From assembly GCA_036172245.1 (NCBI GenBank), contig JAYWIR010000021.1:3224001-3288000 (forward strand): a DNA stretch of 64,000 nucleotides, read 5' to 3'. Made by a program: the position numbers and the translations under genes. The notes under the pieces were generated by a model. It did not search any database, was not told where the DNA came from, and saw only the letters and a program-made list of their open reading frames with translations. The DNA comes from Raillietiella orientalis (Eukaryota). This document shows, piece after piece, positions 1 to 64,000 of the stretch; the first letter of the stretch is position 1, and every line of letters begins with the position of its first letter.

Positions 1-3000
1 AAGTAGACTGCTGTCATATATCCTGTGACCCGCTACTGTGTCTACAGAAAACAAAGGTTTTTCTTGTTATTCCGCTGCAAGCTGGAAAGTACAGTTTTGA
101 TTGAATTAATCAGAGAATCAAACGAATCCACTTTCCCAGCTCTCAAATTTCCAGAAGATAAATGTAGGATGGACTGGAGAAAAAAGAATTCTTCGGGAAA
201 TGCGTCTCTGTAAGTCATCATCCATCCTTCGTGAGCACTGCTTTTGCATTGAAGAGATTTATTACCATCGATCATTTGGATGCTGATGACAAAATATGTG
301 TATACGCAATGGGACACAAGAAGAATTCTAATCGGCAAAGGTTAATGAGATGGTTGCTGCCTTCCTCCAAAGTCATTGATTCCCACTTCCATAGGCAAAG
401 GACTGCACAGATGAAGTCGTTGATTTCCAGACCTTGATTCATTATTCTGTGCGGATGTTCGGTCAAAGGTCAAACCCACTCTTGTGGGTTTCTACCTTCA
501 GTAGCGGGACTGAAACACATTTGAGAACTTGGCCCGCCAGTGTTTTCCACCGTAAGCATGAACGCACTTTTGCCATTGGGTTTTGCACAACCGAGAACTA
601 CACTTTTAATGAGGCATGAGAGGTTTGCACTCAGCTTTGGCATGTTTTGGGCACTCTACCCAAGTAGGATAAAGTAGTGCTCTGGCAGTGTGTGTGATGG
701 TTTCCGTTTCCTTGCATGCCAGATAGACACGCGATATGTTGTCTTTTCGCCAGAAATTCTACATGTTGGAGAAAACAGGTAACTCTTCGGTTACCTGTTT
801 CCAACGACACATCACGAAAAGAGGTTAACAAAAAATCTGATAGAATTCTTAGATCTTTTGTGTTTTTCGGACACCTTGTATATGATTCAGCATTTTGTTG
901 ATTGTTTGCGTCAGCTCTCCGCAACTGTGAGCTAGCTGATGGCCGGAGCTACTTCAATCGATCTTACGGATGCAACCACCCGTGCGAAGCATCTAGAGCT
1001 GTCACAACGTTCATAAAGCTGTCTTTTTTGAAGGATGGTCACCTGCAGAGGCGTCAGTATCAGAGCAAAATTCTGCGATAAAAAAAAAAAAGCTGCTAGG
1101 GAAGCAGCAAATAGATTTCCACAGGATTTCCATCGTCCTAGGCCAATAGTAATGATCTCCTCGAGAGATCGCTACTCCCTTTGTAAAGAAAAGAAAAAAA
1201 GAAAAAACTCTTCGAGATATTCAGGTTCTCCCTTTGTTTTTAATCCAGCTATTTGAGAAGGATCGTTAGGTTTGGTGCTTCTTCTGAAGGAAATATGGCG
1301 AGTCCTGCCGCGAAGTGAGAAGCTTGAGTTTCATGAAAAATAAAAATTATACAAGATATTGAAGGAGCACCGAAAACGCACTCCAAAGGAAGTTTTAGAG
1401 AGCTGGATCGTAGAGCTAGATCGTGCTGTAAAGATGCACGCAGCAGATTGCCTCTTAGGACTAAAGACCCCTAAGAGGAAAATACAATGCAGCAATGCAA
1501 GAAAGAGATGGATCAGTTGGGATTACAAATTGTAGATCTGGTTGTTCCCTTTTAAGCTCAGTCAAAGATTGATTTCGAAAAAGCATAAAATAAAAGCGTT
1601 CCGAGGTGAAAAGCTCTGCATTTTGACTTACAGCCGTGGGTCAAAATGCAGAGTCAAAGTGACTTCTTTCTGCTTCTCTGGTTATCGGTTTCGATTACTC
1701 CGGCGACATAAGCTATTGCTCTGCTTCCGGACTGCTAAAAATTATATTGCAAATTTGTGAATAAGAATAAGACCCGAGAGACTATGATAAGGCAGTGAAG
1801 GTCTTGATAGTCACATGAACTCTCCGGTAGTCACGATGGAGAGGGCGTCCGCTTTCGGATTTGTTCTTAGTATGCAATTGTTTGTCATCACATCTATTTG
1901 AAAGCATTGGAACACTAGAATAAGATTCCAAGTTCCTTTCCCTACAGCATCCTATTATGGAGTGGACCTTAATGCTAGGCCAATCAGATTGACCGGACAC
2001 TAACATCGTATGATAATACATCTTCTTGACCTGCTTTGCTCACCTTGTTCCAATAACGTGAACCTTAAGCATAACACGGGAAGCAAATTGAAACATATTC
2101 TCGATCTTCCTTATACACAAGAGAGAGAATAAATTTGGATTCCCTCGAATTAGTACCGGTTTCAAATGGTATTATGAGTGTCTTTCGCGTTGACATGATT
2201 CTCCTGTTTTGCCGTGGCAGAAGAATTTGTTTGGAGCCGCTGCCGCACAGATCTTGCACGGATGCTTGGGAGAACTTCAAGGAAATCATTCTATTCTATG
2301 GACGACTTCAGCCGTATGCTTTCAAATCTTTGTCATAGCAAAACAGATGGAAAAAAAAAAAAAAAAAAGTTCATTCTTTGTTTTTCGAAATAGAATTCTT
2401 TCAAGAAGTCTTTTTCTATCTTCATAGGATTCTTGTAGTCCCTATCCTGCGAGTCTAAAAGCATCTTCTGTACGGAGGCATTCAATATTCATGGTTAATT
2501 CCTGTGCTTACGCAAATTTGTATTGTGTACGAAATGAGGAAGTTGCATGAGCAACAGGCAGCTGCTTTCCCGAGGATATTCTTAAGCATAAAGGAAAAAC
2601 ATTTGAACTCTAAGTTTGTGCACCGTCGGCAGCCGCGTGACTTTCTGTTTTCTTCACCCTGACGATGTAACTTGGACGACACTCCTCTTACTTGGCTGCT
2701 GTTCACGGTTATGATCAAAAAATGACGCAGAACAGTGGGAGCGGGGGAAGAAAGGAAAAGAAGAAATTTTGTTGGACACAAATTCATTGTGCATTGGTGA
2801 GGCCATTGCTTCGTGGACACTCCACCAGGTTTTTACGTTGAAAGCTGGTGTTTGCTTGAATTCGTCTTGCTACAGCATTTGGATAAACTGCAAGAAAGTT
2901 CTCTGTGAGAATTCATGCTTCATGCAGCGCAGATTTTTCGAGTTCAGGCTGCTCCTGTCTTGTTTTTTTCCTTGCCTTTGCTTGCTTCTTGAATATATGG

Positions 3001-3265
3001 AGTTTATGTATACCCATTAGTTATTTGGTCTCCATGAATTACCAGCAAAATCGCCGTCGTGTGTGATCTCGCTATTGCATGTGACTTTGTCGATTTGCTT
3101 ACTCATCTGCTGGGGTCTGGGGGTCTGTCATCTGCTCATGTAGCTCCGATTGATCGATTCGTATTCCTGACGCAAAATTAGGTGTGCAATTAACAGCTAC
3201 GCGGAAGCGGTTAGTACGAGAGACCGAAGACCGGAAGTCGATGATGCTCTTGAAGCGTTCCAGAC

Positions 3266-3547
3266 TTGCCGATTTCCTCTCAGAAACGAGTGCAGGCACA
3301 AGCGTCGAATTCAAATGGGCTGCTGTGCCAGAAACACCAACCGTGCAGCTTTCTGTGCAAGGTCGCTCGCGATCAGAACCCGAGGACTTGGAATCTTCTT
3401 CAAAGCTTTTTCCTTTTCTCTGAGACGAGTAACGGCCATGTGCTTCAGTTGCATCCCCTCTTGCACGAGGAGCAATGCATCATCGGCGGCGATCTGCCGG
3501 GGACCGCTCTCATTCCGCCGCTTCAGAACTCCATCAGTGCTCAATGA
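3266..3547 (+). mobile_element. Highly decayed LINE APE-endonuclease relic (tentative)
   Basis: Frame contains EEQCIIGGDL, resembling the APE IIGGDFN motif; surrounded by stop-riddled sequence. Confidence 0.25.
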
Positions 3548-4609
3548 GATTCACTTCATAATTGATCGGACAAAGCGTCACGCGACAAGCAGCTGCAGGG
3601 GAAGAGGGAAGACGGTGTCCGTCATGTTCGAACGGACGTTTATGAATGCATCGCATAATTCTCACTTTGTGTTTGATCGTTTCGATGGACGTGTGAGATG
3701 GCTTGATAACCATGAGGGAATGCACTCCGTAATGGGAATAATTGTTCTCCAGTGTTTAACGTGCAATTTGCCAAGCTGGAAGAAATAACGAAAATAGGAT
3801 GGGCTGCACACAGCAATGTTCGATGAACCTCCCTTCCCTCCCCCCTCCCTCCATATTGAAGGAACCTCCTCGCAAAGGGCTTCCAAACGAGGATTGAAAA
3901 GGAAAACCAAGGGAAAGGTAATTAAATCAAAGGTTGAAAGTGGGCCCTCGATGCTGCGAGAACATGAAAACGTTACCTTTGATGTTGGTTCCCCCGCAAC
4001 CCATTTAACACTTGCGGCATTCTTCAATGCACGTACGCACGCACTCCCGTATTGATTCCTGGACAAACAGCGCAGGTGTCAAAAGGCTTTTATACCCTCA
4101 ATGCAAGCATCGGCGGAGTTTTGTTTTTGAATGATACAGATCTCCGGGTGTTGGAGCATTCCAGTTCTGAATCTGGAGTTTAGACGGAGATCCGTTTACA
4201 AAGTGACTGGAACACTCCAGACAGGAGAAGTGTAAACGGGAAGCAGAACCCCGATTCCATGACAACGCAGCTTTAGAGCGCAAATGATGCAATTTGGTCC
4301 CAAACTTTCACACATGCATTACAATATTGCAAACTTGAATAGCTTCCATCTCTGTTATTCCTTTCCTATTTAAAATTTCGAAATTCTATCAATGCAGGAA
4401 ATGGCAAGATAGCTTTGCTATTTTCCTCAGAATGCAAACAAGCATCAGTAATCATCTAGGGAAAAAAAAAAACACGAAAGATTTCTCAGGAAGGCTGTGC
4501 ATGGTACTTTTGCACAATACTGCCATTAAACGACCAGCATGAAAATGATGAAAATCTGTTTGTTCGTTTGTGTATGGGTGCATGTATGTGTACGTTTTTG
4601 ATGACGCTT

Positions 4610-5456
4610 TCAACCCGGCACGCTGGATTTAGGATCCAGGATATCACCACCATTAAGACCAGTAATTTTCTGTCTCGTGGTTAATGGATTACACAGAAAG
4701 GGAAGGAGCCGGCAGTCTAGCCAGAATGTCAGTGAGCGGCGAACAGTGAACAAAAGATATGAGCGTCTTGGACGATCGGAACTTCCAGTCACTTCAGCAA
4801 TGGAAATCTCAAAAACCATGAGCACTTTGGAAACTCTTTTGGTAACACAAAGAAACGCAACTCCAACATGCACTGCAATGAGCAATCTTGAAACTCGTGC
4901 TTCCTTGTTTTTAACGGAATGTGGATTTAATGTTTCCCGGATGACGATCAGTGGCTCTTTATTCATGGGAATACTGCTGGCGAATGCCTTGAGCCGTGAT
5001 GGAGATGATCAAGGATTTCGTCACCCTTCCTTCTTTGGTGATTGCCAGAAATGGTATGAAGAGCTGCTGCGCATTTTGTGAATCGTTTAATGAGGCACTT
5101 TCAACTGTACAACAAAGAGCATGATGTATACAGCCGATATCGAGTACGGCAAGAATGCGCGTCATGAAAAATGGGAGATGATGTCCAGCAGCCAAGGAAC
5201 ATCTGGAGCTGAGTCGCCGTTGCAAACCGAACTCGTCCTGGAAAGAGGGAACGGCGTCACAGCACTCGATGCGTGTTGCCCATTTGAAAGGACAGCCTCC
5301 AAGAAGGCGTGCAAGCGACAAATATTGGGAACACGCGCTTGCCTTTCGCTCCCAAGGAAACGAGTGAGCTCGCGTGATTGCCATCCGATCCCAAGATCTC
5401 AACAACGAAGGTGTTGCTCAAGAGTTGAAAATCCAAAGAACGTCTCAGCGAGCTAA
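4610..5456 (+). mobile_element. Highly decayed LINE reverse-transcriptase relic
   Basis: Degenerate RT motifs in order across frameshifts: GSRISPPLRPVIFCLVVNGL (QG.PLSP.LF), FPDDDQWLFIH (YADD-like), VMEMIKDF...KS. Confidence 0.35.
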
Positions 5457-5549
5457 TGGTGTTGCCCACCATCCATTAGCAACCGTGAGGTGGAAACATC
5501 CACTGTAACACGAACGCGGACACCCTCCAAACGACCGAGCGCCAGACTA

Positions 5550-8310
5550 TATCATAGAGCAGTTGCAAGAGGGACGCACTTGTTGCCTTGTTTACAGATG
5601 CTTGTGAAAGGGGAAATGGTCGTGGCCTTCGAATGGTAGGCTGGTGAAGAATTGGTTGCTAAGCGTAAGCATCGATGTTGCCCATCAGAGGGGTATTTCT
5701 TGAGAGGCGGTCTAAGTACAGCACGCAAAAAGCAAAGCAGGTTGTCGCTTGCGGCGGTACTTTTAAGTGGAGATTCTTTCGGATCAGTCTTTCCACAGCT
5801 ACGATTTTGGTCCAGTTGACTCAGGTGTCTTTGCATATACCAGGAACTTTTGGTACTCTTCCGCAAAACTCTGTGGCTGCAGGCGAGTGAGTGCAGCGGT
5901 TCGTTTCCAGCCACTCCATAGCTAAAGATCTTCTCCTCCTCCCCCTTCTCTCTTCCCATCAGCGGCTTGCGAGGGTCATTTTTGGCTGGGACCCGAGGAA
6001 CTCATTGACTGGCGGATCCCTCTGCCGACTGTTCGATCTGTACTCAAGGAGAGTCAGAGCAGATCAGCCTTTGTCTATCCCAACGCTTCGCGTTGCCTAC
6101 AGCACGCTGATGCGTATGCGACGCGCGCGCATGGCTCGCGGGAAGGGGCCAGTTCGGAGCAAATGGCGGGAAGCAGCAGAAGATCAGACAAAATCCATTC
6201 AGCAGAAGCACCTTAAGAGAGCAGGACGGCAGCGTGCTGTGAGTACCGCGGGGATGTCGTTCTCCCAGCCACGTCAGCACTCGCCGTTTGCCGAGACCGC
6301 AATCGCTCCCAGTGTGGAAGGGGTTCTCCACGCGTTTCTCCTCCGACTGCTCCTCAGCCCTCTTCTGGTGACCCCTTCTCGTCCTACCCCATTCGCAAAC
6401 CTCCCACGGCGCACCTTGGGGTTTCTCTCACACTCTTGAGCTCCCCGACAGAAGGGTGAGGAGCTGCCCGACGCATCCCCAGGAACGGTTACCGTGGAGC
6501 CGGCTCACTCCTGAGGGATTACTGCGAGCTGCCGCCTCGCTCGCTTCTCCCACTTTTGGTTATCCCACTTTCGTAATCTTCTCCACTTCCATCTCCGCCT
6601 GCAAAGTGAGGCTGCCGATTTCTGTTCTGATCCTCGACAGCTTCCCCCTAGAGTGACAGCACGCGGCAATGTTCCTTCTGCAATAGGGATTTTTGACCAC
6701 AGCGAACGACAGCACCTCTACCACCCTATGACTCCAGGGAGTTTTTTCATTTTCCCCAAGGAAATGGGCACTCCGGGCAGGAAATTCCTCCCGCAGGACT
6801 CCTCGGAAAGCTCCAGAACAGAGTGTGACCTGCCGACTCGCAGGTCGGCTGCGTAGGAGTGCCGGCAGAGCGAAGGGAAGGGGACAGCAAGTGAATATAC
6901 GAGGGAAAAGGAGGCGGAGACTGTGGTCCGCCGGGGTTCCATCTCGAGGCCTCTTCGGCAGGTGGCTTGCGATGCAGGCGGCGCCCTCCGACTTCGCTCC
7001 TTCTCGCGGATGGGGTCCATTTCGCCGCGGAGGAAGCGAATTGCACCATTCTTGCTGCCGCGCCAGTCACGCAAATCTCCTGAAGCAACGCGGGACCGGG
7101 CGAGCCGGGGCGTGTCAGGAAAGAGAGACGAGTCGCTCGGGGTAAGCAGCGCCGCGAGGCGTTCCCAACTGCTACGAAGAGCAGTGCTCTCCAGAAGCAG
7201 ACGAAGGAACGTTCCGCTCCCCCTTCCCTACTATTCAGGCTGGTGCGGCAACGCTCTTCTCACGCGGAAATTCCGACGCTCGAAGAGAAACGTCGCTTCC
7301 TGCCGCTTGAGAGGGAGCGCGGAGCTGCCCAGATCGAAGGTCGAGGTGCGAGGGCCAGCCCCAGAAGATGCGCTTAACCGAACAGTTCTTCCTCCGCTGA
7401 ACGCCCCGTCGATATTAACCACCCAGGGGCAGTTGCCCTACTCCTTCCCGCACGAGAACCGCATCCCGCCCGTTGGCAGCTGCCGTTCCTCTCCCTTGAG
7501 AGAAGGAAGTCCACGAAAAAGGAACGACAGCTGGATCAGGCTCCAGCCGGAACAGTCTTGCAGAGCGACGTAAGAGAGATTATAATTGATCCCGCCCGTT
7601 CCTTCGAGAGCTGTCTTAGAAGGGTGTGGCTCTGCCTCAGAAGACCCCAGGAAGGCGCTTCTCCACATCATGGTATTTCCAAGTTGCCCACGTCGAAGGC
7701 CATGAGGCTGCTAAGGTCTCCGCGTGTGGCACCATCAAGCGTTGCGGGTTCGAATGCTCGGCAAGAATCGACTCCCCGAGAAATGATAGCTTCGTGGGTT
7801 CGAGTTCCTCCTGGAAGATGATGTTGGTTGGCCTCCATTCGGGTGCGGCGCCGGGAGTGATGCAAACCGGAGGCCCCCGATGAGCGGCTGGAATTGGGAG
7901 TCGATCTCCGGGTCCTTCCAGGAAACAGAATCAAAGAATGGGGGTTCCCTTCGAGCTTCCCCTCCGGTAGTGCAAACGAGTGAACCCCCCTCTTCGAAGA
8001 TGACCAGGCCATGAAGCTGGTGGATTGATGATGCCTCTTCAGAGAGTGCAGAGAAGCGATCCGATCTTTTCGAGGAAGCAGCGCCCTTCTGAATTTCGGA
8101 AGCGTCCCTGCGGAGTTCTCTTCAGAGGAGTGAAGGGTTCCCTCCGGAGAAGAAATTCCTACTAGCGGATCTTTCCTAGGTTCCCTTTGGAGACAACCAG
8201 GGAGAAGGTTTCCTTTCGGGGATCCCTCCCCAGGCGTGAGAGGAACGGACTCTCTTCTCCGTTGCCCTTCCTGGATTCATAGTACCAGGGTGTCTCCATC
8301 TTGAAGAATT
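5550..8310 (-). mobile_element. Decayed 5' part/ORF1 of a Tx1/L1-like LINE (repeat family X, copy 1)
   Basis: 7700-8310 is visibly homologous to 9780-11160 and 61495-62181. Downstream on the minus strand, NFLPGVPISLG...KIPIAEGTLPRAVTLGG resembles the ORF1 RRM of the element at 17.6-19.2 kb. Boundaries are approximate. Confidence 0.45.
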
Positions 8311-8550
8311 ACACGCACCCTCGGATGGTGTGTTAAAGAGCTGCGTGAGCCGCTAGGCGTGCAACGGTTCTTGAGGTACTCAGCGGAACAAAAAAACGAA
8401 AACAAAAGAACACCTCAAGAAGAGAGTGAATGCTGGAGTCTGACTCAGCAGTTCTCTCGCAAAGCAGCAGCTGAAGTTGTCTAAGAGTCCTTGGCGCCCT
8501 GACAAGACGCTAAAAGAGCTGGTAGTCGAGAGGAGGCGGGCCGACTACGT

Positions 8551-8737
8551 TACATAGGAAATGGCGCAACATCCAACACTCCCGGGAGATGCATTGGAGC
8601 CACAGGTCGGAGCCTTCCGATGAGAATGACTTGCAAACAGGAAAATCATGATCTTCGACAGTTGCAGGACTGTAAAACTGTCCTGATGGGAGAACCTGGC
8701 ATCCTGTACACCCTTCTCCCGTAATGATTCTCCAGTT

Positions 8738-8790
<53 letters not shown>
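8551..8790 (+). mobile_element. 5'-truncated R4-clade (Dong/Rex6-like) non-LTR retrotransposon 3' end
   Basis: Single frame 8551-8724 reads PGRCIGATGRSL...RQLQDCKTVLMGEPGILYTLLP*, resembling the R4-clade C-terminal pattern P.VIGALG...LQK..LLGTA.IL. It is followed after 15 nt by (TAA)17. Confidence 0.55.
8740..8790 (+). repeat. (TAA)17 microsatellite
   Basis: Perfect 51-nt trinucleotide repeat read directly. Confidence 0.97.
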
Positions 8791-11230
8791 GTCCACTCTG
8801 CTAGCAGGCAAAGTGCTTTCCTCTCCTGTGAGGTGGACAGCACCGCAGCTAAGGGAGTAGCGGCGACAAGGCACAAGGCACACTTCAGACTCCTCTGAAT
8901 GACTTTCAAGCAGACTTTTTCAAAAACGTGGACCGAACGAATCAGGACTGAACTGGCCCCCATAACGAACCTCAAGAGTCCACTGATTTCTGCCACGATG
9001 CTTCGTAGTTTAGGCATAAGAGGGTGACCCGCTGTCTTTTTGTTTTTTTCATAATCAGGGGGGAGGGGCATCTGCCTCAGGGGGAAACCAAGGGGCTTCA
9101 AGAAAGCAGGGACGTAAACTTCTCTTAACCGATCACGACCTGTAGGGGGCTTCTCTGTGGGAAGTAGTAGTGCAGTAACCAATTCTTGACAATGCAGGAC
9201 AGCTTCCGAAAGTTTCCAGCTTCATCTTTCATCTCCCTGGAAGAAAAGCCTGCAAACGGGAACGAGGAACCAGAGGATGTTGGCAGAAGAGGTGTTCCGG
9301 ACGGAGTCCCGCTCCGAGAAGCGGATTTCACCATGCCGGAGCAGAGGCAGAGTCTTCTCCGCCCTCTGGAGGTCAACCGGACCAGAGCGATGAAAAACAG
9401 AAGTGTCCTAGGGACATGCCAAGGTGCGTTTCAACGTACCGAACACAGGAATCCTCAAGTGGGTCTAGTTTGGCTTCCATGACCACATCGCACCTACGGA
9501 AACTAAGTAACAACTTAGTCCTGTTGACCGCGTTTATCCGCGACCGGCGAAGGGGGCGGAAGTGCTTTCTTCGAGCTCCGCAAACTGCTCCTAGTGGTGG
9601 TCGGCCCATCGTTTCTGGGGTGCGGGTTTCGCGCCTTCAGTGGTGAAAAGGCAGAAATCATTGCTAATGAGGGAAGAGATGATCCAAGAACCTGGTCCTC
9701 CCTCTCTATGGAGACGGAGGCTGCGGCCTCCAAGGAATTGACGCTCGAAAACAGGAAGACCCGAAATTTGGCCCGCGTTGGAAGCCGTGTGGCTGCGGTC
9801 TCCTTGCGTGGTACCATGCGTTGCAGGTTCGAATGCCCGCACCTGCTGTTGCATTGTGTTGTCCTCCTGAGTGTCTGGGAACGCTCCATTGCGGCCCTCC
9901 CGCTCCCTATGGACAACGACAGGGAAGTCTTGCGGTACCTTTTATGAGACTCCATGTCGCCTGCATCTTCTCCCTTTGCGCCCCCGTGTTGCCTTTATGG
10001 AATTGTGGTGCTCGAGAAGCCGAGCCGAAAGAGACCAGTCGAACGGAGAAGTCATCCAGATCGTCTGCTCCTTCAAGACGGTCACATCTCTGCCAGCAAA
10101 AGGAGGAAGCTGCCCGCATCCTCCAGAGGATGATGAGGATGCCAGGAAGGAACCTGTGATCCCTTTCCTTCCTCCTCCCCCCACTCCAACATCTTTTAAA
10201 CTGAACTTTCGTATTTTTTTTGTTCTTGTTTACTCTCTCCCTCACCTCTCCAGTGAGGACGTCATCGGGGAGCGGCTCACGAGAAGCGGCGTCTCCGAGG
10301 CACCTCTCTCCATAGTGGTCATTTGAAGCCGCTACGAAGACATTTTTTTTGATCATTTGTGTGGCTGTTTTTTTTTGTGTGTGAATATTTTTTTTTTTTT
10401 TGCAATCAAGCCTCCGGCAGGACCGACTGGAAATAAAGGGTCGACCCCGAGAATGAGGCTGCGTCGTGAGTTTCTCTCCGCAAGATAACGCGGGTTGGTC
10501 TACTCGAGTGCTGCTTCACTGATGGAAACCAGATAGATGCTCCCGTTGACTGACCAGGATCGGTAGTTGACTGACCCTGCGGAGTCCTTCCAGGAATCAA
10601 GGAGTCCTTCAGGGTTCCTCTTCTCCCCGGTTGTGAAAAGAGAGCGGTCCCCCCCTATTTTGGGATGGACCCTCAATCTCGTACCATGGAGTTGGTGGAT
10701 CGTTAACTCTCAAGAGTGTGAATAAGCGAGTTGCTCCCTTCGGGAAGCGACCCTTCAGAGAAAAATTGGAAGCGCCCCTTAGGAGTTCTCTTCAGGAAGC
10801 AACAAGGAGCGGGTCCTTTCCGGGTGGCCCCTCTAGAGAAGAAATTCCAAGAGCGGATCGTTTCCGGGTTTCCTTAGGAGAAGAAACCAATGAAGCGGCC
10901 TCATCCAGGGGGTTACGCTGGAGAGAGTAAGGAAGGAAGTTCCCTTCTGGGTTCCTTTCAGAGACAGTCAGTTCCGAAGGGAACCCTGGTCTACTTCATC
11001 AGGATCGCTGACATGGTATGATTATCACGAAACTGTTCCAATCTCGAAGACAACCAGGGGGTGGAGAGTTCACTTCGGGGTTACCTACCAAGCGTGAGAG
11101 AAACGGACGCCCTTCTCCGGAGCTCTTTCTGGGTTTGTGGGGTATCCCCTCTAACTTGAAGAGTCACAATACGCCACCCTTGCATGGCGTGGAACAGTGT
11201 GAGAGGATCTGCGTGAACCACCAGGCGCGC
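8791..11230 (-). mobile_element. Decayed 5' part/ORF1 of a Tx1/L1-like LINE (family X, copy 2), interrupted by a nested LINE fragment
   Basis: Homology to copy 1 breaks at about 9837 and resumes at about 10410. The minus ORF 8739-9182 (VPAFLKPLG...GLLRFVMGASSVLIRSVHVFEKVCLK...KCALC) resembles an ORF1 RRM plus degenerate zinc knuckles. Confidence 0.5.
9838..10402 (+). mobile_element. 5'-truncated LINE 3' end (zf-RVT region plus T-rich 3' UTR) nested in family X copy 2
   Basis: PHLLLHCVVLLSVWERSIAALPLPMDNDREVLRYLL aligns with PHLVFDCGALQELWRRLPAALLPPGDTAREVLRRFF of the LINE at about 20.2 kb. Confidence 0.65.
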
Positions 11231-11397
11231 GACAGTTCTTCAGCACTTGGAGAACCAAAAACAAAAAACCTCGAAAAAAAGAAAAACTGAAAGGGAAACA
11301 GGGATACCAGAAAACAGGTAGACTGGAGTCGAGTGGCTGCCCCGCTGACACCTGCGGCCCAGGCCTGCATGGACCAAGAATACCGGCCGGCACTACG

Positions 11398-13706
11398 ATG
11401 AAAGGCGGGTCGCATCGGTCTTTCTTCGGTTGCGCTCCTTTTTTCACGACTCCACGACCTCAACGTGGAAAAGGAGCGAGCTGGAAGACCTCTCGGTGGT
11501 GGTCAGCGGAGGACAGTTTGCTTGAGTTTACCTCTAAGGATGCGGGACTCCCGCATCCTTAGAGGTGAACGACCTGACAAATCACTTGCTCCGCGACTCC
11601 TGAATACCTCCCATTAACATCCATGACAAAGAGCTCTTCCCTATCGCGGTGGACCACCCATTGGTGGTTGGCCGAACCAGCATAAGGATGAAGATGATGT
11701 ACGAAAAGGAGGTCCTCCGCCAGCTTTCGCAGTTCGCGGCAATGAAGGCGTTCCGACCTAAGTCCAACGCGTTCTCTGGGGGCTGTTTGGTGGTTTGGCA
11801 GCGACACGTGTCACCGCACGCGAAGGGATGCAGCTTCTCTTTGGAGCTCAGGCTGCAACAAACGGGATACCTGAAGAGATGTCCCTAAATAACGCCCGGA
11901 CGCTGCGATCATCTGGACCTCATGAGAGATGCACGCCGCGAATCCCCTGCAGCGAAATCGGAAGAAAAGGAAAAAAAAGCGAATATTGCGAGAAATAAAA
12001 AACATTTTCAAAGAAACCAGCCATCGTCTCCATGCCAACCGAGAACTGGGCAAAAAATGATCCCGAAAAAGTCCAAGGGGCAACCGATGGAGCCGATTGG
12101 CAAGTGATGACGAAAAAAAACGAAAGAAAGAAAAAAAATGATAAACAGAAAAAACTGCTAGTCGCGATGACGACCAAGCGGACTGGCAGCAGATTCGACC
12201 CTGCAGGATGACGCCTGATCGTCTCGCAGCAACCGAAACCACGGCGAATGCTACCCGCCGATCCGTTCCTCGATCGGTCGAAAGGCTGCGACAACGTTTC
12301 TGCCTTCTCTGAAGTCAACGAGGGGGGGAAGGGAGGCAGCAACGTGTGAGAGAAGAATGACTAACAGCGAAAAGGCCTCGAGGCGCCCCGCGGGGAGGAG
12401 GTGGAGGGAAGGGGAAACTGTGACGAGGTATCCTAGCCAGAGCCGGAAGGCGCAACAGAGGACGTAGCATCCAGGATAGTCACTGCGAGACTGCCTGGAG
12501 CAGCTAGTTGGCACGTGCTCTTCCCCTTCCCTCTTCCGGAAAGGGGATGCAATCAGCTTCCGAAGCTGGAGGCGCTCAGGCGGGTTCCTCTCACAAGAAC
12601 AAAGGCGAGGGTGAGAGTAGGAAACACAGGGGTCCGTCCTTCCACACCCTTCCTCCTCCCTGCCCCTCCCGCCCTTCCATCTGAGAATCTCCCACACGAG
12701 CATCAAGCGGGAGCCGGGACGCCCAGCAACAGTAAAGAGGGAATCGCCTCCTACCGTCGATTGCGCATTCGCCTGTAGCATAGTCAGCGGGCTGGGCGAC
12801 GAAATCTCCCAACAGCACTACGAGGTACTTGAAGTACCGAACCCTGGGGATTCCCGAGAGGAGTCCAATCACGATGTTTGGCTCGCGCAGCGCCTGCACA
12901 AGAACGACCTCGAACTTCATCCTCTTCTATCTCTCGTTCGCCCTCGACGCGACAGCTCAAAGGACTCCCCGAAGACGAAACGCCCCTCCTGCCAAGGAGA
13001 CGAAAGTCAAGGAGAAGGAGGAGGTCAGAGGTCCCCGCGCGCTTCCGAAGTCCCTGGAAATGACCTTGGCGCAGTTGCTGCCCGTTAAGAGGACGGTGAA
13101 GAGGGGCGAGACTCTCAACCCGGAGACCGAAACCTGCACTCTGGACACGGAGGGCGTCATCCGGAAGATCAAGGGCTTCGAGATGGGCAAGTTCTTCATC
13201 GACGAGATGATGAGCAGGATGAGGACCTCGAGAGTCCGAAGGGAGGAGCTGCCTATTCTGTGCACCGACGCGATCAAGGCGTACCGGAGGAGGTCGAAGT
13301 TTCCAGCTGACCAACCTGATTGTCTCCCACAGGCGGAAATGCGGCGCCAATGTGGTCGTCACCGATCCCCCGTACGTCTTCCACCCGTACGAGGCGGGGC
13401 TGGAGGTGTGCTTCGACTGCACCGCCGAGGCGCTAAAGACGCTCAGGGTCGACGTGCTCCTCCTGTTCAGATAGCGGAAGGTGCTGTTCATAGTCAAAGT
13501 AGGGGAAGAGGAGACCATAAAGGTGCTGGAAATCCTCGTGCTCAGGACCTGGGTCAACATCGGAAGGAAGATACTAAGGGGGGGAGGGAAGTGATGTGTG
13601 TACCCTCTACTGGTTCGGGAACCTGAACAAGATATGCTACCTCAGGGACACCATCCAAGAGTACAGGGAGAGGCTCTCCGTGGTCAGGAAGACGCGAGGC
13701 GCGTGA
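11398..13706 (+). pseudogene. Disabled, divergent THUMPD3/Trm14-like (THUMP + UPF0020) amino-methyltransferase
   Basis: Collinear motifs versus remembered THUMPD3: AVDHPLVV..EKEVLRQLSQFA..CLVVWQ (SVDNLFVV..KEEVLKDFEDLA..PLKVWK); GLGDEISQQHY..NHDVWLAQRLHKND (THUMP end); LSFAL..RRRN; GPRALPKSL (GPTTLRSTL); LNPETETCTLDTEG (DPMCGTGAIPIEG); VVVTDPPY at 13352-13375; TWVNIG (VWVNVG). A 40-nt GT-AG intron at 13293-13332 restores the frame. In-frame stops (e.g. TAG 13472) and frameshifts (about 12915 and 13585) are present. Confidence 0.72.
11530..11566. repeat. Perfect 18-bp inverted repeat with 1-nt spacer
   Basis: acctctaaggatgcggga-c-tcccgcatccttagaggt. Confidence 0.95.
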
Positions 13707-14099
13707 CAGAGAGCCCCCGGAGCCGCCGTCACTCCACTCGCAGTGGACCGCACAGTCGCTCCTTCTCATCCATGCGGATCGAGGATCGCCTCAACGCCAT
13801 CCGCCGGCGGCGGGACGCTAACCAGGCGCCACACGTCGGACGACCGCCCATCGAAGTGAAAAAAAAAAAAATGAATTTCCCGAGACGCCGTTGGGGTTGA
13901 CATGAAGATCAAGGAAACGAGGTCGTCGGCGTGCAGGGATGGGAGGACGGCAGAGTTTCCAGAATTACTTTTCCCCAAGTCCTACAAGGGATGGGGTGAA
14001 TTCATTTTCTTTTATCATTCACTCTACATATTCATGCATTCATTTTCTTCAATCATTCCACTTATGTTACCTGGAAGTCTATTTCGTGGGATTAACATT

Positions 14100-17000
14100 G
14101 AGGTTCACTACACTTAGGGAACTGGGCGTCGTTTATGCCGTTGTCCTTAATCCTTCTCAGGATATGTCAATAGTTCCAGGCCTGTACTCTTTCACAGTTT
14201 CTTATACCGATCTCCTTCTGGATAAGCCCTTTCAGGATTTCCATTGCAGATACGGCGATCCTGGTGGTCTTCATCTTCCATCACCGCACATGGATGGCGG
14301 TGATGAAGAGGGCGATGGTCATCCTTACCATGGGATTGTAACAGGGACCGTTCCTATTTCCTTGGAACATGTCTGCTGAAATTCCCCTGGTCGATGTGAT
14401 GGATAGCCCAATAACCCTTTTGAGGGTGTGCCACTCTTGTTGCATAGTGGGACAGATCAAGACGTGGAGTCTTGTATCCTTGTCTCCACATGCTTTGCAG
14501 TCCTCATCTTCTTCTTCTTCCTTCTCTTCTTCCAGGAAAGGCTTCATGGTTGCCCTGCACAGGATTCCTCCATTACATAACATCAGGAGTTATCCTGTGT
14601 ATCCAGTGACAAGTCACTCTTCCAGAGCGTCGTTCCGATCGCCAACAGGTTTATCCCAGCACTCCCGTGGAGATCGGCGGCTTCTTGAGGGCACTGATGT
14701 CTTTGTCCTCTTCGACTAGTCGGCATAGGCTTTTCTTTGTCACACTGGACCACACGAAGTTGTGATTTTCCACACTTCTCGGGTCCTGTGTGTGAATCTT
14801 CCAGCTATCCTATCGATGTATAGGAGTACTCGGGAGTGGTGAAGGTACTCTCCTCGTCTCCATGCTTGAGCTGCTTGCAAGGTAACCCTGGACCGCTGGT
14901 GGATCCAGCTCCTCGTATTCGGAGGTACCGGGAGCATCCACGGGATCACCAGGATGGATTCCTCCTGCCAGAGTTCCTTGCTTCTTGGTATGATTTTCAG
15001 CTGGTGCTTGTGTGCCAGCTGCTGTTTTCATCTCCACGTTGGATCAATGGTGACTCATTTATCCACTCGGCAGAGCAGCTCAGTCATCGGTCCTCTCGAG
15101 TTATTTATCAACAACGAGTAAACCCTGTGCGCTGCATACGGCCAGCCTTCCCAGTTTTCCGACATGTCCAGGAGTTGTCGCACGTCCATGGTGTCCACAG
15201 CGTGTGCAAGCGACTTCATCCCGGTACCGCCTTCCTCCTTAGGACGACACAGTGGTTTGAGGCGGACTCTGGGTTGAGAGCCTCCCCAGAGGGCTTTCCT
15301 TTGTAGCTTTTCTACCTCTCTTCTGGTGTTTTGATGCATTCTGCTGAACGCCGCTCCGAAGAGTATCTTTGGAAGGAGTACTCCGTTCCAAAGGTTATCC
15401 CTCCGCTTCATGCTTAAGTCCAAACGGGTATACTTCGCTCCTTCTTGCGCTGTTTCCCCAGGATTTCCTTCCACAATAGTTGGGACGATGAATTGTCGCC
15501 AATATGGACACCCAGGTACTTGTCATTGTCCACCGTTCGGAATCCTTCCTCCATGAGTATGGAGAGATCCAGGATCCCGACGGGCAAACGTTGGCTTTTC
15601 TGAGCGTTGATTTTGAAGCCCAATCCCTCTTCCATAGGCTCCAGCACATCCAGAAACGCACACTGATCTCTCTCCCCTTTCAGGAAGAAGAGAAGATCAT
15701 CCGCGTAAGCCAGATGGGTGAGCCGTTGATTGTCGACATTGATTCCGCGGAGGGGCCCACTTCTCTCCATGAATAAAGAGAAAGCCTCTATGTATATGAC
15801 AAACAGCATCAGATTGAGAGCGTCGCCTTGACGGACTCTTCGTTCCATCAGGATGGCTGCTGTCTCTTCCCCGTTTATCTTGATCCGAAAGTGTTGCTCT
15901 TCAAGTATTATCTTCAAGAAGTTGCTGAATTGTTCCTGGAGGTCCAGTCTCCCCAGAATCTTCAGCAGCATCCCATGGTCCACCGTATAGAAAGCTTTCT
16001 CCATGTCAGTGAAACCCAGTACCAAGTTCTCGCCGATATATCGGCTGAGACCAATCGTAGCCTGGACACACTTGACATTGTCCGACATGTGGCGTCCGGG
16101 CATTGCGCATGTCTGGACGGGAGAGATGAGCTTCGGCATGACCTTGCCTAAGCGGTTAGCCCAGATCTTTGCTAACCACTTGGCACCGCTGTTCAGGATT
16201 GAGATTGGCCTCCATTGGGTAACCTTAGTCAGGTCACTTCCTTTCGGCAACAGTCTTATCCTGCTCTCGTAGAAGGATGCAGATAATCCGAAAGTCCTTC
16301 TTGTCGGATGCAGAGCATCAGCTTGTGGGACAAACGTCGGTAGGCATGCAAGTACCGCTGATAGTGAGGGATGAGGACACTTTCAGGTCCCGCCGCTACA
16401 TCCTTGCGAAGTTCTACAAACGCAACTTTCACTTCTTCTTCGGAGATTTCCTCTTCAAGCATCTTCCGATGGTTTTCACTCGTTCGTCTTTCCAGGTGTC
16501 GCAGAAAAATTCCTTGATTAGTCGGGCACAGATGTCTTCGTAGGAAGTGATCCACGTAATGCCTATGGAAGACGTCCGCGATGTCCTCCGACGATTGCCG
16601 ACTGTGGCCATCGTACTGGATGTAGAAGATGTCTGTTGCCAGATTCTTCTTCTCCAGCACGCCGACTTCCCCTTTTGCATTTTGGAAGACGTACCGACTC
16701 TCGTATTTTTTCCAGTACTTCGAGAGCGATCTTGGATGTGTAGCTCCCGTAACGCTTCCGGCCTCAGTCGCTTGTCACCGAACTGCATGTTGCAGAACAG
16801 ATGGACTCGATGTTTCAAGCTATCCCAGTCGGCGACTCTGAGGATGCTGGTCGTCTGCAGAATCGTCTCTATAACTTCTTGATGGCAGGGTAGCGTTTCG
16901 AACCAGGCGGGCATGCTGATGAGTGCCGCCCTTATGGCCTTCTTTCGCAGAGGGTTTTCAGTCCGCAGGGAAAACCTGACCAACCGGTGATCGGACAGCA

Positions 17001-17627
17001 ATGTGGGAGTGTCACGAAACCCGTGGATACGGTTGCCTATATCGGAGCTGTAGAGGACGTGGTCGATCGACTTGTGGCTGGCTGTTAGCCATAGTAGTCC
17101 GAACTCGTCGGACAGCCGCCGATACGCCATTCTGCTTCTGGTGTCCCGGTAATGAATGATTTCGTCCCGGATGTTGAAATTCCTCACGATGATCACGATG
17201 TCCTTTGGTGCGACCTTTTGTCGGAGTGTTCCGTGGAGCGCCTCCGCGCACTGATGCCTTTGGTGGTGTGGTCCGTATACGTTCACCAAGAACAGGTGAA
17301 TATATGCGGACCGGGACATTCGTACACCGACGATTCTTCCCAGCATGGGGCAGAAGGTTTCCAGGATGGTGTGAGCGAGCTCGTTCCTTATGGAGATCGC
17401 CACACCCATGGTGTTTCTCTGTCCCTAGCTGACGAACGGTTTTGCGTTCAGTCGCCGTTCCATGTCGAGGCAGATTTGTTGCCCCATCATGTGGTTTCTT
17501 GCAGGCACACTATATCTCGGTGTGCGATGGTCTGCACAATCCTTTTTCGTTTTGCCTGGTCGGTAAGTCCATTAACATTCCAGGAGGTAATGTTAATCCT
17601 CCTGATGGTGGACAAGGAAGCGGCCAT
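14100..17627 (-). pseudogene. LINE ORF2 (APE endonuclease - reverse transcriptase - zf-RVT)
   Basis: ATG at 17627 overlaps the end of ORF1. Motifs: ITSWNVNGL, DIVCLQET, VNVYGP, IDHV, SDH; WRPISILN, DMEKAFY, VRQGDAL, AYADD, KYLG; PKEEGGTG; CKACGDKDTRLHVLIC. Confidence 0.92.
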
Positions 17628-19207
17628 AAAGGAGTTTTATTTTTTGGCCTTTCAGAAGTTTCAGGAGTTTTATTTTTTTCTTCTGACGAGAAGACCGTCG
17701 CAGCCCCTGCGCAGAAGGTTTCTCGCTAACAGCATCGCCTTCCGTTTCGGTGAGGTCAGTGAATTCTGCCTTTTCCGTCGGGTTTCCCGCCTTCACGATC
17801 ACTTTGCGTGGGAGCGTCTCCAGGCTCACCGTCGCACAGAAGTTCGAACTGATGTCGAGAAGCTTGTCTTCCAGCTTCTCACGCTGGGTTTCATCCATCA
17901 CATAATTTATGTCCTCCTGGACCTTGGACATGCGTTGCCGAAGTTTCCCCTGCTCCTCCCCGCTGGTCCCCGGTTGGACCTCTTCATTCAGCTTCGCCAC
18001 TTCCTCGTTGATTTGCAGGATTTCCTGCGTTTCCTTGACTGGCTCAGCTGTTTCCACTTTCTCCTAAGGTTTTTCCTCGGGCTTGTCGGAGGCCTGCTGC
18101 TCCTTAGCGAGCATCCTCCTCTTTCCCTTTTTCCTCACTTCGATGAAGTCGTCCTCCGATACTGGGACGACCTCCCTTACTTTTTCCACCCTCTCAGTGA
18201 TTTTTTGCGGCTGTTCCGCTTCCTTCTGGGGTCTCTCGTACAGGTGAGAGCTCGCACATGGTACGCCAGTTAGCGTATTCCGGGCAGCTCCACCTCGCGT
18301 GGCCCGTTGCCTTACAGAAGGCACACACTTCAGGTTGGTTGCAAGACCGGATCTGGTGTCCCTGCTTGCCGCAGCGGAAGCACCGAGATCTTGGACAAGC
18401 ACCGTCCCTGTGGCCAAAGTGCTTGCAACCCGTGCAAAATGTAGGCTGTTGCCTATATCGTATGAAGACTTCCTGGGAATCCCCATTGATGTGGGCGAGT
18501 CCCGGGATCATCACATCTTCAAATAACCTGATCTTGGCGATGGCATCGCCGGAGAACACCTTTCCGGAGTAGTTCCGGAATTCCAAATCCAAAACTTCCC
18601 CGTACTTGGTGAGGAAACTCCACACCGCTTGTTTATTTGTTGTCACTCAGACTCCTCCAAGAAACACAGTCGTATACGGCATTTCGCCGATTCTGTGGAC
18701 CATCCTCCCTTGTATATTTATGCCCTTTTCGATCAGGACCTCGATGAGAAGTTCACTGTCCGTGTAGACTGTGAACCCCGTCGTGCTCGGTATGATTGCT
18801 TATACGTGGTCAAAGTCGACATTCTCTTTATAGAGGGTCAAATACACCTCTTTGATGTTATTTATCCTGATGAGTCCCGTTTTGAATGTGATCGACTTCA
18901 CATTCGGACTGATCCACACGATTGGCTTATCCACATTTTCGATTTTGTCGACCTCCGACTTTCCAAATGTTCATGGTGGTTGTTGGGCGTTGGAATTTCC
19001 GGCCGCCACCGCCGCGTAAGAAAATGGCCGCGTCGTTGCAGCCGAACAAGATGGCGTCGCGGCCTTCGAGCTCCCCGCTACTTGGGAGGTCGTAGGCTAC
19101 GATGCAGCGCCGTCGCGTAGGTGACACGCGGCGACGCTGCACATTCGCCAGACGCTACCTCCATAAGCCGGGGTGACGTCGGCCTGTCCTCTAACTCCCC
19201 TTGCATC
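17593..19207 (-). pseudogene. LINE ORF1 (gag-like, ZCCHC3/Tx1-type: RRM + 3 zinc knuckles)
   Basis: FLTKYGEV...IPGLAHING...YRQQPTFCTGCKHFGHRDGACP..CFRCGKQGHQIRSC...CAFCKATGHARWSC; several premature stops. Confidence 0.88.
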
Positions 19208-19599
19208 CTTGCGGCGGACTGATAAACTCCTGTCGCCGTGGCGGAATGCAAGTCCTCCACTGTAGTGTCTCTGCTGCTGGTGATTATCCTCAGCAGCACT
19301 GCACTGTCACTTCCCAGTGGGTAGGATATGGGGATGATTTGCAGTTTTAAACTAACTTGCACCAACGAGCTATGTAACTTGCACTTGCCAAGCCGCGGCA
19401 GGGGAGTGCATCTCCAGAATTACCCTGCATGTGTTCGGCACCTACGTGAAGTGGTTGCTGAACAGCATAGGGTCTCAAGATGTCGCCCTGCTTGACTTTC
19501 CTCCGGGCCGGCACGCAGCACGCGGGACGACTGCTGAAGGGAACGTCCGTTGCCACTTCGTCACGAAGTCAGCCACAGTGAAGGGAGAAGTTTCTTACC

Positions 19600-21620
19600 C
19601 GGTCACGCTGGGACGTTTATTTTGTGAAACCAGCAGGAAACAGTTCTTTCCAACCGACAACTACAAGAAAACCAACAACGAAGATAAGCCACTGGCACGC
19701 AGACCAGGAAACCTGAAGGTCCTGAACGGGTGGAGGAGTAGGGGGGGATTACAAACAAAAAAGAACAGTCTAAATGGGAGGAAAGGGCCAGGGATCTTTG
19801 GTGACACTCCGCAGTCACCGGAAAACACAAAGAGTGAAAGCACCAAAAGCACTACGGAGCGAATGGAAAGTGGGGCGCGAAAACAAAAATGAAATTGATG
19901 GGAATGGAGGTGGATCACCGGATTCGACGTTCCAAACCATAGGTAATCCGACTATGGATGCTGGTGAGCTCCTCCGTTGCGTTTTCGGTCAAGTTTGTTT
20001 TCGCCACCTAGCTGCCGCACTGATGAAGTCAGCTACCTTTCTAGTGACACAGCATCGCTGACCAGTGTTCTCCAGCACGTCTCGGACCGTGACGATGGCG
20101 TGAATGCAACCAAATGTCGAAATCATCGCAGCCTTCGAAAGTCCTTGCTCTTGGAAGAACCGTCGCAGCACTTCACGGGCGGTGTCCCCCGGTGGCAGGA
20201 GTGCTGCTGGCAACCTCCGCCAGAGTTCCTGGAGGGCACCGCAGTCGAAAACAAGGTGCGGAAACGACTCCGTCGCACCGCACCGGGCACAGTAGGGTGA
20301 AGCCACCCCACCGGAAACTCGGTGGCGCCGTTCGTTGTAGCGCAAGCCCCAGTGCAAGAAGAGCAAGACGTCTTGCTTCCATGCAAGGGGAAACACCGAG
20401 CCGTCCAAACACCAGGGAGGGATTATAATTTCCTCGGGGGAAACACCAAGAGTTTCTCCCCACCGAAGTAACCCTTTTGGCGTAGCACGAGGGGTGGCGG
20501 CATCCGCAAGCTCGCTCGTGGCCCATTGGACAAGCGCTTTCGTTCTTCGTGCAATGGTGCAGGAGAACTCCCACCTTCCCAGATGGCTACTGTCTTCTCG
20601 AACCTCGAGGACAGACAATGCTTCGGCAAGGGGCGTGATGGCCAGGGCGAAAAACCTCACCTCGTCCTGCATCACATCTTGGAGTGACCAAGGTTGAAAT
20701 TGGCGCAGGGGGCGAAGATTTTCGTGACTCATTCCTAAGAATGCAGCCAAGGAATCAATGGATTCCTGCCGCCATGCATTGTAGTTCATTGGGCGGCAGG
20801 AAATCCATCTATTTGCTTCCAACAAGGTGGTGAGCTGCCTCAAAGGATAGCCAAATCCCTGTTTCCAGTGACGCATGCCAGGCACCAAGGAAAGAAGTCC
20901 TTAACTGCCTGCACACCTGCGTAGGAGGATGAGCGCAGGCGCACACAGGGGGGGAGTCCATAGCTCGGCACACAGTGCGAGCATTCGGAACTGCACTTGC
21001 AGTCCAATTCTCTCCATCGTCAGGATGCCAAGACCGGCATCCCGACGTAAAGCCGTCAGGTCTTTCAGGCAGATGCTGGATCGCGCCGGACCGCAGAGAG
21101 CGTTCCTTGGCAGGCGTTTTTCCCGCTCTTTGGCCGCGTAGGGGGGGTCCAAGACAAAAAAGAGGGGTCGGAGGAGGGGGGCCACGAAGGTGTTCCAAAT
21201 AGCCGCCCCTTCCGGCAAGGTAAACTTGCCGTTAATGAACGGGCTGGCGGCCAACTCTGCCTTATGAAAGCAGTCCGACCACGCCTCAGCAGCGCCAAGG
21301 TCGCCCAGCGGAGCGCCAAGGTACTTGAAGTACCCTGCCGTGGGGATCCCCAGGCGGATCCAGTCGGATTGCCCCTCCCACGACGCTCCCACAGGAACGA
21401 CCACGCTCTTCTTCCTGTTCACGCTCACGCCCGCTCCCCGTCGAACCAGTTTGAAGAAATCTTCGACACTGGACGCCGGGGTGGACATGGGGAGCAAAAG
21501 CAGATCATCTGCATAGGCAGCCACGGCAGACGTTCCCAAGCAAGAGCTAGGCAGGTATTCCAGCGTCAGCCTGTACGCCCTCAGCACCAACTCAAAGAAG
21601 CTCCACCCTCCCCTTAAAAT
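19600..21620 (-). mobile_element. 5'-truncated L1/Tx1-like LINE (RT C-terminal half + zf-RVT + 3' UTR)
   Basis: AAYADDLLLL, GVSVNRKKS, FKYLG, DAGLG, then CARCGATESFPHLVFDC...LW; ORFs 20901-21833 and 19989-20888. Confidence 0.88.
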
Positions 21621-22261
21621 GGCAGGAGTCGGCTCTACTGTTGCAGCATTGGGGGCTCCCCTGCAACGCCCGCCGACACCACTGGACCTGGGGAGCGGTC
21701 GATCCCAACTGTGTAAGGTGTGGGGAACGGGAGTCCCTCCCCCACCTCCTAGTGGATTGTGTTGCCCTTCGGCCCCTTTGGTTCCGCTTTGCTGCTGCCA
21801 TCGGTATCCCCTGCGGCAACCCCAGGGACGCATTAAAAGCCCTCTTCGTTGCCGAAGCCCTTCGGCCAGCGGCCTCGATAGCAGCCTTGTGCTGCCTTCG
21901 CAAGATCGTCACGGCATGGAGCACGGCTACGGGAGGACCACGCGATAAGGATGCCATCCAGGGTGCCGCCCTATTCCTGAGGAGGGCGTCGCGATGGCCC
22001 CACCTGGATCCGCAAATGCAGGAAGAGCTTGCCGGCGTCCTGAGAAGGATGATGCGGCCCCAGCAGCAACAGTGATCCCTTCCCGTACCCTCCGACTCGT
22101 TTTTTTTCTTTTTTGTTTAGTTTTTTGTTTTTTCCCCTTTCCCCCTGCTGCCTTGATGGACCGTACCGGTCTGCGAACCTGTGACCCGGCAGGCTTCGTG
22201 CGTGGCTGCAGCATTGCTGCAGCCACTGACATCTTTTATGTAAAGTTTATTTTTAAATAAA
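21621..22261 (+). mobile_element. 5'-truncated LINE 3' end, opposite orientation
   Basis: CVRCGERESLPHLLVDCVALRPLW (zf-RVT), stop at 22075, T-rich UTR, hairpin at 22202-22226 and AATAAA at about 22256. Confidence 0.82.
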
Positions 22262-22989
22262 CGACCCGGCGAAATCCGGGTGAAAATCGAACGCCTTGTG
22301 GAGGTCGACTGCGACCACCAAGGCACCCGGCGTACCCTCCTGCAGCTTCTGCCGATACCGTGTGCCTTTGGCAGCGGCCTTTCACACGGATTGGCTTTGC
22401 TGCGCTACGCGCTCCTGCAGCTGCATCCAGGTGCGGGAAGGGGAGAAGTGGTTGAGGAAGGCCCGAGCGTTCCAGGGGCTCCAGGAGGAATCCCTGATTC
22501 GCGCAGTGGGGCGTCTTTTCGAGATAGACTACGATCGTCAATAACCCCCCGAAGTTTCCTCCGCTTCCCGTCTTGTTGCTCCGGCGCCTTACTGGGCTCT
22601 TGTAGCCTTGGGGCACTTGGTCGCAACTCTTTTTTGCGACCGAATCCAGATTCCTCTCCACCACAAACACACACGTTCCTCCCAGGAACAGCACAGGACT
22701 GCTCTGGGCTAATGGCGGAGTTGGCAACCTGCCCTGGGCGCACAACCCTCAATTTCGAGAGCATCATGCCATCCAAGTTCGCCAAGGTGGCCGGACGCTA
22801 GCCGCTCATGCTGCGTGTCTCCTTGCTGCGTGCTGCTGCAGCCGGACTCCACCTCGGAGTCCGACTGTCGCGCGAGCGAGTGGCGTTTAGCCTGCCTCCT
22901 CTTGTCCCGGGAGCCGGAGGCTTTCCCAGCATTCGCGAGGTTCGCCGCCGTTCATACTCCTTGGGAGAAGAGGGGTGCCCCTAGTCGAT

Positions 22990-25450
22990 CAGAAGGGGGC
23001 TGGCACCTCGCCCGCCTTCCGGATCAGCATTGTGAATTTCTGCACCAGAGGACGTGGTTCCAAAGCAGGAAACAGTTGCCAGAAGGACTCCGCCCTCAGA
23101 TCGTGCTCCCTTGGAACTCTGCTAATGAATGAATAGGTAATGTGGAATGGACCGACTTCATAGTGCTGAGCATGATTCCCGATAGGCTGAGTCGGGCAGG
23201 GACGGATAGGAGGAGGAGGTGCGCTTGTCGGTTTCTGTTTAGCCTGCCCAAAATTTCCGAAAGGTTCCCTTGCACCCCACATTTACCAGATGGGACCGTT
23301 TCAGCGCCCTTGGCATGTGGGTAATGTCGATTGCAAACGACATCCCGGGATGACGGCCACATCCTTCCTCTGCTTCTGTGGTCTTCGTTGTTTTCGAGTA
23401 ATGGAGGATCGCTAGAGACAAGGCGACCGGTAAGTCCGGGGAGGCGACCATACTGAGAAAAAATCCCTGGGAGCAGAATCAGGAAATTCGAGTGCTTCCT
23501 ATGTTTGCCATCCGGCGCACCCCGGCAGCGCGTGCGCAGCCGTTTCTACCATTCAGCAGCAGGCATATTTCTTGAGCGATTCTCTGCGATGGGGCGTGAT
23601 GGCCTTCCCCATTTCGCTGATTCCCCAACGCACCACCAGTGTGACAGTCAACTGGCAAAGTAGAGGAAGGACGGAAGCGTGAACCAGGATGCCCAGAATC
23701 TCAAAGTTCCCACTGGGGATTCAGGGAAACGCTCCATACACCACTGCGGACCCTGAGCGAAATCTCCGGGTCATGGTTTGGTTCTCCAGACAAAAGGTTT
23801 CCATTCACTGAATCGCGGGAGTCTGGTTGGAGTCCCCACGATCCAGAAAATCACCTTCCAAGAGTGTCCGTTGCTAGAACATCCACTTCGCTCTTATCTT
23901 ACCGATGCAGACGGGAACACACGGATTCCCGGATGGTCTCGCGTCCTTAGACCTAGCAAGCGTTGTCCAGGATCTCGCCTAGAGGAAGTTTCCCCAATAG
24001 GTTGATACGCAGTTGGTGGACTCTCCAGGAGTTCACACGCTTTCGATGATTCCTGACCTTTCCGTTCAGTCGACCGCAGGATGCATACATGACCTTCTTA
24101 TACCGGAAGCCAGGCCACCTATTCAAAACAAATAAGTAGTCAACCCTAGATTGTACCACCCCAGATCGGGCCATTTCATTTCCATTTCGTATGCAGGCTC
24201 CCACTCGAGCCCAGGATGCGAAGCTAGGGAGGACTGGATGGAGAGAATGGGAGGATGATGGATAAAGAAATAAATAGCGAATGGGATGGACCAGCATCCA
24301 CTTGGTTCCCGAGGTCCTGCGTCGGAAAGAGAAGAGACAGAAGGGGAACCTACGTTCGTACCAAGGTCCCTTTGCTTGCACATTACTTCCCAGATTAGGC
24401 CGTTTTATTCCGCTTTGCATGCAGGTGGTGGCGACTGTAAACGACTCTCCAGGATGCTGGCTGCATTTCTTCCTTCCAGCTTGGCAGTTGCCGTCGCTCG
24501 CAGGTGCCAGAGCGCGGCCAGATCCTTGAGGGCGACTGGCATCCTGGAGACGGAAACATTCGTCAAAGCAGGTCTTTCGGGACGGGATTGAGGGAAGAGA
24601 GGTGCCCCGGAGGTGCGCTACCACCCCCGAAGCAGCCTCTTGTGTTCCAGCAGTACGTGCGGGAGCATTCCCAGTATCCCACAGTGGCACTCTTCCCTTT
24701 GAGGCGGTGTGGTGGCATCCGTCCCTCGTTTCGGGGGAGCGTCCAGTGCAACGGCAAGATGGCGGCCCGTTGTTTCCAAAGACTGAAGGCTGGAGGGGCA
24801 TCGACCAGAAAGCACGAGAATCTCGATGCTCTCCCGGGGAATTCCCAGAGGTTCCACCCATCTTCTGGAGCGACCTCGCTCACTGGACGAGAGGTCTCCC
24901 ACTAGCCAGCGGGCTCGGCAGCACCTCCCGTGCTGCAGGAGCATCCTCTTGCTCCTGATCCCGTAGACGAAATAACGGACCTGAACGATCTTACTCCTAG
25001 ATCTGAAGAGCAGGCTGGCATCGTTCAGCATCCCTGCAAGGGGGGAGTTTCCCCAGGAGCCGCTGATCGGAAGAGTTGGGTTTTCCACATACACCCAGAT
25101 TTCCAGTAATTCCTGCTGCCGAGAAGTCACTTTGAGTGGATACGGCAGGATGCGCACTTGTGCTTCTTCATCAGCAGCTGCATCAGGAGAAGTGGGTGGC
25201 TGAAACCTCAACCTCTGAGTGAGAGGACGGATGCTGATCCTCCGCAGCCTCCTGCATTCCTCAGGAGAATGTGCGAAGACACCTGAACGATGCATCCACG
25301 TGTGCATCTGTTCGGCGGAAGGCAAGTTCTGCTCCCGCGAACACATGCGAAGCAAGTCTCGGCAGGAGGAAGGGAGGGTGGAAGAATGGGGGGAGAGAGA
25401 GGGAGGAATCAAGTCTTTCAGTCGCACCTGCACACGCCTGACCGAATGGA
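22990..25450 (-). mobile_element. Heavily decayed LINE ORF2 (RT C-terminus to zf-RVT)
   Basis: Across frameshifts: WVEPLGIP (cf. WIRLGIP), VALKDLAAL (cf. ICLKDLTAL), AETV/SHLVNVGCKGTFRKFW (zf-RVT-like); collinear with the LINE at 20-21.6 kb. Confidence 0.6.
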
Positions 25451-25460
25451 GCGACTGAGG

Positions 25461-25670
25461 TGATGCTGTTCCTTACTCAGGTGGTGTGCAGGAAAACACG
25501 TGAAATCTGTGACTTTCGTTGGTCATGAAACCATAGCGTTACTAATAGGAAGAGTTCATCGACGTAGCGTTGCCACTAAATGCAGTCGACTCCTTGCATG
25601 ACTGGAGGGCTGAAGACGCAATTTCTCAGTACTACCAAGAGGACGATCAAAACAAAGATCGAAGCATCGA
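25461..25670 (+). pseudogene. Duplicated, frameshifted copy of the first recognisable CFAP43 coding exon with its acceptor
   Basis: Near-identical to 27529-27746 apart from point changes and an 8-nt deletion (catttact). Confidence 0.9.
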
Positions 25671-25679
25671 CTTGCCGAC

Positions 25680-27335
25680 CGGCATCAGAGTCAGGCACGC
25701 TTGAGGTCGGCACCTCCTTACTGTCCGCCTCCTCACACTTGCCGTGGAACGGCCGCTCTCGACGGACGTCTTCCGCCGCGATTGCAAACCGCCGGAAGTC
25801 TTCCTTGTGCTCCCGGAGCTGCTGCAGGATAATAGACCGGAGTAGCACGTCTTTCCGTTGGTCCTTCTCCCGATTTTCGTATGTCGGAATTCAGTTCCGC
25901 TTTTCTTTTCTTTTTTTCTTTTGCAGCTTCCCGCTGCCTCGCAACGCTGGGTGGAATGCAGTGATATGGATCTGTCCAATGTTCCCTGCGGTCCGTGTTC
26001 ATTTCGGGAACACCTGGGACAATGACGCCGTCCCTGAATCCTATCGATTTGAACTTGGAGAGAAAAGCTCCGGTCCATCAGTCTTCCACTGGTCATGCTC
26101 GCTTTTTGCGTTTCACTGGTGCCCATTCACTGCCTTCAGCCATTTTCGGGTAAGCTGGAGGCAAGTGATGTTCGGGGAAGTTCCCTAGGATCGGATCGGC
26201 ACAGGCTGCTCTCCCAGCAGTGGCGTGCAGATCTCTGGAGGCAAACTGCGAGACCGTGCTCCTTGGAAACCAGCGTACGCTAGTTAAGGGTTCGACTTTC
26301 GGCTTTGCCCCCCCTTCCCACCCGCCCACCCGCCGGCTTCCCCTGAACGACCGTTCTCAACGAGGGCGTCGATTCTTTCAGATGCCAAACGTGATCACGC
26401 CCCCGGGATGAAAAAAAGCTGGTGCCGAGCACACGGCAACTGCCCGCAGATGCCAAGCGGAGGATGGAAAACTCGCATGACTCTCCCCGTGCGAGAGTCT
26501 CACAGACTGCGAGAAACGTTTATCATCCTCGACGAGCCGTGGATCGGAAGCAGTATCCCAGCGACGGCGGCCGCACACCCCGCCGGCGCGATCGCCGCGG
26601 AGAGTAAAGTTTGATCGATGCGCGGAGGGCGGGTGCGTCGCACGCAGCACGCGCGCACAAACTGCGCGATGCGAAACCGCGCGGGTGATGGTGCTCCTGA
26701 AACCGAGGGGGAAAATGCCAAATCTGCTCTTTCCCTCTCTGAAAATAAGCCGCAAACCTCTGGTCAAGGTATTTTTTTCTTCCCTCCCTCTCCCTCTCTT
26801 TTCATTTTCTGTGCGCGCGCGCGTGTGGTGGGTGCGCAAGCCAAACTTGCGGAGGTTTTCAAATCCTCATGACTTTGCATTTTGCAGACTTGAAATCAAC
26901 AGGAACGTCAGCTTCCCCGCAAGCGCTTCCTGGAGAACGGATTGAAAGTCAAGGAGGAGCATGGGAAGGAATCAGGTAATCTAAGAACACGTTGCGTAGC
27001 AGCCGTCTCCTCGTAACGTAGCGTCCTGGGGCCGAAAGACGCCGGTGCTCCCAGAAGACGTGTACACTCGCGAGTTTGTCCGTATCCGTGGTACGCAGCC
27101 GGCATGTACTTGTGTTGATGCTTACTCGGACTGGAACGTGGTCCAGGTTATTACAGCCATGAAAAATTATCGCCGACGGCGAGGAGGGTGCGTGCAAAAA
27201 TCTGTGCCCACCGACATGTGGAATCACCTCGGATCCCATTCGAAAACGAATGCACCGTGGGGTGGGGCGATAAACATACAAACCATGGAAAGTCTTGCCA
27301 AAACCGGCATCAAGTCCGAATAGCGGAAATGGTAA
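25680..27335 (+). pseudogene. Unidentified GC-rich spliced gene relic
   Basis: Intron-like GT..polypyrimidine..AG at about 25879-25926. Another, of about 46 nt near 26976-27021, joins KRFLENGLKVKEEHGKES in frame to ASWGRKTPVLPEDVYTREFVRIRG...DMWNHLGSH. Stops are present. Confidence 0.35.
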
Positions 27336-27548
27336 ATAACCAGTTGGAGTGATCCCCCGACGCTCCCGGCAGACAAACCAAAAAAAAAAAAAAAAAAACA
27401 GCACCCATTCGATCGTGTTTCGAAAGGATTGCAGTTCTCGGTCACTGCAAAGATTTTCTTCCACACAAACGCTTGAGTGTGTGATGACTACGAATTGAAA
27501 TGCAACGACTCTTCTCTTCCGTGTGTAATGATGCTGTTCCTTACTCAG

Positions 27549-30500
27549 GTGGTGTGCAGGAAAACACGTGAAATCTGTGACTTTCGTGGGTCATGAAACC
27601 ATAGCGTTACTAATAGGAAAAGTCATTTACTTCATCGATGTAACGTTGCCATCAGATGCAGCCGACTCCTTGCATGACTGGAGGGCCGAAGACGCAGTTC
27701 CTCAGTACCACCAAGAGGATGATCAAAACGAAGATCAAAGCATCGAAGTAGAAATAGAAGTAATATTTTTTTATTTCTCTCTCTCTCTCTTTTCCATTTA
27801 ATAATGATTGTAACGTTTATTTGTGCTTAATTTTTCATCAGTAGTCTTAATAGGAAAAAACAGTACTGATGAAAAATCAAGAAGTCAATTCGATGTTTGA
27901 GATTTCGATTTTTTTTTTTTTTGAATCTATACATCTAAACATCCAAGACCAGCCAGCAGAATTAAATCGATCTGTATGTAATAAAAGCGAATTTTCGTAA
28001 TTGATGGAGTCTTTCTGGTCGGACTCTGTTTACTTTGCTGAAAACAGGATACATTACGAGGACATTTTTCTTGGAAAACGCACTGTGTCATAGTGTCACA
28101 GTGACCCATATTCTTCATAGCTCAGTTGCAATCCGCGAATTTTTGTTCCAAAAAGTCATTAGCGTGTTCTCTAATAGATCGTTCGAGTGATGTCAAGGTC
28201 ATGTTTTAAAATGGAGGCAGCGAATTGTACATTGGGAAATTGGGGACCATATTAATGGAGACCGCCAGTTTCCTACGCGGATGCCCATGTAAAAGTTTCT
28301 TGAGCTTCAAGTCATGAGGACGCCAGATGACCGCGGTTTCTGTTTTCTCGCTCTTTCCTTCCCACTCGGCGTTGGTTGGTTAGGATTTGAATTTCTTTCA
28401 GCAACTCGACCTCAGATTTGCACTCAGCACCATCTATACCGTGTGCGTCCACCTAAAGTTTTGCCTCCAAATGTCGGTCGCCGAAAAATGCAGCAGTTGC
28501 AGGAATCGTCTTGTTCAGAAATTTCCGTGAAAACGCACCATTTCCAAGTAACGAAGATGCCTCCAAGGCCACTGCAAAGCTAGAAAAACTTCAATGTATG
28601 CGCCAAATCCTCAACAAACCCAAGTGCTGATTCGTTTCACCGAGTGACCCCACTGCGGAGCACCACGTAAACCGAATTCCGAGAACCAAAATGCTTTGAG
28701 GTAAGGGATCAGGAAGAACCCAACGTGAAGGTGGCTGTGAGGGACAGCAGAAGAAGAGTGAGGGTGCAGTGTTGGATTCGATGCATGCCGCACCTCTCAG
28801 ACATCAGAAACCTTCTCGAACAACATTTGATGAATGACCTGCGTTGCTTCTGACCAAGGAAGCAGCCGATTCGCATTAAAAAAAAAAAAAAAAAAAATTA
28901 AAAAAAAAAAGGCAGCTAACGTGGTGTCAATGAAATTTGTGAATGAAAACGAGATTACGAGCGAAACCACAATGCAGGCTCCTCCCCAAGCAGTGTAAAA
29001 TACGCTATTTGTAGAATCCAATAGCACTGTCCATTCGTTTTATTTTATTCAACTTTATTTGATAACTGCGTTCAGTATGTGCATTTGGAAAAGTTCTTGT
29101 AATCGCCACTGGATGTATGGCACCCACCCCATCATCCGGTGCACGAATGCCTGGGCAAGAAAAGAAGCTGTGCGATGGCCCAAAGAAGTTGTGACTCTAG
29201 AAACTGAATAGGAAGGGGGGAAAAAAAGAATCCAAAATCTGAAAAAATATTGGTGATAATCTTGTAGTTTATAACGGATGCCTGTAAAGTGTAAGCAGAG
29301 AATCATTCTTATAGGTTTATAAAAAAACTGTTCCTTATATTCCGTGTTGTGAGCCGTCCAATGTGAAGCTTAACCTTTCTTGCGAATTCTATCATACATA
29401 TTAAAGAAGATTGGAGTGAGCAATGGATCGAAAGGAATCCTCGATTAAATTCCACAGCGCCTTCTTCGGAAATGATGCTTTCGTGTGTCTACAAGTCGTA
29501 TCCGTACTCTTTGAAAGATAGAATCATTCCATTTGAAATTTTCTACGAACTGATTCTGATTTTCATTGATACTTATTGGGAATGTATTCTTTGTGCAAAA
29601 CCAAAAAGCGTTTAAAAAAGTCGGACAGTAAGCTTCTTTGCTAGCTTGGTAACCATGAAAACAGTCATCTGAACGCAGTCACCCATAATTCTGTTACTAA
29701 TGATTTCATTTTTCTTCAAGAAGGAGTTAATGTAACATAAAATGTAGCACTATTGTGAGAATCATAACCATATATAGCATTTTTCCAAATAGAATGCCTA
29801 TTGGTTTTAATGAATTTTGCTGTTTCGTTGCTGAGCTTTTTGACTCAGATGCTCATAGATTCACACAAACCAAACCATAATAACAATAAACAAAAATAAA
29901 TCATTAATCGTATATCAAATAAATAATGTGGATAAACGGAGTTGTAGCTTACATTTGCGAGCAATTGGGCATGAAATTGGCGGATAGGTCTATATCGTAT
30001 ACTCTATGGACACATACGTCCGTACAATATACGATATGGGATTGACAACTACAAAATGAATACACTTTCCCCCTTCACTTCATTTTCAGTAATTCTAACG
30101 AACATTTTCTCTCTTTTTTGTGTATTTCAAGTTCCCCTTAGCATACTATAGGATAGTGTATATCAATTATTGTTCTAAATATTTATGGTATTGAAAAATC
30201 ACAGTATGGAGAGAGTGTGGCAATTGTTATATATTACAGATGAGCTAATAGAAGATTTGTTTGGAATTCTGTGTGCTCTTTTGAATTCAAGATTTGATCT
30301 TTTTTTCTTTTCCTCACCTTGGTCTCTTCAGCGTTAACCGAGTACGCATAGTCTTAGTAGAAACTGTCCTCATTTTGAAACATCCATTTACCAAGAAAGA
30401 TCTCTGTTCAATTTATGCATTCACTCGATCTTCTAGAGAACATCTGAGAGACACTTCCATTACAGAAAGGACTGCGACTGTTTTGAAGAGAGGCAATATT

Positions 30501-33500
30501 TAAGACTTCTTGGATTGCTAAAGATTCTTATCTGACTTTGATCAAATCGGCAGTTCCCATTTTAGGCTGAGATTGCGCAGAATGAGCAAACCTTTTAGTT
30601 GATAATCGGATGCGTTACTATTTTTGCCGGCTAAATCGTGATAGCCATGTTTTCGAAAAACAAGAAAAAAAAAAATGTGATTTCTCACTTTGACGGACCT
30701 GGAGATAAGACTTTTTCTCTTTTTTGAAAAAAAAAAAACAACAACAACAGATCATTAACACATCAAGGAAACTCAGCCTGCTTTCAAGAAGATCATTTTT
30801 GGAGGAAACTACACTGTTCCCGGGAGATCTTCCCAAATCAGCGAAACTATGTGGGAAGCTCACAGAGCACGTTATGAGGCAAAGCACGAGTCCTTTATTT
30901 CTGAAGAGGCATTTTATGAAGCCGAAAAACATCTTTTTTACGGAACGAACCGGCATCGGTATGCTCTTTGGAGAGCCCAATCTAAAACTGATTGGGTTTT
31001 CCGCGATGGGTATCAAACCAAATATCTTCATTCACCGTTATCCGAGTATGGAAATGTTATCAGTACTTAAAGGTATGAAGAAATGGTACAGCAAATCAGC
31101 AGAGAATTGAATTCACGTTTCCCATTCTTGTTTCAGGTGGAGCCAAATTAGAATACCTAGAAATTGCCATTTCATGTGAAAATTTGCTGGTCACAGTTTC
31201 TGGAATTCCCGACTTTTTACTGACTGTGTGGAACTGGAGACAGGGAATGAAAGTGCAAACTATGGAAATGGGTGTCTTCGAGAAATGCCATCTTCAGATA
31301 CTGTAAGTTGTAGTCTTTTTAATCAAGTTGAAAACCAAACATCTGTAGAAAGGAAGTAGCTTTGGTCGTTTCTTTGAATACAGACACATTTTGGGGAGCA
31401 TGGAATTTCGTAATAGAGGAGAAAGAATCGTTAGCTTTGCAGAATGCTTGTGTTATCAGTGAACCCTACGATACCCACTGCTGGATTTCAAAAAATTCTG
31501 TTCTTTTAAGCAGGAAAGAAGAGATTTATAAGGTCTGAGTTTGTAAGTATTCTTAGATGTGAGCGCAGTGAAAGATATGGTTGTGTCGGCTTTTGAAAAA
31601 TCGTCTCCTCGAAATCTGCTGCTCCGTCATTTCTCCGGCTTTTCATGCTATGTAAACAGCTTAACACCATTACATTAGTGTACTTTGGAATTTGGTTCCT
31701 TTTTTCTTCATGAATTTGAAGGAAAACGGCTTCAGCAATATGAGCGACTACAATTTGAGAATAGCGGATTGAAGGCAGTTTACGATTTATTACAGATTTG
31801 CAGCATGGAGACGATTCGCAGCGGAGAACACACGCGGAGATTCACCTCCAGAAATCAAAGCATTACGCGATTTTGACACCTATACTTCCCCTTTGCCAAT
31901 TAATGATCAGCGAAGGTGCAAAGTAGTGCAAACAAATGATGGTCGTCACCACTCCGCGACAAAATGCTTCAAAGAGGAAGCTGAGCTTTCGTTTCCACAT
32001 GTGGCTAAGGAGGTTCTCATTGCTCTCATGCATTCCCACTGTTCTGACGAAGAGCAGCATGTGTTGCTCTTAGATGATTGATTGAAATCATGGTTTGCAC
32101 CGAGCGTCTTTGTTCCAAAATATTCCTTTTCCTCTTGAAACAAAACGTGACTATTCTAAACCTACCATCCATTTACCTCAGTGCGTATGTATTCTGCCTG
32201 TGAAGAGTGATCTCGTGTATCTGCATACGTGTGCATATGTAATTGCACTGCACTGCTGAAATGAGATTTCGAAAATTCTGCAGAAGAATGTTTGGAGAAG
32301 TGAATCTCAGCAAAGAATTTTCACTCGAATTCATTACCAAACTTCGATTCTTTGAAGCTTTCGAGAAACTTGAAATGTAAAAAAAAAAAATGCTGCACCC
32401 ACATTTTTGATTACTATTTATGTACGTTTCATCGCGAACACATTCTCAGAACGTGTCGTTTCAGCTGGACCGAAGAACAAAAGAGATGGAGCTGTCCTTT
32501 CGTTTGCCTTCCGAAATACTTTCCATGACGGTTTGCAAATCCCAACTGTACATAAGCCTACGTGATAAGAAGATGCAGGTACGATTCCATCAAATAAACC
32601 GCACATTGAACATCTGCCGAAGGAGTGGTAGAAAAGATTCCATCAGACCGGAAATTCTCAGTCGTCCAGATATGAGATTGCGCAACACTTCGTGTATGAA
32701 CGTTCCCATGAAAAAAAAAATAGGCCGAAAGATGCATTTCCGTGTTCGTCTAAATCTCCCGCAGTACAGAATTAACAGAAATGTGCGGATAAAGCGTGCA
32801 TGTTTTATTGCAAGTTCCCTTTAACTCGAGTTACTCGAGCAAATAACGAAAGTTTACCGAAATCACTGATATTGAACTTTTTAATGTTGAAAAAAGCTAT
32901 TAAAGATCAGTATAGTATTAAAGATGCAGATCCGCATCCCTTTTATTTTTCCGTGTTTTCTGGTCATTTCACGCTACTTATTCCGTTTAACAAAATGAGT
33001 CCTTTCCGTCTTTTGAACTACAGTAATGTAATTCTCTTCACACATCAGATTTACTCCGTTGGGAGAGAATCAGTTAAATGGATCACCTCTTGTGACACCC
33101 CGGGAACGATAGTTGGCATGACACCATCACCGTCTTCAGGCGTGCTGCTCCTTGAAGATGATATGGTGAGGATCCAGCGTGTTGCGACTCCTAAGTGCAA
33201 ATATGCAATTCTGCGACCTCTCTTCAAAGTGGAATTCCGGAACTGGATAAAATATTTTCAATGAAACCGAAACGCATCATTTGATCGGGAATCGTGCTAG
33301 CACGATCCTTTCTGTACAATCAAAAATGATCCTTTTTGTACGTTCGAATGTTCAAATCATATTCGCTGAAGAATTCTACCGCCAGACCTTGAGTAACTTC
33401 GCGTTTGCAACAAGGACTGCTCCTGAATTCTCTTTCAAAAAATATTTAAGCCGCTATGCAGGAATTTGATGTCCTAATATCGATGATTTCGGGAATGAAA

Positions 33501-36500
33501 CGTCCGTTTCACATTGAAAAAAAAAAAAAAAAAACATTGTACATTATGCATGTTTTGCAATGCAGTTTATCATGAAACCTCGATTTTTCAAGCGTCAGAC
33601 ATCATTCTCAAGGAAACTCGTAATCCAAAATGTTTCAGGAGGTTCTTTATTCATTGTCCTTGGACCAACGATTTGAAATAAGAACTATTCCTCTCCTTCC
33701 TCTCAACAATTCCTCCTACACAGATATGTTAGTTCCACCATTTTTCGAGGAAAAGGCTTTGCTCCTTGATACGAGAGGACACATTGACGTCTGGGACATC
33801 GACACTAAAAAACGGGTAATTTTTTTTTTTCCTCTCTCCCCCTTTTCCTGGTCGATAATTGCATACTCTTTAAAATACAGGTATCATCCTATGAGGCAGC
33901 TAATGGAATCACCTCGATGGTAGCTTCACCACTCGTCCCGATGCTCGCTGTCGGCGATGAATTTGGTTTCGTATCGTTCTGCGATATTCAAGGGAGCATA
34001 AGGTCAGTTTCAACCGATGCTGCTCGAGATCTTCTTCGTTACTGAGCACTCGTGCCCACGTAGGAAGATGCATTCCGTCCGCCTGTTCAGCCATGGCATT
34101 GATAAATTATGCTTCGACCAATCCGGTACATTGCTGTGCACAGTCTGCAATAATGAAGACGATATCTATGTACTGTACGGAGCTCCGACTTCAATTCGAC
34201 TGAATGTTCATGGTGAGTATGGCGTCCGGACAGATTCGAATCAAGTTCCCGAGGAAAGGCTACGACTTAGCCCTTCAGCCCGATGAGCAAGGAGGAATTC
34301 ATTTTCACGATTGCAGGTTTCGAAATCGCTGACGGCTCTGGATGCCAGTAGGGAAGAAATCTCTTGTCGACACGCTTTCTAGAGGTTAACACGCTCCCTT
34401 TTCTTCTTCTGCCGGTGACTGGGTTTTGAAGGGTTGGATATTTGTCGTAGTTAGAGTTTCACAATATAGCCGCCACAAGTGACCATTGCGTGGGAACTTC
34501 AGAGCAGGATAACGGTTTCTGCACCTTAGGTTCGTTGGATTGTGTTTGTGTTTTCTGAAAAATAGCGAGCCAGATAAGAGGACGGAGTTTTGCAACAGAC
34601 AAGAGATTCCGGCTGCATTGCGTTGTCGATCTCCTGTGTGGTATCCTTCAAGGGTCACCGTGAAATACTTCTTTGAGTGGTGTTTTCAGAGTTACATGAA
34701 TGATATCGTTACATAATATATTGGATTTTCACTAATGCATGGATTCGGGAAGCAGCACGCACCTTTTGTCGAGAATGTATTTCCTTCCACGGATGCTGAG
34801 GAAATGACCATCCACAGAGATGCATTCTCAACAAAAGAGCTAACGCTGCTGCTTGAAACCCAACGCATCGTTGTCCAGTGGCTAGAAAGCAGCTTCTCAA
34901 GAGTGGAGCAAGTGTACATGAACCGAGCCTGATGGAATGGTTGATTTCGGTTCTCCGTCAGAGAGTTTATCTGTAAAAATGGAGATCGAGATTCGAAAAC
35001 AGCCAGGGTTGGGAAAAGTTCGACCGGGAACTTGAAGGCAACGGATCATGCATTGATGCCCAGCTCACTGTGGAATAGTTTAACGAGTATTTCTGAAGAG
35101 GAATTTTGCCTCAGGGTTCATCAATTGATAGAACCTATTTCTTCTGATAAGTCTGAAATTTTTACTTCCTGAATATACACATTTTGGATGAAGCTTGTCA
35201 CCCACGGTGGCGATGCTGAGCTGTGCTTAGACAATGTTGGTAATGGTTAGGTCTTGTCTGTTCTCTCATGATGCTCTGTTTATAAGCTTGCATCTCTTAC
35301 TGAATATCATGCTTAATCATGCCACTAGCTTCGGACACTCTCAAGAACCTCATGAATCCTTTCTCTTCAAAACAGAACGGTCAGAAACTTTAATTTTGTG
35401 TTTCCTTTTTTTAAAAAAAAAAACAGAACGACGTGCTTCAATGGGTCATTTGAACAGATTTGGAATAAGCAGTTGAGAAATCCGCTGAAAAGAAAGTTTT
35501 ACATTCTTGCGTTGGCTATTGGAATATTTGGTAGGCTGTACATAATAAAGTACTCATCAACAGTTTTAACTATTCTGTTCACTTTTTTTTTTTCCTTTCA
35601 AGACCGAATTATGCACATTGCAAATAAAGAAATTTATTCATTCGGAAGAAAATACGGGAATTTTGGAAGAAAATCTACTCGACGTACACCCAAAACAAGA
35701 AAATGTGAAACATCATCAGTAAACTAACGGAAAAGATTACCGAAAAATCATTTGAAATGATCCGAGAGTAGTTGCTATTAGGAGACAGAAAAGCCTTTCG
35801 ATGTAAGCATAGCAAGCATACTTCAGAAAGAGGGCCAGATTGGAAGGAACATTTTAAAGATATGCAAAAACATAGTGCACTAAGAGCCCAAAAGTAGGGA
35901 CGCTGAAAAAGAGGGAGGCCCTGTGAGCGTAGCTGAAAATTCGTGAGACTGTGAGACCGTTCCAAGTGCAACGTGTTTGAAGATGTGCGCTCTTACAGAT
36001 TCAAATGAACAAAATCGATGAGATCTCGTTTTGTGGAATCCGAAATGTGGATCGGAAACCCAAAGCGATGGCCAGGAACAAAAGGATGCGTCTTCGTTTC
36101 AGATCCTTGTTCCAATGGTTCAATGGACATCCAAAAATCTGGTAATTCTGACCTCTAAATCATAAACGCTTCTGTCTTTCACTTCGTGGGAATCCAAGTC
36201 ACAGTTCTCGAGAATGACTTTTTTTTTTTTTCTTAAAAGAATTTTTGGAAGTACTGGAAAAACGGACTTTCTGAGAGACTCCACATTCAGTGATCACAGA
36301 TATGCTTAAGGGTCTGAAACACGTACCCACCCTTACAAGTTTGTGGGATTGTTTTGATGATAGCCAAAAACTCGTCATAATAAAATATTCGCCGTGGATC
36401 AAAAACGTTTCGATGATGCTCTCTCTCTTCTGTCTCTTACTCTGTGGTAATCCGAAACGGGTGGATCCGATCTGAGGACCACAGTTCTTCCAAGAGTTAT

Positions 36501-39500
36501 TGCTACTCGTAGCTTTCGACCTGTGAAACATGGAATGGTTCTTCTTCCTTCGTGTAGATCAGTGGTTCGAAGACAAAACAGCAATGGAGATGTAGACCAT
36601 TATTTCCGTAAGATGGGAAAGAGGGAAACTGGCAATACGGTGAAGACTTCAAATTCCTCTATTATAGATGGCATTAAAAAAAAAAAAAAAAAGCAGCAGA
36701 AACACCATAGAATTTGAAATGATTCCAAAATGTGGTTTCAAAAGAAAAAGTTTTTTAAGATGCCATTCTCAAGCGTTTCCTTCCGACCACCTCATACGAA
36801 CACAAAATGGATGCAGCAGAAATGGAAATTTCTGCAAGTAAAGCAAAAGATCAAAAAATGATCGTTTATCTTCAAAAAAACTTTCAAACCACGGGACATT
36901 CATCGGAGTCGAATAACTATCAGCAATAATTTTCATTATCCTGGATATCAATTGAAACCTGATTCGGCAACGAAGTTTCCCATGAATATTGAGAATTCTC
37001 GAGAAAAAGGTCTGTTTGTCAAATGACAGGCCCTCGAGCGAGAATCCGACACTTGGGAAATGAAATTTGACCCACACATCGCTCGACTTGAAGTTTACAA
37101 CAAATCAATTATTCGGGCATTGAAACTTTTCATTGGCCTAAAATACAAAGTGTGAAATATGAGATCCCATTAAAGAATGTGATAATCTGATTGTGCCATA
37201 AGGAAATGAACCGGAAGAAAAAGAAAAACCTTTGGAAACTTCTCTTAAAACCCCGTCTGCTTGCTTGTGCTCCCATCACCATCCATCGAACTGACATCAA
37301 AAGCAATAAATAATTATTGAAATCCAGAATTATCTATGATTACTTCCAAAATTAGGAGGAAAATGGCGTCGTGACTGTTGCAGACAAATGCAAACAGTTG
37401 AAGAATGTCGCTTTAAAGTGCGAACTGAACTGAAAAATTTGAAGAAGAAGGAGAAAAAAAAGAAAAATCTCACTCAACTGCGCATTGAAGACTTTCTGTC
37501 TGGGCTGAAAGAGTGACACTGGTAAAATGAGCCTCCAATTTTGCCAAATGTTCCTTCCTTCCGACTTTCAGAACGATTCCTTCACGATCGCTCTTATGAC
37601 TTTCGTAAGTTTCATGAGTGTTTGGTACGAAGACCTGTCGTATGCATGTACCTACCCGTACGCACCTTCAAATCGTATGGGACTGTTGACAAACCGCCTC
37701 GTACATCGCTTTGTGTGTATATGTATTCCAGCTCAGATGAGGAAGGAAGGTTCGGTTCTGGAACTGATCGCCACAGAAAGGAACTTCGATGCATATTTTT
37801 ATCTGCTCGTTCGCAAAAATGCCCAATTCTCCACCGAGGGTGCCAATTTTTTCGTTCAAATATGCGTCAACGAAAGCAGAAAGACGTACCGGGAGCACAG
37901 TCTTGCCGAACCCGTTTTGGGGTTGGCTGCACAGAGGCAGTCATCCTGCTTCCTCTGCTCCAGTACACTAACCAGGAACATCCTGATGTCCCAAATCATA
38001 AGTGATGTATGCGCAAATCTTCTCTGGTAGTTTTTTCTTTTTTTTTTTTACACATTTTATTGAAGAGCGCGGGAAATCACCTGGTAACTCCTCTTGCAAA
38101 TATTCCAACAAGCCACCTCCTTCCCATAGTGGGGTTCATCATGCGCGAAGAAAGATTGTATACGTACGGAAAAGACGGAATAATTCAGTTCTGGAAGATG
38201 GAAAACGTTCGGGGAGATCATCTGAAGCTGACGCCACAGCGAACTATTGCTCTCTGTGACCCTTTTAAACAGGGAGTGGTCGCAGCATACGTACAACGAA
38301 ATGGAAAGTGGATTCTCTCCTTGGGAGGAGACAGCACACTGACGTGCTACACCTTGAGGTAAGATATGCCACTTTCCCCCAGATCGAGTGAAATGCGGTT
38401 TAAACGTGTTTCGATAATCGGTTGTCTGAATAGCCCAGATGACGTGGTACTGAATACTGAAGAAGGAATGGTTCTTTTATCTTCTTGTTTTCAAAAAGAA
38501 GAACTCGAGTGCTTACGGAACACAGAAGATACTTCAGGTACACCGATACGCATCCGATGGCAGAGACGAAATAAAACACCTGCGATGTATCCCACCAGGA
38601 GTCGAGGGTGTTACTACTAAGAACGAATGCTCTTTGCCTTTCAGACTGGAGTAACAGCCAACCAACCTATAAAGAACATTTGAAGAAAGTAAGAGACCTG
38701 GAAGACGAACAAAAATTTATGCCTACGAAACAAATGATGCTCGGGAAGATTTCGGAACTGTCGAAAAAGGTGCGGTAGAATGCGTGGGTGTAATCAAACC
38801 TCAGCGACCATCGCTGAAGCAAACCTCCTTGGGCAGAGCGTTTGGCGTCGCTGCCGACAGCAACGGTCGAGAATTTCGTTCGGTGAATTGAAGACTTGGG
38901 TCAAAGTTGGCCATCCATTCCAACACTTTCCCAAGTCTTCGATTACAGCTTCTTTCCAACCGACAAGCGTTTCGTGAAGATAAAGAGGGAACCACGAACG
39001 AACTAAAATGGTGCGAAACGAAAGATAAGCACGGGGGGGGGGGGGAACTACTGAAAACTTATAAAAACAAACCGGTAATTTTTCGCACAGAACGCTTTCA
39101 AAAAATCTCCCATAAAAATTAAGAATTTCCTTTGGATTCTAATTTTCAAGTTATCTTTTGTTCGATTTTTAGATTGATTTTAAATTGAACGATATGCATT
39201 TTTTTTTTTTGTCAATCTTTATCTGAAATGGAACGCAGTCCTCATAGATGGAGTTGCTTCTATTTCATCATGCTATCCATCAATGATCAAATATCTATAC
39301 GCGATAAATCCATTACTGATCAAAAGTTGCACGTTTATGAATAATTGACAACTAACGAATTCATTAATGATGGAATGCGTCGAAATATGGAATCGCGGGC
39401 TATGTATTAGCGAACGAATTCATTTGCACGGCAAACTAAGGACAGGAAAAATCCTTAATTCATTTATTACTTTTCCCGGAGGTATTAAGAAATTTACAAA

Positions 39501-42500
39501 TTCTCAGAATGCGCGATCCAATGTTTCCGTTAAAGGAAGACAAATACGTAAATAAACTGCTGATTCACGGAAACAAAACAGAAACATTACCACTACTTGC
39601 ACATTCATAATCCATTAGGATAAACATCAAAAACTTCAAACAGCCTTACGTATTATCCTGACGTTCTCATTTGCAAGTTACAATCCCAAATTACAATTTT
39701 CATACTGTTAGGTATTCTCAGATAGTGCCCATTACTACTACGCGAGAATTGTTTTTGTTCCACTGAGAGAAATTGACGAAGAAGTAAATAAACCGCCGTG
39801 CAGGTTGTGGTAGTGCTCCTTATCGGATGATTTCGAATTTTTCAGGCCTCTGAGTTGATGGACGCCAATGAAAGGGTGAGGGCTTCATTCCGATTAGATA
39901 CTGAAGAATTCGAGCTGGACGTAGAAGAGCACGAAAGGCTGTGGGCTGAAGAGATGCGCCAAGCCGACCTGTCGAGAAAGGAAACCGTCTGCCAAAATCT
40001 CAAACTCGCAGAACTTAAAGCTAAGTTCAAAAAGGTGTTTTGGGATAACATGGAGGTACAAGGAAGAGCTGTGAAAGTACGGTTTTACTTTTCCCACGTT
40101 TCTGTTGGAGTGGTAATCCCCTTTAAAAAGGCACTGAAAAAAAATATCACGGTGTGGAACTACCCAATGAAATCTCGAAGCGTCGATGAAATGAACTGTC
40201 TCGAAACTGTCGAGGGATTCAGGTTGCACGAAATCCAAGCTCAGGCGAACACAAAGTCCACAAAATATTGGCATAGGTAACGAACGCACAACGTTCAGTG
40301 TACGAATGCGATTCGAATTGCCGGTGGAAAAAAAAAAAAAAAAAAAAAAAAAATATGCACGTTCGTCTTTGCCCTCCGGCAAAAAAGGGCGATTTCAGGC
40401 CTGGAGACGGCGAAGACACGGCAAGAGCAGAACCTCTGGCTCACCTGGGGAGCATCAGACACCGCTTCGAAGTGGATTCGACTTTGCTGTACTCCCAGTT
40501 TGAGCTTTTTGATGAAGATCAACGGTGCATGCAGATTAAGCTTTTGGAGGTATGCCTCGCAGATACAGGACCCGCGATCGGAGTGTGATGTAAAGGTTCA
40601 TGGAGTGCTTTGACTGAGGTCACCTGAGACTGACCAGGAAATCCAAATGCCCTTGAATGTCACAAACTCTAAACGAATCCATGCGTGTATCGTGTCGACG
40701 CCCGAGTCTGCTTTAACGCCGAAAATCCGGAACTCACAGATCAGAATTGTTTCCGTGTTTTCAAAGAATACCGATCTGTACTTCTTCTTCTTCTCCTTCT
40801 TGTGTTTTGAGACAGCCGTTTTGATTTTGCATATGCTTCTGATTTGAATTTTCACGAGGATTTTCGATGATTCCCTATAACCGAGAAAGGTTTTTTAAAA
40901 TGCCCATCTTTCACCTTTGCATCAACAAACAGCAGCACAGATCGGTCGTGAAGACTTCGGGAGTCTGTGACCTCGAGAACACACGGATGCTTCCGCCTAT
41001 GACCATTATCGTGAACTTTCTAGTTGCTAAAGGCATGTTTTAAAACCGTTTCGCAAACCACACATAGGGGATATACCTGACTGGACAAACTCTTTCCTAA
41101 ACGATATCCAAGATTAGCCAGCTAATTACGATATAAAATGGGTATTCCCTTATTTCATATTTACTTGCTTCTTGTGAAGACACAATGCCTTTCTTTTCTT
41201 TTCTTTTTTTTTTTTTACTAGTTATAAGAGAAAGTTCGGATATTTCTTACCGTATCCACAAACACACACACACAAAAACTGCACGCAGTCTTTTCCAAAA
41301 TTTCATTGAAAACCTAAACTAACGTTTGCACTTCGTAGAACTTATGCAATCAAAGGAACACATAGTGCATGATGTACACCTTATCGACTTTACAAACGAT
41401 GATTTATACACATCAGAGGCATTATTTTTTGTAACTTTAATGGTATTAATGAATGGCATTGCAAGTATACCTTTTGGCTCTATCCATAAGTATTGAACAC
41501 TGTTGCAGACGGGAATTCGGAACATAATGCTTTACTTCAATAAGAAATTTGAGGAAGCGTTCGAACAAAAGGAGTCTGTAATGGAATTAATAGCAAGGAA
41601 AAAAAAAAGAATAGCTCACTTGATGGAAGTTTTGGATTTGCCCGCTACCGACACCTCGGTATATTCTCTGCATATTGAAGAAGAACCCGAAGAGCTTTTC
41701 GAAACGAGCGATGAAGTATACCGATCTAAAAGAACGTGACCATATTTCAAAACAAACAAATCTTTTTAGGTTCTTGTCTATAAATTGGAGTCGCGCTTCA
41801 GAGCTGCAGAGAAAGACACGGAGGAAATCAAATTCGGAGTGCAAGGAAGGAGTAAAGCAGAGACAGACTTCCGCGAGAGACTACTTATGAGGATGATGGG
41901 AGGAGTCTTAGAAACAAGTCCAGAAGATATTCTATTGAAGCAATTACCCCTTCCGAATTTCATGGTTATTCCTGCAATGAGTTAAAAACTGGACTGTAAT
42001 TGTAATCGCCTCAGATAATGAAGGATTCCCAAGAATGGACTGACGAAGAAAAACAGCATGCAGTCGTATACGAAACGTCCGTACAGCAGTTGGTACAGCA
42101 AAAACAGACAGTAAGAATGAAACTGGAGGCAGAGCTGGTCGATTTGCAAAAGGAAGTGAGCGTAAGTAATCTAAGCTCAAATTATGACACTGTGACTCAG
42201 TCCCGGTGGATGCAGCGAGACAGAGTTTTTGTTACACTTAAGATAGCGACACGATTCCACTTGGGAATGTCTCGAACATTCGAATGTAACAGAGTATAAA
42301 ACTGCTTCCGAGCGTCAGGACCACCTTGTTTTTCATGTGTTTCCAACACACGAAAAACAATTTAGCAAGATTTGACTTGCTAAATTCGTAATGACGCATG
42401 GCTTCCTCCATATGTGGCAATACTGATTGCTCAGACTTAAACGTACCGGTCGGCTGCCAGTTTTCTGAATTAGTTGAGGCATGTTAATCAGCTTTCCAAG

Positions 42501-45286
42501 CATAATAAACAAAGATGAAACAAGTAACTCATTATTCATCTATGATGACCCGCAATATATAGCCCTTGCGAAAAAAACCTCTATGGATTTAAACAGCACA
42601 GGAAAAAAAACACGAGCTCTCCATATAAGTCTTTCCTTTTAGTTTCTCGTTTTAATCACAGGGAAATGAATTCCCAATAAAGTACGTGTACTTCTGGATT
42701 TCCCCATGAAAGTGTTTTTTTTTTTTTTTTCATACTTTTGTTCAGCAATTCTGTGCCAGAGGAAAAACATCCTGTAATCAGTCCACTATAACTTTGAGTT
42801 TAAACATGGAAACCAACTCTGTTTCTGTTACTTTCAAATTTTTTAATGCCCTACATCACCATCAGAGCACATGCCTTTTTAGCATACGCTTTTTTTTTTT
42901 TTTTTACTGTGTATAACTCGAATATGGAACAAAATAGAACAAGAGAAATTGATGCACATTCTCGGAATCTGAGCATTTGTGGTTCAAACCGATTGCAATT
43001 GCTTTGGAGAAAATAATGAGCACAGTTAGAAAAATCAGTCATTCGTACAGCTGAGTAATGAGCGCTGGAATCTTGTTCGTGTTCTCGCTTTGTGGTAAGA
43101 TTTTGGATTGAAAATCATTATTAAGTAATAAATCTAACAAAAATTTCTAAAGTTGAAGCGTCCATCGTATTTACTGAAAACGTATCGTAACCGGAAGAGT
43201 TTGTTTAAAAGTGATACTAATTTATCCTATATTGCTACACTAAAAAGTACTTCCTCTGAATATTCATCAAAGCCAACCATCAAAATGTATCTCTGTTCCA
43301 ACGAAAACAAAAATTGCGTTACGTTTGAATTTGTGACTTTTGGCATCCGTGCCATGAACACAGCAAACCGTTGCAAACCACTGCTGCGTCCACTGAGGTT
43401 ACCCCAAAGTAGTAAAAGACCAAAGAAACATCTCGATTTCGAAGCTCCTCCCAACTGCAAATTACTGTTATTACGATTATTCAGGCATCCCCTGAAGCTC
43501 GAAGGCGTATGAAACACCTTTATTATGACTCGTTAAAAACTTCTCCTACTGAATAATGCGAATTCAGGAAATGATCGACCAATTTGATGAGAACATCGAA
43601 AGACTGTACCAAAGCAAACTACAGAGCGAATACGCTGTGAAACAGGATGAAATGCTCATATTACTAATTTCCAAGAGAGACATTAAAATCAAAAGATTAC
43701 ATGAAGAACTGCAGAGCATACAGTGAGTCTGCAGAAGGCAATTTTTTCCCTTTTCATTTGCCAATGAATCAGGGAAGAAACGAAAACGTTGGCGGAGAGG
43801 AAAAAATTGGGGGCCCGGCTCCGTGAGGAGCGACTAGCTAACTTGAAACTATGCTCAGATGCATACGAGACTCACCTTTCAGAAGACAAGCATATGGATC
43901 GCAACTTTCGTCGAGAATTCGGAAAAGCTGGCCACCACGTTGACGAACTTTACCGTCTGTACAAGTAAGAAATTCGCATCCTAGGGCACCAAACACTGTC
44001 CTCAGGAAGAGGCCTGCAGCTCTGCCTCCTACGAGTTACGATTTTTCCAGCAAATTAGCTGTCAATGAATGCACAGATGATAAGAACAAAATTTTGGAAT
44101 ACGAGCGCAACATGCTGGTTCGTATGACATTCTATACATGAATATAGTAACACTTTTGTTTACTTAGGAACTGGACAATCCTCAGAACCGTCCACAAGGC
44201 ATGGACTTGGAATTGTGGATGGAATTTTGCACAGCTCGCAGGTTAAAAATAGAAAAAGAATTCAATGTAAGCACTCAAGACCCAAAACGCACATTTGTTT
44301 TTTTGTTTTGGGTTGAATAGATGAAAAAGCTACTGAATGAATGTCGAAATGCTCAGAATGAAGAACAAACATTCATATCGAAATACGAGATACTGGAAAG
44401 AAAACTTGACAATTTGAATGAACAATCACAGAATCTTCACAACTGCTGGCTGAAGTACGTGTTACATGCTTACTGGTTAAATGACTGTGAATTGGCAGCT
44501 GTATCCATGATCTACCTATTCAGCTAATTTTGAAATGTGAACAAGTAGAAGTGGCAACAAAAGATCACACTTATTTATTTGATGACTGCATCTTAATAGA
44601 TAAGACAATAGTAGCTGACCTAAACAATACCATCATTAATTTAGGAAGGCAAAAACTCAGGATCATGAATAAATGCAGGGAATTCAGAAAAGGCATACTC
44701 CAGTTGGAATGGAATCACAAAAGTTACCTCATGCAAATCCATGATCTGTTATATAAACTTCGTGAAATTGAGCTATATCGAGTGAGTAAACCAAAAAAAC
44801 CACGCTTACTTTAATAAGAAAATATTAGGTAACTAAAGAGGTGCAAGATTATTTGCAATCTGATGCAGCAACCTATACAAAAAAGCTGGAAGCTTTCCAA
44901 AATGCACATGACTTTGAAGAACAGTTTCATCTGCAACTGAGGGAAAAAACGCAATTCAAAGTAAGACAATACTTTCAAATAATATACTTGATCCTATGTA
45001 GTTTCAACAATTGGAAAACAAAGTCAGCACATGTAGGCACTCCATTCACATACTAGATGCAAAAATTGCAAAGATTCAGGCAGAAATACTGGAGAAAAAA
45101 CACCTTGTAGAGATGATGTGCACAGTTGACAGAACAAAAGTGAAGCAAAATCGACTCCAAATTATCAGAAAACATAAAAAACTGAAAGATGAAGTGGCTA
45201 TACAAAAAAGTAACCTGCGCATGTTAGAGCTGGAACTGGAACGACTGAATTTACGCACATATCCTACTTTAGAAGCACCTCACTGA
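27549..45286 (+). CDS. CFAP43: Cilia- and flagella-associated protein 43 (WDR96), multi-exon; first exon not resolved
   Basis: Phase-compatible exons include 27549-27759 (WCAGKHVKSVTFVGHETIALLIGKVIYFIDV), 30751-31072 (KPNIFIHRYPSMEMLSVLKG), 31137- (SGIPDFLLTVWNW), then HCW, AVGDEFGFV, GKWILSLGGDSTL and FWDNMEVQGRAVK exons, 44524- (QVEV..DCILIDKTIVADLNNTI..ILQLEWNHK) and a terminal LERLNLRTYPTL. N-terminal WD40 plus C-terminal coiled coil matches CFAP43. Confidence 0.92.
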
Positions 45287-45288
45287 TC

Positions 45289-45294
45289 AATAAA
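45289..45294 (+). promoter_or_regulatory. Candidate polyadenylation signal of CFAP43
   Basis: AATAAA 2 nt after the TGA stop. Confidence 0.55.
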
Positions 45295-45300
45295 AAATTT

Positions 45301-46827
45301 TCAACTTTTGGTAGCACTATTATTGAGGAATGGATTACAAACTCGCTTCATATGGAAACATTTCAATAAATCCTCAAATCCCAGAGGCTTTCTGACAAAA
45401 TAATTTGTGATGCAATTGCGTTTCTTACTTGGAGGTCCAGCAACCACAGAATCATTGACAGGCCTGAAATGCAGTATGTAACATAAGAAAGCAAGGAACA
45501 AAAGCATACCAAGAAACCTTAGCAGCATGACTTTCAAGAAAATCTTCAGCAGTTGACCATGTAAATCTGACTACTTGAGGAAAACCAAAGACGAAATCCA
45601 CACTGCTGGTAAGAAACCGCTTAGTCACAGGATCTGAAGAATAAATGGAAGATGCTGCCTTGTGGCAGTTACTTACCACTGGGGTATCCAGAACCAAACG
45701 GATGGTGAGCAATGCTATTTTCACAATACTGCCAGTTTTGCAAACAGCGATCTCGAATTACTTTGGCACATATGCTGGCTGCACTGACAATTGGATACAG
45801 AGCATCTGCCTTTTGGCTGACGACAACATCAACTGAAGGAAAAAGTTTCCGGAGTTTCTCCTATAGTCTCAATTCTTACAGAACACATGTATCATTTTTG
45901 GCTTACTTGATATTTCTCTGCGATGCCTACTGTATCTACAAATACTTTTTTCACTTGAACCTTGTTGTCAAGCGCCCACTGTATAAGAGCAATAGCTGAA
46001 TTGTGTGAAATTTCATTGAGATTACATTTACATCTAAGCAGGAGAAAACTGGTGTTGGATTCTTCTATTAATGGAATTACCTGTTACTCATGGCTTTGGA
46101 TATAACATTAGGACTAATGATTTCAACTCTCCATGCAAAGACACCAGAATTGTCATTAATTTTTTGAAATAAAGTATTTCTTTGATCTTCTGTTAATTGT
46201 TTTGAATCATCACATCCCATTATCTTTAACTTCTCTTCGGCACTTACAGGGCAAAAGCATACACTATAGACCATTGGACCTAAATAAACACAGTTAACAT
46301 AAACACAGATGATTTGAAAGTTCCGCTCAAAAAAATCTAATTTCTGTCTATAACCCTACAGATATTGATGTAGAAAATCTCAGGCCAATATGCAACATAC
46401 ACTTGCGAATTACGTTTGCAAAATTCAGATATTAAATGTTTGCAGCATTTAATATCTGAATTTCCAATTCACGCTGCGACCGTTAACTCGATGAAAACAT
46501 GACTATCAATGGGCTGAGTATGATTTTTAAATTCTACTCCTGTCCATTAAATGTGAATATATACAACGAATTATATTGTTTGCTGTGTAACATTTAAAGA
46601 AAAAGGAACAACAAACGGACAATCATGTAGGTCACTAAGTAAAGATAAAACAATACTGCTACTCGAAACATACCTAACACGGGGCCTCTTCCAGCCTCAT
46701 CAATGCCTAATACACATGCATTTGAGAAACATGAATCCGGTATGGCTGAATTGACAAACTTATTTTCGAAATTTCGTTTCTGATATGCAAACAACTCCCT
46801 ATCCACCCAATCCATAGTACCTAACAT
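45301..46827 (-). CDS. RNASEH2A: Ribonuclease H2 catalytic subunit A, 6 exons
   Basis: [91 protein letters not shown] introns keep the frame. Confidence 0.97.
46421..46463. repeat. 18-bp perfect inverted repeat (7-nt loop) in RNASEH2A intron 1
   Basis: aaattcagatattaaatg ... catttaatatctgaattt. Confidence 0.9.
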
Positions 46828-46989
46828 TTAACCACAGTTCACCGAATATTTATGCACAGTTCACATACAATGTTGCACTATTTGCAGTTATAATAAAAAA
46901 AATGCTTTGGTGCACGAACAACTAGTAATTTTCCTGGAATTTGATAACATTCTGGCTTAAGTAAATTTGCACACATCGTGCTGTTGCTT

Positions 46990-47820
46990 TCCCTATGCAC
47001 GAAACCACGGGGCGCGCGCACCGCCAACTCGGAGAGCACCGACGCTCCAAGGATTGGCAAAACTTCGTGTTCCCTTTTTTGAAGGTGCTCGCATAAAACC
47101 AAAAGACAACTGGGTCTCAGATCCTTGGACCTATTTTGAAGAGTCTCATCGTTTAGCTGATGCATAAGAAATTCTAGTAATCAGAAAATTAATTTGCTGG
47201 AGAAGAAGAGTCCTACACTGCACGCAAGTTTTGGTACAAGGAAGCACATAGAAAGAGTAACAGTCCCAAAACGTTTATGAGAACACGAAGCTCTCTATAC
47301 AAGCCCGTGTTACTTTAGCATGACTATAAAATGCTAGGAAATAGATGCACACGTTCCACATGCCGTGCTACAATGTTTCGCGAAAGCATGTCATCTGCGA
47401 CTGCAACTTCTGAATTTTGTAAGAATAGCACACAGAATAGCTAACAGCATTGAAATGATTGAAATCTTTGGCTTCGAAGCGGCGAGGGACATCCACAGTG
47501 ATAACTCGCACTTCTTTTTGCACCTGATCCGAGTAGGGAGCCGACTGGTTGCGGTCCTCCCAGGATTCCAGATCCCAGCTCTTCTGGAAGTCTTTCGGAT
47601 ACGACAAGGCAGCTGCCTGCCGCTCTCATCCCGTCGTGCCTCAGAGAGATCAGAGGTTGGCTCGGATGCAGTGATGCACGATGTTTGAGAACAGTTCTTC
47701 GCACAACACATCCTTCATATCTGCGTCGTTTCTGGTGGGCACCGCTCGTGCGCTCATGAAGCAGTAGGGTAGTCCTACGTTCTGTCCACTGAAGACATCC
47801 GTGATGCAGCCCTACACACG
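46990..47820 (+). mobile_element. Decayed LINE RT relic
   Basis: CFAKA...IFGF...VLPGFQIPALLEVFRIRQGSCLPLS follows the order D..KAFD / GF / NG / GIRQG.PLS. Confidence 0.55.
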
Positions 47821-48025
47821 ACATTACCGTCCCTCTAGCGAGGTGAGCATTTTTTTTTTTTATCAGGACAGCCAAGAGAGATATTTTCCAGTCCAATGTT
47901 GTCGGCATAAATAAGGAATTAGGGTACACGAAAAGGTTAAGTGTTGCTTTTCATTCGGATTTGTCGGAACATTCATTATAAAAATAGTAAATTTAGGTTT
48001 CTAACGTGCAGAACACTTGGTTTAA

Positions 48026-48950
48026 TCACGTACAGAAACAACCACATTTCATCCCCACCTGCCACTCGGGATCCCATGCGGCCACATGGGGTTTGGGCAA
48101 AAACAGAACGAAAATAAAGAAACAAACGTTTATTGAGGGATCGGGGCATCGTTCATCCCCTGGAGGATGCTGGCAAGTTGGCATTTGCCTTTTCCCACGT
48201 GCGGTCCATCTCGCGGCGATCCTCAAGAAGAGTTCCGACCCATGGATGGCACCTCCTTCGTGTTGGTCCCTTCTAGTGACGTTCCATGCCACCACTGTCC
48301 CTCGCATGTGGCAAAGAGTTGCTACGCACGCAGCTCTTGGCAGTGCTTCACGCACGAAGAGGAGCTTGGAAAGGTCTCTGGGATGGCTCCCTGAGATCCG
48401 AAGGGCCGTTGCAAAACGTTTGCAGAGGGGTCGGAGGGCAGCACAGTCAAGGAGCAGGTGCGGAAGGGTGTCCCCCTTCCCCGCACCTGCCTCACGCCGC
48501 ACCAACACTCCCCAGAGTCCATTGTCGGAGGCGCGCTTTGCATGGGGTTCCCCCGATGCAGCAGCCGCAAAGCAGCAACGCCGGTTGCTGACACTTCAGG
48601 CAAAGGGTATGGTTGTCTTGCAGCACTGGAGGCCACATCAGGGATTCTCGGGAAATGCCCAGCAGCTTGCCCCGGCGGAGAAGTGCTTTGGGTGGGAAGT
48701 CGGGGTCGCAGCGTCCTCCAGTTTCCGAGTTGTCCCCACTCCCAGAAGTTTCATTCATACTGCAACGCAACACGGACCTCCCACCTCGCTGAAAGGTCGC
48801 TGTCCTCTTCTTTCTTTAGGGAGGGCAGCACTTGGACAAGGTGGGTAGACGGAGTCCACTGCATCTTGCGCGAGTTGGCCACGATCTCCTGCAAAGACTT
48901 ACGAGCGTTTCCGTCTGGTCACAGACAGCCGTCTTCCGCGTTGTTTCCGT
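48026..48950 (-). mobile_element. 5'-truncated LINE 3' end, same family as 21621-22261
   Basis: DTLPHLLLDCAALRPLCKRFATALRISGSHPRDLSKLLFVREAL aligns with ESLPHLLVDCVALRPLWFRFAAAIGIPCGNPRDALKALFVAEAL. Confidence 0.85.
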
Positions 48951-50150
48951 TATTGTTGTTGAGAAATTGACTTCAAAGATACTTTTGGACTTAAAAGAAA
49001 ACTGCATTGCTTTGAGCATTGGCTTTCAAGCAATTATGCCGCTTCAACAGACATTTTAGTACAATAAAATAATTAAAAAATTGACAATATGTCATTACTG
49101 GAGTCTAGTCATCATAATCCCATTCAAAATAAAAGGTTTCCTAGGTGCTTGTTATCAAGTATAGCATTACTATTTTGGCAGTGGACAGGATTACATGAAT
49201 GTAATTTCCCAGGAAATTTTTCTGGAATGTTGAAAATATTTGTCTTTGTTAAGAGTTCCAATCTGACCAATGAGACCCTCAAACAGCCTGTCTTATTTTA
49301 AGAGTTATATAATTGCTATGTAAGTTCAACGTGTTTTTGGAGACCAAATAGCAGAAAGAGTGGTACAAACGTTAATTCTTTCTCTTTTTTCTTTCCTTTC
49401 CTTGTTTCTTCTTTCTAATCTTCTAAAATTTGACTGTTTCATACTGGAGTGGCTGAGGATTTCCATCAAGATGGACATGTTAAGATTTTTGATGATGCTA
49501 GCATTTTTGCAATGTAGTTTTAGAAGACCTATTAAAAGTTTGAAGATGGGTCGAAAATATGTAAAGATAAAATGTTTTGATTTACTACACGATCTTAGGA
49601 TCTTAGTGATCTTATTCGAAAACTTAAATAGAAACTATGTTTTCTTCAGAATTTCATCACAGTTTTCAGTAACAATGTTCGTAAAAGTGTTTTTTTTTTT
49701 TTATAACATACATTTCTGATGTCTAAATTAAAGAATTTGTGTCTCGAAATCTCAACACTGAATATCAACACTTTCTTTGCATTCGAAGCAACATGATGTA
49801 CCTGTCCCATATATTTAAGAACCTTAAGAATAAAAGTACGTTGAGTAAAAAAATATGCCAACGCCGTCATAAATCATTAGTTTATGGAAGTATACGGTGT
49901 AACCATGCATCTTCGGCAATTCGCAAGTGGTCGTCCCATGCTTTCTTGGTTCTCAGTTAGCGTATTATCAATTACAGTGGAACTTTCAAAATTGGGCATT
50001 TTACATTTTTAAACAAAATGATGGCCATTAAAGAACAATATAGGTGATTCCTTGAAAAATGATATCGTCTCATGCACACTTACCATATGCGTATATCTAT
50101 TTACAATACGCAGTAAGCAAATTGGAATCCATACAGATTTCTCTTAGCTA

Positions 50151-51172
50151 ATGCAAAAAGTGATGGATATCGTTGACAACATAGATTATGAAGACCTAGA
50201 GCAAGAAATTGTTGTATTGAATATTGCTATAAAGGGGCTCATACAGGTAGTTTAAGATTTACAAGAGGTGCATGTTGTATGTCGCTATGTTTCAGGATAT
50301 AAGAACATGCAATTCATCCGCTGCGGAAATATATGAATTGAATGCAAAAGTGAAGCGAAAAATGAATTTAATGGAATATAACGTGAAGAAATTGGAAAGA
50401 TTGGCATTTGAAGCCAAAAAAGAAGTTTCTAAACAAATGAATGAACTTGTACATCTATATCAAATGGAAATGAATCAGTAATGTTATATATTTTTTATTA
50501 CTGAATTCGTTGGGAATAATTTGAACTTAATGCTGTAAACCGTCTTAAAGTAAGTCATTCAAAAATTTGAATAACACGAGATATATACTTGCTTTTGCTA
50601 CTTAGATGCGCAGTGAATAGCATGTGTATCTTTATTGTTGTTGTAAATGTGCAAATTATTTCTTTTCAAGGAATCAGGTCTCATTAAGATGTGCGAATCT
50701 AACTAGTCAGGCTGCAGTCAATGAAAAAAATAAACTTGAATTATTCTCCAGTTCCCCTGTAAACGAATTACGTAGCAGGTACTAATGCATATCTCATGAA
50801 GTAAGTAATGGTGTTGATTATTATCTTTAGGAAATCTAAAGAAAATCTAATACATACATCCTCACAAATTACCAAGAACCTGACATCTATCAGTAGAGCA
50901 ATGGCTGAACAGGTAGAAAGAAGTCATAATACTCTAAGCACTTTAGGTAAAATTTCATAGTTAACAAGCTGTTTAATTTCTGTTCAGTACAATCTTCCCA
51001 GAGTATTCTCAATACTGAAAATGACTTGAAAAATGTGAGTAGTGCAGTGACACAAGGACAAACCCTTCTAACAAAATATAAAAGACGTCAGTTGACAGAC
51101 AAGTTGCTAATAGTTGTTGCATTTACGTTCTTTGTTCTTTGTGTCATGTATGTTGTTTCAAAGCGTCTATAA
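50151..51172 (+). CDS. BNIP1: Vesicle transport SNARE SEC20 (BNIP1), 5 coding exons
   Basis: Exons 50151-50246, 50296-50477, 50671-50778, 50831-50946 and 50988-51172 are phase-compatible. KENLIHTSSQITKNLTSISRAMAEQV...LLTKYKRRQLTDKLL, a transmembrane stretch and KRL* match Sec20. Confidence 0.94.
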
Positions 51173-54100
51173 GCAAAAAGATGCTTTTAATGGTTTTATC
51201 ATTCCAAGTAAGAAAGTAAAATTCTGTATTATTTTTAATTTTCAAGAGTTTATTCATAAGTTAATTCTTGAATTCTGCTTGAATCAAATTTGCCCAAATT
51301 TGAGATGGATTTTAAGAAATGCTTGAAAAGAATGTTTTTTGACCTGTGAAAGACTTATACATTTAATTCAGGAAATCCGGCTGTTAGTTTTGATGTAAGT
51401 ATATAATATAAATATAAATCAAATTTTCGAATTAAAAGTTAATTAAATTCAATTAATCGTCTTGATACAGCAATAAGTAACAAGCATGTTTGCAGAAATG
51501 AAATAGCTAGTTGGATATTTAGTCAAATGAAAATTTTGACTAGTCAAGTTCAGATTTATGGTTTTCAGTTCCCTAAAACAGGTATCCAATTAATATGCAA
51601 TTCAGGACATTCATATTCTATGGCTTCTGGAAAGATTTCAAATTTAAATTTCTCGTTTACTTGTGTTTATTTCAATATGAGCCTAATTTCAATGAAACAG
51701 TGACAGTTAATTCATATGCATTCAAATTTTGTCCCGTATTTCTTTTTAACTGCATCATGAGTACTTTCAAAAACTTATTATGAAAATTCCAGATTATATC
51801 TGTTCTTTCAAATGAGAGAGCCAAAGATCATAAGTTAATTCATTCAAAATTACTGAATTCATTGAGAGAAGCATGGTTTGAGGACTTTGGTTTTCATAAA
51901 GCTTTTGATTTTATTTTCTTAATAGTTTATTGAACTTTCACATAATCTTATGAAGTAACATTGAAAATCAACATGCAATCTAAACATTTAGATTAATTTT
52001 TTTTCAAATACATCATGCAAAACACTGTGTAATCCGTTTGAGGAAAATTGTAAAGATTATTTCATCTTAAGCTTCCACAATGCTTCATGACAGCTTACAA
52101 TAAAGCCATCATAATAAACAACTGATTTGAGTTTGTATTGGGTCTTTTTTTATTATGTGCTCGTTATCATATAGCATTCGCCATATACTAAGTATGCAAC
52201 TACAACATACTTTTAAATTTCAAAAATGCGTACGTTAAAAGAAATATTGCAATAGACTGTCGTTCTTGTAGCATGGGTGGAAGGAATCTGTCATCTGCAG
52301 ATGTAAATAAGTCTTTTCTGAATAAAGGCTGTGAGATGTACCAATGAAATCCCTTGTTTTTATTAAGTCAGTTTCATGCTTAGAAAATATTTTACATTTT
52401 TCATTCATTTTTGGGAGATTCCATGATTGTTGTCAAGTTCATGCAAACTGTTTCAAAATGCATTAGATATGAAGAGAGTACTGTAAAAATATTCAGAAAT
52501 ACTTCTACAAAGAATCGGAAGAGTGGATTTGCTGTCACAAGTGGGATTTTGAAACCTTGAAAATAGGATATCCAATTCATTTGTTTTGAGTTCGATAAGT
52601 TGGTCAACTTATCAAACTTGAAGCAGCTAAAGTAAACAGTAATGAAACATATGCTTTGTTGTCTTTAATTTCCTTTGTAGAAAGATCCTAACTGTAAACC
52701 ATTCATAGAATTTAATTTGCTGCATTATTATGTTGATATGGAACGCTGAATGATAATTTATGGTATTGACTTCATGATTACCTTATAACAATGCTGGTTA
52801 AGTATGGAAGATTTGATTCAGTGGGAAACAAGTGAACATCCTGGAAAAGGGATGGCAACAGACAAATTTCTGAAGAAATGTGGCATTGAAGTATTCAGAA
52901 CTGTGGTTTCTGAAGTTTCTGGCTAAAACTAATGAACCAAACGAATGTTTTAAGGTATTTTATCAACACAAGATGCAAACATGCCTAAGCAAGCTTCCTT
53001 TCATCTATTAATATTCCCGCACTATGCCTTGGGTAGTGCAGGAATACTTGAGTGGTATGTTTTGATGGACTATTGTCTACAAGAGCTAGTGTGATGAAGA
53101 TGGTTCTGTGATGGAAAATTCTCCTCTTTTTTCGAAGAATTGGTTTTCAGCAGTTTTCTGTTCAAACTTTGCTTTGGGTTTGTTGTACAGTGAAATTTAA
53201 TGCTTGTTTTTTCATTTGCATTGTGATTAACATGCAATTCATTGAAATAACAATTGGAGTGTACAATGAAAGGTAAATTTGCTCAGGAGAGAAAAATTTT
53301 ACACTTCCAAAGATAGTTGGTGAAATTTCAATAGTTATTTACTATTCTGATTCACTGGCATATTTTCGTCCATTTGGAGATAATACATTTTGTAAATCGA
53401 GAGAAATGTGAAAATTCCAGTGGTCTGACTAGAAACCAGAATGTGCAGGCAGAATCAAGTGTTCAGAACACGTTAGTGTAAGTATTTTTTGAAGTAATCA
53501 AATGTATTTATGAACGTTTCTAAATTACTTCAGTGATGAATACATATAAATGGATTTCCTAAAATTCATTGGGTAGAATTAAATGCACTTACAGCCATTT
53601 GCTTACACCTGCTCCAAGATCAAGATCTTTAGCTTTCTTTAGGATGCATGGTAGTCGTAGCGAATGCTCCTTTTTTTTGCTATCTTGGTTCTCGAACAGA
53701 AAAATTAGCATTCTCGTTCAGAATTCAATTAGGTTTTGATTGGTGTCTGAAGCAACAGTAATGATCTCAAAGGACCATCTGTTCTTTTTATACTAAAGCA
53801 ATAATTTGCATTACTTATAGAAAGACTATAGTCATCAGGCTAACTCTGTCAACATCCGAGCTTGGAGGTTGTGTAATCATGTTTGACCACGTGGAATGTT
53901 CGTTTAGGATCGGTGTAACGAGCTGCACAGATTTCAAGATACTTCCAGTGTTTCAGATTGTATCGTGTGCAGAACTGCGGATTATATTCTTTATCGTATA
54001 CAGATCATAACTTAGTATGGCCCTTTTTCTCTGTGAAAAATAGTCCGAACCCACAACTGTTTCTTCATGATCATCGACTAACCATAAGGAAAAATTTTCT

Positions 54101-56191
54101 GATTAGAATTAGGGGATCAATTATGTCCGCACCGTTGTCAATTTTGAAGATGATTTCGGGCTAATATGATAAGGAACTCCTAGTCATGAAGGTTCTGCCG
54201 TAGTGCAAGATGATTTAGAAGTCTACTGCAGCTATTTTTTGCTTCTCTCATCATAGGAATCGTCTTAATCTCCGCTAGTCATCGACTCGAAAACTTAATG
54301 TTACAAATATTTTTCGTTTGCTATTCACACGCGTCATACACGTCATTGACTCTTCAAGGATTCTCCGAAAATTCATTTTCTCTTATGAAGAGGATGTACC
54401 TAGTTGCCTGAGGAAGCTCGAATGTTTCCACTGTCAGAATACTACAGAATCGTGTGCTGATTCTGCGGATAATGGAGTTTTGTATTGCAAAAGAGATCCC
54501 GACTTAATTCTTTATCCTCATGCTCTTGAACCATGAGAAAACCATTTGCAGTCATTTCAGGAAAGTAGAGTATTTTCAGTGAAACGAATGCCGCGAGAGT
54601 TTTTGTCATTCAACTTCGTCATTCTCATCTCATCTGAGAATATTTGAAATTGAATTTCATCCTGTCGTCAGCAGCAGCGTCGCTACATTTTCGTAAGCGA
54701 TCGAATTCCCAAGCTGACTGTTCCTTTAGGAAGTACTTTTAGGACTTTGAAATTAGGATACTCAGAAATTGTATTAGTGGGAAGACAAACTTGAGTGTTT
54801 TTAGTATCTGAAATCTGAGAGTAAAAAAGTTATCATTGGATTTTAGATGTTTCATGCTAGTTATTATCTAGCAAGATAATTATCACCTTAACCAAGCGTA
54901 CTCTTTCGTGCCTTTGCACAAACTCGTAAATGTCTTCTTTCGCGTTCCAATTGACTTCATGCCTCTCACTTTCTTAGATCAGATGTTGGAGTAAGTGTAT
55001 TACTGATATTAATACTGATATTAAGATGCTGTGAAAACGGAAAATTCTTATTCATTCATCCGTGTGTTCTATATGTGATAATACGAAAACATCTGCAGTT
55101 GCTTTCTTTACTTCCCAATTCGATGTGTTACTGAAAAAAAGTGATCCGGATAAGTCAGCTAAAATTCAGTTCTGTACAGATTTCCTGGGATTATGATTTT
55201 TGTCATCCATACCGTACTTTACTGAAGGATGTGAGCATATCATAATTATGTAACGTTGAAACTATGGAAGCTTCAAGATTATGTATATGTACATGGCAGT
55301 GGATTCAAGTACTTATTAGTTTCTCTATATTGCTAGACCAAACCGAGTACTTTTTGAGAGCAAAAGTTTATGAATGTTCAATTCCATCATGAATCAAAAA
55401 ACCGAAAAGCTGATAGGTCGCAAATTGTATTTCAACGAAAGACAAAAAAGCTCTCTTTAAAATTATCAAAAAAGATTTAAAATGGGAAACTGCACAGAAT
55501 TCGCTTGGGCCTTTACATTTCATAATCCAAGATGATTGACAGACAAGCATTCATAAGAATTGAGCACAGGCTGAAAGAGGAGGGAATGCTGAGCTACACT
55601 GCAGGAATTCTGCAGCACCGCTACCGCAACGTTAGTGCAATCCTTTTGTTTACACAAGTAATTGGTTGTTTGGGAACTTTCAAGTAGCCAATTACTATGG
55701 ATTATTGGTTTTCGAATTTTTTGTAAATATTGCTTGTATCAAGAGTATCAGGAAGTTGTGTAAGATGCTTTGGTTAATTGCGTATGGTTTTTGTATTTTA
55801 TGTATTTCTTGCCTTTCAGAAGGAAAAGTTTAATTCAGAGCGTACAAGGACGCCTTGAATTAAACTTTGAATGAGACGTGAACAAGTTTTGATGGAAGGG
55901 TCATTTTGTGATGATTAGGTGAGGCCATCGTCCTCGTTGAGCATCCTGAAGTGCATTGTTCATTGCGGTGGGTTATGCTTCCGTTTTTCGATCTTGTCGT
56001 TTAATAATGCACTACATTCATTTGAACATTGCATCACCCCCATTTTTTTCCATTTTCATTCCCCGCCTTCATTGTGACGAGGTTTATTTTATAGCGAGAA
56101 AGATCAACTTTTTTTTTTTTTATAGATATATAATAAAAGTAGCATCCCTTATACGTGAATATAAATAAAAATGCTGTGACTATCGTGTGCC

Positions 56192-57696
56192 ATGGATTTA
56201 TGTTCAAGTCAGGAAAGCCAGGAGATCCTGCTATTATCTCCAACTGCGGAGAGTTTGTTGAAAGAATTCTGTGGATCGGAAAATGACTATGATTCAATGT
56301 ATTACCTAAATCAGCTGAAGTAAGTTTATACAAATTAGGTTTATTTATTTCTGTGATTGCCCATCTGCCTCTGCCTTTTTTCTACTTGGATGTTAGAGCA
56401 GATAGCAGTTGAAATGTATCTTATATTTGTGACTAGATTTTCAGGTGATGGTGATAACAAAAAAACGAAAGTAGAACAAAAATTATGCAAGGTGAGCTGA
56501 TGGGTAGATTGTGACTCTTTTTGGACCATTACTGTTTTTTTTCTAGACTGAAGGTAGCTCCAGCTGCTATGTGCCGGTCACTAAAGTGCATCAATCCCAA
56601 TTGGATGATGAAGTGCCACTCTTCCGTGATTGGCTTGGTGCATATGGTTTTAGAATATCTTTTGCCTCACGAAAACACAGTTCCTGGATTGTAAGTATAG
56701 TGATTCAGAGAGGGATTTAATTGGGATATTTTAAATTGATAAAGCAACTCTTGAGTAGAACTTAGAAAGTAAGTAATGGAGAATGTTTATGTCATTGAGG
56801 CACTACCATCAATTTTCAGTATTCACAAAGATTGAATAAAATATATACACAACTGAACACTCTGGTGCCAATCAATATTCATGTCAGTGGTGCTGCTTTG
56901 ATAGATGGACCTCTTTTCATACATACAGTTCCATATTTTACTAATCCTGATTTGGTGCAGACACCTGTCACTTGTTGCGCTAATCACTGTAGGGAAGATG
57001 ATGTGCAAAATAGAGGTATGCCTGGACCATTTATTAGCACAATTCATCACACTGGTTTGTTGCAGATGATCCAGCATGCAGCTGGATGCACTTTGTGAGA
57101 GTGTGTGATTTACGGGCAGAATATCTGAAACGTGGCAGCCGTTTATCTGTTCGTACACCTTTGATCCTTGGCCACTTGGAAGCATGCACAGTATTATCTT
57201 TGAGATTTATGTGTCAACACAGCTGCATGGGTAGCATTGCCAGACAGCCTGTATTAATCATCTTGCATTTGGAAGATCAACAGTAGGACAGATCATCTGT
57301 TTTTCCTTTAATTCATTAATTACAGTCATAATGTACTGGGAAAAGCAGTTATGAATGTTCGTGTGTGTGCATGTCCTGGTAGGGATTTAAAATTGGATAT
57401 GAAGAAAATGGACAGCCCGAAGAAATCATTGTTAACATCTAAATCACGACCTTCAAAGAGGAAGAAAGATGCAGCTGATGTGTTCACCATCACAGTTAGT
57501 TAGAGAATGGCATAGAAAGACACTGATTGTTTTGATTCAGGTGATTGGTAGTCGAATGCTGGAACGGGTGAAAAACTATCTTCTGTTTTTGGAGCTAGTT
57601 GAAAGAACACGTCGTTTTTCCATTGAGAAAATTTCTGAAACGTTGATACGACAAACAAAAGAAGCTGTTAACAAGATGATTAGCATAGGTGGCTGA
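56192..57696 (+). CDS. p53: p53-family transcription factor (DNA-binding + oligomerisation domain, no evident SAM), 7 coding exons
   Basis: Exons 56192-56319, 56437-56491, 56547-56690, 56820-57015, 57066-57282, 57326-57494 and 57541-57696 splice in frame. Motifs: GAYGFRISF, YSQRLNKIY, CANH, HFVRV, FMCQHSCMG, VRVCACPGRD, VFTITVIG..LEL. The first two exons are less certain. Confidence 0.93.
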
Positions 57697-57738
57697 TTTT
57701 AAGAATATTTTCCTTGAGGCAAATATTCTTAAAATGCC
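57691..57738 (+). repeat. Hairpin overlapping the p53 stop codon
   Basis: ggc[tg]attttaagaatattttcct-tg-aggcaaatattcttaaaatgcc: 19-bp stem with one mismatch plus a 3-bp extension past a 2-nt bulge. Confidence 0.85.
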
Positions 57739-58615
57739 AAATTGATGGAAAATTAATAATTTGCCTATATTGTCAGTCAGCTAGGATCAAAATGCCACAT
57801 TCACTGATTGCTCACCTCCTAATTGAATCAGTTTGATCAATACAAAACTTGCTTCAGCTTCTGGGTTGAGCTTGCTGTTCTGTAGAACAGCAAGCCCATG
57901 TCAGTGGACATACATGTCCCACATAAATCTTTCACTTGTCTGTTCCAAAATTGACAGGGTGTTTGGTGTTCATGGTGATTTTGCATGTATTTGCTTTGAT
58001 GATTATAAGATGAACATTCTTAGGCAGTTTTATATTTGCTATCTTTATGTATACATAAATCATATTTATTGCCTAGCTGACTCCCTGTCATGAAAAGTGT
58101 AAATAGTTCCAGTATACAGATAAATTTTGCTTGTATAGGAACTATTGTTCATAATAATTCTACAAAAGATTTTGTAATTGCACAAGTAATGCAGTCTGGT
58201 TTCAAAAAAATTGAGCAATTCATTGAAACATGAAACTGTTGTGCAGTTTAGTTCTGTGGATCATATTATGCAGCAGCATTATTGTGTTATCAATTTGTAT
58301 TCAAATACCAGTTCAGTCTTTTCAGATTTCAGCTAAATGTTTCCCAATTTTGATTAAGCATTGCATTTCAATTTTGATTTTCTAGCTGTTTCTAATTAAG
58401 TACAGCTTCTATATGTAATTGTATATAGAACTGTGTTTACTAATTTAGTACTAAATACTAACTTCTGATTGCATGGCTGTAACAAAATACTTATACATAT
58501 ATAATTGTAGCGCGAACGTTTTTCAGCTGCAAACTATGTAATTGTATAATTTGTTTTTTTTTGTAATTACTTAATCTAAACTTTACAAGTTAGATAGTGT
58601 TTGATTCAAAATAAA

Positions 58616-59879
58616 ATGTTGAAAATTCTTTTCTTATTATTTCCTGTTTTATCCAAAGCAAGTTATGGGGAAATGTATAATGAACTGTATAATGAATTGC
58701 AATTGCATTCAGGAAATTTTATTCCCTTTCATGTGAAGGAAGTCTCAATTTTTTCATTTGGAAAGAGTATGTCATTGGAATCAGTTTCAGGAAACAAAAA
58801 TTAATCATTAATAACAGTAGTAGCAGTATTTGTGCAGCACATTCAGTGGAAATCTCCAAAGTTTCCCAGCATTGCTGTGTAAAATGAGAAATAACTTTGT
58901 GACTCCTTGCCACTGATAGATGGGTAGCAACGAACTAACTGTGTCCTTGAAGCAAGTTTTCCTTTTGAATGAGTGGCGAGTAACTGAGAGCACCTTGGAA
59001 CATAAAGTAAAACTAAGGAGATGGTGCTGTTGTTGCAGAGTATTCTTTTCGTCTCAAAGAGGTGCATGTTTTATGAAATCATCACATTGGTTTCATAAAG
59101 TTAAAATAGTAAAAGCATGCAGGAATGTCGAAAAATGCTTAATGAAGTAAAGGTTTTGTTCTCCTGCAAAACAAAAAATTCGATGCAGCTTCTGAAGCAC
59201 CTTAGTAGGGTTATTATGACCTGCACTTTGTATTGGCCATGCTGCCTTTTACCAGTGCAGTGCGAGTTTAGCAAACGGTTGCACATGATGACATGAATTA
59301 TTATCTGAGAATTTCCTGATGATGACGGTAGGTCATGCAAGTTCAACGCATGTGCATGTAACTTTTGTCTGGCAAACACCGCGGTGCACTTCACATTAGA
59401 TTGATTGAAGGTGTGTATGTTCACGTTTGGTCAATCTGCCATGCACTTTGCAGCAGTGGTCGTTTTGCATTTCCATCAGAGTCGGCTGTTTCATTTCCCA
59501 GCCGATGCACTTTGCCAAGTCGTTGTTTGGCTCCGTTTCCTTCCGTGCTGTTAAGGAGAGGGTGTGCAGTGCTGAACCCGGCGGGAGTGCATGGACATCC
59601 AACTTCACACAGATTGCGAAGACGGAAAAGGCTCGAGGAATGGAACCAAATTTGAAGGACACGAGCGTGTTCACATCTGAATTCGGAAAGAACGACAAAA
59701 TTGGATGCTGCATTCCCGAAATCGTGACACAACGCGCGATGAAACTTACCGATCGTTTGCAGTGGGATTTTCAGAACGTCGAGTACGGTTCTCGGTGGGT
59801 CATTCGTCCGGTGTGCGTTTCCCATGGGGATATATGCACTAATAAAAAGAAGAAAGAATCAAGTGGAAACGATCCCTGA
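58616..59879 (+). CDS. Possible uncharacterised gene with signal-peptide-like start (exon structure not resolved)
   Basis: MLKILFLLFPVLSKAS start with a GTATGT donor at about 58767 and a 150-codon open frame at 59427-59879; no recognisable domain. Confidence 0.2.
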
Positions 59880-61494
59880 TGATCAAGGAAAACAACTTTC
59901 AAAAATGACGGTGCTCTGGACAACAAGTACGGCGCACTCAGCTGAAGAAAGGAAGAAAGAAAGGAAAAAAAAATCCTGTAAATGATTGCTTGAAATCTCG
60001 ATTCGAAATCGACGAACGTATGGGTAAATCAAAATAAACTTAAGGCTTTTGGTGATCCGAAAAACTGGTTTGGGTGGAGAAGAGATGGCCAGTAAGTGTG
60101 AAGCACAGGTCCTCGTTCCCCGGCTGGGAGCTTGTCGTCAATCAAACAGCTGGCGTGAAAAAGAGAGAGTGAAGAGGAGTGTTTCGGTTTCCAAGGTAAC
60201 GACATTTCGAGCCCGATTCCGGGTTGCATCCGGGAATCACATCCGTTCCTGGCCAAATTAGAGCAAAACAGCATGAAGTGAAAACGACGGCAGCAAAAAA
60301 AAAAAGAGAAACAAAAAAGAGGAGGAACTCGAGGACTGTTAGGATCGGAGCCGTACATGAAGCAAACTCAGGAAACAAAATCTTCGATTGTGGGACGTAC
60401 TTGTGAATCCCGAGGGCACGGTGCAGCCACCAGCCAGAGAAGATGCAACTTTAGGCAGATTCGATTCTTAAAACCATCATGTACCATTTAGGTTTTATTA
60501 GTTGTGCTGCGCAATTCAAATGGTGAGTCACGCAAGCTGAGAGCCATGCAGTTGAAACGGGAAAGTCATCAGAGATCAGTGATCTCGGAGGAGAGGATAA
60601 TTAGCATCTCAGAATTCAGAAAGAAGTGTCGAATAAATAGACGTTACTTTTCAAGGAAGTCACTACGCATTTAAAAGGAATGCGAGGTGCCAAAAGCTTG
60701 GAGGCATCCGTTATCGCCACTTAGCATTAGAGAAATCTTTGACGGCAGAGGCAATCATTTCCTAAATCACTCTGGGGTCGCTTGTAGCGAATGTACATTC
60801 GTTGTACAGAAGGAAAAACACTTTCATCAGGATAAGGACATATGCATACAAGAATTCACGAAGTGGTTGTGGAAGCGTGGAAAATCTTCTCCCTCGTTGT
60901 CTCGAAAACATTTTACAACGCTCCAAAATATCGTACTTGGTGAAGAGAAAAAAAGTGGGTGGCAGTGCAGAAAAATGCCGAGTTCATAAGTAATTTGGCA
61001 ATGAAGTGATAAATGGAAACAAATGGATCATAATGAGACCGGACGAACTCTATTGCATTCAAATCTTTTGTTCTCTCGCGAGACCCAGAAAACAGATGAC
61101 TTCCGAACCTTGAACCGGGCCAAAGGGATTTCTGCAACGAAAGTTTTCCTCAAAGAGTAACTACGGTCTTGTATGAGTGGTGCAAATTGAAAAAAAAAAA
61201 AAAAAAAATACACCCAAAACGGAATAAGCAGCGATTTCCGTTATGGCTTGAATTCAGGGCTCATAATGATCAACGCCTCGATACGAACGTCTTCTCCGTA
61301 TCCTGATGATGAGTTTTCTATTTTTTTCCACGAAAGGTAACGGATCTTGGTATTCTGATGTCTGCTGTACTCGTACGATGTGCAGAAAGTCTGATACAGA
61401 CAGTTTGTCGGTTTTGATCCAACTACGTTGATTGCTGTCCACGTAATTACGGTACCTCATGAATGCGAACATTTTATTTTATTTTTTTCAAAAA

Positions 61495-62181
61495 GTTTGC
61501 CCGCGTCGGAGTTCGTGTGGTTGCGGTGGTCTCCGCGCGTGGCACCATGCGTCGTGGGTTCGAATACTCCGAAGGAATCGACGCAGTGCGCCGTGGGTTC
61601 CGAGTTCACCCCACAAGATGACGCTGGTTGGCCTACATTCATCTGGGTGAGGCACTGGTAGCAGTTGAAACCGGATACCCCCGATGAGGACCGGGGCAAA
61701 TGGGAGTCGACTTCCGAGTCCCTCCAGGAACCAAGGAGTGGGGAGCTCCCCCTCCGGTTGTGAAGGAGCGGACCCTATTTTCCGGGTGGACCCTCCGCGT
61801 CGCACTGATGGAGTAGGTGTGCCCTCGCCACCACCTCTCCAGAGAGTGCAGAGAAGCGAGCCGATCCCTTCGGGGAAGCTGCGTCCTTCTGAATTTCGGA
61901 AGCGTCCCTTCTGGGTTCTCTTCATAGGAGTAAAAACAGGAGCGGATCCCTTGTGAGGGATCCCTCCGGAGAAGAAATTCCAGCAGCGGATCATTTCCGG
62001 GTTCCTTTCAGAGAAGGAAGAATAGAGCGTACCCCTCTGGAGAGAATAAGGAAGGAGATTCCCTTCTGGATTTCCCTTCGGAGACAACCAGGATGGAGGT
62101 GATCTCCATTTCCGGGGACCCCTCCTCAGGCGTGAGAGGAACGGACTTCGTGGATTCATAGAGGGCACCCCCTATCTTGAA
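61495..62181 (-). mobile_element. Repeat family X, copy 3 (5' segment only)
   Basis: Direct nucleotide similarity to 7700-8310, e.g. ggtctccgcg.gtggcaccat, cagagagtgcagagaagcga, cttctgaatttcggaagcgtccct, caggcgtgagaggaacggact. Confidence 0.8.
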
Positions 62182-64000
62182 AAGTTTTTACCATGTGTGT
62201 GTGTGTGCTTGTTTTTTTTTCTCCAAACAACAACAACAAAGGGAAGTGTACATCAGTGAATCTTCCATTTGCCCAGTTACTTGATTCAATGCAAGGAAAA
62301 AAAAATAAAGTTTCCTCCTGCAGGATGAAGATTGGCCTTAACGTGATTCCCAATCTGCCTTAATTTTCTTAGAGCACTACACCTTTATAGTGACTTGCAA
62401 TGAAATCTGTGAGGGTGGCTGAAATTTGCGGGAATATGAAGGAAGACACCGACGTGTAAGAACTGATGGTTCCGTGCCACACCGTCAGCCGGCTAGTCGT
62501 CTCAATACATGAGTCCGAACCGCTCATCTGTTTATGTCGAATCCGCTGATTGAGTTCGTTTACGATATGATAAGCTCATCGTGCGTGGCAGCGTTTTTCA
62601 GCTACGAACTCATTCTCCTCTACCACTCTGGGTTACCTCTGTTCCATGTGGAAACTACGAGTTGATTAATTTTCTGACGATGAACACTTTGCATCTACAA
62701 GTTCCTCTTCCGATGTCGTGAGTCTGGTTCCTGCTTAATTTCGAGGAATGGAAAAGTTCAAGCTATAATTTTAGGGTCTCAATGCAGTTGGTGGTGGTCA
62801 AAGACCTTAATCAGTAGCGTGAGATAATTTTAAAAGTGAGGTGGTGAGGGGTTGATTTCAGGGGTGAGTTAACTTGGTGTCAGCATCGTGAACTCTACTT
62901 TTCGATATTCATCAGGAGAAGATACGAACTGACCTGAGAGAACATTCCAGCGTACTCTCCTTTGTTTTAAAAAATCGAGCTGTTTTTTGAACGCAAAGAA
63001 ATAAACTTCTGTCGACGCAGAAGACATCATGCTTGCCGTTTATTGAATCCGTAATGCTGAGTGCCAGGGGGAGCTCTGTAAGAAGGGTAATTTCCGGTTC
63101 CCTGGTTTTTTGGGGGAAATTCCGCTTCGTATTTCCGAATACGCGAAGGACCTTTTCCTAGACTGTTGTCACATTCGTCGCTATGGAAACGGGAAGGTGG
63201 CCATCTTTCTTGCTTTTGTATGGACTGAGGTGTCATGTTTTGCAGCCTCGGGATACAAGGAATCACAGTCGAGTGGTTTTCAAGGCACGGGAGATCTTGT
63301 CTCAGGGAAACCGTGGGAAGGATCGCGCCATCTGCGTTCTCGCTATTGTCTTCATTCTGGAAAAAAAGAGAAAAAGGGGTGGGGAGGGGGGAAGAGGGAA
63401 AAAAAACACAGTCCAGAGGAACACAGACATTTACGGAAAAGTGATGGACTCGTGAGCGGTTCTTATCCTCTGGGAACGCCAGGAATGACTTCGCGTGGTC
63501 CCTACCAGTAACCAATTCTCCCTTGCGTCGCAGTCTTCCGCTTTTCGATACCGACAGAACCTTCCTGGACGTCAGGTTTGCCAAGCTGTTCTGCAACGAA
63601 GGGGACACGAAGATGGGAAATCTCTTAGAGAGGCAGGAACCCTCCGTCTATGGCCTCCAGACGTTCTGGTCACCGGAGGATATTGTCCCTTTCCCCTCCC
63701 ACGCGGCAGTTGAGGATGCAGCGAGTCTTCCGCTCGTATGCAGAGGCAGCATCTCCAGAGGCGTTCTTCTAAGAGAATGCCGCTGCCTAGGTGATAGGGA
63801 TCTCTTGCAAGGAACGATGAGCTCGTAGCTATCTTCCTGAGCTTGTCCCGAGCAATCATGACAAGTAGTGATGGCTTTACGGATGACAACAATAGTGGGA
63901 TGACCTCCAACAGCTGACGTCACATGCACCGCACAATAACTCCGAAGCTTCCGAGTGCCACCCTCGACTGCACTAGAGTGATCGATGACGTGTTTTTCGA

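Follow-up and report, generated by a model that had tools for sequence, protein, structure and literature searches.

A divergent predicted p53-family gene of Raillietiella orientalis with altered residues at the four structural hotspot positions of human p53

The window analysed here is a stretch of 64,000 nucleotides from the Raillietiella orientalis assembly, and towards its end lies a predicted gene of the p53 family. Splice signals and homology allowed seven exons to be assembled, with 354 codons open across them and all six introns of the GT-AG type (Table 1). The exon matches to PF00870 exceed chance: exon 4 (44.6 bits) and exon 5 (49.7 bits) pass the curated cut-off of 27, and exon 6 (25.8 bits) falls just below it. 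The other three of the six segments searched, exon 3 alone among them, gave no Pfam match. For exon 2, one of three acceptor models tested keeps the frame, and exon 7 stays open solely with the donor at 57495, one of four donor/acceptor pairs. Intron phases at the junctions of the DNA-binding domain (DBD) are 0, 1, 2 and 0; the codons split near human G187 and at S261 have intron phases that correspond with those of human p53. No stops, frameshifts or lost splice sites of the kind expected in a pseudogene were found in the gene model.

Table 1. Predicted exons and other features of the window, with positions counted from its first nucleotide and residues numbered as in human p53
Feature	Position	Strand	Evidence and content
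Exon 1	56192..56319	+	Predicted ATG start, GTAAGT donor; acidic N-terminus with two Ser-Gln motifs
Exon 2	56437..56491	+	
Exon 3	56547..56690	+	DBD start, shortened L1 loop, K120-equivalent (56673-56675)
Exon 4	56820..57015	+	PF00870 E 2e-11; 7pc6 alignment E 0.76; His158 (56922-56924), Thr171, Cys175, zinc ligands C176 and H179
Position 175, Cys (TGT)	56973-56975	+	
Exon 5	57066..57282	+	PF00870 E 5.5e-13; human p53 chains E 4e-8; C238, His240, S241, C242, Ser245, R248, Gln249, His256
Position 245, Ser (AGC)	57233-57235	+	
Position 249, Gln (CAG)	57245-57247	+	
Exon 6	57326..57494	+	PF00870 E 1.1e-5; R273, C277, R280, Leu282, Met286 (57399-57401); basic NLS-like stretch, then strand 1 of oligomerisation-domain-like region
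Position 282, Leu (TTA)	57387-57389	+	
Exon 7	57541..57696	+	Remaining oligomerisation-domain-like region and stop; weak profile match
CpG-depleted gene body	56192..58700		TpG/CpA excess; AATAAA at 58610
Imperfect palindrome, 40 bases	57696-57735		From stop codon onward; 90% self-match on opposite strand
CFAP43 (motile cilium), multi-exon	about 33600-45300	+	Six PF25828 matches
RNase HII-family exons and weak translin-family match	46080-46827; 50251-50478	-; +	
Non-LTR retrotransposon	15417-17424	-	Reverse transcriptase and endonuclease frames
Similar-looking decayed retrotransposon pieces	near 20000-22100 and 48000-48800		By eye

The layout would thus be a DNA-binding domain followed by a probable oligomerisation domain, with no SAM domain in the predicted model. 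Pfam gave no oligomerisation-domain match in the gene-model segments; a profile of our own built from 30 relatives scored 4.1 bits, on the strand only, a score equalled by one of 500 shuffles. The intron inside the oligomerisation-domain-like region lies at the same position as in a second p53 gene of this genome, described below. No SAM match was found in the gene-model segments, and the predicted model stops 51 residues into exon 7. The palindrome that starts at the stop codon could form a hairpin in the 3' UTR.

The gene body is strongly depleted of CpG, with 23 observed against 76.3 expected (observed/expected, o/e, 0.30; TpG 1.40, CpA 1.45). It occupies the three lowest of the 124 tiles of the window, and o/e in the flanks is 0.90 and 1.01. 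Elsewhere in the window, positions 50000-53500 are also CpG-poor (o/e 0.46), while the CFAP43 gene, unlike the p53 gene, is not depleted overall (0.95). Two loci of the DNA-methylase family were found in the genome, L019/L021 (G000:C11) and L020/L022 (G000:C5), the first of which we take, from a motif, to be DNMT1-like. Honeybee genes low in CpG are methylated in the germline and expressed broadly (PMC2975444, excerpt). By analogy the p53 gene would resemble methylated, expressed genes; the depletion itself is a trace of past methylation, not of present expression.

The residue register rests on two independent alignments and on ungapped HMMER matches with solved chains of the p53 family. The positions equivalent to human 175, 245, 249 and 282 are occupied by Cys, Ser, Gln and Leu. 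Ser245, Arg248 and Gln249 were placed by alignment with human p53 chains (E 4e-8), Leu282 by alignment to a solved p53-family chain, and Cys175 by a chain match of E 0.76 that is weak but locally ungapped. Position 175 is bracketed by Val173, Cys176 and His179, positions 245 and 249 by Cys242 and Arg248, and position 282 is preceded by Arg280-Asp281. A shifted alignment at 175 was considered and rejected: the Cys-x-x-His spacing and Val173 fit the second Cys alone. The first-pass annotation had picked out three motifs carrying Cys175, Ser245/Gln249 and Leu282; all are present as it wrote them, and the two alignments concur on their positions. Its range of 56820..57400 does enclose these motifs, but it covers three exons rather than one frame and leaves the K120 codon outside.

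All four zinc ligands (C176, H179, C238 and C242) are kept. The DNA-contact residues of human p53 are listed as K120, S241, R248, R273, A276, C277 and R280 (PMC8268744, excerpt), and the last six are all retained. K120 was assigned by back-counting from Y126 and is less certain because the L1 loop is shortened: the stretch from F109 to Y126 has 14 residues here and 17 in the second p53 gene; 8 of 129 relatives among the best 150 of 401 profile matches have at most 14. The retention of ligands and contacts claimed earlier therefore holds by alignment, and for K120 by back-counting.

The paralogue count suggested at first pass gave two p53 loci in the genome. The second lies on another contig (G000:C25, L006 3438-4742, minus strand), has 6 exons and 357 residues, and is 37% identical to this copy over 177 DBD columns. 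Four intron positions and the phases at these junctions are common to both genes. The paralogue carries Arg175, Gly245, Gln249, Lys282 and Glu286, and shares His240 with this copy. Codon 249 is CAG in both genes, so that Gln249 most simply predates the duplication. At position 175 the paralogue has CGT and this gene TGT, and CpG decay offers a route to the R175C change; CpG o/e in the coding sequence of the paralogue is 0.37. In a FastTree tree of 136 domains and 182 columns the two genes are sisters with support 0.98, a placement to which long-branch attraction may contribute, on terminal branches of 1.06 (this copy) and 0.89 (paralogue) against a tree median of 0.34. They are best read as sisters from an old duplication within a lineage that evolves fast. 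Searches of the genome with Pfam, DNA and two proteins found no third p53 locus, though very divergent copies may escape them; three further weak matches had E values of 0.48-0.60. No second DNA copy of the present locus was found in the genome.

Between the paralogues, pN (0.456) is lower than pS (0.685) over 177 codons, with synonymous sites near saturation and 8 of 23 fourfold sites identical. A hand-corrected ratio comes to about 0.4, a value that is unreliable at saturation. The survival of the frame, the splice sites, the zinc ligands and the contact residues through an old duplication is a stronger argument for selection than pN/pS.

We next consider how unusual these residues are within the family. 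A profile search gave 401 matches, of which the best 150 were used, with P0001 (a 14-fold repeat that lacks the C-terminal half) dropped and 15 proteins from a separate alignment search left out of the counts; this set represents the conserved top of the family. Among these best 150 of 401, position 175 is Arg in 146 of 149 proteins and Cys in a single one, from a beetle. Gly occupies position 245 in 143 of 148 and Ser does so in five, one of them ambiguous in alignment; the named relatives with Ser are from a stick insect, a bed bug, a rotifer and a nematode. At position 249, 129 of 148 have Arg, 17 Lys and 2 Ala, and Gln does not occur. Position 282 varies far more, with Arg in 63 of 138, Lys in 42, Met in 12, Ile in 9, Leu in 2 and other residues in 10. 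A second alignment agrees with this survey. Among these fairly distant relatives, the possibility raised earlier that the substitutions are common in related taxa applies to 282 as a variable position, but the changes at 175, 245 and 249 are rare. No change at the four sites was seen in 57 of 138 relatives, one in 63, two in 18 and more in none (best 150 of 401). Within this sample, the conserved top of the family, the four-site combination is thus a genuine outlier. The hotspot residues are nevertheless not defining for the family, since at least one is changed in 81 of the same 138.

The divergence extends beyond the hotspots. This copy keeps 23 of the 30 columns conserved at 90%, and the paralogue 27; over the same columns 133 full-length relatives, a set biased to conserved proteins, have a median of 0.97 and a minimum of 0.80. 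Further changes against conserved columns are R158H, G226E, T256H, R267K and E286M, and 10 of 38 well-conserved columns are changed overall. The chance that positions 175, 245 and 249 would all fall among the 10 changed of 38 is p 0.014, and that 175 and 245 would fall among the 7 changed of 30 is p 0.048; both values are after-the-fact, and leaving the unchangeable zinc and contact residues out of the columns drawn from would raise them. No close orthologue was found, the best DBD identity being 41% among the matches listed, and a word-indexed search with exon 5 and the long frame of the paralogue returned no homologue at E 0.01. Our literature search met no description of an invertebrate p53 with these four residues, a weak negative given that subscription papers lay mostly outside it. 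The survey also gave some observations on other proteins: Asp replaces the zinc ligand C242 in 14 of 149 relatives (P0007, P0009, P0010 and 11 others; best 150 of 401), in library protein P0002 a SAM-like tail follows a tandem pair of p53 DNA-binding domains, and the 14-fold partial-domain repeat of P0001 is probably an annotation artefact.

The effect of these residues in human p53 can be taken from a saturation screen in human cells, scored as RFS from -1 (synonymous) to +1 (nonsense) (PMC11735402, excerpt). There, R175C (-0.76) and R282L (-0.58) are near wild type; negative scores are also given for G226E (-1.00), N247A (-1.06) and E171T (-0.67). By contrast, G245S (+0.91), R249Q (+1.00), R158H (+0.89), E286M (+0.98), S240H (+0.92), T256H (+0.83) and R267K (+0.75) are inactivating. 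In all, 7 of the 12 chosen residues of this copy that were looked up inactivate human p53. For the paralogue the figure is five of six (V173L, R213H, M246P, T256R and R267H, with R282K tolerated), indicating that human-inactivating residues are routine in both genes and the norm at 37% identity. The same screen reports no tolerated substitution at G245 or R249. According to a second source, small residues at 175 leave residual or wild-type-like activity, and G245S preserves the fold, with partial binding at 20 C and a defect at the dimer interface (PMC8268744, excerpt). The first-pass annotation had described a protein hit at all four structural hotspots. All four are indeed changed, but two of the changes are tolerated in human p53, position 282 is variable, and Gln249 predates the duplication. 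Ser245 alone is both private to this copy and damaging in human p53, and the headline reduces to this private damaging residue, an ancestral damaging Gln249 and two mild residues.

If the protein folds, one would look for local compensation, and one candidate was found. In human p53, R282 bonds with T118, T125, Y126, S127 and E286 (PMC13685541; PMC8196604, excerpts). Here Leu282 is accompanied by Met286 and by an L1 loop three residues shorter than that of the paralogue. Among the 132 relatives with R280 (within the best 150 of 401), a non-acidic 286 occurs in 4 of 28 with a non-basic 282 and in none of 104 with a basic 282 (Fisher p 0.0017); the counts are not phylogenetically independent and rest on four sequences, two of which look related, so that the test is optimistic. 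The pattern suggests that Leu282-Met286, a pair overlooked at first pass, may be a local compensation. We infer that 282 would have lost its charge first, a tolerated step, and that 286 was then freed, giving a hydrophobic pair one helix turn apart.

The surroundings of position 175 still include Met237 and an acid near 184, and the residue aligned with 191 is a Trp; as a speculation, Trp191 might fill the R175 pocket. For Ser245 and Gln249 the search for a compensating partner was negative. Both paralogues lack an acidic residue at 171, the partner of 249, but R249-E171 covariation does not hold across the family: of 129 proteins with R249, 54 have no acid at 171 (best 150 of 401). Alignment indicates that the human dimer-interface Glu180 is also absent from both. 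Another candidate, the use of extra cysteines as a new metal site, was discarded: the domain has 10 Cys, and 19 of 130 relatives have at least 10 (best 150 of 401).

The stabilised human p53 carries M133L/V203A/N239Y/N268D (PMC8268744, excerpt); this copy shares Ala203, but has Ile133, Gln239 and Ala268. Ala203 occurs in 94 of 149 relatives, Phe236 in 140 of 149 and Ile253 in 49 of 148 (best 150 of 401), and all three are present here. Known p53 suppressors are not enriched in this copy, which has Leu168 rather than Arg168, the suppressor of R249S. The proposal that the gene offers natural suppressor substitutions gains no support from this comparison, as the stabilising residues present (Ala203, Phe236) are common family states.

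Taken together, the sequence evidence makes it probable that the gene encodes a functional, fast-evolving p53/p63/p73-family transcription factor whose deviations are epistatically compensated. Selection would hold the residues that touch zinc and DNA, whereas the arginine-centred support networks would drift and be replaced locally. R249 would have been lost first, in the common ancestor of both genes. After the duplication, the R282-E286 charge pair may have become a Leu-Met pair beside the shortened L1, and the mild R175C, one CpG transition from CGT, may have been acquired together with Ser245. The protein is predicted most likely still to bind p53-type elements, perhaps more weakly, at ectotherm temperature. 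The compensated fold proposed at first pass is thus the best reading and has one concrete partner change in Leu282/Met286, but no partner for Ser245 or Gln249. Counting against it are the 23 of 30 near-invariant columns kept, below all 133 full-length relatives of the biased set, and the 7 of 12 looked-up residues that inactivate human p53.

A possible but unlikely alternative is a neo- or subfunctionalised paralogue that folds and binds DNA with altered partners, affinity or specificity, the ancestral role remaining with the C25 gene; the shift would act via L3 (His240, Ser245, Ile246, Ala247, Gln249), the short L1 and a rebuilt helix H2. The changes do cluster beside the DNA-binding surface, both genes were retained until synonymous saturation, and R175, G245 and E286 persist in the paralogue, as does a basic residue at 282. 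Near-invariant columns are eroded at 7 of 30 here against 3 of 30 in the paralogue, but this difference does not reach significance (Fisher p 0.30 and 0.40) and is gone at looser columns, 47 of 75 in each gene. The terminal branches are similar, and the base- and backbone-contact residues are all kept, K120 by back-counting. The second p53 gene needed for the neofunctionalised paralogue suggested at first pass thus exists, but nothing positive speaks for the new function.

Relaxed selection on a redundant copy, destabilised and slowly decaying yet without a stop or frameshift, is improbable. It would fit the largest near-invariant loss among the proteins compared (best 150 of 401) and the many human-inactivating residues, and its role could fall to the second p53 gene. 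Against it, 354 codons, 12 splice sites, four zinc ligands and six contacts have survived an old duplication, the partner changes at 282 and 286 match a family pattern, and the branch is hardly longer than that of the paralogue. It is hardly credible that errors in the bases, a wrongly placed splice site or an alignment out of register produced the four residues. A single transition would turn three of the codons into one for Arg or Gly, but all four lie within exons, the Gln249 codon is identical in the paralogue on another contig, Leu282 requires two changes and comes with Met286, the two alignments concur, and the genome search turned up no second DNA copy of the locus.

The functional, compensated factor that we favour can also be put in a bolder and improbable form. 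In this form a well-folded consensus binder would replace all three buried-arginine networks by compact local solutions: Leu282/Met286 with the short L1, the Trp near 191 in the R175 pocket, and an L3 with His240, Ile246 and Ala247 that tolerates Ser245 and Gln249. Some of these modules would then rescue G245S, R249S or E286 mutants once grafted into human p53.

The gene is a new, unusually divergent member of the known p53 family. Its zinc ligands and contact residues correspond with those of the human DBD, but the human cancer alleles R175H, R249S and R282W differ from the Cys, Gln and Leu found here, and G245S alone is a hotspot allele proper. Compensated pathogenic deviations are residues that cause disease in humans but are the wild-type state of other species, and both paralogues resemble them in having human-inactivating residues as native states. 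Such cases usually involve close orthologues and one compensator, whereas at about 35-40% identity single compensators are hard to assign because the background differs at most sites.

Ecdysozoan p53 genes diverge rapidly, with frequent lineage-specific duplications (PMC4803236, excerpt), and hexapod and crustacean p53-family proteins have a DBD plus OD-type layout without SAM (PMC5543598, excerpt). The p53/p63/p73 proteins of Penaeus japonicus (XP_042870755.1) and Bacillus rossius (XP_063232048.1) likewise have PF00870 and no SAM, as here. The shrimp protein of Penaeus japonicus, at 41% DBD identity, is the closest named p53 among the matches listed. A non-basic 282 (Ile, Met) is common in the hexapod and crustacean proteins, a likeness to this copy, but they keep R175, mostly G245, R/K249, R158 and E286, all of which are changed here.

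Ordinary divergence explains most of the four-site coincidence, and understanding of the family is unchanged. Should the domain fold and bind DNA, it would provide a test of how far the hotspots depend on sequence background, and it would point to an R282L/E286M double mutant and to L3 swaps in human p53. A working natural protein with both 245 and 249 changed would be informative because both positions are reported as intolerant in human cells.

Some further observations were made in the genome. With regard to MDM2, two SWIB matches above the cut-off resemble, by eye, chromatin-remodelling proteins. Two partial mitochondrial contigs, L012 and L013 (G000:C282 and C285), are near-identical, about 9.1-9.2 kb long and in opposite orientation. 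Their tRNA cluster is rearranged, with G-E-N-F-A-S before nad3 and R-K after it. The cox1 frame is open under the invertebrate code and has a Leu(UAA)-like tRNA directly 3', seen by eye, arms included, and without an ARAGORN call; the cox1-Leu(UAA) tRNA order marks Pancrustacea. With a shrimp protein as the closest named p53 among the matches listed, the host is probably a pancrustacean, provided that these contigs are its own. About 500 apparently non-coding bases separate the Leu tRNA from cox2, and one strand of the contigs has only 6.7% G. The assembly contains 54 matches to COX1, many of them probably nuclear copies.
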